From positions 3,528 through 67,527 of the forward strand of contig JAAYDE010000004.1 in the NCBI GenBank assembly GCA_012729375.1: a DNA stretch of 64,000 nt, in the 5' to 3' direction. Source of the stretch: Deltaproteobacteria bacterium (GTDB lineage Bacteria; Desulfobacterota; Desulfuromonadia; Desulfuromonadales; JAAYDE01). Position 1 is the stretch's first letter, and every line of letters begins with the position of its first letter. Below, piece by piece: positions 1 through 64,000 of this stretch. The notes under the pieces were generated by a model, which saw only the letters and a program-made list of their open reading frames with translations, did no database searches and had not been told where the DNA came from. The position numbers and the translations under genes are program-made.

Positions 1-206
1 TTTGGTGTAAAAAACAACCAATTTGTTAAATTTTTTGCATTTATGCTCTCTTATATTTGTCTAATGAATAGAATATATCAATTAGAATTAATTCATAAAT
101 TCTGGGGGTTGAGTGACGGGATTTTTTTGGCTTTGCCGGGGGGCTGGCAATACAAAGGTTTTTAACCTTTTAAGCCTTCATTGTCATCCTTTCTTTCAGG
201 GTCCTG

Positions 207-932
207 TTAGATTCCGTAGGGGGAAATGATGTACCCGTAAACGGCTAAATAGTGGCAGACGCTTCCCGCCAACACAAACAGATGCCAGACGGCGTGGTGG
301 AAAAGGAGCTTTTTCCAGGCGTAGAATATCAATCCGAAGCTGTAGAACAGACCCCCCGCCAAGAGCAGCAGCAGGCCCGGCAAGGGGATCAGTTCCATGG
401 CCGGTTTGATGGCCAGGATGATCAGCCAGCCCATGAAGAGATAGATCAGCGGCGCCACGATCTTGAAGCGGTGGACGAAAAAGATTTTGAAGACAACCCC
501 GGCTACCGTGAGACTCCAGACGATCGCGAACAACGTCCATCCCCAGTTTCCCCGCAGCGTGACCAGCGTGAAAGGGGTGTAGGTTCCGGCGATGAGAAGA
601 TAGATGGTGGAATGATCGATGATGCGGAACAGATCGCTCCAGCGCAGGTGAAACTTGAACAGATGGTAGCAGGTAAATGCCGCGTAAGAAATGACCAGGC
701 TCGTGCCGTAGATGGTGAAACTCACCAGATGCCAGCCGTTGCCATGGCGTAAGGCATGAACAACCAGCAGAGCCAGGCCGGGAAGGCTCAGGAAAAAACC
801 CAAGGAGGCCGTGGCCGTGTTGAAGATCTGCGTGGGTTTGTAATAGCGCGGGTCCATCGTTCCGGGAAAAAGGGGTTTAATTGCCGGTGAAATTGGATGA
901 TTTGCCGCAATTCTAGCAAATTTATCCTTCAT
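207..932 (-). CDS. Hemolysin III / PAQR-family integral membrane protein
   Basis: ORF 207..1001 (-). I prefer the internal ATG at 930-932 (MKDKFARIAANH...). About seven hydrophobic spans and a C-terminal His-rich HlyIII-type motif (LFHHAVWHLFVLAGSVCHY). Confidence 0.8.
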   Translation of the reverse strand: MKDKFARIAANHPISPAIKPLFPGTMDPRYYKPTQIFNTATASLGFFLSLPGLALLVVHALRHGNGWHLVSFTIYGTSLVISYAAFTCYHLFKFHLRWSDLFRIIDHSTIYLLIAGTYTPFTLVTLRGNWGWTLFAIVWSLTVAGVVFKIFFVHRFKIVAPLIYLFMGWLIILAIKPAMELIPLPGLLLLLAGGLFYSFGLIFYAWKKLLFHHAVWHLFVLAGSVCHYLAVYGYIISPYGI

Positions 933-1041
933 CGGGTACGCTGATGCCGGGTGGTTCTGTACATCTAAGTTGTGCGTACGAATAAAAAGATACAGCACCA
1001 TCTATAGTATGATCTGTTTTTCAACTAAAAAGAGAGACCGA

Positions 1042-1863
1042 ATGCTTCAGAAAAAAATGATCGAACGTTTCAGCGGGGTTTTACGGAAGGATGAACGAAT
1101 AGTCGCGGCATTGATGTTCGGCTCCTTTGCTATCGGAGAGGGTGACGTCTTCTCTGATATCGAATTTGCAGTGTTTATTAAAGATAATTCATTTAAGAAC
1201 TTCGATCAGCGCTCGTTGCTTAATGTCGTCAGTCCGGTGGCAGCTTATTTCCCGGATGACTTCGGCCACTTCACCGCACTTTTTGAAAACGGCATTCGCG
1301 GTGAATTTCACTTCCTGCGCGAATCCGCCATACCGATCATTTCCACCTGGCAAGGCCACGGGTGGTTTCCCTCCCTTGATGCGGCTGTTCTGCTGGACCG
1401 ATCCGGCGAGTTGTCACAATACGCGAAGGTTCTCGTGGGCGGTCCTCCGGAACGGGGAGGCACGACCCTTGTCGAAGGACTCGCTTTGAACCTTATCAAC
1501 CTGATGCTTTTTGGGGCCAATCTTCTCAACCGGGGTGAGTATGCCCGCGCCTGGGCTATGCTCGGCAAAGCCCATGAAAACCTGCTCAAACTGGTTCGGC
1601 TCTACGAAGGGTCAACAGATCATTGGCCGACACCTTCACGGGCATTGGAAAAGGACCTTTCTGCGGTCGCGTATGATCGTTATCTGGCATGCACAGGCAG
1701 CGCAGAATCGACAGCCCTATACACGGCATATGGCGAGTCGTGGAAGTGGAGTCTCGAATTGTTCCAAACTGTTGTAAGACCCCTGCGTATCGAACTGCCG
1801 AGAACAGCGATTGAACAGGTACAAAGGTTGCTCGGTGGTTGTGCGTCGTCGCACAACAAGTAA
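1042..1863 (+). CDS. lnu: Lnu(F)/Lnu(G)-like lincosamide nucleotidyltransferase homologue (pol-beta NTase fold)
   Basis: ORF 970..1863. ATG at 1042 gives 273 aa starting MLQKKMIERF. NTase motif FGSFAIGEGDVFSDIEFAVFI. Blocks PVAAYFPDDFGHFTALFENGIRGEFHF, LLNRGEYARAW and DHWPTPSRALEKD match my memory of Lnu(F)/LinG. The alignment was not run. Confidence 0.6.
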   Translation: MLQKKMIERFSGVLRKDERIVAALMFGSFAIGEGDVFSDIEFAVFIKDNSFKNFDQRSLLNVVSPVAAYFPDDFGHFTALFENGIRGEFHFLRESAIPIISTWQGHGWFPSLDAAVLLDRSGELSQYAKVLVGGPPERGGTTLVEGLALNLINLMLFGANLLNRGEYARAWAMLGKAHENLLKLVRLYEGSTDHWPTPSRALEKDLSAVAYDRYLACTGSAESTALYTAYGESWKWSLELFQTVVRPLRIELPRTAIEQVQRLLGGCASSHNK

Positions 1864-2162
1864 ATCCAGCGGCAACCGTTCCGGTGCCGCCGATTGCCAA
1901 GTTGGGCATCAAAGGGGCAATCATGCCACTCAGGGGGAAACCACTGACCGTGTTTGAAATATTTTAAATCCTCGAAAAACAAAGAATACCCCGCTATACT
2001 CACAGTAATTAATTACGAAATGTATTCCTATTGAAACCACCTCATGGAGACAAAAAAGAACCCAATGATTTTGAAACTGGTGAAGCGGGGTAGGCATGGG
2101 GTGGGAATTTTCCCCTTGGAAATAACATTAAAATTGACTTATTTGGGTTGCGGAGGTGGGCA

Positions 2163-2528
2163 ATGTACCAGTTTTTATCGGAGGCCGGGGGTATCATCGG
2201 CTTTGCCATCGAAGGCACCGGCATCCTGTTCATCGGGGCCGGGTTTTGTTACGCCTTTTTTTCCGCGATCCGCAACAAATCGGCGAAAAACAAAGAAGAA
2301 CTCCTGCGGGAGTTCCGCCATGATATCGGCTTGAGCATGCTGGTGGGGCTCGATTTTCTGGTGGCCGGCGATATCATTCGAACCGTTACCGTGGTTCATT
2401 CCCCCATGGGGGTGCTCAGCCTGGGCCTGATCGTGCTGATCCGTACCCTGCTGGTATTTACCATTCACCTGGAGGTCGAGGGCCGTTGGCCGTGGCAAGC
2501 GAAGCTTTCCAAACAAGGTGATCCCTGA
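2163..2528 (+). CDS. DUF1622-type small membrane protein
   Basis: ORF 2148..2528, ATG at 2163 (MYQFLSEAGG...). Hydrophobic spans and a C-terminal LVFTIHLEVEGRWPWQ block that I recall as typical of DUF1622. Confidence 0.6.
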   Translation: MYQFLSEAGGIIGFAIEGTGILFIGAGFCYAFFSAIRNKSAKNKEELLREFRHDIGLSMLVGLDFLVAGDIIRTVTVVHSPMGVLSLGLIVLIRTLLVFTIHLEVEGRWPWQAKLSKQGDP

Positions 2529-2897
2529 TTTGTCTCCGCTGTGTTTATTCCCGTCCCGAAAGATTTCCCAGGATATCCCTCCCGCGTCTGCATGATCTTC
2601 CACCGCCCTGAGGTTTGCCGTCACCGGCGGCGCATTTTGCGCCGGTTTCATTGACCCAGGAGAGATCGCTCCGTGGGAGGGGATGTCATGACGGAGCGTG
2701 GCGGGAACCAGCGCCCGCAATAAAACCGGCCCCAGAAATTTTCTTGTTGATTCTGTCGGCAAGGGCGGATATTCCTTATCTTTGTTTTTCCGGAGGGGGG
2801 CGATTGGCGTGCCCCTCGTTTTTTGTGTCAAAATTACGACGGATAAGGTTAAAAATTTTGGCGAATTTTTATTGGTTTTCCTCGGTTGCCCGGAACG

Positions 2898-4835
2898 ATG
2901 ATCCACGTCAGAGATATTTCTAAAGATTTCGGCAGCCGCGAGATCCTTTCCGGAGTGTCCTGGTTTATCGGCGCCCGGACGCGCATCGGTTTGTGCGGTC
3001 CCAACGGGGCGGGAAAGACGACTCTGCTGCGGATTTTGGCCGGCGATCTGGAAGCCGATCGGGGGGCGGTCGACAAGGTCAAAGGGACGACCATCGGCTA
3101 TCTGCCCCAGTTGGTTGAGGCTTTCAGTGAAAACTCCCTTTTTGCCGAGGTGCGTTCCGCTCTGGAGGATCTGGAAAATCTGGAAAAGGAACTGAAGGGC
3201 CTCGAAAAGAGCATGGCCAGCCATTCCGACGAGGAGCGGATGGCGCGTTACGCGGAACTGCAGGAGCTGTTCCGGCTCCGCGGGGGCTACACCATGGAGT
3301 CGGACACGGGGCGGGTTCTCGACGGCCTCGGCTTCGCCCGCCAGGATTGGGAGCAGCCCTGCAACAGCTTCTCCGGCGGCTGGCAGATGCGCATCGCCCT
3401 GGCCAAGCTGTTGTTGCAGCGCCCCCACCTGCTGCTGCTGGACGAACCGACCAACCATCTCGACCTGCCGACCCGGGAGTGGCTGGAATCCTTCCTCCAG
3501 AACTATCCTTTCAGCCTGGTGGTGGTCTCTCACGACCGCTATTTTCTCGACCAGGTGGTGGAAAGGATCGTCGAGGTCTGGAATGGCGCCCTCCACGAAT
3601 ATACCGGCAACTACAGTGCCTACCTGGTGGAGCGCCAGCGCCGCATCGACTCGCTGCGGGAGGCCAAACGTCGTCAGGACGAGGAGATCGCCCGCATCGA
3701 GAACTTCATCAACCGTTTTCGCTATCAGGCCAACAAGGCCCCTCTGGTGCAGAGCCGGATCAAACAGCTGGAAAAGATCGACAGGATCGATCTGCCGCCT
3801 GTTCCCAAAAAAATCGGCTTCCGCTTTCCTGCCGCTCCCAAGGGGGGCAAGGATGTGCTGCGCTTCTCCGGCATCGGCCACGGCTACGGGACGCTGACGG
3901 TTCTGGAGAATATCGATCTGTTGATCAGCCGCGGGGAGCGGGTGGCTTTAGCGGGCCCCAACGGGGCCGGCAAGTCGACGCTGATGAGGCTTTTGGCCGG
4001 GGTCGAAGCGCCGCGTCAGGGGGAGCGGTGCGAAGGGGAGGGGCTGCGGATCGGCTACTTCGCCCAAAACCAGGCGGCGCATCTCGATTCGCGGCGCACG
4101 GTTCTCGACGAGATCAGCGCGGAAGCCCCCTTCGACATGGTCCCCAAGCTGCGCAACCTGTTGGGCGGCTTCCTTTTTTCCAACGACGACGTGGACAAGA
4201 AGATCGCTGTCCTCTCTGGGGGTGAGCGCAATCGCCTGGCTTTCGCCAAGTTGCTGCTGCGGCCGCGCAATCTGCTGTTGCTCGACGAGCCGACCAACCA
4301 CCTCGATATCGATTCCAAGGAAGTGCTTCTCGACACGCTGCGCCATTACGAAGGCACCCTGGTCTTCGTTTCCCACGACCGCTACTTTGTCGATCAACTG
4401 GCCACCCGCGTGCTGGAGGTGGGGCACGGGCGGGTTCTTTCCTATCCCGGCAATTACGGTGATTTTCTGCGCAGCAAGGAGGGGGAAGGAAATGCCGGCC
4501 ACAGCCAGGAGCGGGTCGAATGCCGCGGCCCGCTTGCGGAGACGGCATCGCGGGTCGAGGTGAAGGCCGAGCGCAGACAGGAGCACCGCGAGCGCCGGGA
4601 GGCGCAGCGGGAAGAGCGCAAGCGTCTGCGGGAAATCGACGTCATCGAGGAAACCATCGCCGCGCAGGAGGAGGAATTAGCCGCCCTGGAGAAGCTGCTG
4701 GCCGATCCCGTCCTTTATGAGGACCAGGAGCGCTTTGCCGAGACCCTTCACCGCCATGGGGATCTGCGCGCCGAGGTGGACAGCCTTTACCGGCGCTGGG
4801 AAGAATTGCAGAAAGTTGTGGATGGCCAAGGGTAG
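2898..4835 (+). CDS. ABC-F family ATPase (Uup/YheS-like; two NBDs plus charged C-terminal coiled coil)
   Basis: Two Walker A motifs (GPNGAGKTT, GPNGAGKST), two signatures (FSGGWQMR, LSGGERNR), two Walker B motifs (LLLLDEPTNHLD). No TMD. C-terminal R/E-rich helix. ATG at 2898 preferred over TTG at 2886. Confidence 0.9.
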   Translation: MIHVRDISKDFGSREILSGVSWFIGARTRIGLCGPNGAGKTTLLRILAGDLEADRGAVDKVKGTTIGYLPQLVEAFSENSLFAEVRSALEDLENLEKELKGLEKSMASHSDEERMARYAELQELFRLRGGYTMESDTGRVLDGLGFARQDWEQPCNSFSGGWQMRIALAKLLLQRPHLLLLDEPTNHLDLPTREWLESFLQNYPFSLVVVSHDRYFLDQVVERIVEVWNGALHEYTGNYSAYLVERQRRIDSLREAKRRQDEEIARIENFINRFRYQANKAPLVQSRIKQLEKIDRIDLPPVPKKIGFRFPAAPKGGKDVLRFSGIGHGYGTLTVLENIDLLISRGERVALAGPNGAGKSTLMRLLAGVEAPRQGERCEGEGLRIGYFAQNQAAHLDSRRTVLDEISAEAPFDMVPKLRNLLGGFLFSNDDVDKKIAVLSGGERNRLAFAKLLLRPRNLLLLDEPTNHLDIDSKEVLLDTLRHYEGTLVFVSHDRYFVDQLATRVLEVGHGRVLSYPGNYGDFLRSKEGEGNAGHSQERVECRGPLAETASRVEVKAERRQEHRERREAQREERKRLREIDVIEETIAAQEEELAALEKLLADPVLYEDQERFAETLHRHGDLRAEVDSLYRRWEELQKVVDGQG

Positions 4836-4991
4836 TGTCCGCGCCGCCTTGCCGGGTTGTTTCCGGCCTCTTCGGAATTGCCTGCGGGTGCGGAAAAACC
4901 CCTGTTTCAAAAGGATTTGCCAGTTGCGGGAGGTAGGGCCCTGTGCTATGAATAAAATCCTCGCCAACGGCGGAAGGGAGGATTTGTCGCC

Positions 4992-5828
4992 ATGTTTGCC
5001 ATCGATGAAGTGATCCGCAACGCCCTGCGGGAGGATATCGGCGCGGGCGATGTCACCACCCGGGTGACCGTCGATGCCGCCACCTCCGCCCAGGGGGAAC
5101 TTCTGGCCAAGGAGGAGTTCCTGGTCGCTGGCCTCGAGGTGGCGCGGCGGGTTTTCTCTCTGGTCGACGCCGAGATTCGCTTCGATACCGGGTTCCGCGA
5201 CGGCATGGCCGTCGCCGCAGGGCAGGTGTTCGCTCTCGTTTCCGGGCGCGCCGTTTCGATTCTCCAGGGGGAGCGGGTGGCTCTCAACTTTTTGCAGCGG
5301 CTGAGCGGTATCGCCACCTTGACCCGCCAGTTCGTCAAAGCGGTGGAGGGGACCAAGGCGTCCATCGTCGATACCCGCAAAACCACCCCCGGTCTGAGGA
5401 TGCTCGAAAAATACGCGGTCCGCGTCGGCGGCGGGCGCAATCATCGTTTTTCCCTGGCCGACGGCATCCTTATCAAAGAGAACCACAGCCGCGCCGCTGG
5501 GGGCATTGCCGTGGCCGTCGGCCGGGCGCTGCGGGAGGCCCCCCATCCCCTGCGTGTCGAGGTGGAGGTTGCCACCCTGGAAGAGACGGCCGAGGCCCTG
5601 GCCGCTGGCGCCGACATCCTGCTCCTCGACAACATGACCCCGCATCAGGTGCGGCAAGCCGTTGAACTGGTGGCTGGAAAAGCCCTGGTGGAGGTATCCG
5701 GCGGGGTTAACCTGGCGACGGTCCGTTCTCTGGCGGAATGCGGCGTCGATTTCATTTCCGTGGGCGCGCTGACCCACTCGAGCCGGGCGATGGACATCAG
5801 CCTTCTTTTCGACACCTCCTTTCCGTGA
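4992..5828 (+). CDS. nadC: Nicotinate-nucleotide diphosphorylase (carboxylating), quinolinate phosphoribosyltransferase
   Basis: 278 aa. Blocks IVDTRKTTPGLRMLEKYAVRVGGGRNHR and LLLDNM are typical of NadC. Confidence 0.9.
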   Translation: MFAIDEVIRNALREDIGAGDVTTRVTVDAATSAQGELLAKEEFLVAGLEVARRVFSLVDAEIRFDTGFRDGMAVAAGQVFALVSGRAVSILQGERVALNFLQRLSGIATLTRQFVKAVEGTKASIVDTRKTTPGLRMLEKYAVRVGGGRNHRFSLADGILIKENHSRAAGGIAVAVGRALREAPHPLRVEVEVATLEETAEALAAGADILLLDNMTPHQVRQAVELVAGKALVEVSGGVNLATVRSLAECGVDFISVGALTHSSRAMDISLLFDTSFP

Positions 5829-5842
5829 CGGGGCAGCTCACC

Positions 5843-6688
5843 ATGGATGGGCCGGACGATCTGCGTTTGCTTACCGCTGTCGGCGCTGTTGACAGGCGGT
5901 GTGTCGGCGGCGCTGTCATTTATCTGGAAAGTACCGATTCCACCAACCTGCAGGCCCGCCGTTTGGCCGAGGGAGGGGCACCCGAAGGAACCCTGGTCAT
6001 CGCCGACGAGCAGACCGCAGGCCGCGGCCGGATGGGACGCAGCTGGGCGTCGCCGCCGGGGGTAAACCTCTATCTTTCCCTGGTGCTGCGGCCGCCTATA
6101 GCGGCCCATCAGGCGCCCCAGGTCACGCTGCTCTCTTCTTTAGCCGTCGCCGAGGCCGTGGAATCCTGTTTCGGTTTGGCCGCAGAGGTCAAGTGGCCCA
6201 ACGATGTGTTGGTGGGCGGCCGGAAAATCGCCGGCCTTCTCGGGGAAATCGCCGCCTCCATGGCCGGAGTGGATTTCATCATTCTGGGCATGGGCATAAA
6301 CGTCAATATGGATTGCCGCCAGCTGCCGCCGCGCCCGCTCTACCCGGCCACTTCGATCGCCATTGAAAAAGGGGAGAAAGTGGCCCGCCTGCCGCTGGCG
6401 GAACAGGTGCTGGCGCGTCTCGATTTTCATTACGGTGTTTTCCTGAAAGAGGGGTTCGCGCCTGTTCGGCGCCTTTGGCAGGAACGCTGCGCCATGCTCG
6501 GGCGGCGCATCGAGGTCGACAACGGCGGAGACATCATCCGCGGAGAAGCCTTTGCCATCGACGAGGGCGGCGCGTTGCTTCTGCGCCTGCCGACAGGGCG
6601 CGTCGAGCGGCTGCTGAGCGGCGATATTTTATCGGTTGCTCCGCTTTCGGAGCGCTGTTCACGAATCGGCAGGACGGATGCCGGGTAA
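5843..6688 (+). CDS. birA: Biotin--[acetyl-CoA-carboxylase] ligase (class I, no N-terminal HTH)
   Basis: GRGRMGRSW biotin-binding motif and KWPNDV block. ATG at 5843. An alternative GTG at 5825 would overlap the nadC stop. Confidence 0.85.
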   Translation: MDGPDDLRLLTAVGAVDRRCVGGAVIYLESTDSTNLQARRLAEGGAPEGTLVIADEQTAGRGRMGRSWASPPGVNLYLSLVLRPPIAAHQAPQVTLLSSLAVAEAVESCFGLAAEVKWPNDVLVGGRKIAGLLGEIAASMAGVDFIILGMGINVNMDCRQLPPRPLYPATSIAIEKGEKVARLPLAEQVLARLDFHYGVFLKEGFAPVRRLWQERCAMLGRRIEVDNGGDIIRGEAFAIDEGGALLLRLPTGRVERLLSGDILSVAPLSERCSRIGRTDAG

Positions 6689-6769
6689 AAGGTGACGAGT
6701 CCCTTAAAGGCAGCTTGCCGCTGGTTTTGGAGCGGACGGCCAGCGATCCATGAGCGAAGGGTTGGGATC

Positions 6770-7549
6770 ATGCTTCTTGCTTTCGATGTCGGCAACACCA
6801 ATATCGTACTGGGGGTTTTTCGAAGTGGTGAACTCCGCCACAGCTGGCGCATCACCTCCGTCAAATTCCGCACCGACGACGAATACGCCATCGTCATCCG
6901 CAGCCTGTTCCAGTTCGGCGGCATTGATCTGGAGGATATCGGCGCCACTATCATCTCTTGTGTTGTTCCTCCTGTTCTCAACCCTTTGAGCGAGTTCTGC
7001 CGGCGCTATCTCCACCATAACCCCTGCATCGTTGGTCCCGGTGTCAAAACCGGCATGCCGATTCTCTACGAGAATCCTCGGGATGTGGGCGCGGATCGCA
7101 TCGTCAATGCGGTGGCCGCCTATGAGGAGTACCGGCGTTCGGTGATCGTGGTCGATTTCGGCACCGCCACCACCTTCGATTTCGTCAGCCCCCGGGGCGA
7201 ATATCTGGGGGGCGCCATCGCGCCGGGGCTGAGTATCTCCTCCGAGGCACTCTTCAGCAAGGCAAGCAAACTGCCCAGGGTCGAACTGGCCCAGCCTCCC
7301 CAGGTCATCGCCCGCAACACCGTCAACAGCATCCAGGCCGGCCTTTTCTTCGGCTACGCCGGTCTGGTCGACGGCATTGTCAACCGCATGAAGAAAGAGG
7401 CCGGGGAGGATTCCTTCGTGCTCGCCACCGGCGGTCTCTGCGACGCCATTGCTGCGGCCTCGGAGACCATCGATCGCAGCGATCCTTATCTGGCGCTGAA
7501 GGGTCTGCGTCTCATCCATGAACGCAACAAAGGCGCCGCGGCGGAATAA
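6770..7549 (+). CDS. coaX: Type III pantothenate kinase
   Basis: MLLAFDVGNTN N-terminus and VVDFGTATTFD block. ATG at 6770 within ORF 6692..7549. Confidence 0.9.
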   Translation: MLLAFDVGNTNIVLGVFRSGELRHSWRITSVKFRTDDEYAIVIRSLFQFGGIDLEDIGATIISCVVPPVLNPLSEFCRRYLHHNPCIVGPGVKTGMPILYENPRDVGADRIVNAVAAYEEYRRSVIVVDFGTATTFDFVSPRGEYLGGAIAPGLSISSEALFSKASKLPRVELAQPPQVIARNTVNSIQAGLFFGYAGLVDGIVNRMKKEAGEDSFVLATGGLCDAIAAASETIDRSDPYLALKGLRLIHERNKGAAAE

Positions 7550-7677
7550 GTGACTGTTCAAAGACGGGAATTTTTGCTTTAATAGGCAGGTTATAAGCGA
7601 ATTTTTCGCATATTTTCATGAAGGATGCCTGGAAAAGCCGCAAGAAACGTCGGTTTCAGGCTACGAAAGGAGAATGA

Positions 7678-9759
7678 ATGGGCAAGTGTTCTAGGGACAA
7701 ATTGCGGAATCTTGGCATTGTCGGTCATGGGGGTTGCGGCAAAACCACTCTGGCTGAGACACTTCTTTACATGACCGGTGTGACCGACCGCCTGGGCAGG
7801 GTCGATGACGGCACCTCGGTCATGGATTACGAGCCGGAAGAGGTGAAGCGCAAACTGACCATCAGTTCCAGTCTCAATCACTTAGATTGGAAAGGGACCA
7901 CCTTCAATATTATCGACACCCCCGGGTTCACCAACTTCCTCCACGACACCCGTGACTCCCTCAGCATCATGGACGGTGCCCTGCTGGTGGCGCCGGTAAT
8001 AGGCGGGGTCAAGGCCCAGGCGATCAAGATCTGGGAATGGGCCAATGACTTCCAGGTCCCGCGGGTGATCTTCGTCAACCAGATGGAAAGGGAAGGGGCC
8101 AATTTCGAACCGGTGGTGAAGGAACTTTCCGAAGCTTTCTCCACCCACGCCGTAGCCGTCACCATGCCGATCGGCGCCGAAGCCAATTTCAAAGGCGTGA
8201 TCAATCTGATCACCATGAAAGCCTATACCTACGATGATGCCGGCGGCAAAGGCAGGGAGGGGGAGATCCCCGCTGAGTTGAAAGATGAGGCCGAGACGAT
8301 GCGGGTGGAGTTGATGGAGGCTGTTTCCGAGGCCGACGACGCCCTCATGGAAAAATATCTGGAAACCGAGGAACTCTCCAGTGAGGAGATCCTCGACGGG
8401 CTCAAAAAAGGGGTTCGCAACTGTCTGCTGACGCCGGTTCTCTGCGGCAGCACCCTGGCCAACAAGGGGCTTGACCAACTCCTCGATTGTCTCGCTTTCT
8501 GTGTTCCTTCCCCCGCCGATCGCAAGCCGGTGATCGGCAAGTCCCTCAAAGGGGATGTCGAGGAGGAACGCCCCTGTGATGAGCAGGCGCCTTTCGCCGC
8601 CCGCGTTTTCAAAACCATCAGCGACCCTTTTACCGGCAAACTGACCCTTTTTCGGGTCTATTCCGGGACGCTGAAGAGTGACTCCAGCGTTTTCAACCCC
8701 AACCGTGACGCCTCCGAGAGGGTCGGTCAGCTCTTCCAGCTGGAAGGAAAGAAACAGAAGCCCATCGAGGAAGCCCTGGCCGGGGATATCATCGCCGTCG
8801 CCAAGCTCAAGGCCACCTGCACCGGCGACACCCTCTGCGATGCCGCCAAGCCGGTCCTGTTGCCGGCGCCGGCGCCGATGAGCCCGGTCATTTCCTTTGC
8901 TCTCCAGGCCCAGAGCAAGGGCGACCAGGACAAGATTCACAGTGGTTTGCAGCGCCTCATCGAAGAAGACCCGACCCTTCAGGTGCAGCGCGACGAGGAA
9001 ACTCATGAGTTGATCCTCTCCGGTATGGGCCAACTCCATCTGGAGGTGGCGGTGGAGAAGCTGAAGCGCAAGTTCGGTGTCGGCGTCGAGCTCAAGGAGC
9101 CCAAGGTCCCCTACCGGGAAACCATCAAGGGGAAAGCCAAGCTGCAGAGCAAGTACAAGAAGCAGTCGGGCGGCCGTGGCCAGTATGCCGATGCCTGGAT
9201 CGAGGTCGAGCCCAAGGAGCGGGGCGGCGGTTATGAATTTGTCGACAAGATTGTCGGCGGGGTCATTCCGCGCCAGTACATTCCGGCCGTCGACAAAGGG
9301 ATACAGGAAGCGGCCGTGAAAGGGATCCTTGCCGGGTTCCCGGTGGTCGACTTCAAGGTCACCCTCTTCGACGGTTCCTACCACGATGTCGACTCCTCCG
9401 AGATGGCTTTCAAGATCGCCGGTTCCATGGGTTTCAAGAAGGCCATGGAACAGGCCAACCCGATACTTCTCGAGCCCATCGTGCGCATGGATATCACCGT
9501 GCCCGATGAATGCATGGGGGATGTCATCGGCGATATCAACTCGCGCCGGGGCCGGGTCCTCGGTTTTGAGGCCAAAGGCGGCAACCAGGTGATCAGCGTC
9601 AACGTGCCGATGGCGTCGGTTCTGAAGTATTCTTCGGAACTCGGCTCCATGACCTCCGACCGGGGTCTTTTCACCATGGAGTTCTCCCATTATGAGGAGG
9701 TGCCCGCCCAAATGGCGGAGAAGGTGATCGAGCAGCTCAAACGACAACAGGAAGAATAA
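7678..9759 (+). CDS. Elongation factor G paralogue (EF-G2 type)
   Basis: 693 aa. G1 motif GHGGCGKTT (the EF-G2-like GHxGxGKTT rather than AHIDAGKTT), DTPG, and EF-G domains II-V recognisable. AGGAG lies 4 nt upstream of the start. Confidence 0.9.
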   Translation: MGKCSRDKLRNLGIVGHGGCGKTTLAETLLYMTGVTDRLGRVDDGTSVMDYEPEEVKRKLTISSSLNHLDWKGTTFNIIDTPGFTNFLHDTRDSLSIMDGALLVAPVIGGVKAQAIKIWEWANDFQVPRVIFVNQMEREGANFEPVVKELSEAFSTHAVAVTMPIGAEANFKGVINLITMKAYTYDDAGGKGREGEIPAELKDEAETMRVELMEAVSEADDALMEKYLETEELSSEEILDGLKKGVRNCLLTPVLCGSTLANKGLDQLLDCLAFCVPSPADRKPVIGKSLKGDVEEERPCDEQAPFAARVFKTISDPFTGKLTLFRVYSGTLKSDSSVFNPNRDASERVGQLFQLEGKKQKPIEEALAGDIIAVAKLKATCTGDTLCDAAKPVLLPAPAPMSPVISFALQAQSKGDQDKIHSGLQRLIEEDPTLQVQRDEETHELILSGMGQLHLEVAVEKLKRKFGVGVELKEPKVPYRETIKGKAKLQSKYKKQSGGRGQYADAWIEVEPKERGGGYEFVDKIVGGVIPRQYIPAVDKGIQEAAVKGILAGFPVVDFKVTLFDGSYHDVDSSEMAFKIAGSMGFKKAMEQANPILLEPIVRMDITVPDECMGDVIGDINSRRGRVLGFEAKGGNQVISVNVPMASVLKYSSELGSMTSDRGLFTMEFSHYEEVPAQMAEKVIEQLKRQQEE

Positions 9760-9790
9760 AAGAAACCTAATCATATCCTTCGGTTGTGAC

Positions 9791-9821
9791 AAAACGGGCG
9801 GCTTTGCCGCCCGTTTTGTTT
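9791..9821 (+). terminator. Rho-independent terminator after the EF-G2 gene
   Basis: ACGGGCGGC-TTT-GCCGCCCGT (9-bp GC stem) followed by TTTTGTTT. A second weaker hairpin plus T6 follows near 9836-9862. Confidence 0.8.
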
Positions 9822-10012
9822 CTGGTTCCTGCAGCGGCGAGGCGGCACGCCTGCCTTTTTTGTTCTCAGCGAACGAGAATTGTCCCTTTTCCCCGGGGAA
9901 AAGAGGCTCTTCTTTGGAAATAAGATAAAATTCTCTTTATAGGACCAAGGGGCACAAAGTTTTTGTTTTTTTATACTGACCGGAAGTCTGTTAGGAAAGG
10001 GAATTGCATAAG

Positions 10013-10702
10013 ATGACCTTGCCTGAAGAAATGGTGATGTTTGCCGGCAGGCTTTTGCTGGCCGCCTTTTTGGGTGGGCTCATCGGCCTGGAGCGGGAGT
10101 ACCACGGTCGTGATGCTGGCTTCCGTACCCATCTTCTGGTGGCCATGGGCGCCTGCCTTATGGTTTTCATTTCGGAGTATTTTTATTTCCGCTACGGCGC
10201 TGAATCAGAGCTGGGAATCATCCGTCTCGACCCGACCCGGATCGCCGCCCAGATAGTGACCGGAATCGGCTTCCTTGGCGCCGGAGCGATTCTGCGCGAA
10301 GGTCTTTCGGTGCGTGGATTGACTACCGCGGCCTGTCTTTGGCTGGTGGCCGGACTGGGCATGGCGGTAGGGGTAGGGCTTTATTTTCCGGCTGTTTTCG
10401 CCACCCTTCTTTCCTTGCTCACCTTGTGGATCCTCAAAAAGGTGGAAAGGCGGGTGCGACGCGGTTCCTTCCGGATTCTGACCGTCCACTGCGTGGCGGA
10501 AGACGGTACGCTGGACAAGCTGAGAACTTTTTTGACGGAAAGAAAGATCGAGATCTTCGACTTCTCCCTGGAGAGAAATCTGACCAGCCGGGAAATGAAG
10601 ATCGACCTGACCATTCGCATTCGTCCCGAGGCCCAAACGATTACTCCGCTGATGGAATCGGTAGCGGCGCTGGAATACGTCAACAAGGTGGTTTTCCGCT
10701 AA
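10013..10702 (+). CDS. mgtC: MgtC/SapB family membrane protein
   Basis: LGGLIGLEREYHGRDAGFRTHLLV block. N-terminal membrane domain plus a C-terminal soluble ACT-like domain. ATG at 10013 (the track starts at TTG 10004). Confidence 0.8.
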   Translation: MTLPEEMVMFAGRLLLAAFLGGLIGLEREYHGRDAGFRTHLLVAMGACLMVFISEYFYFRYGAESELGIIRLDPTRIAAQIVTGIGFLGAGAILREGLSVRGLTTAACLWLVAGLGMAVGVGLYFPAVFATLLSLLTLWILKKVERRVRRGSFRILTVHCVAEDGTLDKLRTFLTERKIEIFDFSLERNLTSREMKIDLTIRIRPEAQTITPLMESVAALEYVNKVVFR

Positions 10703-10761
10703 ACTTTGTTATCTATTTTTCAGCCTGGCAAAACGGGTCAGGTCGTTTGAAGGGGGAATGG

Positions 10762-11520
10762 GTGAATAAGGAAAAAATACTTCTGGTCGATGATGTCGCG
10801 CCTTTTCTGGACCTGGAGAGGTCTTTTTTCGATGAAGAACGTTTTGATGTTTTGACCGCCGGTTCCGGGCTCGAGGCGGTGCGGATTGTGTCCCGCCAGC
10901 CGCCGGCGCTGATTTTCATGGACCTTCACATGCCCGACATGAACGGGGATGAAGCCTGCGCCCTGATCAAGAGCGACCCGGTTTTTAAAAGTATTCCGAT
11001 CATTCTGGTGACCCATCCCGATGAAGATGACATCGCCAAATGTCGGGCCAGCGGTTGCGAGGGGTATATTTTCAAACCAGTCAGCCGCCATGATTTTGCG
11101 GAAGCGGTCAAACAATTCCTGGGAAAGGATACACGAATGGCGGTTCGCGTGCCTGTTCGTCTGGTCATTCGCTACAAACTTGAAGGGGATACCCGCGTCC
11201 TTGAACGCTATGCCGTCAACATGAGCAGTGGCGGGGTTTTTCTGGAAACCGAGGATGTCCTTCCGGAAAACACTCCTCTTTCGCTGGCTTTCATTCTCCC
11301 CGGCGAGGGCAGCGAGGTCTCCTGTGCGGGGCGCGTGGCCTGGGTCAATGGCCCTCAACACAGGGTGAATCCCAATCTGCCGGCGGGGATGGGAATCCAG
11401 TTCGTTGTCAATCAGTTTCAGGAACTCAGCGCCATCCGCAAGTACCTGCAACTGGTCAACGATGGAAAAGAGGAGGATTCGCTCCAGAGTGAGGGCAACT
11501 GTTCTCATCTCCCTGTCTGA
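10762..11520 (+). CDS. Response regulator receiver domain fused to a PilZ (c-di-GMP-binding) domain
   Basis: GTG start at 10762 preceded by AAGGGGGAA. REC domain (LLVDD, FMDLHMPDMNG, KP). PilZ motifs RVPVR (RxxxR) and NMSSGG (D/NxSxxG). Confidence 0.85.
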   Translation: MNKEKILLVDDVAPFLDLERSFFDEERFDVLTAGSGLEAVRIVSRQPPALIFMDLHMPDMNGDEACALIKSDPVFKSIPIILVTHPDEDDIAKCRASGCEGYIFKPVSRHDFAEAVKQFLGKDTRMAVRVPVRLVIRYKLEGDTRVLERYAVNMSSGGVFLETEDVLPENTPLSLAFILPGEGSEVSCAGRVAWVNGPQHRVNPNLPAGMGIQFVVNQFQELSAIRKYLQLVNDGKEEDSLQSEGNCSHLPV

Positions 11521-11605
11521 CCGGTCAGCGCTGATTTGCACCTGACGGTTTTTCCGATTGGACGGAGAAACCGTTTTTGAAATATAATTCAAACCATCCT
11601 TATCC

Positions 11606-11642
11606 GGAGGTCAATGGTCTTTCCGTTGACCTCCCTCTTTTT
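11606..11642 (+). terminator. Hairpin plus T-run downstream of the REC-PilZ gene
   Basis: GGAGGTCAA-N11-TTGACCTCC (9-bp perfect stem) followed by CTCTTTTT. A weaker hairpin plus T5 precedes it near 11544-11580. Confidence 0.6.
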
Positions 11643-11692
11643 CCCCGCTACTCTGGTTCGAAATCACCTGGATCGAATCGATTTTCATTATA

Positions 11693-12667
11693 ATGAACGA
11701 TTTTAACGAGGAATGGACGGCCGGCAGCCTCAGCGCCGTTGCCACAAAGAAACTCTGGCGTCTGCAACCTGTGGCGGATGAAGACGGAGAGCGCCTCGAC
11801 CTGTTCATCGCCGGACGCTGCCGGGAACTCTCCCGGGGGCTGATCCGTAAGGCGATCGATTTGGGCGGGGTGCATGTCGGCGGGCGCAGAACCCGCCGCT
11901 GCAGCCAGCCGGTGCGGAGCGGCGAGATGGTGGAGATGTATCTCGACGGCCTGCCGCTGAACGTTTTTTCCCTGGACGATTCCCTGGTCCTGTACCGGGA
12001 TTCGTGGCTCCTGGCGGTAAACAAACCCGCCGGCATCGACACCAATCCGACGCCGGCCCGCTACCGGGGAACCCTCTATGAAGCTCTGCTGCGTTATCTC
12101 CATAATCCCTTTCGCCCCCTCGACCGGCCTGAACTTGGCATGGTCCAGCGTCTGGACCGCGACACCTCGGGGGTTCTGCTTTTTTCCATCCACCGCCGCG
12201 CCCACAAACCGCTGACGGCCATATTCCGGGAGCGCCGGGCGAAAAAGCTTTACCGCCTGCTGGCGGCCGGGGCTTTCCCCGAAGGGGAGGGGGAGTTTCG
12301 TTCCCTGCTGGCCCGCAACCGGGGCAGCAACCGGATGAAGTCGGTGGCCGCGGGGGGCAAGGAGGCAGTCACCCGATTCCGGGTGCTGGAACAGTTTGCA
12401 GAGGCGGCTTACCTGGAAGCGGAGATTGTGACCGGCCGCTCCCATCAGATCCGCGCTCATTTTTCGGAGGCGGGTCACGGCCTGCTGGGCGACAGCAGGT
12501 ATGGAGGGCCGGAAAGTCTTTCCGGGCAGCGCTTTCGCCGCCCCATGCTCCATTCCTTTCATCTTGCCTTGCCCCATCCCGTTACCGGTGCCCCCCTGGA
12601 ACTGGCGGCGTCCCCTCCGGCGGACATAAATGAGGCGCTGAGCCGCTTTCGAAGGGGGGATCAGTGA
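11693..12667 (+). CDS. RluA-family 23S rRNA/tRNA pseudouridine synthase (S4-like N-terminus)
   Basis: Catalytic block GMVQRLDRDTSGVLLF and C-terminal TGRSHQIRAH motif. Confidence 0.85.
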   Translation: MNDFNEEWTAGSLSAVATKKLWRLQPVADEDGERLDLFIAGRCRELSRGLIRKAIDLGGVHVGGRRTRRCSQPVRSGEMVEMYLDGLPLNVFSLDDSLVLYRDSWLLAVNKPAGIDTNPTPARYRGTLYEALLRYLHNPFRPLDRPELGMVQRLDRDTSGVLLFSIHRRAHKPLTAIFRERRAKKLYRLLAAGAFPEGEGEFRSLLARNRGSNRMKSVAAGGKEAVTRFRVLEQFAEAAYLEAEIVTGRSHQIRAHFSEAGHGLLGDSRYGGPESLSGQRFRRPMLHSFHLALPHPVTGAPLELAASPPADINEALSRFRRGDQ

Positions 12668-12670
12668 TCT

Positions 12671-12770
12671 AAAAAAAGTTCGTGGCTGTTGGCTCATAGC
12701 TCGTCAAGACTGCTGCCAAAGACAGCTCGAACAAGTCAAATTGCCAGCCACAAGCCACGAACCGTTTTTT
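12671..12770. repeat. Intergenic hairpin element A (heptad-periodic inverted repeat, A7...T6 flanks)
   Basis: Arms GTTCGTGGCTGTTGGC (12678-12693) and GCCACAAGCCACGAAC (about 12747-12762), roughly 14/16 complementary. Contains TCATAGCTCGT (12694-12704), related to the module seen in elements B and E. Confidence 0.7.
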
Positions 12771-12798
12771 AGTCGCCTTCACCAAAGAGGATTTTCCC

Positions 12799-13587
12799 AT
12801 GTTGGCTTTTCCCCAAATCGATCCGGTGCTGATCCGCATAGGACCTCTGGCGGTTCGCTGGTACGGGCTCATGTATCTATTGGCTTTTGGTGTCGGGTAC
12901 CTGGTGATCCGTGGCCTGGGCCGGCGGCGGAATGTCGCCATGGCCGACACAACCGCTTCCGACCTGCTGTTTCACGCCATGCTCGGAGTCATCCTCGGCG
13001 GCCGTCTTGGCTATGTCCTTTTCTACAATCCCGGTTATTACTTGCGGCATCCCTTGCGCATCTTTGCCGTCTGGGAAGGGGGGATGAGCTTCCACGGGGG
13101 GCTTCTGGGGGTGGTCGCCGCGGTGCTGATCTTCAGTTACCGAAAAAGGTTGCCGGTGTTGCTGGTGGCCGACATCATGGCCGCCGCGGCGGCTCCCGGC
13201 CTTTTTTTCGGACGCATCGGCAACTTCATCAACGGTGAGTTGTGGGGCCGGGTCACCGATCTTCCCTGGGGGATGGTCTTTCCCGGCGCCGGTTCGGCGC
13301 CGCGCCATCCCAGCCAACTTTATGAAGCCCTGCTCGAGGGCCTGGTGCTGACGGTGGTACTCCTCCTTCTGCACCGCCGCAAGGTTGCCCACGGCGTTCC
13401 TTTTTTCACTTTTTTCCTACTGTACGGGGTGTTCCGCTTCGCCGTCGAGTTCGTCCGTGAGCCGGACGCCCATCTCGGCTATCTGTGGGCTGGCGCCACC
13501 ATGGGACAGCTCCTTTCCCTGCCCATGATCGGCTTGGGTATAGTCGGCTTGATGCTGGTTTTAAAAAAGAAAAAGGCTCTACGATGA
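12799..13587 (+). CDS. lgt: Prolipoprotein diacylglyceryl transferase
   Basis: 262 aa. Blocks RWYGLMYLLAF, GGRLGYVLFY, FHGGLLG, GRIGNFINGELWG. Confidence 0.9.
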   Translation: MLAFPQIDPVLIRIGPLAVRWYGLMYLLAFGVGYLVIRGLGRRRNVAMADTTASDLLFHAMLGVILGGRLGYVLFYNPGYYLRHPLRIFAVWEGGMSFHGGLLGVVAAVLIFSYRKRLPVLLVADIMAAAAAPGLFFGRIGNFINGELWGRVTDLPWGMVFPGAGSAPRHPSQLYEALLEGLVLTVVLLLLHRRKVAHGVPFFTFFLLYGVFRFAVEFVREPDAHLGYLWAGATMGQLLSLPMIGLGIVGLMLVLKKKKALR

Positions 13588-14261
13588 ACAAAATCAAAGG
13601 GATCATTTTCGACTTCGACGGCGTGCTCTTCGACAGCCTCCACGCCAACCTGGCCTATTACAATACGGTCTTCGAGGCCTTCGGCGCTCCGCCGGTGACC
13701 GCCGACGATGGGGACAAGATGCTGCTCTGCCACACGGCGAACAGCGCCAGGGTTTTTGAGGTTCTGCTGGGGGAGGAAAAACGGGACGCGGCCCTGGCCT
13801 TCGCCGCCGACCTCGATTTCCACCGTTTCGTGCCGCTGATGGAACTGGAGCCGGGCCTTCTTCCCGCGTTGCGGGATTTGCATCAGAGCGTGACGCTGGC
13901 CGTGGCCACCAACCGCAGCGGCAGCACTTACGCGATCCTCGAACATTTTGACCTGGCCCGCTATTTCCGCACCGTGGTGACCTGTCAGGACGTGACCCGG
14001 CCCAAGCCCGATCCGGAGATGCTGCTGCTGGCGGCAGCGCGGATCGGGGCGGCACGGGACGAAGTGCTTTATGTGGGGGATTCGGAATTGGATCGGCGGG
14101 CGGCGGAGGCCGCGGGAATGTTTTTCCTCGACTACAAGGGGGCGGCCGGAGGAACCCTGAGGATCGATGGTCACTCCGAGCTGGTGTCCCTCTTTTTGAG
14201 CGGCGGCCTGGAGAGACGCTTGACCATCTCCAGCACGTTGCCTCCGTCCACCCTGCGGTAG
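13584..14261 (+). CDS. HAD-superfamily hydrolase (phosphoglycolate phosphatase-like subfamily IA)
   Basis: ATG at 13584 overlaps the lgt stop (ATGA). Motif I IIFDFDGVLFDS and motif III/IV YVGDSELD. The 3' end overlaps the convergent kinase gene by 91 nt. Confidence 0.8.
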   Translation: MNKIKGIIFDFDGVLFDSLHANLAYYNTVFEAFGAPPVTADDGDKMLLCHTANSARVFEVLLGEEKRDAALAFAADLDFHRFVPLMELEPGLLPALRDLHQSVTLAVATNRSGSTYAILEHFDLARYFRTVVTCQDVTRPKPDPEMLLLAAARIGAARDEVLYVGDSELDRRAAEAAGMFFLDYKGAAGGTLRIDGHSELVSLFLSGGLERRLTISSTLPPSTLR

Positions 14262-14629
14262 GAAACCTCGTCCATCAGGCAGCGGATGATGTGGATTCCC
14301 CGTCCATGATCGTTGAGGATGTTTTCATCGGGAGGGGGCAGGGAGTTGATGTCGAACCCCTGGCCCTGGTCGTGGACGCGGATGCGCAGGCAGTCGTTAT
14401 CGATGCCGATGGAGATGTGGACCTCCTTGTCGGGATCGGCCACGTTGCCGTGGATCATGGCGTTGGCGATCGATTCGGTCAGCACCAGGTTGATGTGGTA
14501 GGCCAGTTCTTCCCGGTCCCCGCCGTATCTATCGAGGGTGCGGGCGAGGTTCTCCCCGATGTTGCCGATCAGACTCAGGTAACGGGTCTTGTTGGGAATG
14601 CGGATATTGACTTCGATTTTGTCGTGCAT
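14171..14629 (-). CDS. RsbW/SpoIIAB-like anti-sigma-type serine kinase (HATPase_c)
   Basis: 152 aa. N-box ESIANAMIHGN and G-box HDQGQGF...GRGIHII. Confidence 0.85.
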   Translation of the reverse strand: MHDKIEVNIRIPNKTRYLSLIGNIGENLARTLDRYGGDREELAYHINLVLTESIANAMIHGNVADPDKEVHISIGIDNDCLRIRVHDQGQGFDINSLPPPDENILNDHGRGIHIIRCLMDEVSYRRVDGGNVLEMVKRLSRPPLKKRDTSSE

Positions 14630-14648
14630 ACCAACCCGGGTGAGGCGC

Positions 14649-14984
14649 TCAGAAGCTGGCCAGGGCTTCCGGAACGCCGGCGAAGATTTCGAAAACCCGA
14701 TGCAAACGGGTCAGCTCAAACATCGATTTCACCTGTGTCTGCAGGCCGCAGAGTTTGAGGCTGCCGTTGCGGGCGGTAGCGTTTTTGAAACCCGACACCA
14801 GGGCGCCGAGGCCGGAGGAATCGATGAAGCGCACTCCTTTCAGATCGATGATCATGTTGTTCCTGCCCGCCTCGAAAAGGCTCAGCATCTGGGATTTGAA
14901 TTCGTTGCTGTTGTGGGCGTCCAGGCGCTCTTCCTTCAATTCGACGATTACCGCTTTTTCATGCTCCGTGACATCGCAGTTCAT
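14649..14984 (-). CDS. STAS-domain anti-sigma-factor antagonist (RsbV/SpoIIAA-like)
   Basis: FIDSSGLGALV with the phosphorylatable Ser. ATG at 14984 preceded by GGAGGAA at 5-nt spacing (the track ORF extends to 15011). Confidence 0.85.
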   Translation of the reverse strand: MNCDVTEHEKAVIVELKEERLDAHNSNEFKSQMLSLFEAGRNNMIIDLKGVRFIDSSGLGALVSGFKNATARNGSLKLCGLQTQVKSMFELTRLHRVFEIFAGVPEALASF

Positions 14985-15229
14985 GCCGGTTCCTCCGCTG
15001 ATGGTGTCCAATGATTTTCAACGTCCATGAAAAACCAAATTTTTATAAACATAACACAGTTTATTCCCGGCGGGCGGAAAACCTGTCATCTGTGGACGCC
15101 GCGAAAGTCAAGATTTTGGCTTTCGCGACCCGGATTGCGGGTTCGCCAAAGCGCCGGCCGGGACCCAAGCGATTTCCCATGATAAAACGGCTTCATGAAA
15201 ACCCAGGGCGCCGTTTTAAAGCCGTTCTC

Positions 15230-18200
15230 TCACTTCTCCTCCACTTTGATAATCACCAGGGAAACGTCATCCTCGAGACTCTCCCTGCCGGAGAATTGGC
15301 GCACCGTGTTCAACAGTTCGACGGCGATCTCGGTGGGGTGGAGCTTGCGGCTGTTTTTAAGAAAAATTCGCAGACGCGCCTCGCCGAAAAGTTCCTGATT
15401 GTCGTCGCGGGCCTCGATAATGCCGTCCGTGTAAAGGAGCAGGATGTCGCCGGGAGCGAGGGTTTCCGTTTTTTCCTCGAAAGTGACCTCTTCCTTGATG
15501 CCGAGGATCAGCCCTTCGGCGTCCAAAAGCAGGCATTTTCCGGTGGCGGCGCGGAACAGCAAAGGCGGGTTGTGGCCGGCGCTGGCGTAGCTGAAGCGGC
15601 GGCTTTCGGGGTCGAGGCGCAGGTAGAAGAGGGTGATGAAGAGTTCCGCTTTGCTCAGGTCACGGTTGAAGAAGCGGTTCAGCGCCTGCATGATGCCGGC
15701 CGGCCCGGAAAAGTTGTGATACTGGGCATGGATGAAGGTCCGTGCCTCGGCCATCATCAGGGCGGCGCCGACATTGTGGCCGGAGACATCGGCGATGAGG
15801 ATGTCGAGGCTGCGGTCGCCGTTGATCAGAACGTCGTAATAGTCCCCGCCCACCTGACTGGCGGGTTCGCAGAAACCGGCCAGAGACAGCCCTTTGATCT
15901 GGGGCAGTTTGGCTGGCAGCAGGCTGAACTGGATGCGTTTGGCGATCTCCATCTCCTTCTGGTGTTCCTTGGCCTCCAGCAGCTTTTCCGTTTGCTGGGC
16001 GTTGCGCCAGGCCACTCCCAGCTGACCGGCCAGGCTGGTGAAGAACTCGGTGAATTCCTCGGTGAAAATCCCCTTGATGGTCCTGGAATAAGCGGAAAGC
16101 ACTCCCACCGGCTGGTTCTCGATGACAATGGGTGTGTGGGCCATCGATTTGATTCCTTCCCGGCGGATTATTTTTACCGAATCTGGATTGGTGACCGTTT
16201 CCGCGTCGTTGATGATGACCAGCGAATTCTTGCGGAAGGATTCAGTGACAAAGGTCTGTTCATGGAGCTGAATCCTCGAGGAGAGGAGATGCCCTTCGGT
16301 CATGCCGATCTGGCTTTTGACGACGAGGGCGTTCTGGGCCGGGTCGAAGATGCGGATGATGCACAAATCGAGCATGAACTGCTGTTCCAGAAGGCGCAGG
16401 ATATCGTCGAGAATGGTCTGCAACCCCTTGCCGCTGGCCACCATCCGCGCCGCTTCGTAGAGGACGCTAAGCTGCTCGCGGCTGGCGTTGCGGCTCAAGG
16501 TGACGTTGCCGAAGATATCGAAAACATCCTCCATCTTGCTGCCGCGGGCGGAAAGGTAATTTTCGATAATGATGCGTGCCGGCGCGGCCCCAACCGAACC
16601 CGCCAGGGTTTTTTCGGTGAATCGCTTGAGGGCCGGGACCTCCTGATCGGGGAGGGAGCCGCGGAGGTCGATGCCCTTATCCTTCAGATAGTCGCCGATG
16701 GCCGACTGGGCTCTCTCCTCACCGATGAACTTGGTCATCAACTCGACGAACTCGCGGACGCTGGGCGCTTTGCTGAGAATCTTCATGCCCGCCGGTTCGG
16801 CGGGGGGAGAGAGGGCATGGACGAAGCGGTCGACCTGTTCCAGTTCGCGGGGGGTGAGTCGGCCGAAGACGGATATAACCAGGAAGGAGCCGAGATTGAA
16901 CAGCAGGCTCCAGAACAGGGCGTGGGACCAGACGTCCAGTCCGGCCAGGCCGAAAAGGGCATGGGGGCGGAGCCATGAAATGCCCCAGGGGCCTTCTCCC
17001 AGGATGTCGCCGGGAAGCCAGCCGGAAGCGATCAGGGAAGGAATGAGCAGGGTGTAGCCCCAGATCAGGAAACCGGCGACCAGACCCGTGAGCGCTCCCC
17101 GGCGCGAGGCTTTTTCCCAGAGCAGGCCGCCGATCAGGGAGGGCGCGAACTGGACGGCGGCGACAAAGGAAATGAGCACGATATTGATCAGGCCGTAGCT
17201 GTCGGAAAGGGCTTTGTCGTAGAAATAGCCGCCGAGAATGATCAGAAAGATGGCAATCCGTTTGGTGTTGATGAGCATGCCGGAAAGGGAGGCGGCGCCG
17301 CTGCGGATCTTGAGGACGGCGGGGACCACCAGGTTGTTGAGGATCATGGTGGATAGGGCCACGGAAGTCACCATCACCATGCCCGCCGCGGCCGACAGGC
17401 CGCCGAGGAAGATCAGCAGGGTCAGCCAGGGCGGTCCCTTCTCCATGGGCAGGCGGAGGACGAAATAGTCGGCGGGAACGGCGCTGGCGCTGAAGAAAAC
17501 CAGTCCGGCCAGGGCGATGGGGATGATGAAGAGGGAGAATAGGAGCATGTAGGCCGGGAACAGCCACATGGCGGTGCGGATGTGTTTCTCCCGGCTGTTT
17601 TCGATGACCATGAGGTGAAACTGGCCGGGGAGACAGAGCGGGGCCAGCATGCCGATGATCAGCAGGGTAAACCACTGGGTGTAAGTAATGGTTGCGGTGG
17701 GCAGGGAAAGAAGCGCACCGGCCTGGTCGGCATGGCGGAAAAATTGCCGAAGGAGATCGTCGAGACCGTCAAAAAGACCGAAAGTGACAAAAAAACCGAG
17801 GGCCAAAAAGGCGCACAGTTTGACCAGGGATTCCAGGGCGACGGCGGCGATGAGCCCGTCATGGCGCTCCGAAGCGTCGAGGTGACGGGCACCGAAGAGA
17901 ACACAGAAAAGACCGAGGAGCAGGGCGATGATCAGGCCGCTGTCGATATAGGAGGGCAGGGAGGGCGACACGGCCGCCGGAACCTTTACCATTTGTTCGG
18001 CGGTGACGGAAAGCAGGTCGAAGGTGTTGAACAGATCGATCAGATGTTGGGGGCTGACCACCGGTGGAATCGACAGCATGTTGAAGGTGGTGGAAATGGC
18101 CCGCAGCTGGATGGCGATGTAGGGAAGGGTGCCGATGACGCAGAAAAGGGTTACCAGGGCACCGATGGAGGCCGATTTGCCGTAGCGGCTGGATATGAAG

Positions 18201-18511
18201 TCGGCGAAGCTGACGATGTGCTGTTCCCGGCTGGCCCGCACCATGCGCCGCAGCAGCAGCCACCAGGTTGTCGCGATAAGGCTGGGGCCGAGGAACAGGG
18301 GGAGAAAATCGAGGCCTTGGGTGGCCATCCTTCCTGTCGCACCGTAAAAGGTCCAGGCGCTCAGAAAAACATTGAGGGAAAGGGCGTAGACATAGGCGTT
18401 GGCGGTGATACTGTGGCCGGCCTTGCGGCACTTGTCGGCATAGAAGGCAACTCCGAACAGCACGCCGAAATAGAGCAGGGAAGTGCCGGCGACGATGGCG
18501 AAGGGGATCAT
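15230..18511 (-). CDS. Sodium:solute symporter (SSF/SLC5)-like membrane domain fused to GAF and PP2C/SpoIIE phosphatase domains
   Basis: 1093 aa. The N-terminal ~560 aa is polytopic and SSF-like. A central GAF-like region follows. The C-terminus carries SpoIIE-type PP2C motifs (GGDYYDV, ADVSGHNVGAALMMA, LLLYTDGIIEA, DDVSLVIIKV). Confidence 0.85.
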   Translation of the reverse strand: MIPFAIVAGTSLLYFGVLFGVAFYADKCRKAGHSITANAYVYALSLNVFLSAWTFYGATGRMATQGLDFLPLFLGPSLIATTWWLLLRRMVRASREQHIVSFADFISSRYGKSASIGALVTLFCVIGTLPYIAIQLRAISTTFNMLSIPPVVSPQHLIDLFNTFDLLSVTAEQMVKVPAAVSPSLPSYIDSGLIIALLLGLFCVLFGARHLDASERHDGLIAAVALESLVKLCAFLALGFFVTFGLFDGLDDLLRQFFRHADQAGALLSLPTATITYTQWFTLLIIGMLAPLCLPGQFHLMVIENSREKHIRTAMWLFPAYMLLFSLFIIPIALAGLVFFSASAVPADYFVLRLPMEKGPPWLTLLIFLGGLSAAAGMVMVTSVALSTMILNNLVVPAVLKIRSGAASLSGMLINTKRIAIFLIILGGYFYDKALSDSYGLINIVLISFVAAVQFAPSLIGGLLWEKASRRGALTGLVAGFLIWGYTLLIPSLIASGWLPGDILGEGPWGISWLRPHALFGLAGLDVWSHALFWSLLFNLGSFLVISVFGRLTPRELEQVDRFVHALSPPAEPAGMKILSKAPSVREFVELMTKFIGEERAQSAIGDYLKDKGIDLRGSLPDQEVPALKRFTEKTLAGSVGAAPARIIIENYLSARGSKMEDVFDIFGNVTLSRNASREQLSVLYEAARMVASGKGLQTILDDILRLLEQQFMLDLCIIRIFDPAQNALVVKSQIGMTEGHLLSSRIQLHEQTFVTESFRKNSLVIINDAETVTNPDSVKIIRREGIKSMAHTPIVIENQPVGVLSAYSRTIKGIFTEEFTEFFTSLAGQLGVAWRNAQQTEKLLEAKEHQKEMEIAKRIQFSLLPAKLPQIKGLSLAGFCEPASQVGGDYYDVLINGDRSLDILIADVSGHNVGAALMMAEARTFIHAQYHNFSGPAGIMQALNRFFNRDLSKAELFITLFYLRLDPESRRFSYASAGHNPPLLFRAATGKCLLLDAEGLILGIKEEVTFEEKTETLAPGDILLLYTDGIIEARDDNQELFGEARLRIFLKNSRKLHPTEIAVELLNTVRQFSGRESLEDDVSLVIIKVEEK

Positions 18512-18762
18512 GGGCGCCTCCGCTTTTGCCGGTTGCCGGCCTCATCCTGTTCGTCGTCCTCTCCTGGGAGGTTCCTGACAAAAAGGAAGATGGCAAGGAT
18601 CAGCAGGCCCCAGGTCAGAAACAGGAAGACAAGGAGAGGGGAAAGCCCGGGGGTTCGCGCCGTATCGCCGAAGATCCCCAGAAAGGGATAGTTGAGGAGA
18701 ATCATACCCGCCGCCAGCAGCAGGCAGATTTCAGGAACGGTTCCCGCAGCGGGTTTCTTCAT
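18508..18762 (-). CDS. 84-aa two-span membrane protein with acidic/basic tail, translationally coupled on both sides
   Basis: Its start overlaps the upstream stop and its stop overlaps the downstream start (ATGA in both cases). Two hydrophobic spans (ICLLLAAGMILLNYPFLGIF, LLVFLFLTWGLLILAIFLFV). Confidence 0.55.
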   Translation of the reverse strand: MKKPAAGTVPEICLLLAAGMILLNYPFLGIFGDTARTPGLSPLLVFLFLTWGLLILAIFLFVRNLPGEDDEQDEAGNRQKRRRP

Positions 18763-20330
18763 CGTCCTCCGGATTTTATCGTTAGCAGTTCCGATAAGAT
18801 GAGACCGACATTATAATCGATCTCGCAGCCGCTGTCGATTTGGATAACCCCCGGAGATTCCGTCACCGCCTCGAAGGTGGCGGCCTGGGAAGCGAGAAGT
18901 TCGAGACGGCCGTCGGAGATGTCTTCCCCGGTGTCTTCGCGGTGCCGCAGACGTTTGCGCAGAATGTCCTCATTGCAGTGAAGGTGGGCCAGCAGAACGG
19001 GCACCCCCAGCTGGCTTCCGAAACGCTGGAAAATTTCCCGGTGGCGGTTTTTACCGAAGGAGGCGTCAACCAGCACCGATTCCCCACTGGCGAGGGCGCG
19101 GCGGGCTTTTTCGGCCAGGGCCAGGTAGGTGGCATCGGTCATGTCCGCGCCATAGATTCCCTGGCCAAAATCATCGCGCACTCTGCTTTGCGGGTCGATT
19201 CCCGCCAGTTCCTTGCGCTGGGCGTCGGAGCGGAGATGGAGCATGCCCGTCGCCGCCGCCAGTTCGGCGCCCAATACCGATTTGCCGGCCCCCATCAGGC
19301 CGCAGGTGAGAATGAGGGTTTGCGGGATCAGGTAGCCCATGGCCAGATTGAAATAGCGGCGCGCCCGTTGCTGCAGAATCCCGTAGGGCTCTTCATCCGG
19401 TCCATGCTGAGCCAGGGCCAGGGAGGTGACCTTGCCGCGCACCCAGGCGCGGTAGGCTTGGTAGAAAGGGATCAGCAAATCGGCGCCGTCCCCCCAGTCG
19501 ATATGCCGGCGGTAATTTTTTACCAGCACCGCGGCCAGATCCCGCCGCCGGCGGAATTCCAGATCCATGAGCAGAAAGGCGAGTTCGGAGAGGATATCGG
19601 AGATTCGAAAGCGGCGGTTGAATTCGATGCAGTCATAGAGCTGGATGGGATCGGTCAGGCAGACATGCTCGCTGTGCAGATCGCCGTGGAGGTCGCGGAC
19701 GAACCCCTTTTCCTCCCGCTGGCGCAGAAGAGGGGCCTGGCGTTCCAAAAACTCTTCGATGAGGGGCCGGGCCGCCGCCAGTCCCCGGGGGGGAATGGTC
19801 TTGCCGGCGAAAGGCTGTGTCTGGGCAAAGTTCTCCCGCCAGTTTTCGCGGATGATATCCAGGTCGGAAAGCCTTTTGCCGGCGGCGGAGGGATGGGCAC
19901 GGCGGTGCATTTCGGCGAGGTAGAGGGCGAGCCTCTCCATCTCCTGGTCCAGTCCGGGGACATCGGCTGCGATCAGGTGGTCGAGCATCCTCTTTTCGGG
20001 AAGGCGTTTCATGAGGACGGCGTATTCGATGGTTTCTCCGGGGCCGGCGAAACGCAGGCTGGAATCCGACCGGCGCAGGGGAACCACTCCCAGGTAGGTG
20101 GCCGGTGCAAACCGCCGGTTCAAACGCACCTCCTCGGTGCAGAAATGACGCCTTTTTTCCAGAGTGCTGAAATCGAGAAAACCGAAATTCACTGCCTTTT
20201 TGATTTTATAGACATGACAATCGGTGAGGTAGAGGCGGGAGGCGTGGGTTTCCACAAAGGAAACGGCGGCGGTTTCCTCGGGGTAGGTTTCTTTTTTCAT
20301 CAACGCCTGGTGCATAAGTTCGATATCCAT
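18759..20330 (-). CDS. Bifunctional APH-like phosphotransferase domain / P-loop (AAA-type kinase) protein
   Basis: Kinase-like LHGDLHSEHV and CIEFN blocks in the N-terminal half. Walker A GLMGAGKS in the C-terminal half. ATG at 20330 (MDIELMHQ...) preferred over the TTG at 20426. Confidence 0.75.
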   Translation of the reverse strand: MDIELMHQALMKKETYPEETAAVSFVETHASRLYLTDCHVYKIKKAVNFGFLDFSTLEKRRHFCTEEVRLNRRFAPATYLGVVPLRRSDSSLRFAGPGETIEYAVLMKRLPEKRMLDHLIAADVPGLDQEMERLALYLAEMHRRAHPSAAGKRLSDLDIIRENWRENFAQTQPFAGKTIPPRGLAAARPLIEEFLERQAPLLRQREEKGFVRDLHGDLHSEHVCLTDPIQLYDCIEFNRRFRISDILSELAFLLMDLEFRRRRDLAAVLVKNYRRHIDWGDGADLLIPFYQAYRAWVRGKVTSLALAQHGPDEEPYGILQQRARRYFNLAMGYLIPQTLILTCGLMGAGKSVLGAELAAATGMLHLRSDAQRKELAGIDPQSRVRDDFGQGIYGADMTDATYLALAEKARRALASGESVLVDASFGKNRHREIFQRFGSQLGVPVLLAHLHCNEDILRKRLRHREDTGEDISDGRLELLASQAATFEAVTESPGVIQIDSGCEIDYNVGLILSELLTIKSGGR

Positions 20331-20817
20331 TGGATCGTTCCTTAGGCTGGTTTTCTTGCGGAAAAGGCTCTTGGTACGATTTTCCGCAAAAGGCGGACTT
20401 CCTTGATCTTGCGAAAAATTTTCCAATTCCGCCAGGAAAATACGGGCTGATTTCTTTTGAGCCGGCCGATCGAAACCAGGCTATCCTTTTTATTCTTGCG
20501 GCCAGGGGCGTTCCAGAGGTTTCCTTCCTTTGCCTTCGCACCTTTTCCCCGTCAGGCCTGGCGTTAGCAGGGGGACGCGGGAGGAGGGGAGCAACGGGTT
20601 GGTTGACCTTTTTCGATAATGCAAAATTATATCCGGGCAGCCCCGTTTCCTTATAAAAACTGTAACATGGCCTGGAAAAGGGGAAAAGAAACCCGCCTCG
20701 AGCGGTATGTGATAACATGACAAAGAAGGAAGGGGCCAAAAGCGTCCCGGCCCGGCTACGATTTGACCCCCGGCGCGGGGCTGTGCTAACTTGCCGCTGA
20801 AATAGCGAGGGAATTCC

Positions 20818-22512
20818 ATGGATTTCCGCCACATGAGGCTTTTTCTGCCGGTCCTGGTCCTGGCCGTCATCGGCTGTGGCCGCTGGCCCGGTTCTTCCCA
20901 AAAGGACGTCTATCCTTTCGGCGCCACGGATGGCGCCGGGAAAGCCGCTTTTTTATTTGCCAAGGCCAATCTTTTTGAAAACCAAGGCCTGATCGGAGAG
21001 GCCCAGGAAACCCTCGGTGAGGCGCTGCGCCTCGATCCCCAAGCCCCCTATCTTCATTTCCGCATGGCTTCCCTCCTCGCCCAGAAAGGAGAGAAGGAAG
21101 CCGCTTTGACTGCGGTGCGCACCGCCCTCGAACTCGATCCGAATCTCATTGACGCCCTTTTCCTGTTGGCCGAGATTCATCTGAACGCCAACGAGCCCGC
21201 CGCAGCGATCCCCCCTTTGCGGCATATTCTGAAACTGGATCCTGAAGAAGAGGGCGCCCGTCTGAAACTGGGAGTGGCCTACTCCCAGAAAGGGGATCAG
21301 CAAGAGGCGATGCGGATTTTTCAGGGAATGCTGGCCAGGGATGCCGATTCCCCCTGGGCGGGTCTGGCTCTGGGGCGCCTTTACCGGCAGCTCGGCATGA
21401 CCGCCGAGGCCGAACAACATTACCGGTCGATTATCGCCCGTCAACCCGGCTTCGAGCCGGTGGTTTTCGAACTGGGGGAACTGCTGGAACAGGCGCGGGC
21501 GTGGGCCAAGGCCGGCGAGGTCTATGACCAGGCGTTGCGGGATGATCCCGGCAATACCGAGATGCGCCTGCGGCTGGCTCAGACATTGGTGATGGAGAAC
21601 CGTCTCGAAGAGGCCATGGGCCACTACCGCTTGGTTCTGGATGCGGAGCCGGACAACCTCGAAGCGCTGCGCAAAAGCGGCCTCATTCACCTCGAACGGC
21701 AGCGCTGGTCCGCGGCGGCCGAATCCTTTGCCCGTCAAGTCCAGCTGCGTCCCGATTGGGATCACGCCCGCTACTACCTGGGCATCGCCTTGGTCCGGGA
21801 CGGTAAGGACGAAGAGGCCCTGGCCGCCTTTTCCGAAATCCGCCCCTGGTCTCCTCTCTACGACGACGCCCTGATCCATATCGGATATCTTTACCATGGC
21901 CTCGGCCGTGGCGACGAGGGGCTGGCATTCATTGAGAAAAACCTCGAGGGGCGGTCGGGAAACCCGGCCCTGTACCGTCTTCTCGGCGCCTTCTATGAGG
22001 ACCGGGGAGATGCGGCCGGCGCCCTGCGGGTTTTGGAGCGGGGTCTCGGGGCTTTCCCCAAGGATACGGACCTGCTCTATCAGAAGGGGATGTTGTTGGA
22101 GAAAACGGGGGCTGGAGAAGCTGCCAAGGCGGTTATGGAGGAAATCCTCCTGCTACAGCCGGAACATGCCGAAGCCATCAATTTCATCGCCTATTCCCTG
22201 GCTGAGCAGGGCCGGGATCTGGATCGCGCCCTGGCTCTTGCCGAACAGGCCCTGGCCCTTCGCGACAGACCCCACATCCGCGACACCCTGGGCTGGGTCC
22301 ACTACAAACGGGGGGACTACGCCGAGGCGCTGAAACATCTCCAAATGGCCCTGGCGGAAATGGGGGACGATCCCGTGGTTCAGGAACACATCGGCGATAC
22401 GCTGGCCGCCCTGGGCCGTTTTCCTGAAGCCATGGCCGCCTACCGTAGGAGCCTGGCCCAGGAACCCGACAACCCGGCGGTGCGCGACAAACTGAGGAAA
22501 CTGGAAGAATGA
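20818..22512 (+). CDS. TPR-repeat lipoprotein
   Basis: Signal peptide with lipobox LAVIGC. More than ten TPR-like repeats (recurring A..Y...L..DP motifs). Confidence 0.8.
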   Translation: MDFRHMRLFLPVLVLAVIGCGRWPGSSQKDVYPFGATDGAGKAAFLFAKANLFENQGLIGEAQETLGEALRLDPQAPYLHFRMASLLAQKGEKEAALTAVRTALELDPNLIDALFLLAEIHLNANEPAAAIPPLRHILKLDPEEEGARLKLGVAYSQKGDQQEAMRIFQGMLARDADSPWAGLALGRLYRQLGMTAEAEQHYRSIIARQPGFEPVVFELGELLEQARAWAKAGEVYDQALRDDPGNTEMRLRLAQTLVMENRLEEAMGHYRLVLDAEPDNLEALRKSGLIHLERQRWSAAAESFARQVQLRPDWDHARYYLGIALVRDGKDEEALAAFSEIRPWSPLYDDALIHIGYLYHGLGRGDEGLAFIEKNLEGRSGNPALYRLLGAFYEDRGDAAGALRVLERGLGAFPKDTDLLYQKGMLLEKTGAGEAAKAVMEEILLLQPEHAEAINFIAYSLAEQGRDLDRALALAEQALALRDRPHIRDTLGWVHYKRGDYAEALKHLQMALAEMGDDPVVQEHIGDTLAALGRFPEAMAAYRRSLAQEPDNPAVRDKLRKLEE

Positions 22513-23282
22513 GGATGACAAGACTCGCTGCGATCGGCCTGATTTTCCTGCTCTGTTCCTGTGCCCTACCGCCGACGGTTCTGCCCCCGGCCATCGAAGC
22601 GGTGACCGCGGAAGAGCTGCTCGGCCTGCTGCAACAGCGGGAAGAAGCGGACACCAGCCTGCGTGGTCTGGCCCAGATTTCGTGGCGGGAGGGAAAAGGA
22701 AACGCGCTGCGCAGCCGCCAGGCTCTGCTGATCCGCAAGCCGGGCCGTATCCGCTCGGAACTCTTCGGCCTTTTCGGGCAGCCGGTGCTGGTGGCGACGG
22801 TCAACGAGCGGGAGATCAGCGCCCTCGATCTTTCCGCAGGGGTCTTCTACCGGGGCGTGGCTTCGGCGGAAAACATTTACCGCCTGCTCCATCTGCCCCT
22901 GGCCGCCGACGATCTGGTCCGTCTTGCCCTCAACCAGGCGCCACCGGGTAATTTCCCCGACCCGCCCCTGGCCGTGGCGACGGCGCAAGGCTACCAACTG
23001 ACCCGCGCCAACCGGCAGTGGCGGCAGGAACTTCATTTCAGCCCGGAGCGGCATTTGACAAAGGTGGTTCTGTATTACCGCGGGGACCGGCAAGTGGAGG
23101 CGGAGTACGCCGATTTCACCGGCGGCGACGGGGCATTTCCCTTGCAGATGAGGCTGTTTCTGCCGCTTCGTCAGGTCGAGGTGACGATCCGTTTCACCAC
23201 CCTGGAAACCAACGTGGCCCTTGCCGATGATCTTTTCCAACTGCGCAATCCCGGCGGCTTCCGGGTCCAGCCTTTGCCATGA
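22509..23282 (+). CDS. LolB-like / DUF4292-type lipoprotein (tentative)
   Basis: Lipobox FLLCSC. About 250 aa, ATGA-coupled to the TPR gene. The family call is from memory of TPR-DUF4292 gene pairs. Confidence 0.5.
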   Translation: MRMTRLAAIGLIFLLCSCALPPTVLPPAIEAVTAEELLGLLQQREEADTSLRGLAQISWREGKGNALRSRQALLIRKPGRIRSELFGLFGQPVLVATVNEREISALDLSAGVFYRGVASAENIYRLLHLPLAADDLVRLALNQAPPGNFPDPPLAVATAQGYQLTRANRQWRQELHFSPERHLTKVVLYYRGDRQVEAEYADFTGGDGAFPLQMRLFLPLRQVEVTIRFTTLETNVALADDLFQLRNPGGFRVQPLP

Positions 23283-24970
23283 TGCGGCTTCTCGCCCTTT
23301 CTTCAGTGTCGGCAGGACGCCTCCTCCACGGCTTGCGGGCCGCCGCCCGGCAGTGGCCGGCGGCCCTTGGGCTGGCGGCGCTGATTCTGACGGCCGCCTG
23401 TGCTCCCGACGCGGAGCAGCCGGCGGCCCGCGGGGAAGGGGAAACGCCCGCCGTCTACGGCGACACCATCCTCTTCGGCAGCGGCGCCGACGCCGTGAAT
23501 CTGCTGCCGGTGCTGGCCTCCGATGCCACCTCCTCGAGCATCAACGGGCTGCTTTACAACGGCCTCGTCCGCTACGGCAAGAACCTCGAGATCGAGGGGG
23601 ATCTGGCCGAATCCTGGGAGATTTCCCAGGATCATCTCACCCTCACCTTCCATCTCCGCAAGGGTATCAAATGGCATGACGGAACCCCCTTCACCGCGGC
23701 GGATGTCCTCTTCACCTACCGCCTCTACGTCGACCCGAAAACCCCCACCGCCTATGCCGAGCGCTATCGCCAGGTGGAGCGGGCGGCGGCCCCCGACCCT
23801 TACACCTTTGTCGTTACCTATGCCAAGCCTCTGGCCTCGGCGCTGAGCAGCTGGGCCCTCGACATCCATCCCCGTCACCTTCTGGAAGGGGTCGAGATCA
23901 CCAAGAGCCCCCTTTCCGCGGCGCCGATCGGCACCGGGCCCTTCGTTTTCAGGGAGTGGCGACGGGGGGAGCGCATCGTTCTCGAAGCCAATCCCGACTA
24001 TTACGAAGGCCGGCCCCATCTGAACCGGGTGGTGTTCCGCGTCGTTCCCGATCCCACCACCATGTTCCTGGAGCTGCAGACCGGGGGCATCGACCAGATG
24101 GGGCTTACGCCGCTGCAGTACGCCCGCCAGACCGATTCCGCCAACTTCCGCCGCAACTTCCGCAAATACCGTTATCCTGCCATGGCTTACACCTATCTCG
24201 GCTTCAACCTGCGCAAGCCCCTGTTTCAGGATAAACGGGTGCGTCAGGCGATATCCTACGCCATCGACCGGGAAGAGATCGTGCAGGGCGTGCTGCTGGG
24301 GCTGGGACGGACGGCCACCGGCCCCTATGTCCCCGGCACCTGGCCCTACAACCCCGAGGTCCGCAAGTATCCCTACGACCCGGAAAAGGCCCGCGAGCTG
24401 CTGGGCCAGGCCGGATGGCAAGACAGAGACGGGGACGGTCTCCTCGACCGCGAGGGGCGGCCCTTCTCCTTTACCATCGTCACCAACCAGGGCAACGATC
24501 AGCGGATCAAGTGCGGCGAAATCATTCAGCGCCGCCTCAAGGAAGTGGGCATCGAGGTGCGCCTGCGGGTCATCGAGTGGGCTTCCTTTCTCAAGGAGTT
24601 CATCAATCCGGGGAACTTCGAGGCGACGCTGCTCGGCTGGACGGTGCCCGTCGACCCCGACGGCTACAACGTCTGGCACTCGAGCAAGACCGGCGTCGGC
24701 CAGCTCAACTTCATCCATTTCAACCATGCGGAAGCGGATGACCTGCTGGAGCGGGGGCGGCGCACCCTGGATGAGGAGGAGCGCAAGGCCATCTACGGCC
24801 GCTTTCAGGAGATCCTCGCCGAGGAACAGCCCTACGCGTTTCTCTACGTGCCCGACGCCCTGCCGGTGGTGGCGGCCCGGTTTCGGGGAATCGAACCGGC
24901 GCCGGTGGGCATCATGCACAATTTCATCCGCTGGCATGTTCCTGAATCGGAGTGGAAATACCGCAGGTGA
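23279..24970 (+). CDS. ABC transporter substrate-binding protein, family 5 (peptide/nickel, DppA/OppA-like), probable lipoprotein
   Basis: 563 aa. N-terminal signal ending LTAAC. Family-5 SBP blocks (DLAESWEIS, KGIKWHDG, YGRFQEILAEEQPY). ATGA-coupled to the upstream gene. Confidence 0.85.
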   Translation: MMRLLALSSVSAGRLLHGLRAAARQWPAALGLAALILTAACAPDAEQPAARGEGETPAVYGDTILFGSGADAVNLLPVLASDATSSSINGLLYNGLVRYGKNLEIEGDLAESWEISQDHLTLTFHLRKGIKWHDGTPFTAADVLFTYRLYVDPKTPTAYAERYRQVERAAAPDPYTFVVTYAKPLASALSSWALDIHPRHLLEGVEITKSPLSAAPIGTGPFVFREWRRGERIVLEANPDYYEGRPHLNRVVFRVVPDPTTMFLELQTGGIDQMGLTPLQYARQTDSANFRRNFRKYRYPAMAYTYLGFNLRKPLFQDKRVRQAISYAIDREEIVQGVLLGLGRTATGPYVPGTWPYNPEVRKYPYDPEKARELLGQAGWQDRDGDGLLDREGRPFSFTIVTNQGNDQRIKCGEIIQRRLKEVGIEVRLRVIEWASFLKEFINPGNFEATLLGWTVPVDPDGYNVWHSSKTGVGQLNFIHFNHAEADDLLERGRRTLDEEERKAIYGRFQEILAEEQPYAFLYVPDALPVVAARFRGIEPAPVGIMHNFIRWHVPESEWKYRR

Positions 24971-25099
24971 GAATCGTGTGAAGATGGCTGGCTGATGCCT
25001 GAAGGACAGTTTGTGGTTCGTAGCTCGTAGAAAAACCGGTAACCGGCAGCTTGTGATTGGTTTTTATGCTTTGACTATAACTGGTTGCTTGCTTATTGT

Positions 25100-25162
25100 T
25101 TGTCACTTGTCACTTGTCACTTGTCACTTGTCACTTGTCACTTGTCACTTGTCACTTGTCAC
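25100..25162 (+). repeat. Perfect tandem heptanucleotide array (TTGTCAC)x9
   Basis: Nine uninterrupted copies, counted directly. Confidence 0.95.
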
Positions 25163-25170
25163 TGTTTTTC

Positions 25171-25212
25171 TACCAGCTACCAGCTACCAGTTACCAGTTA
25201 CCAGTTACCAGT
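25171..25212 (+). repeat. Tandem heptanucleotide array (TACCAGC)x2 (TACCAGT)x4
   Basis: Six copies, counted directly. Separated from the first array by TGTTTTTC. Confidence 0.95.
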
Positions 25213-25258
25213 TACTGTTCCCTGACATGCCCCATTTTTCGTGGGTTGAAAATTCACC

Positions 25259-26233
25259 ATGTTTTTTTATCTGCTGAGAAGGGTGGCGATGATGATCCCC
25301 CTGCTGCTGGGGATCACCCTCATCACCTTTACCGTAATCCACCTGGCGCCGGGAGAACCGACCGATCTCCAGACCCAGCTCAACCCGGAAGCCAGTTCCG
25401 AGCTGCAGGAGCGGCTGCGGGCCTATTACGATCTGGACAAGCCGCTATACGTTCAATACGGCAAGTGGCTGGGGAGGTTGGCGCGGCTCGATTTCGGAGA
25501 GTCCTTTTCCCAGGACCATCGCCCGGTACTCGACAAAATCGCCGAACGTCTGCCGGTGACCGTGTTCATCAACGTGCTGTCGATTTTGGTCATTCTGGGG
25601 GTGGCCATACCGATAGGCATCCTGTCGGCGGTCCATCAGGATTCCCCCTTCGACCGGACGACCACGGTCTTCGTCTTCCTCGGTTTCGCCACCCCTTCCT
25701 TCTGGCTGGCCCTGCTGCTGATGGACCTTTTCGGCGTGCGGCTGGGGCTGTTGCCCATCGCCGGCCTGAAATCCTTCGGCTACGAGTACCTGTCGGCGGG
25801 GGGAAAGATCCTCGACCTGCTGCGCCACCTGGTGCTGCCGGTCTTCATTTCCGCCTTCGGCGGGCTGGCCGGTTTCTCCCGCTACATGCGCTCCAATATG
25901 CTCGAGGTGGTGCGTCAGGATTACATCCTCACGGCGCGGGCCAAGGGACTTGCCGAGCGGACGGTGATCCTCAAGCACGCCCTGCGCAACGCCCTGCTGC
26001 CGATCATCACCATCCTCGGCCTCTCCGTCCCCGGCCTGATCGGCGGCAGCGTCATCTTCGAGACCATCTTCGCCATCCCCGGCATGGGCAAACTCTTCTA
26101 CGACGGCGTCATGATGCGGGACTACCCGCTGATCATGGGGATTCTGGTCATCGGCGCGGTTCTCACCCTGATCGGCAACCTGCTGGCCGACATCGGCTAC
26201 GCCCTCGCCGATCCCCGCATCCGCAAATCGTAA
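25259..26233 (+). CDS. ABC transporter permease (DppB/OppB-like)
   Basis: 324 aa. [10 protein letters not shown]-terminus and EAA-loop region [27 protein letters not shown]. Confidence 0.9.
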
Positions 26234-26277
26234 AAAAAAGCTATTCTGGATGGTGAATCAAATCCACCACCGCTGGC

Positions 26278-29200
26278 TCACAGCTCCCGGTCGGCCGATC
26301 CCCCTTGCTTTTTGTCTTTGTTCGTTCCGTAGAGCAGGCGGGCGGTGTGCAGCATCCGCGCGGCGGCGCCGGTGTACCAGCTCCAGCCGCCGCGCCCCAC
26401 GTAGCCGGGACCGAAGTAGATGTCGGCGGCCTGCTGGTGGGGGGAAAGGCCGTAAGCGGCCATCCCTTCCGGGGTGGAGCGGCCGAGAGGGGAAATCTTG
26501 CGCCATAATCTTTGCGCCCGGGACCGGTAGTTTTCGGCTTGGGCGGCATTTCCTTTTTCCTTTGCCTGTTCGGCAAGGATCAGCAGAGCGTCGATAAGCC
26601 AGGAAACGCCGTGGGAATATTGGCCGCCGTTTTCCCGCACTCCCGGCGGGTAATCGGCCAGGCGGCCGGGGTAGAGGTCATCCCTTTCGCTGCAGGGCGG
26701 GGCGAACAACTGCACCAGCGTATCCTGCTCCAGTTCCCGCAGGGCCGTTTCCATGGCCGCGGCCCCCCTTTCGAAATCGACGGCGCCGGAAAGGATCGGC
26801 CAGGCGGCCATCAGGGCGTCGACCCGGGTCATCTCTTGCCCGTCATCGGTGACCAGGCGCACGTAGCGGTCTTGTCGCCACATGCCATCGAGGGCTTTCT
26901 GCAGAGCCGCGGCCTCCTTGCGGAAACCTTCCGCCGTGTCCGAATCCCCTCTTTTTTCAGCAAGTTCCACGAAATCCACAAGAATTCCGTAGAGGAAGAA
27001 GCCCATCCAGACGCTTTCCCCCAAGCCTCTGAATCCGGCGCTGTCGAGACCGTCGTTCCAGTCGCCGCTGCCGAGGAGGGGCAGGCCGTGGCGGCCTTTT
27101 CTGGACAGGGTCAGCTCGATGGCCCGCCGGCAGTGTTCGTAGAGGGTGGCGCAATCCCGGGAGGGGCGCGGCGCCACCACCTTGCCGGCGGAAAGGGGGC
27201 CGGGGCGGGGCGCTTCCAGAAAGGGAATCGTTTCCTCCAGAAGCCCCCGGTCGCCGCTGATCTGCAGGTAACGGCAAACCATGTAGGGGAGCCACAGGTG
27301 GGGGTCGGCGGCGCGTCCGCGCAGGCCGATGCCGGTTTTTCCCTCCCAGCTCCGGTGCCACCAGTGAAGCACGTCCCCTTCCCGGAACTGCTGGCCGGCA
27401 TGAAGGAGGAGCTGGTTGCGGACCAGGTCGGGATGGGAGGAAATCAGGGGCAGGACATCCTGCAGCTGGTCGCGGAAGCCGAAGGCGCCGCTGCGTTGAT
27501 AGGGGCCAAGGCGTCCCCAGAGGCGGGATACGAGGATCTGGTAGGGGAGCCAGACATTCGCCAGGCGGTCGATGTCCCCATCGCCGCTTGCCGTTTCGAC
27601 ATGGGGGAGATAGTCCCGCCACCATTGGCAGGTCGCCGCGAAGGCCTGCCGTCCCCGGTCGTTGTCCTGGAAGTTTGCGATCAGGGCTTCCGCCTCGTGA
27701 CGGGTTTGGCACTGGCCGAAGATGAGGGTGAAAGCGGTCTCGCCGCCGGCAGGGACGGTGACGGTGCCGCACAGGGCGGCGCAGCGGAAGCCGTCGTCCG
27801 GCTGGTCGGCATCGGCTCTTCCTTCGGTGACCAGGAAGGGGCGGGTGAGGTCCCGGTCCGGGCCACCGAGGAAGCGGCGGCGCACCGTCTCCACCGCCTC
27901 CACCGGGAAACCCGCCGCGGCGAAGGCCCATCCTTTCCAAAAATCGTTGTGGGGATTGGAGAAAAACAGCGCCGGCAGGTCGGAGCTGCGGGCGGTTTCG
28001 ATCTTGCCCAGGGTGTCCACAGGGGTTTCGCCGAGGAGGATCTGAATATAGGAGACGACCCGGTAGCGCAGGGGCTCGCCGGTGAGGTTGCGGAGCCTTA
28101 CCAGGCGCAGCTCGGCGGGCTGGTCGGGGAGTACGAATTGGGTCATCTCCAGTTCCGCTTCGTCGCCCCGGCTTCGGTAGATCGCGTAGCCAAGTCCCCA
28201 GAGAACTTCATAATCGCGGTCCTTTTTCCTCATGGGAAGAAGATAGGGGGTGTCGGTGCGCTGCGTGGAGAGGTTGTGCAGATAGAGAACCTGGCCCGGC
28301 AGTTGGCAGGGAACCGAATCGGTGTCGAAGGGGGTCAGCCCGTTCTGCTGGGAGTTGTTCATGAAGGAGTAACAGGCGCCGTGATTGCTGACCAGCGTGC
28401 CGTAGCCCAGGGGGTTGGCCATCATGTGGTGCCAGGGGCGGACCGTATTCCAGGGGACGGAAAGTTCGCGCCCGTCGGCGGCATAGCGGAACCGAGGGGG
28501 GAAATCACGGTTTTCTTCGCTGACCGGGGCAGGCGGTGGCGATTTTTGCGCCGCTGCCGATCCCGTAATTGCGCCGAGGATGCGCAGGGCTTCGGCCTCG
28601 CTGCCGGCATAGCCGTTGATGAAGAGGATTTCCGTCGCCGCGAGGGGGGCCAGTTCCACCCGCAGGCGGAGGCTGGCGATGGGGTCGAAACTGTAGTCGA
28701 AAATTCCTTCCTTGGGGGCTTTCCCGGCCTGGTGGAGGGCGGCTGGATGGAGGAGGGTGCCGGAACCGATGAAACGCGGGCGGGAATCCTCGTAACCGGT
28801 CACGGTGATCCCCCGGTCCTTGGCGGCGCGGACGGCGTGGAAGGCCGTTTCCCCGGAGATCCGCCGCCGGGAAGGATCCGCGTCGGCGCTTTTGTTGAGC
28901 CTGTTTTGGGCCAAAACCGCATTGACCGAAGGCAGGAAGCGGGTGCCGACATGGAGGTGGTTGTAGAAAGGGTGGCGGCGGTAGGCGTCGGTGCTGTTCA
29001 TGGCCCACTCCTGATAGCTGATCAGTTCCAGAACGCGGGGTCGTTCCTCGAGGTTGACCAGGCGCAGGCGCCAACTCTCCAGGGGCTCGTCGGGGTCGAC
29101 GCAGAGGCGGGTTTCGACGCGGAGGCCGTCGTCACGGCTGTGGACGAATTCCAGGGTGAGGGGATTGATGGGATTGATCTGCCATGTTCCTTCATCAGGG

Positions 29201-31698
29201 CCGGGGGGAACACCGGTGGCCGACCACCAGGCGCGGGGGCCTGGCGAACCGTTTTCAACTTCCGCCAGGTAGAAGAATTTCCCCCGCATCTGCAGTGGAT
29301 CGTCGGGGCGGCGGGTGATGTCGATCTCGAATCCCTTGTTGATGGCGCTGTAGACCCGGCTGTAGCCCCGTCCGCCGGAGGAGATTTCAACGGCGTAGCG
29401 GCCGTTGGCGAGCAGCCAGTTCCTTTCCGGTGTTGCTTTTGCTGTTGCCGGGCCGGGGTTGGCCATGGCGCCGGGCATGGGAAAACCCCTGAGGTGGCGT
29501 CGCGCGAGGAAAAAAGCGCTGATGGCCATGAGCGCCGCGAAACCGCCGATCAGGTAGTAGAGAGGAGGCCAGACGGTAGCGGCGAGTTCGGCGGCGCGGG
29601 ACGCGGAGGTGTCCCAGACGTAATCCCAATCGGCGCCGCGGGGGAGATAGAAGGGGATCAGCAGCGGCGCCCAGGTGGCGAAACGCCGCAAGCCTTCGGG
29701 GATGCAGCGGGTGCGGGCCGAATGGCCGATGGCGCGGGCCGCTTTTTCATCGAGGATATCAGCGCCCACAAAGGAGAGGTTGACCAGAGTGGCGACGCGC
29801 AGGCCCATGTGATCGACCCAGATGGTGATGCGCAGCCAGTCGTGGACCAGCATGTTGAGAAAGACGTCGAGGCTCCAGCCGCGGAAGGCGGCCGGCTCCA
29901 GAGCCCAGCTCTGGAAGGTGGCTATCAGGGTGCGGAAGGCGCCGTCCTGGTTGTACCAGGCGGGATCGGGAGACATGCGCAGGAAGGAATAGATGACCGG
30001 AGCCATCCACAGCCCCCAGCGCAGCACCCGCAGCGCCTGTTCCACCAGGGCGACCATCCCGCGGCGGCTGAACAGTTCCCGCAGGGGCGCCAGGCTCCGC
30101 TGCAGCAGGGCATTGAGGAGGAAAAAGTTGATGCTGAACAGGGGGGCCGCCAGTGACCAGTTGATGACCCCGGAAAGGGCCTCGTTATAGAACAGCCTTG
30201 CCGCCCCCGGCGTGGGGCCGAGGTTCATCGCCCCCCATTTGCTGAAGAGAGGGTAGATGACGTAGTCCTCCACCGGCATCCCCGACCGGGGATAGTGGAG
30301 GACGGCGTATTTGAAGAATTTCCCGGTCAGCACCTGAAGTTGGGGCAGATCGACATACCAGGCCAGGCCGCCGCCGGCAACGCCGCCCAGGGCCGCGGCC
30401 AGGGCGTAGAGGCGCCATGACTGGAGCCGCCGGCGGCGCCCGTGGGCCATCAGGAAGAGGTCGCGGAGCAGGTCGACCCCGGCGTAGGCGGACATCCCAG
30501 CGATTAGACCGAAAAGAAAACGATCCGGTCCCGAGGTCTTGGGCAATCCGCCGACAAAGGCGGCGGCGACGAACAGTCCCACCGCCGCGCCGCGCAGAGG
30601 CCCGACCCAGTCCCGGTAGTTGCGCCGCACGCGGAGGAAGAAAGGCTCGCTGCCGTCGAAGCTTTCGATGATGGTCTGGAAGAAGGGAAAAAGGACGGCG
30701 CCGATGACGGCGGCGCTGAGCAGAGGCCTGGCGGCTATGCAGGAAGAGACTTCCGGAGTGCCCAGGAGCAGGGCCGTCATCTGGATCAGGGCCAGGAAGA
30801 GGAAGCTGTAGATGGCTCCTTTGCCGAGGCCGGAGCGGAAATGGCTGCCGGCCCAGTACCAGGTCGGTTTTTTCCGGTGCAGGGCATCCATCATCAGGCC
30901 CGTGATCAGAAACGTCTGCGCCCACAGACCGGCCTGGGCAAGCATGGCGGCGCCGAGGGCCGCCGCCAGCGCCGCCGGGCGGGGAAGGGAGGCGATGAGG
31001 GGGCCCGAACCCCAGGCGGCCCATTCCGGGGTTGCCGAAGCCAGCAAGGCAGCTCCCAGAAGGAGCAGGTGCAGGCGGACATCCCGCACGCGGCGGCCGA
31101 CGACCAGCAGGCTTAAAAGGTTGGCGATGACTTCGTTGACCAGGGCGAGCAACAGGGTGCGGCCGAAAATGACCGCCGCCGTGGCGCCGAAGAGGGCGGC
31201 CGGCTTGCCGAGGGTAGCCATCAGGTCGGGTCTTCCCAGGATCAACAGGCCGTTGAAAAGGAACGGGATCAGGCCCAGGGCCAGGGCGGCCAGGGGCCGC
31301 GGCGGACCTTTTTCCACGGCCAGACTGCGCAGGGTGGTGACCAGGTGCAGGAGGATGAAAAATCCCCCGGCCAGTCCGGTCAGACGGAAGATTTCCGCAA
31401 AGGTTCCGGGGGTCTGCCAGATGGCGACAGCGGGATCGACGGCCAGGGCCAGGAGAAACGGCGCCAGCAAGTGGTGGAGGGCTTCTTTCGGTCCGGGAAG
31501 GCGGCGGGTGAACTGGTAGCGGAAGCAGGTCCCGGCCAACAGACCGAGAAGGCCGGCGGCAAGGGCGCCCGGCAAACCCCGGCCCTGGCCGGCGATGAAG
31601 GCGCCGGCCAGGGCAACGGCGGCGCCGGCGCCAAACAAGAGACCGTCGGCCGCCATACGGCGGGCGCGGGGGATGTCCGCATGGGAAGTGTCGTTCAT
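26278..31698 (-). CDS. Large membrane protein: ~760-aa polytopic N-terminal domain fused to a GH94 (cellobiose/beta-1,2-glucan phosphorylase-like, formerly GT36) module
   Basis: 1806 aa. The N-terminal part is almost entirely hydrophobic spans with no recognisable GT domain. Two GH94-type beta-sandwich regions follow (LANGRYAVEISSGGRGYS..., NPLGYGTLVSNHGACYSFMNNSQQNGLTPF...). The catalytic barrel has LLGSGDWNDGLD and ENGGQYSHG. Confidence 0.8.
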   Translation of the reverse strand: MNDTSHADIPRARRMAADGLLFGAGAAVALAGAFIAGQGRGLPGALAAGLLGLLAGTCFRYQFTRRLPGPKEALHHLLAPFLLALAVDPAVAIWQTPGTFAEIFRLTGLAGGFFILLHLVTTLRSLAVEKGPPRPLAALALGLIPFLFNGLLILGRPDLMATLGKPAALFGATAAVIFGRTLLLALVNEVIANLLSLLVVGRRVRDVRLHLLLLGAALLASATPEWAAWGSGPLIASLPRPAALAAALGAAMLAQAGLWAQTFLITGLMMDALHRKKPTWYWAGSHFRSGLGKGAIYSFLFLALIQMTALLLGTPEVSSCIAARPLLSAAVIGAVLFPFFQTIIESFDGSEPFFLRVRRNYRDWVGPLRGAAVGLFVAAAFVGGLPKTSGPDRFLFGLIAGMSAYAGVDLLRDLFLMAHGRRRRLQSWRLYALAAALGGVAGGGLAWYVDLPQLQVLTGKFFKYAVLHYPRSGMPVEDYVIYPLFSKWGAMNLGPTPGAARLFYNEALSGVINWSLAAPLFSINFFLLNALLQRSLAPLRELFSRRGMVALVEQALRVLRWGLWMAPVIYSFLRMSPDPAWYNQDGAFRTLIATFQSWALEPAAFRGWSLDVFLNMLVHDWLRITIWVDHMGLRVATLVNLSFVGADILDEKAARAIGHSARTRCIPEGLRRFATWAPLLIPFYLPRGADWDYVWDTSASRAAELAATVWPPLYYLIGGFAALMAISAFFLARRHLRGFPMPGAMANPGPATAKATPERNWLLANGRYAVEISSGGRGYSRVYSAINKGFEIDITRRPDDPLQMRGKFFYLAEVENGSPGPRAWWSATGVPPGPDEGTWQINPINPLTLEFVHSRDDGLRVETRLCVDPDEPLESWRLRLVNLEERPRVLELISYQEWAMNSTDAYRRHPFYNHLHVGTRFLPSVNAVLAQNRLNKSADADPSRRRISGETAFHAVRAAKDRGITVTGYEDSRPRFIGSGTLLHPAALHQAGKAPKEGIFDYSFDPIASLRLRVELAPLAATEILFINGYAGSEAEALRILGAITGSAAAQKSPPPAPVSEENRDFPPRFRYAADGRELSVPWNTVRPWHHMMANPLGYGTLVSNHGACYSFMNNSQQNGLTPFDTDSVPCQLPGQVLYLHNLSTQRTDTPYLLPMRKKDRDYEVLWGLGYAIYRSRGDEAELEMTQFVLPDQPAELRLVRLRNLTGEPLRYRVVSYIQILLGETPVDTLGKIETARSSDLPALFFSNPHNDFWKGWAFAAAGFPVEAVETVRRRFLGGPDRDLTRPFLVTEGRADADQPDDGFRCAALCGTVTVPAGGETAFTLIFGQCQTRHEAEALIANFQDNDRGRQAFAATCQWWRDYLPHVETASGDGDIDRLANVWLPYQILVSRLWGRLGPYQRSGAFGFRDQLQDVLPLISSHPDLVRNQLLLHAGQQFREGDVLHWWHRSWEGKTGIGLRGRAADPHLWLPYMVCRYLQISGDRGLLEETIPFLEAPRPGPLSAGKVVAPRPSRDCATLYEHCRRAIELTLSRKGRHGLPLLGSGDWNDGLDSAGFRGLGESVWMGFFLYGILVDFVELAEKRGDSDTAEGFRKEAAALQKALDGMWRQDRYVRLVTDDGQEMTRVDALMAAWPILSGAVDFERGAAAMETALRELEQDTLVQLFAPPCSERDDLYPGRLADYPPGVRENGGQYSHGVSWLIDALLILAEQAKEKGNAAQAENYRSRAQRLWRKISPLGRSTPEGMAAYGLSPHQQAADIYFGPGYVGRGGWSWYTGAAARMLHTARLLYGTNKDKKQGGSADREL

Positions 31699-31845
31699 GG
31701 GGTGGCTTTCAAAAGGATGAATTTTTCAAAGGGCGCCAAGGAGCGATTACTTTTCAATGGGTAAGCGGAAAACAAAACGATAGTGGCTGGGCATAAAGAG
31801 AGTTTTTTCGTTATGGTAAAACGCTGCGGAATTCACTCCAACGGC

Positions 31846-31883
31846 AACCGGCAAGAAGAAGTGGACCCTTCTTCTTGCCGGTT
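31846..31883 (-). promoter_or_regulatory. 16-bp perfect stem-loop between the opgG/D-like gene and the GH94 gene
   Basis: AACCGGCAAGAAGAAG-TGGACC-CTTCTTCTTGCCGGTT, 30 nt downstream of the upstream stop codon. No U-tract on the transcribed (-) strand. Confidence 0.5.
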
Positions 31884-31913
31884 TATCTCATAGTGGTTTT
31901 GCGTTTGCCGCGG

Positions 31914-33530
31914 TCAGGGCTGATGGACGTAACTCCAGGTTTCGGTCAGCACATCCGCGCCGTTTTTCAGAAAAGCGCGGAGTTCCACGGGGTTTTTCCT
32001 GTCCTGGGGAGGGATCGTGCCGCGGTCGATCTCAAAAACCAGGCGCCACTGGTTGTTGTGGCGGTTTTTATGAAGCTGGTGTTCGACGAGGCGGGCGTTG
32101 GCGCCGACATCGATGATTGCCTGCAGGGGTTCGTTTTCCGCCAGGGCGGCCAGTTCCGCGCCGGTGAAGTCGATGACGAATTTTTTGCGGTCGGCGCCTT
32201 TGCCGGCCGCGGTGCGGGTGGCGACGGCCCAGCCGCCGGGAGGGCGCCGGCCGTCGGCGAAGTAATGCCAGCTCATCCGGTAGTCGAAGCCGATCGGTTG
32301 ACCGATGGCGGGCGGGGTTGCGGGAACCCACATGGCGACGATGTTGTCATGGATCTCCTCGTCGCTGGGAATCATGAACAGAGCCACCCGTCCCGCACCC
32401 CAGGACCCGTTCGGTTGGACCCACAGGCTGGGGCGGTTTTCGTAGTTGCTTTCCATGTCGAGGTAGTGGTCGTAGTCCTGGTCCCGCTTGATGAGACCGA
32501 AGCCCTCGGGATTGACGGTGGAAAAGGAGGTCACCAGCAGGCTGCGCGGGTTGACGAGCGGACGCCAGATCCATTCGCCGTGGCCGGTTTCCATCATCAG
32601 GCCGTCGGAATCGTGGATCTCCGGCCGGAAATCGTCCACCGGGCGGATCGAGGTGTTCTCGCCGTAGTAGAACATGCTGGTCATGGGCGCGATGCCGAGC
32701 TGCTTGATTTCGGTGCGCGGGAACAGGGTGCTGCGCACGTCCATGACCGTTTCCTTGCCCGGATGGATGACAAACTCGTAGGCGCCGCTCAGGCTCGGCC
32801 CGTCGACGAGGGCGTAGAGGGTGATCTGTTTGGCGTCCGCGGCCGGTTTGCGGATCCAGAACTTGCGGAAGTAGGGGAACTCCTCGCCGCTGGGCAACCA
32901 GGTATCGATGGCGACGCCGCGGGCCGAAAGGCCGTAGTTCATGTGTTTGGCGACGGCGCGGAAGTAGCTCGCGCCGACGAAGACGGCCACCTCGTCCTGG
33001 TATTCCAAAGTGTTGATGGGATGGTGGATGCGAAAGCCGGCGAACCCCAGATCCCGGGGCACCATGGCCTTGACCTTGTCGCTTTTGTAGTCGAACTGAT
33101 CCCGTGAAAAGGGAACCTTGTGCACCTTCCCCTTGGCGTCTATGAAGTTGATGGCTACCGTCCGGTCGTAGTAAAGCCCGGGATGGAAAAACTGCAGAGT
33201 GAAGGGGAGCTTTTCATCTTTCCACAGGGCCTTGGCGGGGATAAAGCGGATATCCCGCCACTGGTCGTAACTGATCTTCATGAGCCGCTCGGGGATCTCG
33301 CCGACGGGACTTTTGAAGGGATGCCGGGAAAGGTCGCGGGCTTCGGCGACGGCGTCCCGGTAGGTGAAGGGAGGCGCCGAAGCCAACCCCGATGATGCGG
33401 CCGCAAGCAGGATGGCCAACACCGTGATCAGTCCCCACAACCCTTTCTCCGCAAACCTCAGCCGGCGGGCAGGGGGCGAGTCCTTTTGCTCCGGTGAAAG
33501 ATCAATGGACGATGGCATGGGGCGACGCAT
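31914..33530 (-). CDS. opgD: Periplasmic glucan biosynthesis protein, OpgG/OpgD (MdoG/MdoD) family
   Basis: 538 aa. Blocks FAGFRIHHPIN, GASYFRAV, EEFPYFRKFWI, RPLVNP. The N-terminus has RRLRF followed by a hydrophobic region ending ASA, a possible Tat-type signal as in OpgD. Confidence 0.8.
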   Translation of the reverse strand: MRRPMPSSIDLSPEQKDSPPARRLRFAEKGLWGLITVLAILLAAASSGLASAPPFTYRDAVAEARDLSRHPFKSPVGEIPERLMKISYDQWRDIRFIPAKALWKDEKLPFTLQFFHPGLYYDRTVAINFIDAKGKVHKVPFSRDQFDYKSDKVKAMVPRDLGFAGFRIHHPINTLEYQDEVAVFVGASYFRAVAKHMNYGLSARGVAIDTWLPSGEEFPYFRKFWIRKPAADAKQITLYALVDGPSLSGAYEFVIHPGKETVMDVRSTLFPRTEIKQLGIAPMTSMFYYGENTSIRPVDDFRPEIHDSDGLMMETGHGEWIWRPLVNPRSLLVTSFSTVNPEGFGLIKRDQDYDHYLDMESNYENRPSLWVQPNGSWGAGRVALFMIPSDEEIHDNIVAMWVPATPPAIGQPIGFDYRMSWHYFADGRRPPGGWAVATRTAAGKGADRKKFVIDFTGAELAALAENEPLQAIIDVGANARLVEHQLHKNRHNNQWRLVFEIDRGTIPPQDRKNPVELRAFLKNGADVLTETWSYVHQP

Positions 33531-33640
33531 GGCTTGTTAGTTCCTCTCCTGAAAAATTGTTGATATTGGAAAAGCCGATACATGATGATCCACATCGTGG
33601 GCAAAAAACAAGAGGAAGCTTTATCGGCCCGGCAGGCCGT

Positions 33641-34306
33641 TCAACGCCCTTGCAGGGCCTTGTCGATATCCTCTGTCTTGCCGAGAAAGATGAGCAGGTC
33701 GCTGTCCTTGATGAGGTAGGCGGGGGAAGGAGCCAGGGAAAAGTTCCCGGTCAGGACATCCTTGATGCCGATGACGGTGACATGGTGTTTCTTGCGCAGA
33801 TCGAGGTCGGCAAGGGTTTTGCCCAGATAATGTTGCGGCGCGCTCGCCTCGGTGATGGTGTACTCCTCGGTGAGGGGGATGAATTCGAGGATGTTGGGAA
33901 TGGAAAGGCTGCGGGCGATTTTGACGGCGATGTCCTTTTCCGGAAAGATGACATCGTTGGCTCCCACTTTTTTCAGGATGCGGCCGTGATCTTCGTTGAT
34001 TGCCTTGACCAGGATGCGGGGAACATCCATCTCCTTGAGGTAGAGGGTGATCAGGGTGGCCATATGGGAACGCTCGCCGGTGGAAACGACCACTGCCGTC
34101 ATCTCCTCGATCCCCTGGCCGGCAAGGAACTCCTTGTTGCCGGCGTCGCCGAGAACGGCGTAAGTGCAGTAATCGACGATACGCTGCACCTTTTCCTGAT
34201 CGATGTCGATGGCGACGACCTCGCTTCCCGCCTCGTAAAGAGCCCGGGCGACGTGAAAACCGAAATTTCCCAGCCCGATGACGGCAAAACGGCTCTGTTT
34301 TTTCAT
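33641..34306 (-). CDS. trkA: Trk/Ktr potassium uptake system NAD-binding (RCK) subunit
   Basis: 221 aa. Rossmann GLGNFG plus a C-terminal RCK_C domain. Confidence 0.9.
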   Translation of the reverse strand: MKKQSRFAVIGLGNFGFHVARALYEAGSEVVAIDIDQEKVQRIVDYCTYAVLGDAGNKEFLAGQGIEEMTAVVVSTGERSHMATLITLYLKEMDVPRILVKAINEDHGRILKKVGANDVIFPEKDIAVKIARSLSIPNILEFIPLTEEYTITEASAPQHYLGKTLADLDLRKKHHVTVIGIKDVLTGNFSLAPSPAYLIKDSDLLIFLGKTEDIDKALQGR

Positions 34307-34351
34307 CCTTTGACTCCTTGGCGCCTTGCGGCGCCGATTGGCGGTGGTAAT

Positions 34352-35725
34352 TCAACCGATCATGATATTTTCTCGGCCGTAGCGGATGCCGTCCTGGCGG
34401 GTTTTCCTGGCGATGGAGAAGGCCACGGTGAGCAGGCCGACGCGGCCGACGAACATCAACAGAATGACGAGAACCTTGGCCGCCGGCAGCAACTGGCTCG
34501 TGGCGCCCAATGAGAGACCGACGGTGGCGAAGGCGGAAACCGCCTCGAAGCTGTAGACCATATAGCCGGCCAGAGTGTCCGCCGTCGCCGGACCGGGAAG
34601 CTGAATGGCAAGGAGGGCGAATATGGCGCCGGCGATAAGCAGAAGGGCGAGCATCACCAGGGAAAGGGTTTTGGTGATGGCCTCGTCGGGAATGGTCCGG
34701 CGGTAGATGTTGGTGTGAGGATTTCCCTTCAAGCGGCTGCGGAGGATGGCGATAAACAGGGCCAGGGTGGTGGTTTTGATGCCGCCGCCGGCGGAGCCGG
34801 GAGAGGCGCCGATGAACATCAGGAAGGTCAGCAGGAAGAGTGTTGACGGCCGCAGCAGACTGAGGTCGATGGTGTTGAAACCGGCGGTGCGCGTCGTCAC
34901 CGACTGGAAGAGGGCGGTCCAGAAACCTTCCGTCCAGGTCATGCCGGCAAAGGCGGCGCCGGATTCCAGAAGGCCGATCAGCAGCGCTCCGCCGACAATG
35001 AGCACGGCCGAAGTAATCAGTACCACCCGGGAATGGAGGGAAAGGCGTCGCCGCGCCGTTTTGCGGCGCCATGGCGCCAGGGACAGCAGCTCGCGAATGA
35101 CCAGGAAACCGATACCACCGGAAACAATCAAAACAATGATGACGAGGTTGATCAGGGGGTGGCTGCGGTAGCCGACCAGACTGTCGGGAAAAAGGGAGAA
35201 GCCGGCATTGCAGAAGGCGGAAACGGAATGGAAAAGACTGGCGTAAAGACCCGGCCAGAAACCCGATCGGGGGATGAGCACGAAAGAGATCAGCAGGGCG
35301 CCGACTGCTTCGATGATCAGGGTTGCCAGGAGGATTTCCCGGATCAGCTCACGAAGTGAGCCGACCGGGGTGTGGAGCAGGGTTTCCTGAATCATCCAGC
35401 GTCCGCGGACGCCGACGCCGATGCGCAGATAGAAAAAGAGATAGACGGAAAAAGTGGTGATGCCGATGCCGCCGAGCTGGATCAGGGCGAGGACGACCAA
35501 CTGGCCGAAAAGGCTCAGGCGGCTGCCGGTGTCGACGACGGCCAGGCCGGTGACGCACTGGGCCGAGGTGGCGGTGAACAGGGCGTCGAGAAAGGAGAGG
35601 GGTGCGCCGACGGCGGCTGCCGGCAGCCGAAGCAGAATGGTTCCCGTCAGGACGGCGGCGGCATAGGTCAGAATCAGCGTTTGTCCCGGTGTCGGCGTTT
35701 TCAACCATGAACGTGGAGCGGCCAT
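34352..35725 (-). CDS. trkH: TrkH/KtrB-family potassium transporter membrane subunit
   Basis: 457 aa, polytopic. Repeated selectivity-filter-like motifs (TGLAV, NAGFS, RTAGFN, GGGIKT). Confidence 0.9.
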   Translation of the reverse strand: MAAPRSWLKTPTPGQTLILTYAAAVLTGTILLRLPAAAVGAPLSFLDALFTATSAQCVTGLAVVDTGSRLSLFGQLVVLALIQLGGIGITTFSVYLFFYLRIGVGVRGRWMIQETLLHTPVGSLRELIREILLATLIIEAVGALLISFVLIPRSGFWPGLYASLFHSVSAFCNAGFSLFPDSLVGYRSHPLINLVIIVLIVSGGIGFLVIRELLSLAPWRRKTARRRLSLHSRVVLITSAVLIVGGALLIGLLESGAAFAGMTWTEGFWTALFQSVTTRTAGFNTIDLSLLRPSTLFLLTFLMFIGASPGSAGGGIKTTTLALFIAILRSRLKGNPHTNIYRRTIPDEAITKTLSLVMLALLLIAGAIFALLAIQLPGPATADTLAGYMVYSFEAVSAFATVGLSLGATSQLLPAAKVLVILLMFVGRVGLLTVAFSIARKTRQDGIRYGRENIMIG

Positions 35726-36360
35726 GGATCTGGGAAGGTCCCTTCTTCGATTTTTCGGTAACGGCCGGCCTTTGTCGAGGATGGCTGGAATTTCCCGTCT
35801 GGGTTACAGGACAATGGGATTGTAGCAGGTTTTTGAATATGGGGCAGCTGTGACCCGGATGGATCGGCAGGGTTCCGGGAAATGGTTTCAGAACAAGATT
35901 TTTGGATAAGAAATTTTATATTCGGCCACATCTCCTGTCGATTCTTGGAAAATTTTTTAAACAGGGCGGGTCACTCTGATTCCTGTTGCAATCTAATCGG
36001 AAAACCGTTATTAAAAGAATTCTGCCCTTAAAAACGCCGTTGCCAGCCTGACGGTGGATGGCTGAAAACGGCACTGAAGGCCTCTGCCCCCATTTCGATA
36101 AAAATTTTTTTCATGCCTGCATGCCTCCTAAAAATCGAAACCTTTGATATCCTTCATGCCGTGTCCTGGGGGGATGGTGCCATGTTTTTACGTGGGCAGC
36201 CAACTAATGAAATGCAATTTTTTGTTATGGTGGTAAAGTAGAACATTATATAGAATATGTCCCTGACATTTTTTGCCTTGGACGATTTTCCCTGGAAGTT
36301 ACGCATCGGAGCGTATCCATAGAGGAATGAACTGTAACCGTTAACAAAGGAGGAGCAACA

Positions 36361-37521
36361 ATGAACAAAAGGTTTATAGGCGTTATCTTCTCATTATTCG
36401 CCGCAGCCATGCTGGTCGGCTGCGCGGGGCTCAAACCCAGTGAACCCCTGACCTTCACCCCGCAGAAGTTCGATGCCGGAAAGTACTCTCCCAAAGTCGA
36501 AAATTTCCAGATCATCATCGATGCTTCCGAAAGCATGGACACCAACATGCACGGCGAGAAGAAGTACCTGACCGCCAAGAATTTTGTCAGCGCCCTGAAT
36601 CAGAGCATCCCTGACGCATTGGCCTACAATGCCGGCCTGCGTTCCTTCGGCCATCATCCCAAGCAATCCGAGGACACGACGGCTCTTCCCTACGGGATGA
36701 CCCGCTACACCCAGAGCGGTTTTGCCGATGGTCTGGACAGCATCAAGTATCTCGGCGGCGTCAGCCCCCTCGCCGATGCCCTGGTTGCCGCGGCCAATGA
36801 TCTCAAAGACGCCTCCGGCCAAAGCACCATCGTGGTCGTCAGCGACGGTATCTCCATGGAGGACGCTCCCGCAGCGGCCGCCAAGATCAATGCCGAAATG
36901 GGTGATCGTCTCTGTGTTTACACCGTTCAGGTAGGCGACAGCGAGGAAGGCAAGAAAGTTCTGGGCAAAGTAGCCAAAGCTTTCCAGTGTGGTTCGGCCT
37001 ATGCGGCCGCCGACCTGGTCGCCGGCGATGCCTTCGGCAAATTTGTCGAAACCGCCTTCCTGGCTTCCGGCAAATGGGTTGACAGCGACGGCGACGGCGT
37101 TCCCGATCACCTCGACAAATGCCCCGACACCCCCAAAGGGGTGCAGGTTGACGCAGATGGCTGTCCGGTTCAGTTCTCCCTGCGGATCGAGTTCGACTTC
37201 GACAGTGCCGAGATCCGTTCCACCTATCACAACGACCTGCCGATTGCCGCCCAGTTCATCAAGAACAATCCCGCCGTTCCCTACATGCTGCTCGCCGGTC
37301 ATACCGACAGCATCGGCTCGGAAGCCTACAACCAGAAACTTTCCGAGAGACGCGCCCAAGCCGTGCGCCGCTATCTGATCGAGAACTTCGGCATCGACGG
37401 GAAGAAACTGGTCACCAAGGGTTATGGTGAAAACAGGCCGGTCGCCGACAATGACACGGAAGCCGGCCGCCAGAAAAACCGCCGCGTGGAAATCATCGCC
37501 CATTCAGCGCAACCCGAATAG
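36361..37521 (+). CDS. Lipoprotein with vWA domain, thrombospondin type-3 repeat and OmpA C-terminal peptidoglycan-binding domain
   Basis: Lipobox MLVGC. MIDAS DASES. DSDGDGVPDHLDKCPDTP. OmpA_C GHTDSIGSEAYNQKLSERRAQAV...NRRVEI. AGGAGG-type RBS (AAAGGAGGAG) upstream. Confidence 0.85.
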   Translation: MNKRFIGVIFSLFAAAMLVGCAGLKPSEPLTFTPQKFDAGKYSPKVENFQIIIDASESMDTNMHGEKKYLTAKNFVSALNQSIPDALAYNAGLRSFGHHPKQSEDTTALPYGMTRYTQSGFADGLDSIKYLGGVSPLADALVAAANDLKDASGQSTIVVVSDGISMEDAPAAAAKINAEMGDRLCVYTVQVGDSEEGKKVLGKVAKAFQCGSAYAAADLVAGDAFGKFVETAFLASGKWVDSDGDGVPDHLDKCPDTPKGVQVDADGCPVQFSLRIEFDFDSAEIRSTYHNDLPIAAQFIKNNPAVPYMLLAGHTDSIGSEAYNQKLSERRAQAVRRYLIENFGIDGKKLVTKGYGENRPVADNDTEAGRQKNRRVEIIAHSAQPE

Positions 37522-37545
37522 GCTTAACGGCTCACAATGATCAGC

Positions 37546-37581
37546 AAAAAGAGCCGCCCGGAAACGGGCGGCTCTTTTTTA
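37546..37581 (+). terminator. Rho-independent terminator after the OmpA-like gene
   Basis: GAGCCGCCCG-GAAA-CGGGCGGCTC followed by T6, with A5 upstream. Confidence 0.9.
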
Positions 37582-37761
37582 TTCGGGCGGCAGGGCGACC
37601 GGCGGGAACAAGGATAAGGGAAGGATTCCCCCGGCGGGGTCCCTCGGTTATAATAGGTTTTCATTCACCGGGAAGCGGCTTTTTGGCGGCGCGGTTTTTT
37701 CTCCGGTCTTGGTCAGAAATGTCACGGATCTCCGGCGGATTGGCCCGGAGTCAAGGTTTCC

Positions 37762-38649
37762 ATGAGGACTCGGCAACAGGATTCCCTCCTTTTCGGATTC
37801 ATCCTTCTTTCTCTGCTCCTCCATCTTGTGGCGGCCTACCAGTTGCCGCTGCAGCGCCTGCTGGAGGCTCCGGAGCGGCCGCGGGAGCCGATGGTGGTGG
37901 AGATGCTCCCCGCCGAGGAACCGGTCCCTTCGCCCCGGCCGAAACCCCGGGAGCTGGAGCTGCCGGAAAGCGCCCCGCAGGAACGGGAGACGCCGGCCGA
38001 AAGACTCGGTCCCCAGGATCATGTGGCCAAAGAAGAGGTGGCCCCCAAGGGGGAGGATTTCGAAGACCGAACCCCCGTCACGCCGCAAAGAAAGAGGGTG
38101 ATGCCGCAGAGAACGCCGCCTCCCGTAGCCGCCGTGCCGACGGTTCCCCAAGCGCCGAAGCCCGCCGATATTCCCCTTCCCGCGGCGCCCATTCCTCTCG
38201 ATTCTCTGATGAAGCTGCCCCAGGAGACCATCGACCGCAGCGCCCGGGAAGCGCGACGCAAAGAGCGGGAAGGGGTCAAGGAGGGGGATGTCGTCTGGCT
38301 CGACACCGAGAAGGATATCCTGGCCTCCTTTTTCAAGCGTTTCAAGGACAACATCTACCGCGTTTGGGACTACCCTTTCGCCTCCGCCCAGCGGGGCGAG
38401 CAGGGGGTGAGCCGTCTGCAAATCACCGTAAACCGTCAGGGCGTGGTGAAAAAGGTGGATGTTCTTATGGGTTCCGGTTCCGCCGCCCTCGATCGCGAGG
38501 CGGTCAAAGCCGTGAGAATGGGCTCCCCCTACGGCCCCCTTCCCCGGGAATATAAAGAGGAAACCCTGAAGATCGTCGCCGATTTTCACTATGTTCTTTC
38601 CGGCCGCAGCAAATCCCTCGGCCGCTGGGGTTACCGGCAGTCGATCTGA
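37762..38649 (+). CDS. TonB-family energy transducer
   Basis: N-terminal anchor LLFGFILLSLLLHLV, Pro/Glu/Lys-rich spacer, TonB_C-like C-terminus (YPFASAQRGEQGVSRLQITVNRQGVVKKVDVLMGSGSAALDREAVKAV). Confidence 0.75.
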   Translation: MRTRQQDSLLFGFILLSLLLHLVAAYQLPLQRLLEAPERPREPMVVEMLPAEEPVPSPRPKPRELELPESAPQERETPAERLGPQDHVAKEEVAPKGEDFEDRTPVTPQRKRVMPQRTPPPVAAVPTVPQAPKPADIPLPAAPIPLDSLMKLPQETIDRSAREARRKEREGVKEGDVVWLDTEKDILASFFKRFKDNIYRVWDYPFASAQRGEQGVSRLQITVNRQGVVKKVDVLMGSGSAALDREAVKAVRMGSPYGPLPREYKEETLKIVADFHYVLSGRSKSLGRWGYRQSI

Positions 38650-38827
38650 ACCCCTTCTCCCCCTTTTCCCCGCCGCCGAACCCTGGGCCCATGTCCGGCC
38701 CTGCCCGATGAAAAAGGGAGAATGACTTTCCGTATTGGTTGGTTTTTTCTGTGATATAATGGGCTTTGCCGGATGTTCCGGAAGGCATCAATCACACATA
38801 TATTTCCAATTCAAGGGGGAGAGAGTC

Positions 38828-39289
38828 ATGCTGAAAGAGTTCAAAGAATTTGCCATGCGCGGCAATGTCGTCGACATGGCCGTGGGGATCATCATCGGCG
38901 GCGCCTTCGGCACCATCGTCAAGAGTCTGGTGTCGGACATCCTCATGCCGCCGCTGGGGCTGCTCATGGGCGGGGTCGATTTCTCCAATATCTTCCTGGT
39001 CCTTAAAGAAGGGGCCAAACCGGGTCCCTACGCGGCTCTCACCGATGCCCAGGGCGCGGGCGCGGTGACCATCAATGTCGGCGTTTTCGCCAACACGGTG
39101 ATCAGCTTCATGATCGTCGCCTTCGCCGTTTTCCTCCTCATCAAGGGAATCAACACCCTGCGTCGCCAGCAGGAGGAGCCGGCCCCCGAACCGACCAGCA
39201 AAGACTGCCCTTTCTGCATGAGCGCCATCCCCATCAAGGCGAGACGCTGCCCCCACTGTACTTCCGAACTGGAGGGCGCCACCGCCTGA
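38828..39289 (+). CDS. mscL: Large-conductance mechanosensitive channel with C-terminal CxxC...CxxC extension
   Basis: ATG at 38828 ([28 protein letters not shown]). 153 aa. C-terminus [18 protein letters not shown]. Confidence 0.9.
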
Positions 39290-39315
39290 TTCACCTGGTT
39301 TGCACGGCCTGTTGG

Positions 39316-39358
39316 AAAAAAAAACGGCGGGGATCCAGATATCCTCGCCGTTTTTTTT
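39316..39358. terminator. Bidirectional intrinsic terminator (A9-hairpin-T8)
   Basis: ACGGCGGGGAT...ATCCTCGCCGT stem with one G-U pair, flanked by A9 and T8. Lies between convergent mscL and the PEP-binding-domain gene. Confidence 0.85.
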
Positions 39359-39377
39359 CCAAAATGATGCTGCTGTT

Positions 39378-39474
39378 GGTGACTGGTGATCGGAGGTTGG
39401 TTATGTATCTGATTTTACTAGTCACCAGTCACCAGTCACCAGTTTCCAGTTATCAATCACTAGTCACCACTTGT
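39378..39474. repeat. Intergenic element C (complement arm GGTGACTGGTGAT facing seven forward heptads)
   Basis: Heptads TAGTCAC CAGTCAC CAGTCAC CAGTTTC CAGTTAT CAATCAC TAGTCAC at 39419-39467. The left arm at 39378-39390 is complementary to the CAGTCAC units. Confidence 0.85.
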
Positions 39475-42090
39475 TCAGTCGGGATCGAAATAGCAGATCG
39501 CCCGCTGTTTGAGGGTGTTGGCGTTGATTCTGAGAACGGGTTTCCGGGGCAGATCACTGCAGTCAATGACTTTCACCGCCTCTTCCTGTCGCGGATCGAC
39601 GTCGGGCACCAGCTCCCGCAATTTGCTGGGTGCCTGGCGGAAGAAGACATCATTGACAACGCCGTCCTTCTGGTGGGGGAAGACGGCCAGGTAAAGCATG
39701 TCCATACCAACGATTTCGCTGAAAAAATGGGTGCCCAGGGAGACATCGGGGATGAGATCGTCACGCATGGTGACGATCTCGACGAGGATGGTGACCCGGT
39801 TGATCTGGGAAAAAGTGACCGGAACCCCCAGGGAGGGCGTGGTGCTCCCCCAGCGTCCCGGTCCCAGCAACATGATGGTTCCCTGGTAGCCGGGATCGGC
39901 GCGCATTATTTTCCCGATCAGTTGGGCGATTTCGTACCGCTCGCCCATGGGGAGATGCCCGTAGACGGAGGGGACGACATAGATCAGGCGGTCGATGCGG
40001 GCGATGCGGCTTTGGCCGATGATGGCCTTGCGGGTTTCCAGGAGCACATCCTCCGGGCGGAGATCATCCGGCGGGTCGGCGGTGTCCTCAACCCCCTTGA
40101 CCAGCAGCGGCCGGCATTGGACCAGGTTGATGCGATAACCGCCGTCGGCGAGGAAATTGCCGGTGAACTCGATATCCACCGGGTGGTTGTATTCCTCGTG
40201 AAGGGTCCGCAGGATTTCCCCCATATCCATGGCAAAGGGTGTTTTTCTCAGCAGGTGATCGAAGGTCAGCACCCAGGGGGAGATGATTTCCCGGCCCAAC
40301 TGGCGGGAGAATTCCTCGATGGTGCGGTCGCGGGAGGCGAACTTGGCCACCGGCAATCTGCTGCCGCTTTCCCTGGTGACGTCGGAAAAGTCCATGGTCA
40401 ACAGCTGGTTGGCTGTCAGATCCAGGATATCGACCTTGCGCTGGCAGTATTTTCCAGGGTTTTCCACGACCCCCTCGGGGCGCCGTTCGGGATCGTTGAG
40501 AGCCACCAGCCGGGTGTAGTCGTCATCGCTGCGGTTGACCGCCCGTGTTCCCAGGCCGAAGACCAGTCTCAGTACCCCCGCTTGCGGATCGATGGTTTTG
40601 TCCCAGACATAGGGGTTGAAGGAGAAGCCGACGCCGGCGATCTGAGGGTAGAAATAGTGCTCGTAGAACGCCCCCGAAACGCGCTGGACCAGAAGGCTCA
40701 TCTGCTCGTCGCGGTCGAGCAGTCCGTGTTTGGCCCGATAGCGCAAGGCTTCCTCGCTCATGGCACTGGCGTAGACGGTGCGCACCGCCGAGAGAAAATC
40801 CTCGAGGCGCTGGGAGCGGGACCCCTGATTGGCGCAGAAAACGCTTTCGTATTTGCCGACGAAGGCGTGGCCGAAATTGTCTTCGAGGAGACTGCTGGAG
40901 CGCACGATGATGGGGGACTGCCCGAAGTAATCGAGCATGTCCGAAAACTCCTTGATCAGATACTCGGGGAAAGAACCGCGCAGGGTCAGGCGCCGTGCCT
41001 CCTTGGCCCCCTGGAGAAAGGTGTCGGGGTGGCGCATGGTTTCCCGCAGCCACCAGGCGCCGTTTTTGACCAGGAAGGTGTAGAAGACGTCCGAGGTGAT
41101 ATAGAAGGAGTCGTGGATCTCCAGGAGTTCGCTCAAGCGCGGGTTTTTGCGGCGCAGAATCGCCCGGGCGAGGAGCATGCCGACGGTTTTTCCGCCGATC
41201 AGCCCGGTGCCGATCATGCGGCTGCCGATGGCGGTCAGATCCGAAAGGGTCAGGTATTTTCTGGCCAAATCCAGAATCCGTTCGTCCCTGGATACGGCCA
41301 TCCGCAGAAGGCGTTCGAAACAGAGGTTGGCCTCGGTCAGATCGCAGCTCGAGGATTCCAGGTCGTCATGCATGCGCGCCGCTTTGGAAAAGTTGCGGCT
41401 CCAGGAGTCCATATCCTCGTTCCCCGATTTCAGGGAGGGGCGGGAGCGGGAAGAGAGGATTTCGGCGACGGTGACGCTGTCGATGACCGGTTGGAAACCG
41501 TCATCGCCCCAGGTATGGAGCATGTACATGGTGGGGGAATGGCGGTGCTGGACCTTGAGGGGGTGCAGATAGAGACGTTCCCGGTGCCGGTAGGCGTCGA
41601 GAAAGAGCTGGGTGGTGTTGGTGATCGGCCCCGTCGCCCGAAAGGAGTGATGGTTGCGGATCACGGCGAAGTAGGCGATGCTCTCCATGTCGAAAAGATA
41701 GGGGCAGGTCAGAACGAAGAAATTGGCCAGCATCTGGTCGCTGTACCAATCCGCCAACAGGTCCGATAAGCAGTCGAAGACGTAAAAGGCCCGCTTGCCC
41801 ACCTTTTCAATGATGCGGTGGATGTTGGCCAGGAAGGACTCGAAACCGTCTTCGGGATTGAAAAAATGGGTTTCCACCGCGAGGTTTTCCGGAATCAGCA
41901 TCGGGTGGCGGGCGAAACGGAAATAGACCACCGGCCGGCCGCTGCGTTTACCTTTTTCCACATAGGGTTGAATAAAAGGAACATAGTCCTCGACGGTGTC
42001 GACCTGCCAGACCACGTTGTCTCCGGGGAGCAGGCCCCCAAGAATCCGGTCCAGGGTGTCGATGCCGGTGCCCATTTCACGGTTGATCAT
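39475..42090 (-). CDS. PEP/pyruvate-binding (PPDK_N ATP-grasp-like) domain protein with a RecA/KaiC-like N-terminal domain lacking a Walker A motif
   Basis: 871 aa. N-terminus GTGIDTLDRILGGLLPGDNVVWQVD resembles KaiC/RadA-type domains but has no GxxGxGKT. The central region (IIVRSSSLLEDNFGHAFVGKYESV...) is typical of PPDK_N. The C-terminus has GPGRWGSTTPSLGVPV...GTHFF. Confidence 0.7.
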   Translation of the reverse strand: MINREMGTGIDTLDRILGGLLPGDNVVWQVDTVEDYVPFIQPYVEKGKRSGRPVVYFRFARHPMLIPENLAVETHFFNPEDGFESFLANIHRIIEKVGKRAFYVFDCLSDLLADWYSDQMLANFFVLTCPYLFDMESIAYFAVIRNHHSFRATGPITNTTQLFLDAYRHRERLYLHPLKVQHRHSPTMYMLHTWGDDGFQPVIDSVTVAEILSSRSRPSLKSGNEDMDSWSRNFSKAARMHDDLESSSCDLTEANLCFERLLRMAVSRDERILDLARKYLTLSDLTAIGSRMIGTGLIGGKTVGMLLARAILRRKNPRLSELLEIHDSFYITSDVFYTFLVKNGAWWLRETMRHPDTFLQGAKEARRLTLRGSFPEYLIKEFSDMLDYFGQSPIIVRSSSLLEDNFGHAFVGKYESVFCANQGSRSQRLEDFLSAVRTVYASAMSEEALRYRAKHGLLDRDEQMSLLVQRVSGAFYEHYFYPQIAGVGFSFNPYVWDKTIDPQAGVLRLVFGLGTRAVNRSDDDYTRLVALNDPERRPEGVVENPGKYCQRKVDILDLTANQLLTMDFSDVTRESGSRLPVAKFASRDRTIEEFSRQLGREIISPWVLTFDHLLRKTPFAMDMGEILRTLHEEYNHPVDIEFTGNFLADGGYRINLVQCRPLLVKGVEDTADPPDDLRPEDVLLETRKAIIGQSRIARIDRLIYVVPSVYGHLPMGERYEIAQLIGKIMRADPGYQGTIMLLGPGRWGSTTPSLGVPVTFSQINRVTILVEIVTMRDDLIPDVSLGTHFFSEIVGMDMLYLAVFPHQKDGVVNDVFFRQAPSKLRELVPDVDPRQEEAVKVIDCSDLPRKPVLRINANTLKQRAICYFDPD

Positions 42091-42157
42091 ATGCCGGGTT
42101 TCTCCTTTGCAAAGGTTTGCGGGAAAAGCAAGGATTCATTTTCATGGCGGGGAATGA

Positions 42158-43396
42158 TCATAGGTCCGCCTGCGTATTTCTCGAGTCATCGGTGTCGGGC
42201 AGGGTGGTGGGAAACCCTGCAGCCCTGAATGCGCCCAGGATCTCGTGCAGATGAGGCAGACCGCGGGTCTCGAGGATCACTTCCAGCTGTACCGTTTTCA
42301 GGGCAAGACGGGTGAAGGCCCGCTGGTGGGAAACTTCGACGATATTGGCGTTGGCGGCGCCGAGAATGCGGGTCACATCGGCCAGGGAGCCGGGATGGTC
42401 GGGGATCTCGACGCGGAGACGCACCAGCCTGCCGCTGCGGGCCAGGCCACGCTGAATGATCGTGGCCAAGATCAGCAGGTCGATGTTTCCTCCCGAGAGG
42501 ACGAGTCCCACCTTGCGCCCCCGGAACCTTTTGCGGTGATTGAGCAGCGCCGCCAGGCCGACGGCGGCGGCCCCCTCGACTACCGTTTTTTCCACTTCGA
42601 GCAGCAGCAGCACGGCGGCCTCGATATCGTTTTCCTCCACCAGGAGGATATCGTCCACCAGTTGCCGGATGATGCCCAGGGTGATTTGCCCCGGCTGTTT
42701 GACGGCGATCCCTTCGGCGAAGGTGGCGGCGCCGCAATGGATGGGGAGCCCGCGGATGGCCTGAAGCATGGAGGGGAAGCGGACGGTCTCGACGCCGATG
42801 ATGTCGATGGCCGGCTTGAGTCCCCTGGCGGCGACGGCCATGCCGGAGATCAGCCCGCCGCCCCCTACGGGCACCAGCAGCGCCTCCAGGTCGGGATGGT
42901 CCTCGAGCATCTCCAGGGCGATGGTTCCCTGGCCGGCAATTACTTTTTCATCGTCGTAGGGATGAAGGAAGGTGAGTTTCCGTTGGACCATAAGTTCGTG
43001 GGCACGTAAGGCAGCCTCATCGAGAGTTTCTCCGTGAAGGACGACCTCGGCGCCGAAGGCGCGAGTCTGCTCCACCTTGACGTTGGGGGTGAAACGGGGC
43101 ATGATAATCAGCGCCGGTATGCCGAGGCGCTGGGCGTGGTAAGCGACCCCCTGGGCGTGGTTGCCCGCCGACATGGCGACGACGCCGGCGCGCCGTTCCC
43201 CTTCGGCAAGTGAGAGGAGCTTGACCAAGGCGCCTCGTTCCTTGAAGGAGGCGGTGAACTGAAGATTCTCGAATTTCAGGATCACTTCGGCGCCGGTTAT
43301 TTCCGAAAGAGTCCGCGAAGGGGCGCAGGGGGTGCGGGGAATGCGGCCGCGGATCGCGGAGGCGGCGCGGCGGACATCGTCCAGGGTAAGGGTCAT
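42158..43396 (-). CDS. ilvA: Threonine ammonia-lyase (threonine dehydratase) with C-terminal ACT-like domain
   Basis: 412 aa. PLP-lysine motif FTASFKERGA and glycine-rich loop VGGGGLISG. Confidence 0.9.
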   Translation of the reverse strand: MTLTLDDVRRAASAIRGRIPRTPCAPSRTLSEITGAEVILKFENLQFTASFKERGALVKLLSLAEGERRAGVVAMSAGNHAQGVAYHAQRLGIPALIIMPRFTPNVKVEQTRAFGAEVVLHGETLDEAALRAHELMVQRKLTFLHPYDDEKVIAGQGTIALEMLEDHPDLEALLVPVGGGGLISGMAVAARGLKPAIDIIGVETVRFPSMLQAIRGLPIHCGAATFAEGIAVKQPGQITLGIIRQLVDDILLVEENDIEAAVLLLLEVEKTVVEGAAAVGLAALLNHRKRFRGRKVGLVLSGGNIDLLILATIIQRGLARSGRLVRLRVEIPDHPGSLADVTRILGAANANIVEVSHQRAFTRLALKTVQLEVILETRGLPHLHEILGAFRAAGFPTTLPDTDDSRNTQADL

Positions 43397-43689
43397 GGCA
43401 AAGTCTCCCGATCTCTGACACCGGCGCTGTGGAGCTTCTTTTCTGGCGTCTGCGCACCGGGGTAATTCAGTTTAAGCGCCGATTTGTTTTGCTTCGCCAG
43501 CCGGCTCCTTAACCCGGTTTTTCCCGGGGTTGCCTGGACGAAGGAGAATTCTTGTTTTTTTTCAATGGTTTTCAATCGGGTCAGGAATAATATGGGAATT
43601 CCCCGGCCGGCGCAAGAAACTTTTCCGCGGAATCCATAACTATCATAAAATCCTTGACAGACTATTGGATAATCCTGTATGAAATAATC

Positions 43690-43763
43690 CCAAAATTTAC
43701 CGAACCGCACAATGGTGTGCGTATTTTTGAGACAAAGGCGTCCCTGAACGGGCGCCTTTTTTT
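43690..43763 (+). ncRNA. Candidate small RNA or leader: promoter-like element plus two hairpins ending in an orphan intrinsic terminator
   Basis: TTGACA (43654-43659), 18-nt spacer, TATGAA. Hairpin CGCACA-ATGG-TGTGCG (43706-43721) plus T5. Terminator AAAGGCG(T)CCC-TGAA-CGGGCGCCTTT plus T7 (43734-43763). There is no upstream + strand gene to terminate. Confidence 0.3.
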
Positions 43764-43883
43764 GTTCCATGATGCCGCAGCCGCCAAGAAGGAATAAACA
43801 AAGAATTTGCCAAGGCAGTGAATACCGGCCGCGGCCGCCGGATCCCCCAGGGGACGGAAAGCGGCCGGTCAGTTATGAATCAA

Positions 43884-43905
43884 CCGGAAGGGTTCCGGAT
43901 ATAAT
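43884..43905 (+). promoter_or_regulatory. Putative gdhA promoter -10 (TATAAT) abutting a CCGGAA-GGG-TTCCGG palindrome
   Basis: TATAAT at 43900-43905, 38 nt upstream of the gdhA ATG. Perfect 6-3-6 palindrome at 43884-43898 in the spacer. The -35 region is weak. Confidence 0.4.
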
Positions 43906-43943
43906 AAAAACAGAGAAAATTCACAACCAAGAGGATCCAGACC

Positions 43944-45284
43944 ATGACAACAAAGATTCAGGAGTTTCTTGAAGCCGTCGTTCGCAAGAATCCCGGGGAG
44001 ATCGAATTTCACCAGGCAGTTACCGAGGTTGTCGAATCGGTCATGCCGTTCATTGAAGAGAATCCCAAGTATGAGGAAGCCCGCATCCTGAAAAGGATGG
44101 TGGAGCCGGAGCGGGTGATCATCTTCCGCGTTCCCTGGGTCACCGACAAAGGAGAGATCAAGGTCAACCGCGGTTTCCGCGTCGAAATGAACAGTGCCCT
44201 GGGACCTTACAAGGGGGGGCTGCGCTTCCATTCCAACGTCAACCTGGGCACCCTGAAGTTCCTCGCCTTTGAACAGATTTTCAAAAACAGCCTGACCAGC
44301 CTGCCGATGGGCGGTGGCAAGGGGGGGTCCGATTTCAGTCCCAAGGGCAAAACCGACAACGAGGTGATGCGTTTCTGCCAGAGTTTCATGACCGAATTGC
44401 AGCGCCATATCGGGCCGGATACCGACGTTCCCGCCGGAGACATCGGCGTCGGTGCGCGGGAGATCGGCTACCTGTTCGGCCAGTACAAACGGATTCGCAA
44501 CGAGTTCACCGGTGTGCTCACCGGCAAGGGGCTGAACTGGGGGGGCAGCCGGATCCGCCCCGAAGCGACCGGTTACGGCTGCGTCTATTTCGTTGAAGAG
44601 ATGATGAAGACCCACGACGACTCGCTCCAGGGCAAGGTCTGCACCGTTTCCGGTTCCGGCAATGTCGCTCAGTACACCGTCCAGAAGCTGATCCAGCTTG
44701 GCGCCAAGGTGGTCACCGTTTCCGACACCCAGGGCTATGTGTACGACAAGGACGGTATCGACCAGGAGAAACTGGATTACATCCTGGTCCTGAAAAACAT
44801 CCGCCGCGGCCGGATTCGGGAGTACGCCGAGAAATTCAAATGTGAATTCCATGAGCACCAGCGCCCTTGGGGGGTTCCCTGCGACGCGGCCTTTCCCAGC
44901 GCCTATCAGAACGAACTGAACGGCGACGATGCCCGCAAGCTGGTGGCCAACGGCTGCCGGGCCGTCGGCGAGGGGGCCAACATGCCGACCACCCCCGAGG
45001 GGGTGCGGGTGTTTCTCAACGGCAAGGTGCTTTTTGGTCCGGGCAAGGCGGCCAACGCCGGCGGCGTGGCCACCTCGGGCTTGGAGATGAGCCAGAACAG
45101 CATGCGCCTTTCCTGGCCGATGGAGGAAGTCGACCGGCGCCTACATGAAATCATGATCGCCATCCACAAGAACTGCGTGAAATACGGGCGGGATGCGGAT
45201 GGTTTCGTCAACTACGTGAAAGGGGCCAACATCGCCGGCTTCATCCGCGTAGCCGACGCCATGATCGACCAGGGGCTGGTTTAA
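43944..45284 (+). CDS. gdhA: NADP-specific glutamate dehydrogenase
   Basis: 446 aa. LPMGGGKGGSDF catalytic-Lys motif and Rossmann VSGSGNVA. Confidence 0.95.
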   Translation: MTTKIQEFLEAVVRKNPGEIEFHQAVTEVVESVMPFIEENPKYEEARILKRMVEPERVIIFRVPWVTDKGEIKVNRGFRVEMNSALGPYKGGLRFHSNVNLGTLKFLAFEQIFKNSLTSLPMGGGKGGSDFSPKGKTDNEVMRFCQSFMTELQRHIGPDTDVPAGDIGVGAREIGYLFGQYKRIRNEFTGVLTGKGLNWGGSRIRPEATGYGCVYFVEEMMKTHDDSLQGKVCTVSGSGNVAQYTVQKLIQLGAKVVTVSDTQGYVYDKDGIDQEKLDYILVLKNIRRGRIREYAEKFKCEFHEHQRPWGVPCDAAFPSAYQNELNGDDARKLVANGCRAVGEGANMPTTPEGVRVFLNGKVLFGPGKAANAGGVATSGLEMSQNSMRLSWPMEEVDRRLHEIMIAIHKNCVKYGRDADGFVNYVKGANIAGFIRVADAMIDQGLV

Positions 45285-45309
45285 AATCAAGCATCTTTAA
45301 GGAAAAGGA

Positions 45310-45333
45310 AAGGCCGCGGCATGCCGCGGCCTT
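45310..45333. terminator. Hairpin shared by convergent gdhA and gcvPB
   Basis: AAGGCCGCGGC-AT-GCCGCGGCCTT (10-bp GC stem after opening the inner pair). Weakly T-rich on both sides. Confidence 0.7.
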
Positions 45334-45359
45334 ATTTCATCAAGGAACAGGGTTTTTGT

Positions 45360-46823
45360 TTACGGGTTTTCATGGCGCCAGCGCAGGCGCGGCTTGCGCG
45401 CCGCCAGCACCTCGTCGAGACGGCGGACGAGGGTGCGCCGCGGTGCCTCCTTGAGCAGCTCGGGGGAACTCCGCGCCTCTTCGGCGATGCGCACCATGGC
45501 CGCGCAAAACTCGTCCAGGCTCTCCTTGGTTTCCGTCTCCGTCGGCTCGATCATCAGCGCCCCCTTGATTACCAGGGGGAAATAGACCGTCGGTGGATGG
45601 AAGCCCAGGTCGATGAGCCGCTTGGCCACATCGAGGGTGTGGCAGTCTCCCGGCAGGTGCTGATCGGAAAAGACCACCTCGTGCAGGGAGCGTTCCGTGT
45701 GGGGCAGATGGAAGTGCCCTTCGAGGCGGCTGCGGATGTAGTTGGCGTTGAGCACCGCCATTTCCGTGGCCTGGCGCAGCCCGGCGGCACCGAGCATGCG
45801 GATGTAGGTGTAGGCGCGGACGAGAACGGCGAAGTTCCCGTAAAAGGCGCGCAGCCGGCCGATGGAGTCGGGGCGCTCACGATCGAAACGGTAACCGTCG
45901 CCGTCGCGGACGATGCGCGGCCGGGGCAGGAAGGGCTCCAGCTCTTTGGTGACGCCGATGGGGCCGGCGCCGGGGCCGCCGCCGCCATGGGGGGTGGAAA
46001 AGGTCTTGTGAAGGTTGAAATGCATGACGTCGATGCCGGCGTCCCCCGGCCTGGAGATGCCGAGGAGGGCGTTGAGGTTGGCGCCGTCGCAATAGACCAG
46101 CCCTCCCTTGGCGTGGACCGCTGTGCAGATGGCGGCGAGCTCTTTTTCAAAGAGGCCCAGGGTATTGGGGTTGGTGATCATGATCGCCGCCGTCTCTTCA
46201 TCCATGGCCGCGGCGACGGTGGCCGCGCTCAGGCAGCCGTTGGAGGCCAGCGGGGTCACCTCGTAGCCGCAGAGGGCCGCCGAGGCGGGATTGGTGCCGT
46301 GGGCGGTGTCGGGGATCAGCACCTTGCGGCGCGGGTTGCCGCGCTTCTCGTGGCTGGCGCGGATCACCATCATGCCGGTCAGCTCGCCGTGGGCGCCGGC
46401 CGCCGGATGGAGGCAGACGGCCGGAAACCCGCTGATCTCGCCGAGGAGTTCCTCCAGATGATGAATCAGCGCCAGTGCCCCCTGGCTGAGATCCTCGGAA
46501 GTGTAGGGGTGCAGCAGGGCAAAGCCGCCGATGCGTGCCGCCGCCTCGTTGACCTTGGGATTGTACTTCATGGTGCAGCTGCCCAGGGGGTAGAAGCCCG
46601 AGTCGACCCCGTAGTTCCAGGAAGAGAGGCGGGTGAAGTGGCGTACCACCTCCACTTCCGAAACCTCGGGAAAGCCTTCGATATCGTCCCGCGCCAGTTC
46701 CGCGGGGAGTTGCGCCCCGGGCACGTCTAATTCCGGCAGACGGCAGCCGCCGCGTCCGGGGCGGGAATGTTCGAAAATCAGTTTTTCGCGCAGCGCCAGG
46801 CCGCCGGTTCCCACTTCGTTCAT
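45360..46823 (-). CDS. gcvPB: Glycine dehydrogenase (aminomethyl-transferring) subunit 2
   Basis: 487 aa. PLP-lysine block HFNLHKTFSTPHGGGGPG. Start overlaps the gcvPA stop (ATGA). Confidence 0.95.
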   Translation of the reverse strand: MNEVGTGGLALREKLIFEHSRPGRGGCRLPELDVPGAQLPAELARDDIEGFPEVSEVEVVRHFTRLSSWNYGVDSGFYPLGSCTMKYNPKVNEAAARIGGFALLHPYTSEDLSQGALALIHHLEELLGEISGFPAVCLHPAAGAHGELTGMMVIRASHEKRGNPRRKVLIPDTAHGTNPASAALCGYEVTPLASNGCLSAATVAAAMDEETAAIMITNPNTLGLFEKELAAICTAVHAKGGLVYCDGANLNALLGISRPGDAGIDVMHFNLHKTFSTPHGGGGPGAGPIGVTKELEPFLPRPRIVRDGDGYRFDRERPDSIGRLRAFYGNFAVLVRAYTYIRMLGAAGLRQATEMAVLNANYIRSRLEGHFHLPHTERSLHEVVFSDQHLPGDCHTLDVAKRLIDLGFHPPTVYFPLVIKGALMIEPTETETKESLDEFCAAMVRIAEEARSSPELLKEAPRRTLVRRLDEVLAARKPRLRWRHENP

Positions 46824-48169
46824 GATTCACCTCCGGCCAGGGCGGCGATCAGGGTGTCGATCTCCTGGCGGCTGTTTTCTTCGGTGACGCATACCAGCAG
46901 GCGGTTTTCCTGCTCCGGGAAGAAACGCGCCAGGGGAATCCCCGCCAGGATCCCTTTTTCCTGCAGCCGCTTCAGGAGCAGTGCAGCAGTTTCCGGCGCC
47001 TCGACGACGAACTCGTTGAAGGTCGGCGCCGCGTAGGGAAGGGAATAGCCCGGCAGGGCGGCGATCCCTTTCTTGGCGTATTCCGCTTTGGAGTGGTTGT
47101 GGATGGCGACCCGGCGCAGCCCTTCTTTGCCCATCAGGGAGAGGTAGACGGCGGCGGTCAGGGCGCAGAGGCCGTGGTTGGAGCAGATGTTGGAGGTGGC
47201 CTTTTCGCGGCGGATGTGCTGTTCCCGGGTGGAAAGGGTCAAAACGAAGCCGCGCTGTCCCTCCTGGTCGACGGTTTCGCCGACGAGGCGGCCGGGGACG
47301 GAGCGCAGGTCTTTGTCGCGGACGGCGAAAAAGCCGCAGTGGGGGCCGCCGAAAGCGGGCGCAATGCCGAAACTCTGCACGTCGCCGACGACCATGTCGG
47401 CGCCGAAGTCTCCCGGCGGTTTGAGAAGAGCCAGGGAGAGGGCTTCGGCGACGGCGACGATCAGTTTGGCTCCCTTTTCGTGGACTGCGGCGGCAAAGGC
47501 GGCCAGATCCTCGATGGCGCCGAAGAAATTGGGGGAGCCGATGAGGACGGCGGCGGTCTGATCATCCGCCAGCGTCTCCAGCGCCGCCGCCTCGCTCCGC
47601 CCGGAGCTGCCCAGGGAAAGCGTTGCCACCTCGAGATCAAGGAAGCGGCAATAGCAATCCACCGTCTCCCGGTATTCGGGATGAAGGCCCGCCGCCACCA
47701 GGATTTTTTTGCGCTTAGTCAGGCGCGCCGCCATCAGGGCCGCCTCGGCCGCCGCCGAGGCGCCGTCGTACATGGAGGCGTTGGCCGCCTCCATGCCGGT
47801 CAACTGGCAGATCATCGTCTGGAACTCGAAGATGGCCTGCAGGGTTCCCTGGCTGATTTCCGCCTGATAGGGGGTGTAGGCGGTGGCAAACTCGCCCCTG
47901 GAAACCAAATAGTCGACCGCGGCAGGGGTGAAATGGCGGTAGGCTCCGCCGCCCAGAAAGGAGATGTGGGTGGCGGAGGTGGCGTTGGCCGCCGCCAGCC
48001 TTTCCAGCTCGCGGAGGATTTCCGGTTCGGAAACCGGCGGCGGCAGTGCGAGGGGACGGTTGAGGCGCAGCTTTTCGGGGATGCCGGAGAAAAGCGCTGC
48101 CGTCGACGGGACGCCGATGGCAGTGAGCATGCGCCGGACATCATCTGGGGTATGGGGGGTGAAGGTCAT
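46820..48169 (-). CDS. gcvPA: Glycine dehydrogenase (aminomethyl-transferring) subunit 1
   Basis: ATG at 48169 (MTFTPHTPDDVRRMLTAIG) matches the usual GcvPA N-terminus. The track ORF extends to 48202. Confidence 0.95.
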   Translation of the reverse strand: MTFTPHTPDDVRRMLTAIGVPSTAALFSGIPEKLRLNRPLALPPPVSEPEILRELERLAAANATSATHISFLGGGAYRHFTPAAVDYLVSRGEFATAYTPYQAEISQGTLQAIFEFQTMICQLTGMEAANASMYDGASAAAEAALMAARLTKRKKILVAAGLHPEYRETVDCYCRFLDLEVATLSLGSSGRSEAAALETLADDQTAAVLIGSPNFFGAIEDLAAFAAAVHEKGAKLIVAVAEALSLALLKPPGDFGADMVVGDVQSFGIAPAFGGPHCGFFAVRDKDLRSVPGRLVGETVDQEGQRGFVLTLSTREQHIRREKATSNICSNHGLCALTAAVYLSLMGKEGLRRVAIHNHSKAEYAKKGIAALPGYSLPYAAPTFNEFVVEAPETAALLLKRLQEKGILAGIPLARFFPEQENRLLVCVTEENSRQEIDTLIAALAGGES

Positions 48170-48194
48170 GTTTATATTCTCAAAGGATGAATGC

Positions 48195-48274
48195 GGTGAC
48201 AAACAGCAAGTGACGAGTGACGGGTTTTTTATTTTTATGATCTTAACTCGTTGCTCGTCGCTAAAAGTTGTCGG
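48195..48274. repeat. Intergenic element D (imperfect inverted heptad arms) filling the gcvH-gcvPA spacer
   Basis: Left arm GGTGACAAACAGCAAGTGACGAGTGACGGG, AT-rich loop, right arm AACTCGTTGCTCGTCGCTAAAAGTTGTCGG. About 10/13 complementary over the GTGACGAGTGACG core. Confidence 0.7.
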
Positions 48275-48664
48275 TTACTGATCCTCGTTTTCCAGGAACT
48301 CCCGGTAAGCGTCGGCGTCCATCAGTTCGTCGAGCTGAGAGGGGTCGTCGGGGCGAATCTTGACCATCCAGCCGTCGTCGTAGGGGGAGGTGTTGATGAC
48401 TTCGGGAGCGTCGGGAAGCTCTTCGTTGACCTCCTCGATGGTGCCGCTGATCGGGGCGTAGACGTCGGAAACGGCTTTGACCGATTCGACCACCGCAAAG
48501 GCCTTGCCGGCGAAAACCTGGGTGCCGACCTCCGGCAACTCGACGAATACGATGTCCCCCAGGGATTCCTGGGCATGGTCGGTGATGCCGACGGTGCACA
48601 GGTCGTCTTCGGCCAGCACCCACTCATGATCTTCGGTATACTTCAATTCTTCGGGAAATTCCAT
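48275..48664 (-). CDS. gcvH: Glycine cleavage system H protein
   Basis: Lipoyl-lysine motif [13 protein letters not shown] at 48664 ([16 protein letters not shown]). Confidence 0.95.
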
Positions 48665-48744
48665 GGTCAGCTCCTGTCGGTCAGTGTCGTTCAAGGGACA
48701 TGCGCCACGCTGGAGTTCACGGCTTTCGAGCCGCTTCCGTTGCC

Positions 48745-49842
48745 CTAGCGCGGGGGATAAAAGGGGGGCTTGATGATCAGCGCTGATCGCTTGCGCCCGT
48801 GGATGTCGATTTTCAGTCGTTGTCCCGGCTTCCAGGAGCCGGCCGCCACCAGGGCGATGGCGATGCCCTGGCGCAAAGAGGGGGAAAGGGTGCCGCTGGT
48901 GACCGTGCCGATGGGGCGGTCGCCGTCGTAGACAAGATATTTTTCCCTGGGGATGCCGGCTTCTTCCATCTGCAGACAGACCAGCTGGCGGGGGATGCCG
49001 TTGCGTTTGAGCTCCTCCAGGGCGGCTTTTCCGTTGAAATCGGCTTTGTCGAACTTCACCACCCAGGCAAGGCCGGCCTCCAGGGGGGTGATATCGGCAC
49101 TCAGTTCATGGCCGTAAAGGGCGTATTTCTTTTCCAGGCGCAAGGTATCGCGGGCGCCCAGGCCGACGGGCAGAAGACCCTGATCCTGCCCTGCGTCCAT
49201 CAGGGCGTTCCACACCGCCGCCGTCTCGTTGGCCGGCAGGTAGAGCTCGAAACCGTCCTCTCCGGTGTAGCCGGTGCGCGAGATCAGGGCGCACACCCCG
49301 GCGACCTTTTCCTCCACGAAATGGAAGGAAGGAAGGCCGGCGAGGCCGGCGCCGGTGATTTTGCCGAGAATGGCCCCGGCAGCGGGACCCTGAAGGGCGA
49401 GCAGGCCGTATTCGTCGCTCAAATTGGCCAATTGGACGTCAAATCCCTTTTCCGCGGCGATGGTTTCCATCCACGCGAAGTCCTCGTCGCAGCGGGAGGC
49501 ATTGACACAGAACAAATACTCTCCGTTGCCAACCCGGTAGAGGGTGGTGTCGTCCACGGTGCCGCCGTTGGGATAGCAGATGATGGTGTACTGGACCTGT
49601 CCCGGCGTCAGTTGAGAGGCGTCGTTGGTGGTCAGATACTGGATGAAGGCAAGGGCCTGGAAGCCCGTCACCCGGATCTGGCCCATATGGGAAACATCGA
49701 AAAGCCCCGCTTTACGACGCACGGCCAGATGTTCCTCGATAACCCCCGTCGGGTAGTTGACGGGCATCTCCCAGCCGGCGAAGGGGACCATCTTCGCCCC
49801 CAGCAGGCGGTGGATTCCATGGAGCGCTGTCTTCTTCAGCAT
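48745..49842 (-). CDS. gcvT: Glycine cleavage system aminomethyltransferase T
   Basis: ATG at 49842 ([30 protein letters not shown]) preceded by GAGGAGG. Confidence 0.95.
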
Positions 49843-49883
49843 GGCCGGTACCTCCTCACTCTCCACTGACGTTGGTAAAGTGT

Positions 49884-50756
49884 TTAGCACTGCTTTGGGG
49901 AATTGGCAAGAATCTCCGGAATACGTTTTTCCTGGCCCAGGGTCATGAGATGGACCCCCTGGCAGCAGGTACGGGCGAAGCGGACCAGCTCGCCGGCGAT
50001 GGCGACGCCTTCTTCCGTGGGATCAGCGGCTTTTTCGAGTCTTTCAATGATTGTTTGGGGAACCCGCACGCCGGGAATGTTGGCGTTGAGAAAACGGCAC
50101 ATGCGGGCGCTTTTGAGCAGAAGAACGCCTGCCAATACCGGCACGCCGAGAGGGGCGGCGGCGTCCATGAAGCGCGCCAGTTTGGCGGTGTCGAAGATGG
50201 CCTGGGTCTGAAAAAAGCGCGCCCCCGCCAGCACCTTTTTGCGGAATTTGTGGAACATCAGCTCGAAGGGCTCTCCTTCCGGCACGGCCGCCGCGCCGGG
50301 GAAAAAAAAGGGGGCCCGGCTCAGGGGCTTGCCGGCCATGTCGAAACCGCCGTTGAGGCCTTTCACCACTTTCAGAAGGTGGATGGAGTCGAGGTCGAAG
50401 ACGGGACGGGACTGCGGGTGATCGCCGAAGGAGGGATGATCCCCGGAGAGCAGCAGCAGGTTTTCGATGCCGAGCAGGGAGGCGCCGAGGAGTTCCGACT
50501 GCAGCGCCATGCGGTTGCGGTCGCGGCAGGTGAGCTGCAGAACCGGTTCGCAGCCGGCGCGGGCCAGAACGGCGGCCACCGCCACCGGACTGGTGCGCAT
50601 GTTGGCCCCCTGGTTATCGGTGACGTTGACGGCCGTCACGCCCTTCAGAGCGGCGGCCTGTTCCAGAATGACGTCGAGGCCGACTCCCTTGGGCGGGGCG
50701 ATTTCGGCGGTAACGACGAAGCGGCCCAAGGCCAGCTGTTCACTTAAACGGGACAT
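49884..50756 (-). CDS. metF: Methylenetetrahydrofolate reductase, acetogen-type MetF subunit
   Basis: ATG at 50756 (MSRLSEQLALGRFVVTAEIAPPKG), 290 aa. The upstream part of the track ORF merely reads through heptad repeats. Confidence 0.9.
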   Translation of the reverse strand: MSRLSEQLALGRFVVTAEIAPPKGVGLDVILEQAAALKGVTAVNVTDNQGANMRTSPVAVAAVLARAGCEPVLQLTCRDRNRMALQSELLGASLLGIENLLLLSGDHPSFGDHPQSRPVFDLDSIHLLKVVKGLNGGFDMAGKPLSRAPFFFPGAAAVPEGEPFELMFHKFRKKVLAGARFFQTQAIFDTAKLARFMDAAAPLGVPVLAGVLLLKSARMCRFLNANIPGVRVPQTIIERLEKAADPTEEGVAIAGELVRFARTCCQGVHLMTLGQEKRIPEILANSPKQC

Positions 50757-50804
50757 TTGATCGATTCCTGGTCCAGCCTCATGGGTCAAAGGAAGTAGGG
50801 TTCT

Positions 50805-50960
50805 GTGACTGGTGACTGGTGGCTGGTGATTGGTGACTGGTAAAAACAACGCATGGCTCGTAGCTCGTGGTTTGTAAAAAGCCGGTGACGAGGGACAAGT
50901 AACGAATAACTAATTAAAATCAAAAGGCAAAAATCCGGCACTTGTCACTCGTCACCAGCC
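50805..50960. repeat. Intergenic element E ((GTGAYTG)x5 array, GGCTCGTAGCTCGTGG module, 17-bp inverted repeat) in the metV-metF spacer
   Basis: GTGACTG GTGACTG GTGGCTG GTGATTG GTGACTG at 50805-50839. TCGTAGCTCGT at 50858-50868. GGTGACGAGGGACAAGT (50884-50900) versus ACTTGTCACTCGTCACC (50940-50956), 16/17 complementary with a 39-nt AT-rich loop. Confidence 0.9.
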
Positions 50961-51605
50961 TTATTTGACCTTCAGTTCCCCGGGGGGCTGTTTTTTACGC
51001 CAGTCCTTGGCCGGGACGGTGCGGGTGAAGATATCCTGCCGCCCTTGTTTTTTGAGGTTTTCGTAGATAAGGTGCCAGGCGCAGTCGAGTTCCCGGTCGA
51101 CCTCGCATTTGCCATCCTCCATGCCGCCGCAGGGGCCGTTGAGGAGTCCCTTGGCACAGAGGGTGACGGGGCAGATGCCGCCGGTTTCATTGAGCAGGCA
51201 GGTGCCGCACAGGGAGCACTTTTCGGCGAATTGCCCGTTGCGCAGGGTGTTGCCCAAAAACAGGGTATCCAGCGCCCCGATCACCCTTCGGCCCGATTTG
51301 AGGACCACCGAATGAACGCCGGCGCCGCAGGCCAGGACCATGACGGCGTCCGCTTCCTCCACCTGAACGCGGTGGTCGCGCAGATCGCGGGCGGTGCGGT
51401 TGACGTTGCAGGGGCTGTCGATGATGACGCTGCCGGTGACCCTTTTGCCGAGGGTGGTCAGCCATTCCTCCATGCGGAAAACCTCTTCCTCGCCCCCGGA
51501 TTTGCAGACGGTGGCGCAGGCCGAGCAGCCGACAAGAAAAAGGCTGTCCAGTCCCTCCAGAAGAGCGGCCATTTCTTCGCGGTTTTTCTGTTTGCTGACG
51601 ATCAT
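50961..51605 (-). CDS. metV: MetV-like Cys-rich small subunit (methylene-THF reductase C-terminal domain protein)
   Basis: 214 aa. Cys clusters VGCSACATVCKSGG, CSLCGTCLLNETGGICPVTLCAKGLLNGPCGG. Confidence 0.8.
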   Translation of the reverse strand: MIVSKQKNREEMAALLEGLDSLFLVGCSACATVCKSGGEEEVFRMEEWLTTLGKRVTGSVIIDSPCNVNRTARDLRDHRVQVEEADAVMVLACGAGVHSVVLKSGRRVIGALDTLFLGNTLRNGQFAEKCSLCGTCLLNETGGICPVTLCAKGLLNGPCGGMEDGKCEVDRELDCAWHLIYENLKKQGRQDIFTRTVPAKDWRKKQPPGELKVK

Positions 51606-51648
51606 GGGAACTCTTTTTTAAGTGACAAGGCGGGCGGGCCGCCAAAAA

Positions 51649-52500
51649 TCAGCCTTGCAGGCGCCGTTTGCTGCTCTCCACCGTGTTGGCCAGCAGCATG
51701 GTGATGGTCATCGGGCCGACGCCTCCCGGCACCGGGGTGATGGCCGAGGCGCGCCGGCAAGCGGCGGCGAAGTCCACATCGCCGACCAGTTTGTTGCCTT
51801 CGATGCGGTTGATGCCGACGTCGATGACCACCGCCCCCTCTTTGATCCATTCCCCCTTGATCATCTGCGCCTTGCCCACGGCGGCGATGACCACGTCGCC
51901 CTGGACGACCCGCCGGGGCAGGTCGCGGGTGCGGGAGTGGCAGATGGTGACGGTGGCATGGCGGGCCAGGCACATCAGGGCGACCGGCTTGCCGACGATG
52001 TTGGAGCGGCCGACGACGACCACCTCCTTGCCGGTGAGGTCGACTCCGGTTTCATCCAGCAGCTTCATGATGCCGTAGGGGGTGCACGGCTGAAAGAGGG
52101 GATTGCCGGCGGCCAGGCGCCCGAAATTGTAGGGATGGAAACCGTCCACATCCTTGCGGGGGTCGATCGATTCGATGACCCGGGCGGTGTCGATCTGCTT
52201 GGGCAGGGGCAGTTGGACGAGGATGCCGTCGATGCGTTCGTCCCGGTTGAGCCGGTCGATGAGGGCCAGCAGCTCCGCTTCGGAGGTGTCTTCCGGGAGT
52301 TGGCGTTCCTGGGAGTAGATTCCCGCCTTCTGGCAGGCCTTCTCCTTCATGCTGACATAGGTGCGGCTGGCGGGGTCGTCGCCGACCAGAACCACCGCCA
52401 GGCCGGGAACGGCGTCCCGTTGGGCCAAAGCGGCGGCGTCTGCGGCGATGGTTTTGCGGAGCTTTTCGGAAATGGCTTTTCCGTCGATGATAGCGGCCAT
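51649..52500 (-). CDS. folD: Bifunctional methylene-THF dehydrogenase / methenyl-THF cyclohydrolase
   Basis: ATG at 52500 ([15 protein letters not shown]) preceded by GAAAGGAG. Motifs [10 protein letters not shown] and [10 protein letters not shown]. Confidence 0.95.
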
Positions 52501-52590
52501 GGGCGCTCCTTTCACGGCAAAACGGCGCTTTCGAGTGAGCAGCGCCGCCGGTTTGCATGTCCCGATTTCTGCAGGCTGGAAACGACCCTC

Positions 52591-52619
52591 AATATAACGC
52601 CTAAATTTCAAGCTGACAA
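52591..52619 (-). promoter_or_regulatory. Sigma-70-type promoter candidate for the folD-metVF-gcv operon
   Basis: On the - strand: TTGTCA (52619-52614), 17-nt spacer, TATATT (52596-52591), about 90 nt upstream of the folD ATG. Confidence 0.5.
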
Positions 52620-52789
52620 CTGACTAAGTTCCATTTGCTTTGTTGTCCGTCCCTTTGCCGGGGCAAAGCGGGGAAAGGGGCCGGGTACGGGTTTCACACG
52701 AAACGGAAGGCGCGCAGCACCGTTGGGGAAGAAAAGTTTTTGAAGCAGGGGGGGGGGAAGGGGTCGCGGGGAAAGGGCGGGGGCAGGAT

Positions 52790-53155
52790 TTACCTGGCCG
52801 CCCCCAGCTTTTCCCGGTGTTCCTCTTCTTCTTTGCAGTCGATGCAGAGGGTAGTGACGGGGCGTGCCCGCAGGCGTTCCAGGCCGATGGACTCACCGCA
52901 AGACTCGCAGATACCGAATTCCCCGTGGTCGATCCGTTCCAGGGCTTCGCGGATCTTGCCGATCAGCTTGCGTTCCCGCTCGCGGATGCGCAGTTCGAAG
53001 TTGCGGTCCGATTCCATGCTGGCGCGGTCGGTGGGATCGGCGAAGGCGGCCTTCTGGTCGGTCATCTCGTTGACCGTTTTCCCCGCCTCGCTGAGCAGTT
53101 CCTCCATCTGCCGAAGAAGGAGGTTGCGGAATTCCTGCAATTGGGTTTCGTTCAT
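52790..53155 (-). CDS. dksA: DksA/TraR-family C4 zinc-finger RNA polymerase-binding regulator
   Basis: ATG at 53155 (MNETQLQEF). Coiled-coil region with DxxDxA (FADPTDRAS) and CESCGESIGLERLRARPVTTLCIDC. Confidence 0.9.
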   Translation of the reverse strand: MNETQLQEFRNLLLRQMEELLSEAGKTVNEMTDQKAAFADPTDRASMESDRNFELRIRERERKLIGKIREALERIDHGEFGICESCGESIGLERLRARPVTTLCIDCKEEEEHREKLGAAR

Positions 53156-53247
53156 GTCGTTTCCTCGATGAAAAATTGATTGAAGTTTATGACAAAACAT
53201 CACAAAGAGTCAATCTTTGTCGAAAGCGGAATATCAGGCTGCCAGCA

Positions 53248-53772
53248 TCAGGAGAGCAGGGGTTGGATCTGCAGGAAAATGCCGACGCCGAGAATCCCCG
53301 CCATCAGCCAGAGGGTGAAGATGCTGCCATGGTGGAGAGGCGGATTCTCCGCCAGGGGCGGAATATCCTCGCCGATGGCCGCGGCGGGCAGGCGTTGGAT
53401 GAGGGTATGGATGAGATCCTTCAGATCCCCGTAGGCATTGCTGAAAAGGAGGTAGTTTTCGGCCGAGGAGAGGGCGAAAAAGACCCGTTTTCTCATTCGG
53501 GTGGCGTCGAAGCGCAGGATCTCTTCGAAGGAGAGGGTTTTGGCGCCGTAGAGGCGCCGCTGGGTAATTCCCCTGTCGTCAATGCGCAGGCGCCGGGAAA
53601 GGATGTTGATGGTCAGAAAAGTAAACAGCAGGGCGAGAAGGGCCGGGATGAAGAGGCGGCCGGGCGGCTCTCCCTGGTGCCAGGAAGTCCCCAGCAGACC
53701 CAGGGCCATCAGGGTACAGACCAGGTGGGGAACGATCAGCGCGGTGCGGATACGGTACTCTTTGGGTTTCAT
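53248..53772 (-). CDS. Hypothetical membrane protein (two N-terminal and one or two C-terminal spans around a small soluble, possibly PH-like, segment)
   Basis: 174-aa ORF with clear hydrophobic spans. No motif that I can name. Confidence 0.5.
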   Translation of the reverse strand: MKPKEYRIRTALIVPHLVCTLMALGLLGTSWHQGEPPGRLFIPALLALLFTFLTINILSRRLRIDDRGITQRRLYGAKTLSFEEILRFDATRMRKRVFFALSSAENYLLFSNAYGDLKDLIHTLIQRLPAAAIGEDIPPLAENPPLHHGSIFTLWLMAGILGVGIFLQIQPLLS

Positions 53773-53914
53773 CCTGGGAAAGCTCCTTGTGGGCGAAACT
53801 GTGGCGGCGGCTCAGGCGCCCTGTCGTTTTGCCGGGATGGGACCGCCGCTGCTCTCCGGCGATTATTTAGGACCGGTGCCGGGTCCCCAAACAGGTTTTT
53901 TTTCAGCTGTCCGA

Positions 53915-55285
53915 TCAAGACAGAAAAAGCTCTTCGAGAACCTCGGCGATGCTGCCGACGCCGGTCAGCTGCAGGCTGCGGGAGGCCTCCGGCAGGTTTT
54001 TCAGGTTGCCGGCGGGCAGGTAACAGTGGCGGAAGCCGAGCCTTTCCGCCTCGTTGAGGCGGATATCGGGACGGGCTACGGCGCGGACCTCGCCGGTCAG
54101 GCCAACTTCGCCGAAGAAGAGAGTGCGCGGCGGGGCCGGACGGTTGATGTGGCTGGAGGCCAGGGCGGCGACGACGCCGAGGTCGGCCGCCGGTTCGTCC
54201 AGGCGCACCCCGCCGGCGACATTAAAGAAAATGTCCTGGCCCATGAGGGGCAAGCCCACCCTCTTCTCCAGGACGGCGATGAGCAGGGAGACCCGCTTGT
54301 GGTCGATGCCGATGGTGGAGCGCTGCGGGGTGCCGAAGGAGGCCCCGGAAACCAACGCCTGCAGTTCCACCAGGATCGGCCGCGAACCCTCCAGGGAAGG
54401 GATGACAATGCTTCCCGGCGCCCCCTCGGGGCGTTCCTGGAGAAAGATTTCCGAAGGGTTGGCAACCTCCCGCAGACCGCTGCCGGCCATCTCGAAAACG
54501 CCGATCTCGTTGGTGGAGCCGAAGCGGTTTTTGACGGCGCGCAGGATGCGGTAGGGGTAGGAGGGGTCCCCTTCGAAGTAGAGGACGGTGTCGACCATGT
54601 GTTCCAGCAGCCGCGGTCCGGCGATGGCCCCGTCCTTGGTGACGTGGCCGGCGATGCAGGTGGTGATGCCTTCCCCCTTGGCCAGCTGCATCAGCTTGCC
54701 GCAGCACTCCCGCACCTGGCTGACGGTGCCGGGGGCGGACTGCAGCTCGTGGGAATAGACGGTCTGGATCGAGTCGACCACCAGAAAAGAGGGCTGCCAG
54801 TCGCGGGCCGTGTCGACGATCCGCGCCATGGAGGTTTCCGCCAGCAGATAGAGCTGTTCGGCGTCGGCCCCAAGGCGGTCGGCGCGCAGCTTGACCTGCT
54901 GGACCGATTCCTCGGCGGTGACGTAGAGCACCTTGGCCTTTTCCGCCAGAGTGTCCATGCACTGCAACAGCAGGGTTGACTTGCCGATCCCCGGATCACC
55001 GCCGATCAGGGTCAGGGAGCCGGGGACGAAGCCTCCTCCCAGGACCCGGTCGAGTTCGCCGATGCGGCAGGGAAAGCGGGTCTCCCGGGCGGCAGTGAGG
55101 GAACGGAGCTGGCAGGGGGCCGCTGCCGGCGCGCCGGGGCGGCCCGCCGGGGCGGCCGGGGCGACCCGTTCTTCGGCGAAGCTGTTCCAGCCGTCACAGT
55201 TGGGGCAGCGACCGAGCCACTTGGGGCTCTGGTGGCCGCAGCTCTGGCAGACGAAAAGGAATTTTTCCCTGTTTTTCCCGCTCAT
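53915..55285 (-). CDS. radA: DNA repair protein RadA/Sms
   Basis: N-terminal zinc finger CQSCGHQSPKWLGRCPNCDGWN, Walker A GGDPGIGKST, KNRFG motif, Lon-like C-terminus. Confidence 0.95.
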   Translation of the reverse strand: MSGKNREKFLFVCQSCGHQSPKWLGRCPNCDGWNSFAEERVAPAAPAGRPGAPAAAPCQLRSLTAARETRFPCRIGELDRVLGGGFVPGSLTLIGGDPGIGKSTLLLQCMDTLAEKAKVLYVTAEESVQQVKLRADRLGADAEQLYLLAETSMARIVDTARDWQPSFLVVDSIQTVYSHELQSAPGTVSQVRECCGKLMQLAKGEGITTCIAGHVTKDGAIAGPRLLEHMVDTVLYFEGDPSYPYRILRAVKNRFGSTNEIGVFEMAGSGLREVANPSEIFLQERPEGAPGSIVIPSLEGSRPILVELQALVSGASFGTPQRSTIGIDHKRVSLLIAVLEKRVGLPLMGQDIFFNVAGGVRLDEPAADLGVVAALASSHINRPAPPRTLFFGEVGLTGEVRAVARPDIRLNEAERLGFRHCYLPAGNLKNLPEASRSLQLTGVGSIAEVLEELFLS

Positions 55286-55683
55286 GGTTTGACCATTTCC
55301 AGCCCGTTTCCCGGGAGAAATATTCTCTCCGGTAATTTTTTGTGCTATGTTAACTCCTTATCTTTTTTCCGGCAAGAAGGAGTTGCGGTCTTGCGGCTGC
55401 CGTCGGAAATGCTTATGATGGAAAAAATAACTATTTAAGTCATCTTTTCCGGCGCCGATGGGGTGGCCGCTGAGGGGAAGGCAGGTTGGCTCGCAGCTGT
55501 CGGCTTTTGGGATACTCCCCGGAAATAATTCGGCAGCCGGGAATTTCTCCAGATCCTTCATCCAGCCGTTATCGGTTTTGAATTAATGTTTTTTGGGGTC
55601 CTGAGTAAAGGGGAACGGTAAAAAAGTTTTCCTTTTTTAAGCAGTTTGGCGCCGAACCTGGCAACGGGAAAAGAGAAAAAACC

Positions 55684-57075
55684 ATGCTTGATAAGTCGAT
55701 CATCCGGAAACTGGAAAAAATCGTCGGCCGCGAGAATATGACCACCGAGAAATCGGATCTGATCTGCTACGCCTTCGATGCCACCCAACAGCGCTTTCTT
55801 CCCGACGTCGCCCTCTACCCGCAAAGCGCCGCGGAGATCAGTGACATCCTGAAACTCGCCAACGCCGAAAAAATACCCGTGGTGCCCCGCGGCTCCGGCA
55901 GCGGATTTTCCGGCGGCAGCCTGCCCACCATGGGCGGCATCGCCCTGGTGCTGCGGCGCATGGACAAAATCCTCGAGATCGACGAGGAGAACATGCTGGC
56001 CGTCGTCGAGCCCGGCGTGGTGACCGAGGTCTTCCAGCAGGCGGTGGAAGCCAGGGGACTTTTCTATCCCCCCGACCCGGCCTCGCTCAAGTTCAGTTCC
56101 CTCGGCGGCAACGTCGCCGAGTGCGCCGGCGGCCCCCGCTGCGTCAAGTACGGGGTGACCCGTGACTACATCCTCGGCCTCGAGGTCGTCACCCCCCAGG
56201 GCGACATCATCCACACCGGCGGCCGCACCATGAAAGGGGTGGTCGGTTACGACCTGACCCGGCTCATGGTCGGCAGCGAAGGGACCCTCGGCGTGGTGAC
56301 CAAGATCATCATCAAGCTTTTGCCCCTGCCGGCGGCCAAGAAGACCATGCTCGTCGTTTTCGATTCGATCCGCGGCGCCAGCCAGGCGGTCTCCGACATC
56401 ATCCTCGGCCGCATCATTCCCACCACCCTCGAGTTCATGGATTCCACCAGCATCGACGTGGTGCGCAACGCCACCAATCTGTCGATTCCGGAAAGGGCAC
56501 GGGCGATCCTCATCATCGAGGTGGACGGCGATGAGGAGCTGCTGGAGAAGCAGGCCGAGAGGATTCTTGAGATCGTCGCTCCCTTCGGCGTCGTGGAAAC
56601 CCGCGTCGCCAAAGACAAGGCCGAGAGCGACGACATCTGGAAGCTGCGCCGCAGCATTTCCCCCAGTCTGCGCCAGGTCAATCCCAACAAGTTCAACGAG
56701 GACATCTGCGTGCCGCGCAGCAAAATCCCCGACATGATCCTCGAATTGGAGCGGATTTCCCGGGAGGTCGGAGTGCCGATCATCAATTTCGGCCACGCCG
56801 GCGACGGCAACATCCACGTCAACGTCATGGTCGACTTGGCCGAAGAGGGGATGCAGGAGAAAGTCGACCGGGCCCTGGAGGAGATCTTCCGCGCCACCCT
56901 CAAGCTGGGCGGAACGATCAGCGGCGAGCACGGCATCGGCACCACCAAGGCCCCCTACCTGGGCATGGAACTGAACGATCCGACCATCCAATACATGTGG
57001 ATTATCAAGAAGGCCCTCGACCCGAACAACATCCTCAACCCCGGCAAGATTTTCGGGTTTTCCGGAAACGAGTGA
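55684..57075 (+). CDS. glcD: FAD-linked oxidase, glycolate oxidase GlcD / D-lactate dehydrogenase-like
   Basis: 463 aa. FAD_binding_4 block VVPRGSGSGFSGGS and C-terminal GEHGIG. Confidence 0.85.
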   Translation: MLDKSIIRKLEKIVGRENMTTEKSDLICYAFDATQQRFLPDVALYPQSAAEISDILKLANAEKIPVVPRGSGSGFSGGSLPTMGGIALVLRRMDKILEIDEENMLAVVEPGVVTEVFQQAVEARGLFYPPDPASLKFSSLGGNVAECAGGPRCVKYGVTRDYILGLEVVTPQGDIIHTGGRTMKGVVGYDLTRLMVGSEGTLGVVTKIIIKLLPLPAAKKTMLVVFDSIRGASQAVSDIILGRIIPTTLEFMDSTSIDVVRNATNLSIPERARAILIIEVDGDEELLEKQAERILEIVAPFGVVETRVAKDKAESDDIWKLRRSISPSLRQVNPNKFNEDICVPRSKIPDMILELERISREVGVPIINFGHAGDGNIHVNVMVDLAEEGMQEKVDRALEEIFRATLKLGGTISGEHGIGTTKAPYLGMELNDPTIQYMWIIKKALDPNNILNPGKIFGFSGNE

Positions 57076-57082
57076 CGACACC

Positions 57083-58363
57083 ATGGCGGAACTGAAAAAG
57101 CAGCCTGAACTCAAGGATTACGCGGAGCAGATCAAACAGTGCGTCAAGTGCGGCACCTGCCACGCCTACTGCCCGATCTTCGACCAGGAGCGCAAGGAGC
57201 CCCTGGTGGCGCGGGGCAAGGTCGCCCTCGCCCAATCCCTGCTCAACAAGGAAACGGAGATCGACGCCCGCTTCATGGAGAACCTCTCCAAGTGTCTGCT
57301 GTGCGGATCCTGCTCCGACAAATGCCCCAACCTGGTGCCGGTGGAGGAGATCGTCGCCGCCTCGCGGCGCGAGATCGCCCGCCGCAAGGGGTTGTCCCTC
57401 TTCGGCTTCGGGCTCTCCACCACCCTCAAGCACCCCAGGCTGATGAAGCTGATGGCCAGAATGGGCAACCTCTTCTCCTGGCTGGTGTTCCGCAAGGTGC
57501 CGGAGAAGAGCGGCCTGCGGCTGCGCTTCCCCGCCCCCTACATCCGCGGCGACCGCACCATTCCCAAGGTGGCTCCGCGGTTTCTGCGGGACGCCCACCC
57601 GGAATTCATCCCCGGCGAGCCGGGCAAGCCGACGGTGGCTTTCTTCACCGGCTGCATGGCCAATTTCATGTATCCCCACATCGGCGATGCCGCCATCGAC
57701 GCCCTGAAGCTCCTCGGAATGAACATCCGCATTCCGCAAAACCAGGGATGCTGCGGGGTGCCGGCCCTTTCCTCGGGGGACGGCGCCACTGTGGACGAGC
57801 TGACGAAACGCAATTTTGACGCTTTCGCCGCCGTGGACGCCGATTATATCGTCACCGTCTGCGCCTCCTGCAACTTCGGGTTGCGCACCAACCTGGGCAA
57901 GACCGGCGCGGAAGGGGAGAGCCTCGCCGGCAAGGTGATCGATATCCACCGCTTTCTCAACGAACAGGGGATCGGCGCCAAGCTCGCCGCCCTGCCGCCC
58001 CGGGAGAAAAAGGTTCGCGTCACTTATCACGACCCCTGCCATCTGCGCAACCAGGGGATCACTAAGGAGCCCCGGGAAATTCTCAGAGCCCTGCCCGGGG
58101 TCGATTTCGTCGAGATGCGCAACGCCGACCAGTGCTGTGGCCTGGGCGGCACCTTCTCCGTCTATCATTACGACATGAGCGTCAAGATCGGCGCCAAAAA
58201 GGCGGCCGCGATCCGCGACAGCGGCACCGAGGTGGTGGCCACTGCCTGTCCCGGCTGCATGATGCAGCTGCTCGACTCCATCAACCACGCCGGCCTTGCC
58301 CACCGCGTCTGCCACGTGCTGGAACTGGTGGCCGCCGAACTGCCACCCGCCAATCAAAAATAA
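57083..58363 (+). CDS. glcF: Fe-S subunit with two [4Fe-4S] motifs and two CCG domains (GlcF-like)
   Basis: CVKCGTCHAYCP and CLLCGSCSDKCP. CCG motifs GCCGVPA and QCCGLGG. Confidence 0.85.
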   Translation: MAELKKQPELKDYAEQIKQCVKCGTCHAYCPIFDQERKEPLVARGKVALAQSLLNKETEIDARFMENLSKCLLCGSCSDKCPNLVPVEEIVAASRREIARRKGLSLFGFGLSTTLKHPRLMKLMARMGNLFSWLVFRKVPEKSGLRLRFPAPYIRGDRTIPKVAPRFLRDAHPEFIPGEPGKPTVAFFTGCMANFMYPHIGDAAIDALKLLGMNIRIPQNQGCCGVPALSSGDGATVDELTKRNFDAFAAVDADYIVTVCASCNFGLRTNLGKTGAEGESLAGKVIDIHRFLNEQGIGAKLAALPPREKKVRVTYHDPCHLRNQGITKEPREILRALPGVDFVEMRNADQCCGLGGTFSVYHYDMSVKIGAKKAAAIRDSGTEVVATACPGCMMQLLDSINHAGLAHRVCHVLELVAAELPPANQK

Positions 58364-58366
58364 CCC

Positions 58367-59344
58367 ATGACCAAGGCTCTAGGACTCTTTTCCGGAGGCC
58401 TCGACAGCATTCTGGCGGCGCTGGTTTTACGCCGCCAGGGCATCGAGGTCGCCGGGGTGACTTTCGTCACTCCCTTTTTCGGCGCCGAAAAGGCACTCAA
58501 ATCCGCGGCGCCGCTGGCTATCCCCCTCATCGTCCGCGATATCGGCGCCGTCCATCTGGAGATGCTCAAAAACCCTCGCTACGGCTACGGCCGCAACCTC
58601 AACCCGTGCATCGACTGTCACGCCCTGATGTTCCGCCTCGCCGCCGCGATGATGGCCGACGGCGGCTTCGACTTTCTGTTTTCCGGTGAGGTGCTGGGGC
58701 AACGCCCCATGAGCCAGAACCTCAACTCCCTCAAGGCGGTGGCCAAGGCTTCCGGCGCCGGCGACAGGATTCTGCGCCCCTTGAGCGCCAGGCTGCTGCC
58801 GGTCACCGCCATGGAAAAAGAAGGACGGGTCGACAGAAACCAGCTCCTCGATATCCAGGGACGGAGCCGGCGCCGCCAGGAGGAACTGGCCAACGAGTGG
58901 GGAGTGAAGGTTTATCCGGCTCCCGGCGGCGGCTGCCTGCTGACGGAAAAATCCTTCATCAACCGCCTTCGCGAATTGCTGGAGACCACCCCCGAGGCGG
59001 ATGTCGTCGATGTGGAACTGCTCAAACTCGGCCGCCGCTTTCGCCTGCCGCCGGCGGCCTGGCTGACCGTTGGCCGCAACCGGGAACACAACGAGGCCAT
59101 ACGCCGCCTGGCGCGGCCTCACCATTGGCTGCTCCAGGCCCGCGACTGCGCCGGGCCTCTGGGACTGGTCAGCGGCGCCGTCGACGCGGACAATCTCCTT
59201 GCCGCGGCCGCCATCGTCGCCGGTTACGGCAAAGGAAAAAACTGTGCGAGCCTGGTGGTGGCATTGCGGCGGGAGGCAGAAAACCGTGAGCTCATAGTGG
59301 CCCCCTTTTCCGCCGCGGAACTGGCGGAACGGATCCTTTTTTAA
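58367..59344 (+). CDS. PP-loop ATP pyrophosphatase superfamily protein (ThiI C-terminal / tRNA thiolation-like, no THUMP domain)
   Basis: N-terminal LFSGGLDS PP-loop and NPCIDCH block. Starts 3 nt after the GlcF-like stop. Confidence 0.7.
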   Translation: MTKALGLFSGGLDSILAALVLRRQGIEVAGVTFVTPFFGAEKALKSAAPLAIPLIVRDIGAVHLEMLKNPRYGYGRNLNPCIDCHALMFRLAAAMMADGGFDFLFSGEVLGQRPMSQNLNSLKAVAKASGAGDRILRPLSARLLPVTAMEKEGRVDRNQLLDIQGRSRRRQEELANEWGVKVYPAPGGGCLLTEKSFINRLRELLETTPEADVVDVELLKLGRRFRLPPAAWLTVGRNREHNEAIRRLARPHHWLLQARDCAGPLGLVSGAVDADNLLAAAAIVAGYGKGKNCASLVVALRREAENRELIVAPFSAAELAERILF

Positions 59345-59345
59345 T

Positions 59346-60382
59346 GGGACGTTGTTTATTTGTTGACTAACCCTCTCTTTCTCATTATATTTTGTTCATG
59401 CCAAGAACCGCCCGCCTTGATCTGCCCAACCTTTTACAGCACGTCATAGCCCGTGGCGTCGATCGTTGCGATATTTTCCGGGATGATGCCGACCGCCAAC
59501 GCTTTCTCCTGAGTTTTTCCGGTCTTTTGGTTGATACTGGCACCCAGTGTTTCGCCTGGTCCCTGATGCCCAACCATTTCCATCTCCTCCTTCGCCCCCG
59601 GAATCGTCTGGCGCCCTTCATGCGCCGGCTTCTCACCGGCTATGCCGTCTATTTCAATCTCCGTCACAACCGTTCCGGTCATCTGTTCCAGAACCGCTAT
59701 AAATCGTTGGTCTGTGAAGAAGATTCCTACCTGCTGGAACTGATCCGCTACATTCACCTCAATCCTTTGCGCGCCGGGTTGGTGAAAGATCTCGTCGCTC
59801 TGGATCATTACCCCTGGTCCGGCCATGCGGTCATCCTTGGGAAAAGATTACTGGAAGGCCAAACTCCGGCGGAAATCCTGTCCCTGTTTTCCCAGAAAAA
59901 GGCTGAGGCGAGACAGCATTATCGAGCCTTTGTGGAGGACGGGATCCCCCAAGGAAAGCGGGAGAATCCGGGCGGCGGAAGAAAAAAGACGGGCAGGATT
60001 GAGCCAACAGAAAAGGATGATGTGCTGTATGACGACAGGGTTTTGGGGAGTGGGGCTTTTGTCGAGAACCTGAGAAAGCGCCAGGAATTTGCAGCCGAAT
60101 TCCCCCGGACTCTGGAGATTTCCGATATCATTTCCCGGGTGTGCCGCCATTTTGCCATCGATCCGGCGGATTTGCTGCAGAAAAGGCGTACGGAGAAACT
60201 CGCGGCGGCGCGGAGCGTCATCTGTTATCTGGCGGTCCGTCAAGAGGGGTACAACGGCGTGGAGGTCGGACGCCGGGTGAATCTTGGTCGTTCCGGCGTC
60301 TGTGTGGCCGCCGACCGAGGAGAGAAAATGGCAAAGGGGGAGCCGGCGCTGTTGAAGTTGGTGAACGAATAAACAACGTCCC
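59346..60382 (+). mobile_element. Single-gene unit: Y1 (HUH) transposase-like gene bracketed by 13-bp perfect inverted repeats
   Basis: GGGACGTTGTTTA at 59346-59358 and TAAACAACGTCCC at 60370-60382 (exact reverse complements). The right repeat includes the TAA stop codon. Confidence 0.55.
59398..60372 (+). CDS. IS200/RAYT-like Y1 tyrosine transposase homologue with C-terminal DnaA-C-like helix-turn-helix domain
   Basis: HUH motif PNHFHLLL, catalytic-Tyr region GHLFQNRYKS. C-terminal RTEKLAAARSVICYLAVRQEGYNGVEVGRRVNLGRSGV resembles DnaA domain IV. ATG at 59398 (the track starts at TTG 59392). Confidence 0.75.
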   Translation: MPRTARLDLPNLLQHVIARGVDRCDIFRDDADRQRFLLSFSGLLVDTGTQCFAWSLMPNHFHLLLRPRNRLAPFMRRLLTGYAVYFNLRHNRSGHLFQNRYKSLVCEEDSYLLELIRYIHLNPLRAGLVKDLVALDHYPWSGHAVILGKRLLEGQTPAEILSLFSQKKAEARQHYRAFVEDGIPQGKRENPGGGRKKTGRIEPTEKDDVLYDDRVLGSGAFVENLRKRQEFAAEFPRTLEISDIISRVCRHFAIDPADLLQKRRTEKLAAARSVICYLAVRQEGYNGVEVGRRVNLGRSGVCVAADRGEKMAKGEPALLKLVNE

Positions 60383-60414
60383 CGATTGATTTGCGATTGA
60401 TTCGAAAGAAAACG

Positions 60415-60447
60415 AAAAAAGCTCCCGGTTTTGCCGGGAGCTTTTTT
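60415..60447. terminator. Bidirectional intrinsic terminator (A6-hairpin-T6) between the Y1 gene and groEL
   Basis: AGCTCCCGG-TTTTG-CCGGGAGCT flanked by A6 and T6. Confidence 0.9.
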
Positions 60448-60472
60448 GTATGGTGCCAGGAGTGGGCAGGAT

Positions 60473-62116
<1,644 letters not shown>

Positions 62117-62172
62117 CTATATTCCTCCTTGTATCTGCTGATTGAGATGGGATCGGTCTTCGTCTCCGGTGA

Positions 62173-62460
62173 TTACTCGACAACGCAGAGGACGTCTTCC
62201 TCGCGCATGATGAGGAATTCATTGCCGTCGATCTTGATCTCCGAACCGGAATATTTGCCGAAAAGCACTTTGTCCCCTTCCTTGACGTCCATGGGAACGG
62301 TTTTGCCGTCGGGGAGTTTTTTCCCCTTGCCGACGGCGATTACCCGGCCCTGCTGGGGCTTTTCCTTGGCGGTGTCGGGAATGATCAGCCCGCCGGCGGT
62401 TTTGGTTTCTTCTTCGATCCGTTCAACGATGATACGGTCCTGCAGAGGTCTTACACTCAT
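62173..62460 (-). CDS. groS: Co-chaperonin GroES
   Basis: ATG at 62460 ([35 protein letters not shown]), 95 aa. Confidence 0.97.
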
Positions 62461-62558
62461 CTTTTCTGCTCCTTTCTGGTTTTGCCTGTTTGACTTGAGT
62501 CGATGCAAGAATGATCCGGAAGAGGGTTTCCTCCGGTTTTTTAGGCGCCTCGCCGTTG

Positions 62559-62585
62559 TTAGCACTCGATGACGTAGGGTGCTAA
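62559..62585 (-). promoter_or_regulatory. CIRCE operator (HrcA binding site) upstream of groES
   Basis: TTAGCACTC-N9-GGGTGCTAA, one mismatch to the TTAGCACTC-N9-GAGTGCTAA consensus. The palindrome extends to CCGTTGTTAGCAC. Confidence 0.9.
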
Positions 62586-62596
62586 CAACGGCACCT

Positions 62597-62624
62597 AATA
62601 TAATTCCTGGCGTATAGAAGTCAA
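62597..62624 (-). promoter_or_regulatory. Sigma-70-type groESL promoter candidate
   Basis: On the - strand: TTGACT (62624-62619), 16-nt spacer, TATATT (62602-62597), directly upstream of CIRCE. Confidence 0.6.
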
Positions 62625-62793
62625 GGGGTTTTTCCGTAAAAATTTTCCGGTGGGGCGGTTGGACGATGGTGGTGGGGGAGGGCGGTCATTGACAATTTCT
62701 TGCCGATGATGCTAATTAGCGGGGAAACTCCGGAAGATCCGCCGGCGGGGCGTGCCGGTGTCATAAGCTTTTTTTACAGGAGAGGACCGAAAA

Positions 62794-63870
62794 ATGGCCA
62801 AGAAACTCTATGTTCCGGGACCGGTCGAGGTGCGGCCCGATGTGCTGGCGGCCATGGCGCGACCGATGATCGGCCATCGCACCAAGGAATATGCGGCGCT
62901 CCATGAGAAGGTGGTGAACCGCCTCAAAACCCTGCTCAACACCGGGGGGCGGGTCTTTCTTTCCACCTCCAGCGCTTTCGGGGTTATGGAGGGGGCGATC
63001 CGCAATCTGGTGCAGAAGCGCTGCGTCAACTTCGCCAACGGCGCCTTCGCCAAGAAGTGGCACGACGTCACCCTGCGCTGCGGCAAGGAGGCCGATGTGG
63101 TGGCCGTCGACTGGGGCCAGCCGGTCACCGCGGAGGTGGTGGATCAGGCCCTGGCCACCGGCAAATACGACGCCATGACGCTGATCCACAACGAAACCTC
63201 CACCGGCGTGATGAGCCCCTTGGCGGAGATCGCCGCGGTGATGCGCCGCTATGCCGATGTCTCCTTCATTGTCGACACCGTTTCCTCGATGAGCGCCGTT
63301 CCCCTCGATCTCGACTCCCTGGGAACCGATGTCTGCCTGGCGGGGGTTCAGAAGGCTTTCGGGCTGCCGCCGGGGCTGGCCGTCTTCGCCGTTTCCGACA
63401 AGGCCCTGGAGAAGGCCGCGGCGACGCCGGGGCGGGGTTACTACTTCGATTTTGTCGAATTCGCCAAGATGGATGAAAAACACAACACCCCCAGCACCCC
63501 CTGCCTGAGCCAGATCTTCGCCCTTGACCATCAGCTCGACAAGATGTTCGCCGAGGGGCTGGAAAACCGCTACCGGCGCCATCTGAGGATGGCCGAGGCG
63601 ACCCGCCGGTGGGTTGTCGACCAGGGTTTCACCCTGTTTCCCGATCCGGGCTGCTGTTCGGTGACCCTGACCTGTGCCCGCAACGACGGCCGCACCGATC
63701 TCGAACTGCTCAAGAAGCTGGCCGGGGACAAGGGCTACGCCATCGACAACGGCTACGGCAAGATCAAGAACGAGGCCTTCCGCATCGCCCACATGGGGGA
63801 TTTCACGATGGCGGATATGGAGGAGCTGTTCGGGTTGCTGGAGGGGCTGCTGCCGCGGGTGAGGAAGTAG
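62794..63870 (+). CDS. Class V aminotransferase (alanine/serine--glyoxylate aminotransferase family)
   Basis: 358 aa. LIHNETSTGV, FIVDTVSSM and the PLP-lysine region AGVQKAFGLPPG. Confidence 0.85.
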   Translation: MAKKLYVPGPVEVRPDVLAAMARPMIGHRTKEYAALHEKVVNRLKTLLNTGGRVFLSTSSAFGVMEGAIRNLVQKRCVNFANGAFAKKWHDVTLRCGKEADVVAVDWGQPVTAEVVDQALATGKYDAMTLIHNETSTGVMSPLAEIAAVMRRYADVSFIVDTVSSMSAVPLDLDSLGTDVCLAGVQKAFGLPPGLAVFAVSDKALEKAAATPGRGYYFDFVEFAKMDEKHNTPSTPCLSQIFALDHQLDKMFAEGLENRYRRHLRMAEATRRWVVDQGFTLFPDPGCCSVTLTCARNDGRTDLELLKKLAGDKGYAIDNGYGKIKNEAFRIAHMGDFTMADMEELFGLLEGLLPRVRK

Positions 63871-64000
63871 GGGAGGGATGTCGCCGGACAAGGCGAAACC
63901 AAAGGCGTCAATTCAGCACTGCGTTGCTATCGACCGCCAGCCAATTTCTACCTACCTGCTTCTGCCTCGGGGCTCCGCCCCGCGCCCCGGCTTCCTTTTT

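Follow-up and report, generated by a model that had tools for sequence, protein, structure and literature searches.

Genes and signals at the locus

The window, a 64,000-nucleotide stretch of contig JAAYDE010000004.1, belongs to an uncultured Desulfuromonadaceae MAG, an organism that occurs in anaerobic-digester and rumen-type metagenomes. ORF calls and family models place seven genes on its minus strand, in the order folD-metV-metF-gcvT-gcvH-gcvPA-gcvPB, at or near the positions at which an earlier, sequence-only reading had drawn them. All seven fit family models, bearing out the gene identities and co-orientation of that reading, and gene calls made independently on identical metagenome contigs agree in starts and lengths. 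The genes and associated elements are as follows.

52591–52619, minus strand: sigma-70-type promoter candidate upstream of folD (TTGTCA, 17 nt, TATATT; 10 of 12 matches)
51649–52503, minus strand: folD, bifunctional methylene-THF dehydrogenase/methenyl-THF cyclohydrolase, 284 aa (PF00763 and PF02882)
50961–51605, minus strand: metV, Cys-rich small subunit of MetVF-type methylene-THF reductase, 214 aa (PF12225)
50878–50962, minus strand: long hairpin in the metV-metF spacer, about 28 bp, with an AT-rich loop, then UUUUU
50805–50841, minus strand: tandem heptamer array in the metV-metF spacer, CCAGTCA type, about 5 copies (Tandem Repeats Finder)
49884–50756, minus strand: metF, methylene-THF reductase catalytic subunit, 290 aa (PF02219, E = 1e-38)
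48745–49842, minus strand: gcvT, aminomethyltransferase, 365 aa (PF01571 and PF08669)
48275–48664, minus strand: gcvH, lipoyl carrier protein, 129 aa (PF01597)
48211–48262, minus strand: smaller hairpin in the gcvH-gcvPA spacer, with the GTGACGAG-type arm of the metV-metF hairpin and an AT-rich loop (z = −2.4)
46820–48169, minus strand: gcvPA, glycine dehydrogenase subunit 1, 449 aa (PF02347)
45360–46823, minus strand: gcvPB, glycine dehydrogenase subunit 2, 487 aa (PF21478 and PF02347)
45310–45333, minus strand: intrinsic terminator, common to the convergent gdhA, with a 10-bp stem (8 G-C pairs), then TCCTTTTCCT
43944–45284, plus strand: gdhA, NADP-glutamate dehydrogenase, convergent neighbour of gcvPB

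Scores exceed the model cut-offs for FolD (equivalog NF008058, 401 against 355), GcvT (TIGR00528, 385 against 236), GcvH (TIGR00527, 177 against 116), GcvPA (NF001696, 620 against 364) and GcvPB (NF003346, 708 against 441). The GcvH translation contains the lipoyl-lysine motif VESVKAVSD, and gcvPB overlaps gcvPA by 4 nt. The PF12225 match of MetV (E = 4e-35) spans residues 111–203, and alignment with 18 relatives reveals an NGPCGG motif and 13 invariant cysteines, which upholds the proposal that MetF has a Cys-rich MetV as its partner; a sequence search for solved structures returned no match to MetV. MetF is a distant relative (E about 1e-13) of the structurally solved enzymes of E. coli and Thermus. 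It falls far under TIGR00676, the equivalog of the NAD(P)H type (80 against 294), and its top NCBIfam match is to the YitJ-type bifunctional homocysteine S-methyltransferase/MTHFR, in the MTHFR half (247 bits). Nor is it the short enzyme it had been taken for, as solved bacterial MetF proteins have 275–310 residues (PDB matches).

The promoter candidate is the top of 7 sites in a scan of positions 44500–53500 (shuffles give 1.3), and its sequence is nearly identical in L007, a 90% relative. At the matching position upstream of folD, relatives further away have a conserved CTTTACAA-N17-CGTATAGT; of 68 upstream regions, 48 show the −35 heptamer and 38 the −10 heptamer. The terminator has a T-rich tail after its stem and a fold z-score of −3.9. 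The scan thus confirms both signals that had been proposed to bracket the seven genes. From folD to gcvPB the gaps are 43, 204, 41, 80, 105 and −4 nt, so that the description of the junctions as short or overlapping holds for all but the metV-metF (204 nt) and gcvH-gcvPA (105 nt) spacers, which contain inserted hairpin and heptamer-repeat elements.

The metV-metF hairpin folds with −40.4 kcal/mol (z = −8.5). It recurs in metagenome copies and, with an inverted loop and 7 U in the run behind it, in L007. The hairpin arm beside the heptamer array differs by one heptamer (GTTACTT) among metagenome copies, resulting in spacers of 204 or 211 nt, and the arm motif of the spacer hairpins has a pattern match at 48209–48225. 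The metV-metF hairpin is a REP-like insertion, possibly acting as a partial terminator or RNA-stability element. Elements of a similar, REP-like kind recur in further spacers between genes of the window.

Promoter, terminator and co-orientation agree with the single operon of the sequence-only reading, with the caveat that the metV-metF spacer contains a highly stable hairpin with a U-run behind it. All seven genes are presumably co-transcribed, in which case transcription would run from the single promoter upstream of folD to the single terminator after gcvPB; the hairpin could split this unit in the host lineage. No lpd, fhs, formate dehydrogenase or glycine reductase gene was found among the roughly 48 ORFs scanned in the window, and an Rfam search of the window detected neither a glycine riboswitch nor any other family, in line with the absences already suspected, including that of a riboswitch upstream of gcvT.

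Conservation of the operon in relatives

In a survey of 80 species-level relatives the complete seven-gene order is present in 37 genomes (55–90% MetV identity), Malonomonas rubra among them, and a partial arrangement in another 16; beyond the 37, 9 loci are cut off, with gcv genes visible after metF. Two look-ups beyond the 80 located the operon in Desulfuromonas soudanensis WTL and Desulfuromonas sp. AOP6. Whether the order persists in relatives, a question raised alongside the sequence-only reading, is thereby answered in the affirmative: the seven-gene operon is conserved across the Desulfuromonadales, and its recurrence, complete or partial, is beyond chance. The median gaps in relatives are 80, 18, 47, 62, 4.5 and −4 nt. 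The Geobacteraceae retain folD-metV-metF alone, without gcv genes, while in L014, L015 and L017 gcvH still lies directly downstream of metF despite the loss of gcvT and gcvP; its lipoyl-lysine, read in L015 alone, is intact.

The operon is flanked in relatives by aroG, yggT, divIVA and yggU upstream and by a tonB-like gene, pta and ackA downstream. No fhs, fdh, lpd, grd or glyA was found among the flanking genes inspected, including those of D. soudanensis and AOP6. Inside the operon lpd is present at none of the 80 loci, nor in D. soudanensis or AOP6, and grd, glyA and sdaA are not linked to it at any locus inspected. In our window the threonine ammonia-lyase gene ilvA adjoins the operon in addition to gdhA; neither neighbour is kept in relatives. 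No Rfam riboswitch was detected in 7 relatives, and the folD leaders inspected are short (about 25–90 nt).

Probable role of the operon and alternative readings

We consider the locus to be probably a housekeeping folate one-carbon operon of this Desulfuromonadaceae bacterium, most likely serving ordinary biosynthesis and neither fixing CO2 nor running an acetogen pathway in reverse. GcvT, GcvH and GcvPA/PB, with Lpd encoded elsewhere, would convert glycine to CO2, NH3 and 5,10-methylene-THF; FolD would turn part of the methylene-THF pool into 10-formyl-THF for purines and fMet-tRNA, and two-subunit MetVF would turn another part into 5-methyl-THF for methionine and SAM. MetVF and FolD are the two exits of the pool that the glycine cleavage system fills, and no other reading gives a use to all seven genes. 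It is supported by the top MetF match, a YitJ-type MTHFR fused to a methionine-forming enzyme, and by the housekeeping genes that flank the operon in relatives. The conserved near-consensus promoter, short leaders and lack of a riboswitch fit steady expression; set against this, the gcv genes of E. coli and Bacillus are glycine-inducible, and that no regulator or riboswitch was found here is a point against the housekeeping role. Further support comes from the anabolic metF-metV-folD clusters of Methanosarcina and ANME-2, in which MetVF-type enzymes have a purely anabolic setting (PMC9012536). Fhs has no BLAST match in 8 of the 11 reference genomes of the class, and two of these 8, Geopsychrobacter and Geoalkalibacter, carry glycine cleavage genes (PMC12827605 Table S6); where Fhs is absent, formyl-THF must derive from methylene-THF via FolD.

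The electron carrier of MetVF, described by the sequence-only reading as still unclear, can now be narrowed, since reduced ferredoxin drives Clostridium ljungdahlii MetFV in vitro (PMC8515935). By extrapolation from the clostridial enzymes, reduced ferredoxin from the 2-oxoacid:ferredoxin oxidoreductases of the host group is the likely donor here; it is this donor, together with the direction of flux, that we infer.

The cluster had also been seen as the gene logic of glycine oxidation or the reductive glycine pathway, a claim we find unsupported. Methylene-THF reductase is a step neither of the reductive glycine pathway nor of FolD-Fhs-Fdh glycine oxidation: it is at the methylene level that glycine C2 joins and departs from the folate pool, so that both routes bypass the reductase, and MetVF is the sole gene pair that both leave unexplained. 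It is unlikely that the operon is mainly an energy pathway, in which glycine cleavage would yield NADH and methylene-THF, FolD would form formyl-THF and the C1 unit would leave as formate or CO2, with MetVF a passenger. The digester and rumen-type habitats put amino acids on hand, glutamate dehydrogenase and threonine ammonia-lyase genes adjoin the operon and FolD is presumably co-transcribed with the glycine cleavage genes, but those neighbours are unconserved, no glycine-sensing element was found by Rfam in the window or 7 relatives, and neither Fhs nor PurU is encoded in the window or in relatives' flanks, in a class where most reference genomes give no BLAST match for Fhs. MetVF would moreover be roleless, although no partner is conserved more tightly, and the Geobacteraceae keep folD-metVF without gcv. 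A purely housekeeping role is perhaps too narrow a view, since the same genes could still serve to catabolise glycine where it is plentiful, digesters being one example. A synthase role for the glycine cleavage system, with formate or CO2 reaching glycine via Fhs and FolD, appears very unlikely. FolD and GcvTHP would be encoded on a single transcript, homologues of formate dehydrogenase are common throughout the class, and the combination of FDH and glycine cleavage system has been scored as 'rGly potential' (PMC12827605); however, the route requires Fhs, for which most class reference genomes give no BLAST match, none of the fhs, fdh, lpd and grd genes is in the window, and grd, glyA and sdaA are unlinked to the operon at the loci inspected. 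The 11 class genomes also include no known autotroph, 6 being listed as non-autotrophic and the others as unknown (PMC12827605), and Geobacter autotrophy uses a reversed oxidative TCA cycle instead (PMC7894505). A further point for the housekeeping reading is that only the basal Deferrisoma camini has a complete CODH/ACS among the 11 reference genomes (PMC12827605 Table S6).

Two further alternatives concern how the genes are coupled. If the metV-metF hairpin and its U-run ended most transcripts, folD-metV and a separately driven metF-gcvTHP would form two transcription units. The stability of the hairpin and a spacer of 204 nt, against a median of 18 nt in relatives, favour this, but we regard it as improbable: the promoter scan found no promoter-like site between hairpin and metF, the stem is far longer and the 25-nt loop far larger than in typical intrinsic terminators, the window has similar elements in other spacers, and MetV and MetF form one complex in characterised enzymes (PMC8515935), so that uncoupling them would be costly. 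In a redox-coupled arrangement, dihydrolipoyl-GcvH would hand two electrons to MetV/MetF without Lpd or an external carrier, giving a net conversion of glycine and THF to 5-methyl-THF, CO2 and NH3; this is a purely inferential scheme and we hold it highly improbable. The potentials of about −290 mV for lipoyl and about −200 mV for methylene/methyl-THF permit such a transfer, and the scheme would fit the absence of lpd from every operon and the persistence of gcvH beside metF after the loss of gcvT and gcvP. Acetogen clusters, too, have gcvH and lpdA beside metVF, and thioredoxin, a dithiol protein, is an electron donor for C. ljungdahlii MetFV (7.4 U/mg); NADH with DLDH and lipoamide, however, supported no activity of that enzyme (PMC8515935). 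Lpd homologues occur in 11 of 11 class reference genomes (PMC12827605 Table S6), and the retention of gcvH has a standard explanation in its lipoyl relay role, its adjacency to metF being equally expected of a relic.

Comparison with known systems

The housekeeping operon proposed here has the same glycine cleavage enzymes as E. coli gcvTHP and Bacillus subtilis gcvT-gcvPA-gcvPB, likewise with lpd elsewhere. The accepted role of those operons is one-carbon supply and glycine removal. They stand alone, whereas the genes are joined to folD-metVF here, and they are controlled by GcvA/GcvR (E. coli) or a tandem glycine riboswitch (Bacillus), in contrast to the operon described here, in which no riboswitch is detectable. 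FolD and GcvTHP(L) are also used in the reductive glycine pathway of Desulfovibrio desulfuricans G11; there, however, Fhs and glycine reductase are present, neither being linked to our operon, and MTHFR lies outside the pathway, while MetVF is part of the operon here. The D. desulfuricans MetF is distant from the MetV-partnered Moorella MetF (e-12; PMC12827605 Table S6).

The Wood-Ljungdahl cluster of C. ljungdahlii and C. autoethanogenum (fhs, fchA, folD, metV, metF, lpdA, with gcvH beyond acs/codh) shares the order folD, metV, metF, a two-subunit ('2S') MetFV with the NGPCGG motif and the inclusion of glycine cleavage parts, gcvH and lpdA, whose presence its authors attribute to the shared substrate methylene-THF (PMC8515935). 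The Desulfuromonadales operon differs in having a full gcvT-gcvH-gcvPA-gcvPB set in place of fhs, fchA, CODH/ACS and lpdA, and its hosts are respiratory acetate oxidisers without CODH/ACS. Matches of the class MetF to Moorella MetF are also weaker (e-37 to e-73) than those of CODH/ACS-bearing Desulfobacterota (e-115 to e-138; PMC12827605 Table S6). The H4F cluster of Methanosarcinaceae and ANME-2 (metF, metV, folP, folD, glyA, purN), which is read as a purely biosynthetic one-carbon supply, similarly combines MetF, MetV and FolD with an enzyme that loads methylene-THF (PMC9012536). In the Desulfuromonadales folP and purN lie outside the operon, and methylene-THF, which serine hydroxymethyltransferase (GlyA) provides in the archaeal cluster, would come from the glycine cleavage system.

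Gene content and transcription signals of the operon

Pfam and NCBIfam searches upheld the names given in the sequence-only reading to all seven co-oriented genes, with FolD, GcvT, GcvH, GcvPA and GcvPB each exceeding the NCBIfam equivalog cut-off, and gene starts were matched by the gene calls on identical metagenome contigs.

Features of the folD-metV-metF-gcvT-gcvH-gcvPA-gcvPB operon
52619-52591, minus strand, promoter candidate, 10/12 matches, top score among the promoter-like sites
51649-52503, minus strand, folD, above equivalog cut-off (Pfam and NCBIfam)
50961-51605, minus strand, metV, PF12225, E = 4e-35
49884-50756, minus strand, metF, PF02219, E = 1e-38
48745-49842, minus strand, gcvT, TIGR00528, 385 against a cut-off of 236
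48275-48664, minus strand, gcvH, TIGR00527, 177 against a cut-off of 116, lipoyl-lysine motif VESVKA present
46820-48169, minus strand, gcvPA, NF001696, 620 against a cut-off of 364
45360-46823, minus strand, gcvPB, NF003346, 708 against a cut-off of 441
45333-45310, minus strand, terminator, sole strong one, 10-bp stem with 8 G-C pairs

A scan of 44500-53500 found seven promoter-like sites where 1.3 were expected, and the site already proposed (52591-52619) scored best; the terminator proposed at 45310-45333 is likewise the single strong one, and is common to the operon and the convergent NADP-glutamate dehydrogenase gene. The junctions had been described as short or overlapping, which is correct in part but not for the whole set: in gene order they measure 43, 204, 41, 80, 105 and -4 nt (medians in relatives 80, 18, 47, 62, 4.5 and -4 nt). 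The outlier is the 204-nt gap between metV and the metF gene directly downstream on the same strand, compared with a median of 18 nt at 76 related loci, and is due to the insertion of a hairpin element (-40.4 kcal/mol, z = -8.5), followed by UUUUU and about five tandem heptamers. A smaller hairpin of the same type occupies the gcvH-gcvPA spacer.

The genes share one orientation, have a strong promoter-like site at one end and a strong terminator at the other, and keep their order in at least 37 genomes, all signs of a single transcript; the internal hairpin with its U-run in the metV-metF spacer speaks against it. Since the scan of 44500-53500 found no promoter-like site after this large hairpin, and MetV and MetF of characterised enzymes form one complex (PMC8515935), we tentatively read both hairpins as REP-like insertions that the operon tolerates rather than as a genuine break in it, and consider a split transcription unit decidedly unlikely.

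No Rfam family reaches its gathering threshold anywhere in the window. Glycine, THF, ZTP, SAM and SAH riboswitches were found neither in the window, nor in a permissive scan of 48100-53300 (E <= 5), which returned only chance-level miRNA-like matches on the two hairpin regions, nor at the loci of seven relatives, where the sole riboswitch was an unrelated TPP riboswitch (L070); this agrees with the sequence-only reading, which had recognised no glycine riboswitch. On a SahR-type site for methionine regulation, the literature search yielded nothing usable.

In most relatives a near-consensus promoter-like motif, CTTTACAA-N17-CGTATAGT, precedes folD, with the -35 heptamer present in 48 and the -10 heptamer in 38 of 68 upstream regions (L012, L016, L019, L047, L070, L083 and others). 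Its conservation reaches past both hexamers, an extension which might mark a regulator site. The leaders read in relatives are about 25-90 nt long. In the window, the folD leader contains an 8-bp hairpin (GCGGCGCU/AGCGCCGU, 52522-52548, minus strand) followed by UUUUG directly before the ribosome-binding site, and the hairpin is kept with one compensating change in L007, a Desulfuromonadaceae MAG. We rejected this hairpin as an attenuator, as the whole leader folds no better than shuffles (z = -0.2).

Repeat elements and neighbouring loci

The spacer hairpins belong to a family of GTGACNN-type heptamer elements, two of the four inside operon spacers.

Heptamer elements (GTGACNN-type)
50805-50962, intergenic, metV-metF spacer
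48211-48262, intergenic, gcvH-gcvPA spacer
39420-39469, intergenic
25100-25215, intergenic

The elements form either long hairpins, whose loops are AT-rich, or arrays of 5-9 tandem copies (TTGTCAC x9, TACCAGT x6, AGTCACC x7), and look like REP or short-tandem-repeat elements. The window contig recurs in several metagenome assemblies, and the metV-metF hairpin occurs in L007 as well as in these copies, among which spacer length varies by 7 nt. Between L001 and L002/L003, loci from the same organism, the metV-metF spacer (locus coordinates ~10645-10857) differs by one heptamer (GTTACTT) in one hairpin arm, giving 204 versus 211 nt; as metagenome copies differ by exactly one heptamer, the copy number is polymorphic in natural populations. 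The 28-nt hairpin loop (window 50910-50937) has the opposite orientation in L007 (10397-10424), where it mismatches the reverse complement at 2 positions and the forward sequence at 14, and the heptamer arms are expanded in L007, which has a second loop copy (13160-13187) in its gcvH-gcvPA spacer. The reversed loop and second copy point either to an inversion event between the inverted arms or to insertions that occurred independently. An ORF at 59392-60372 (plus strand) contains an IS200-like Y1 transposase domain as well as a DnaA C-terminal helix-turn-helix and matches the REP-associated tyrosine transposase model weakly (55 bits, cut-off 80); it may encode a putative enzyme that spreads the hairpin elements.

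Elsewhere in the window, a partner-switching module (14171-18511, minus strand) comprises a 1093-aa GAF-SpoIIE phosphatase, a STAS-domain protein and a HATPase_c_2-domain protein. At 26278-33530 (minus strand) a 1806-aa protein with GH94 domains adjoins MdoG, a locus probably for periplasmic glucan synthesis.

MetVF type and conservation in relatives

In MetVF enzymes, MetV is recognised by an MTHFR C-terminal domain that bears NGPCGG and cysteines ligating two [4Fe-4S] clusters (PMC8515935). NGPCGG is found in the window MetV, together with 13 invariant Cys, some of them in CxxCxxxC and CxxCxxC arrangements, that are putative Fe-S cluster ligands, and the pairing of metF with a Cys-rich metV proposed earlier is confirmed. 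An E. coli-type NAD(P)H enzyme is excluded: MetF scores 80 bits against the NAD(P)H-type equivalog TIGR00676 (cut-off 294) and 28 against PRK09432 (cut-off 382), and the solved E. coli and Thermus MetF match it only at E = 1e-7 to 1e-13. Its best NCBIfam match is the reductase half of a YitJ-type bifunctional homocysteine S-methyltransferase/MTHFR, and no solved MetV structure matches by sequence. The neighbours of metVF are folD, dksA and gcvT. The hdrABC-mvhD, rnfC2 or nuoEFG modules that would indicate a 6S, 3S or X type (PMC8515935) do not adjoin metVF, and the enzyme is therefore of the two-subunit (2S) type by gene content; the only CCG-domain Fe-S protein (57083-58363) lies 5 kb off on the opposite strand, paired with a GlcD-like flavoprotein.

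Three other claims about this enzyme need correction. MetF had been called short, yet its 290 aa compare with 275-310 residues for the solved bacterial MetF chains among the PDB matches listed. MetVF had been taken as a mark of Wood-Ljungdahl organisms, of which it is not diagnostic. The electron carrier, described as still unclear, is no longer wholly so, since the C. ljungdahlii enzyme works with reduced ferredoxin (91 U/mg, against 22 U/mg with flavodoxin and 7 U/mg with thioredoxin), ferredoxin-dependent methylene-THF reduction having been demonstrated for clostridial enzymes only (PMC8515935). By similarity to Moorella MetF, the MetF of the Desulfuromonadia (e-37 to e-73) is intermediate between CODH/ACS-bearing Desulfobacterota above (e-115 to e-138) and Desulfovibrio below (e-7 to e-12) (PMC12827605).

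Exact copies of MetV, MetF and GcvPB (NLV23283, NLV23282 and NLV23278) come from an uncultured MAG, 'Deltaproteobacteria bacterium'; the nearest genome is L007, with 90% MetV identity, and close MetV relatives are all Desulfuromonadales. A scan of one genome per species gave 80 loci whose MetV is 55-90% identical to the window protein, and at each we located the counterparts of the seven window proteins. All seven genes occur in the same order at 37 loci, including Malonomonas rubra DSM 5091, and D. soudanensis WTL (closed genome) and Desulfuromonas sp. AOP6 have the same operon, so that the sequence-only reading's question of whether the order is conserved is answered positively, which makes the arrangement a trait of the lineage, not a product of chance. 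At 9 loci, with gcv genes following metF, a contig end cuts the operon off, 7 have a partial operon and 12 are uninformative. The remaining 15, mostly Geobacteraceae, have folD-metV-metF without gcv genes; in Geobacteraceae (L059, L065, L069, L075, L083, L085 and others) a galU-like nucleotidyltransferase gene comes directly after metF. Since metVF persists at loci that lack the gcv genes, no other partner is tied to folD so tightly. Among the partial loci, three Desulfuromonas lineages (L014, L015, L017) have folD-metV-metF-gcvH (e.g. L015 9086-11968) with no gcvT or gcvP within 10 kb, and the lipoyl-lysine motif is intact in L015 GcvH, the one checked; L022 has gcvH-gcvPA-gcvPB without gcvT.

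This synteny fits the inference in PMC12827605 that an ancestral glycine cleavage system disappeared from Geobacterales and was replaced there by genes of foreign origin, as Desulfuromonadales keep gcvTHP inside the folD-metVF operon and the Geobacteraceae operon is without them; we place the ancestral glycine cleavage genes of the Desulfuromonadia within the folD-metVF operon. In GcvPB, the window motif HFTRLSSWNYGVDSGFYP is like that of Desulfuromonas sp. AOP6 and unlike that of G. metallireducens, both in the alignment of PMC12827605. No description of the seven-gene operon was found in the literature searched, although it is made of known enzymes and present in public genomes of cultured strains, and the proteins of the window MAG already carry these names in the sources.

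Probable role in one-carbon metabolism

Glycine C2 enters the folate pool as 5,10-methylene-THF, from which glycine oxidation proceeds through formyl-THF and formate to CO2; the reductive glycine pathway runs from formate through formyl-THF and methylene-THF to glycine. To our knowledge, methylene-THF reductase is a step of neither. The earlier observation of methyl-branch and glycine cleavage genes in one operon holds; its interpretation, as glycine oxidation by a reversed methyl branch or as the reductive glycine pathway, is supported only in part. The best explanation, and one we consider probable, is a housekeeping folate one-carbon operon, in which the glycine cleavage system would fill the 5,10-methylene-THF pool, FolD would convert methylene-THF to formyl-THF, and MetVF would reduce methylene-THF to methyl-THF for methionine. 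It is the only reading that uses all seven genes, and the published data given below are in line with it.

The reductive glycine pathway is very unlikely, as formate dehydrogenase and Fhs are absent from the window and 82 related loci, Fhs is 'No hit' in 8/11 reference genomes of the class (PMC12827605 Table S6), including Geopsychrobacter and Geoalkalibacter in which glycine cleavage genes are present, and no glycine outlet is linked, neither GlyA with a serine deaminase nor glycine reductase with Pta/AckA (grd, glyA and sdaA are all missing from the window). The PALP-ACT protein next to the operon is a threonine ammonia-lyase equivalog (627, cut-off 496). SerA and SHMT are present in genomes of the class, AcsB and AcsD are matched in Deferrisoma camini alone, and clade members include no known autotroph, 6 being recorded as non-autotrophic and the rest as unknown (PMC12827605); Geobacter autotrophy has been attributed to a reversed oxidative TCA cycle (PMC7894505). 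The scan of ~48 window ORFs bore out the reported absence of lpd, fhs, formate dehydrogenase and glycine reductase, and revealed no CODH/ACS, corrinoid Fe-S protein or methyltransferase for methyl-THF.

Catabolic glycine oxidation, which FolD and GcvTHP could serve and in which MetVF has no step, is unlikely. We clustered the flank ORFs of 80 loci, with fhs, lpd, fdh, grd, glyA and sdaA as targets, and the recurrent families were housekeeping genes, with no formate- or glycine-pathway genes among them: aroG (DAHP synthase), yggT, divIVA, yggU and an aminopeptidase gene upstream, a tonB-like gene, pta and ackA downstream, and galU. The pta and ackA genes downstream in many relatives could hint at a glycine-reductase route, which we rejected: they lie on separate strands, without grd and with the tonB-like gene in between. 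Desulfuromonas acetexigens, in which all five glycine reductase subunits but none of GcvT, GcvP and GcvH are matched (PMC12827605 Table S6), has the opposite pattern to the window organism. A GlcD-like FAD oxidase and a CCG-domain Fe-S protein (55684-58363, plus strand) resemble glycolate or D-lactate dehydrogenase, and a class-V aminotransferase (62794-63870, plus strand) resembles glyoxylate aminotransferases; a glycolate-glyoxylate-glycine feed into the operon is conceivable, but was set aside as scores fall below equivalog cut-offs and the neighbourhood is not conserved.

The L protein gene was found neither in the scanned window ORFs nor in relatives' flanks, and is probably encoded elsewhere in the genome, since GCSL matches occur in 11/11 reference genomes of the class (PMC12827605). 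With MetVF and GcvTHP joined without lpd, dihydrolipoyl-GcvH from glycine cleavage could instead be the electron donor of MetVF, and glycine would yield 5-methyl-THF, CO2 and NH3, redox-neutral and with no external electron carrier. Such coupling would account for the missing lpd, explain why gcvH still stands beside metF after gcvT/gcvP loss and why it accompanies metVF in acetogen clusters, and name a physiological donor for 2S-type MetVF outside acetogens; we nevertheless regard it as highly improbable.

A MetVF-type reductase beside glycine cleavage genes is no sign of Wood-Ljungdahl or reductive-glycine metabolism, which matters for metagenome pathway calls that score 'rGly potential' from formate dehydrogenase and the glycine cleavage system. 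MetVF probably serves methionine synthesis in non-acetogens, such as cultured D. soudanensis and M. rubra and Geobacteraceae with the folD-metVF cluster, and methionine auxotrophy could therefore be a simple genetic read-out in the search for the electron donor that two-subunit MetVF enzymes use physiologically. Overall, the findings are of modest practical value. The proposed housekeeping one-carbon operon has a directly comparable anabolic cluster in metF-metV-folP-folD-glyA-purN of Methanosarcinaceae and ANME-2 (PMC9012536), and the presence of lpdA and gcvH beside metVF in acetogens has been attributed to methylene-THF as the substrate in common (PMC8515935).
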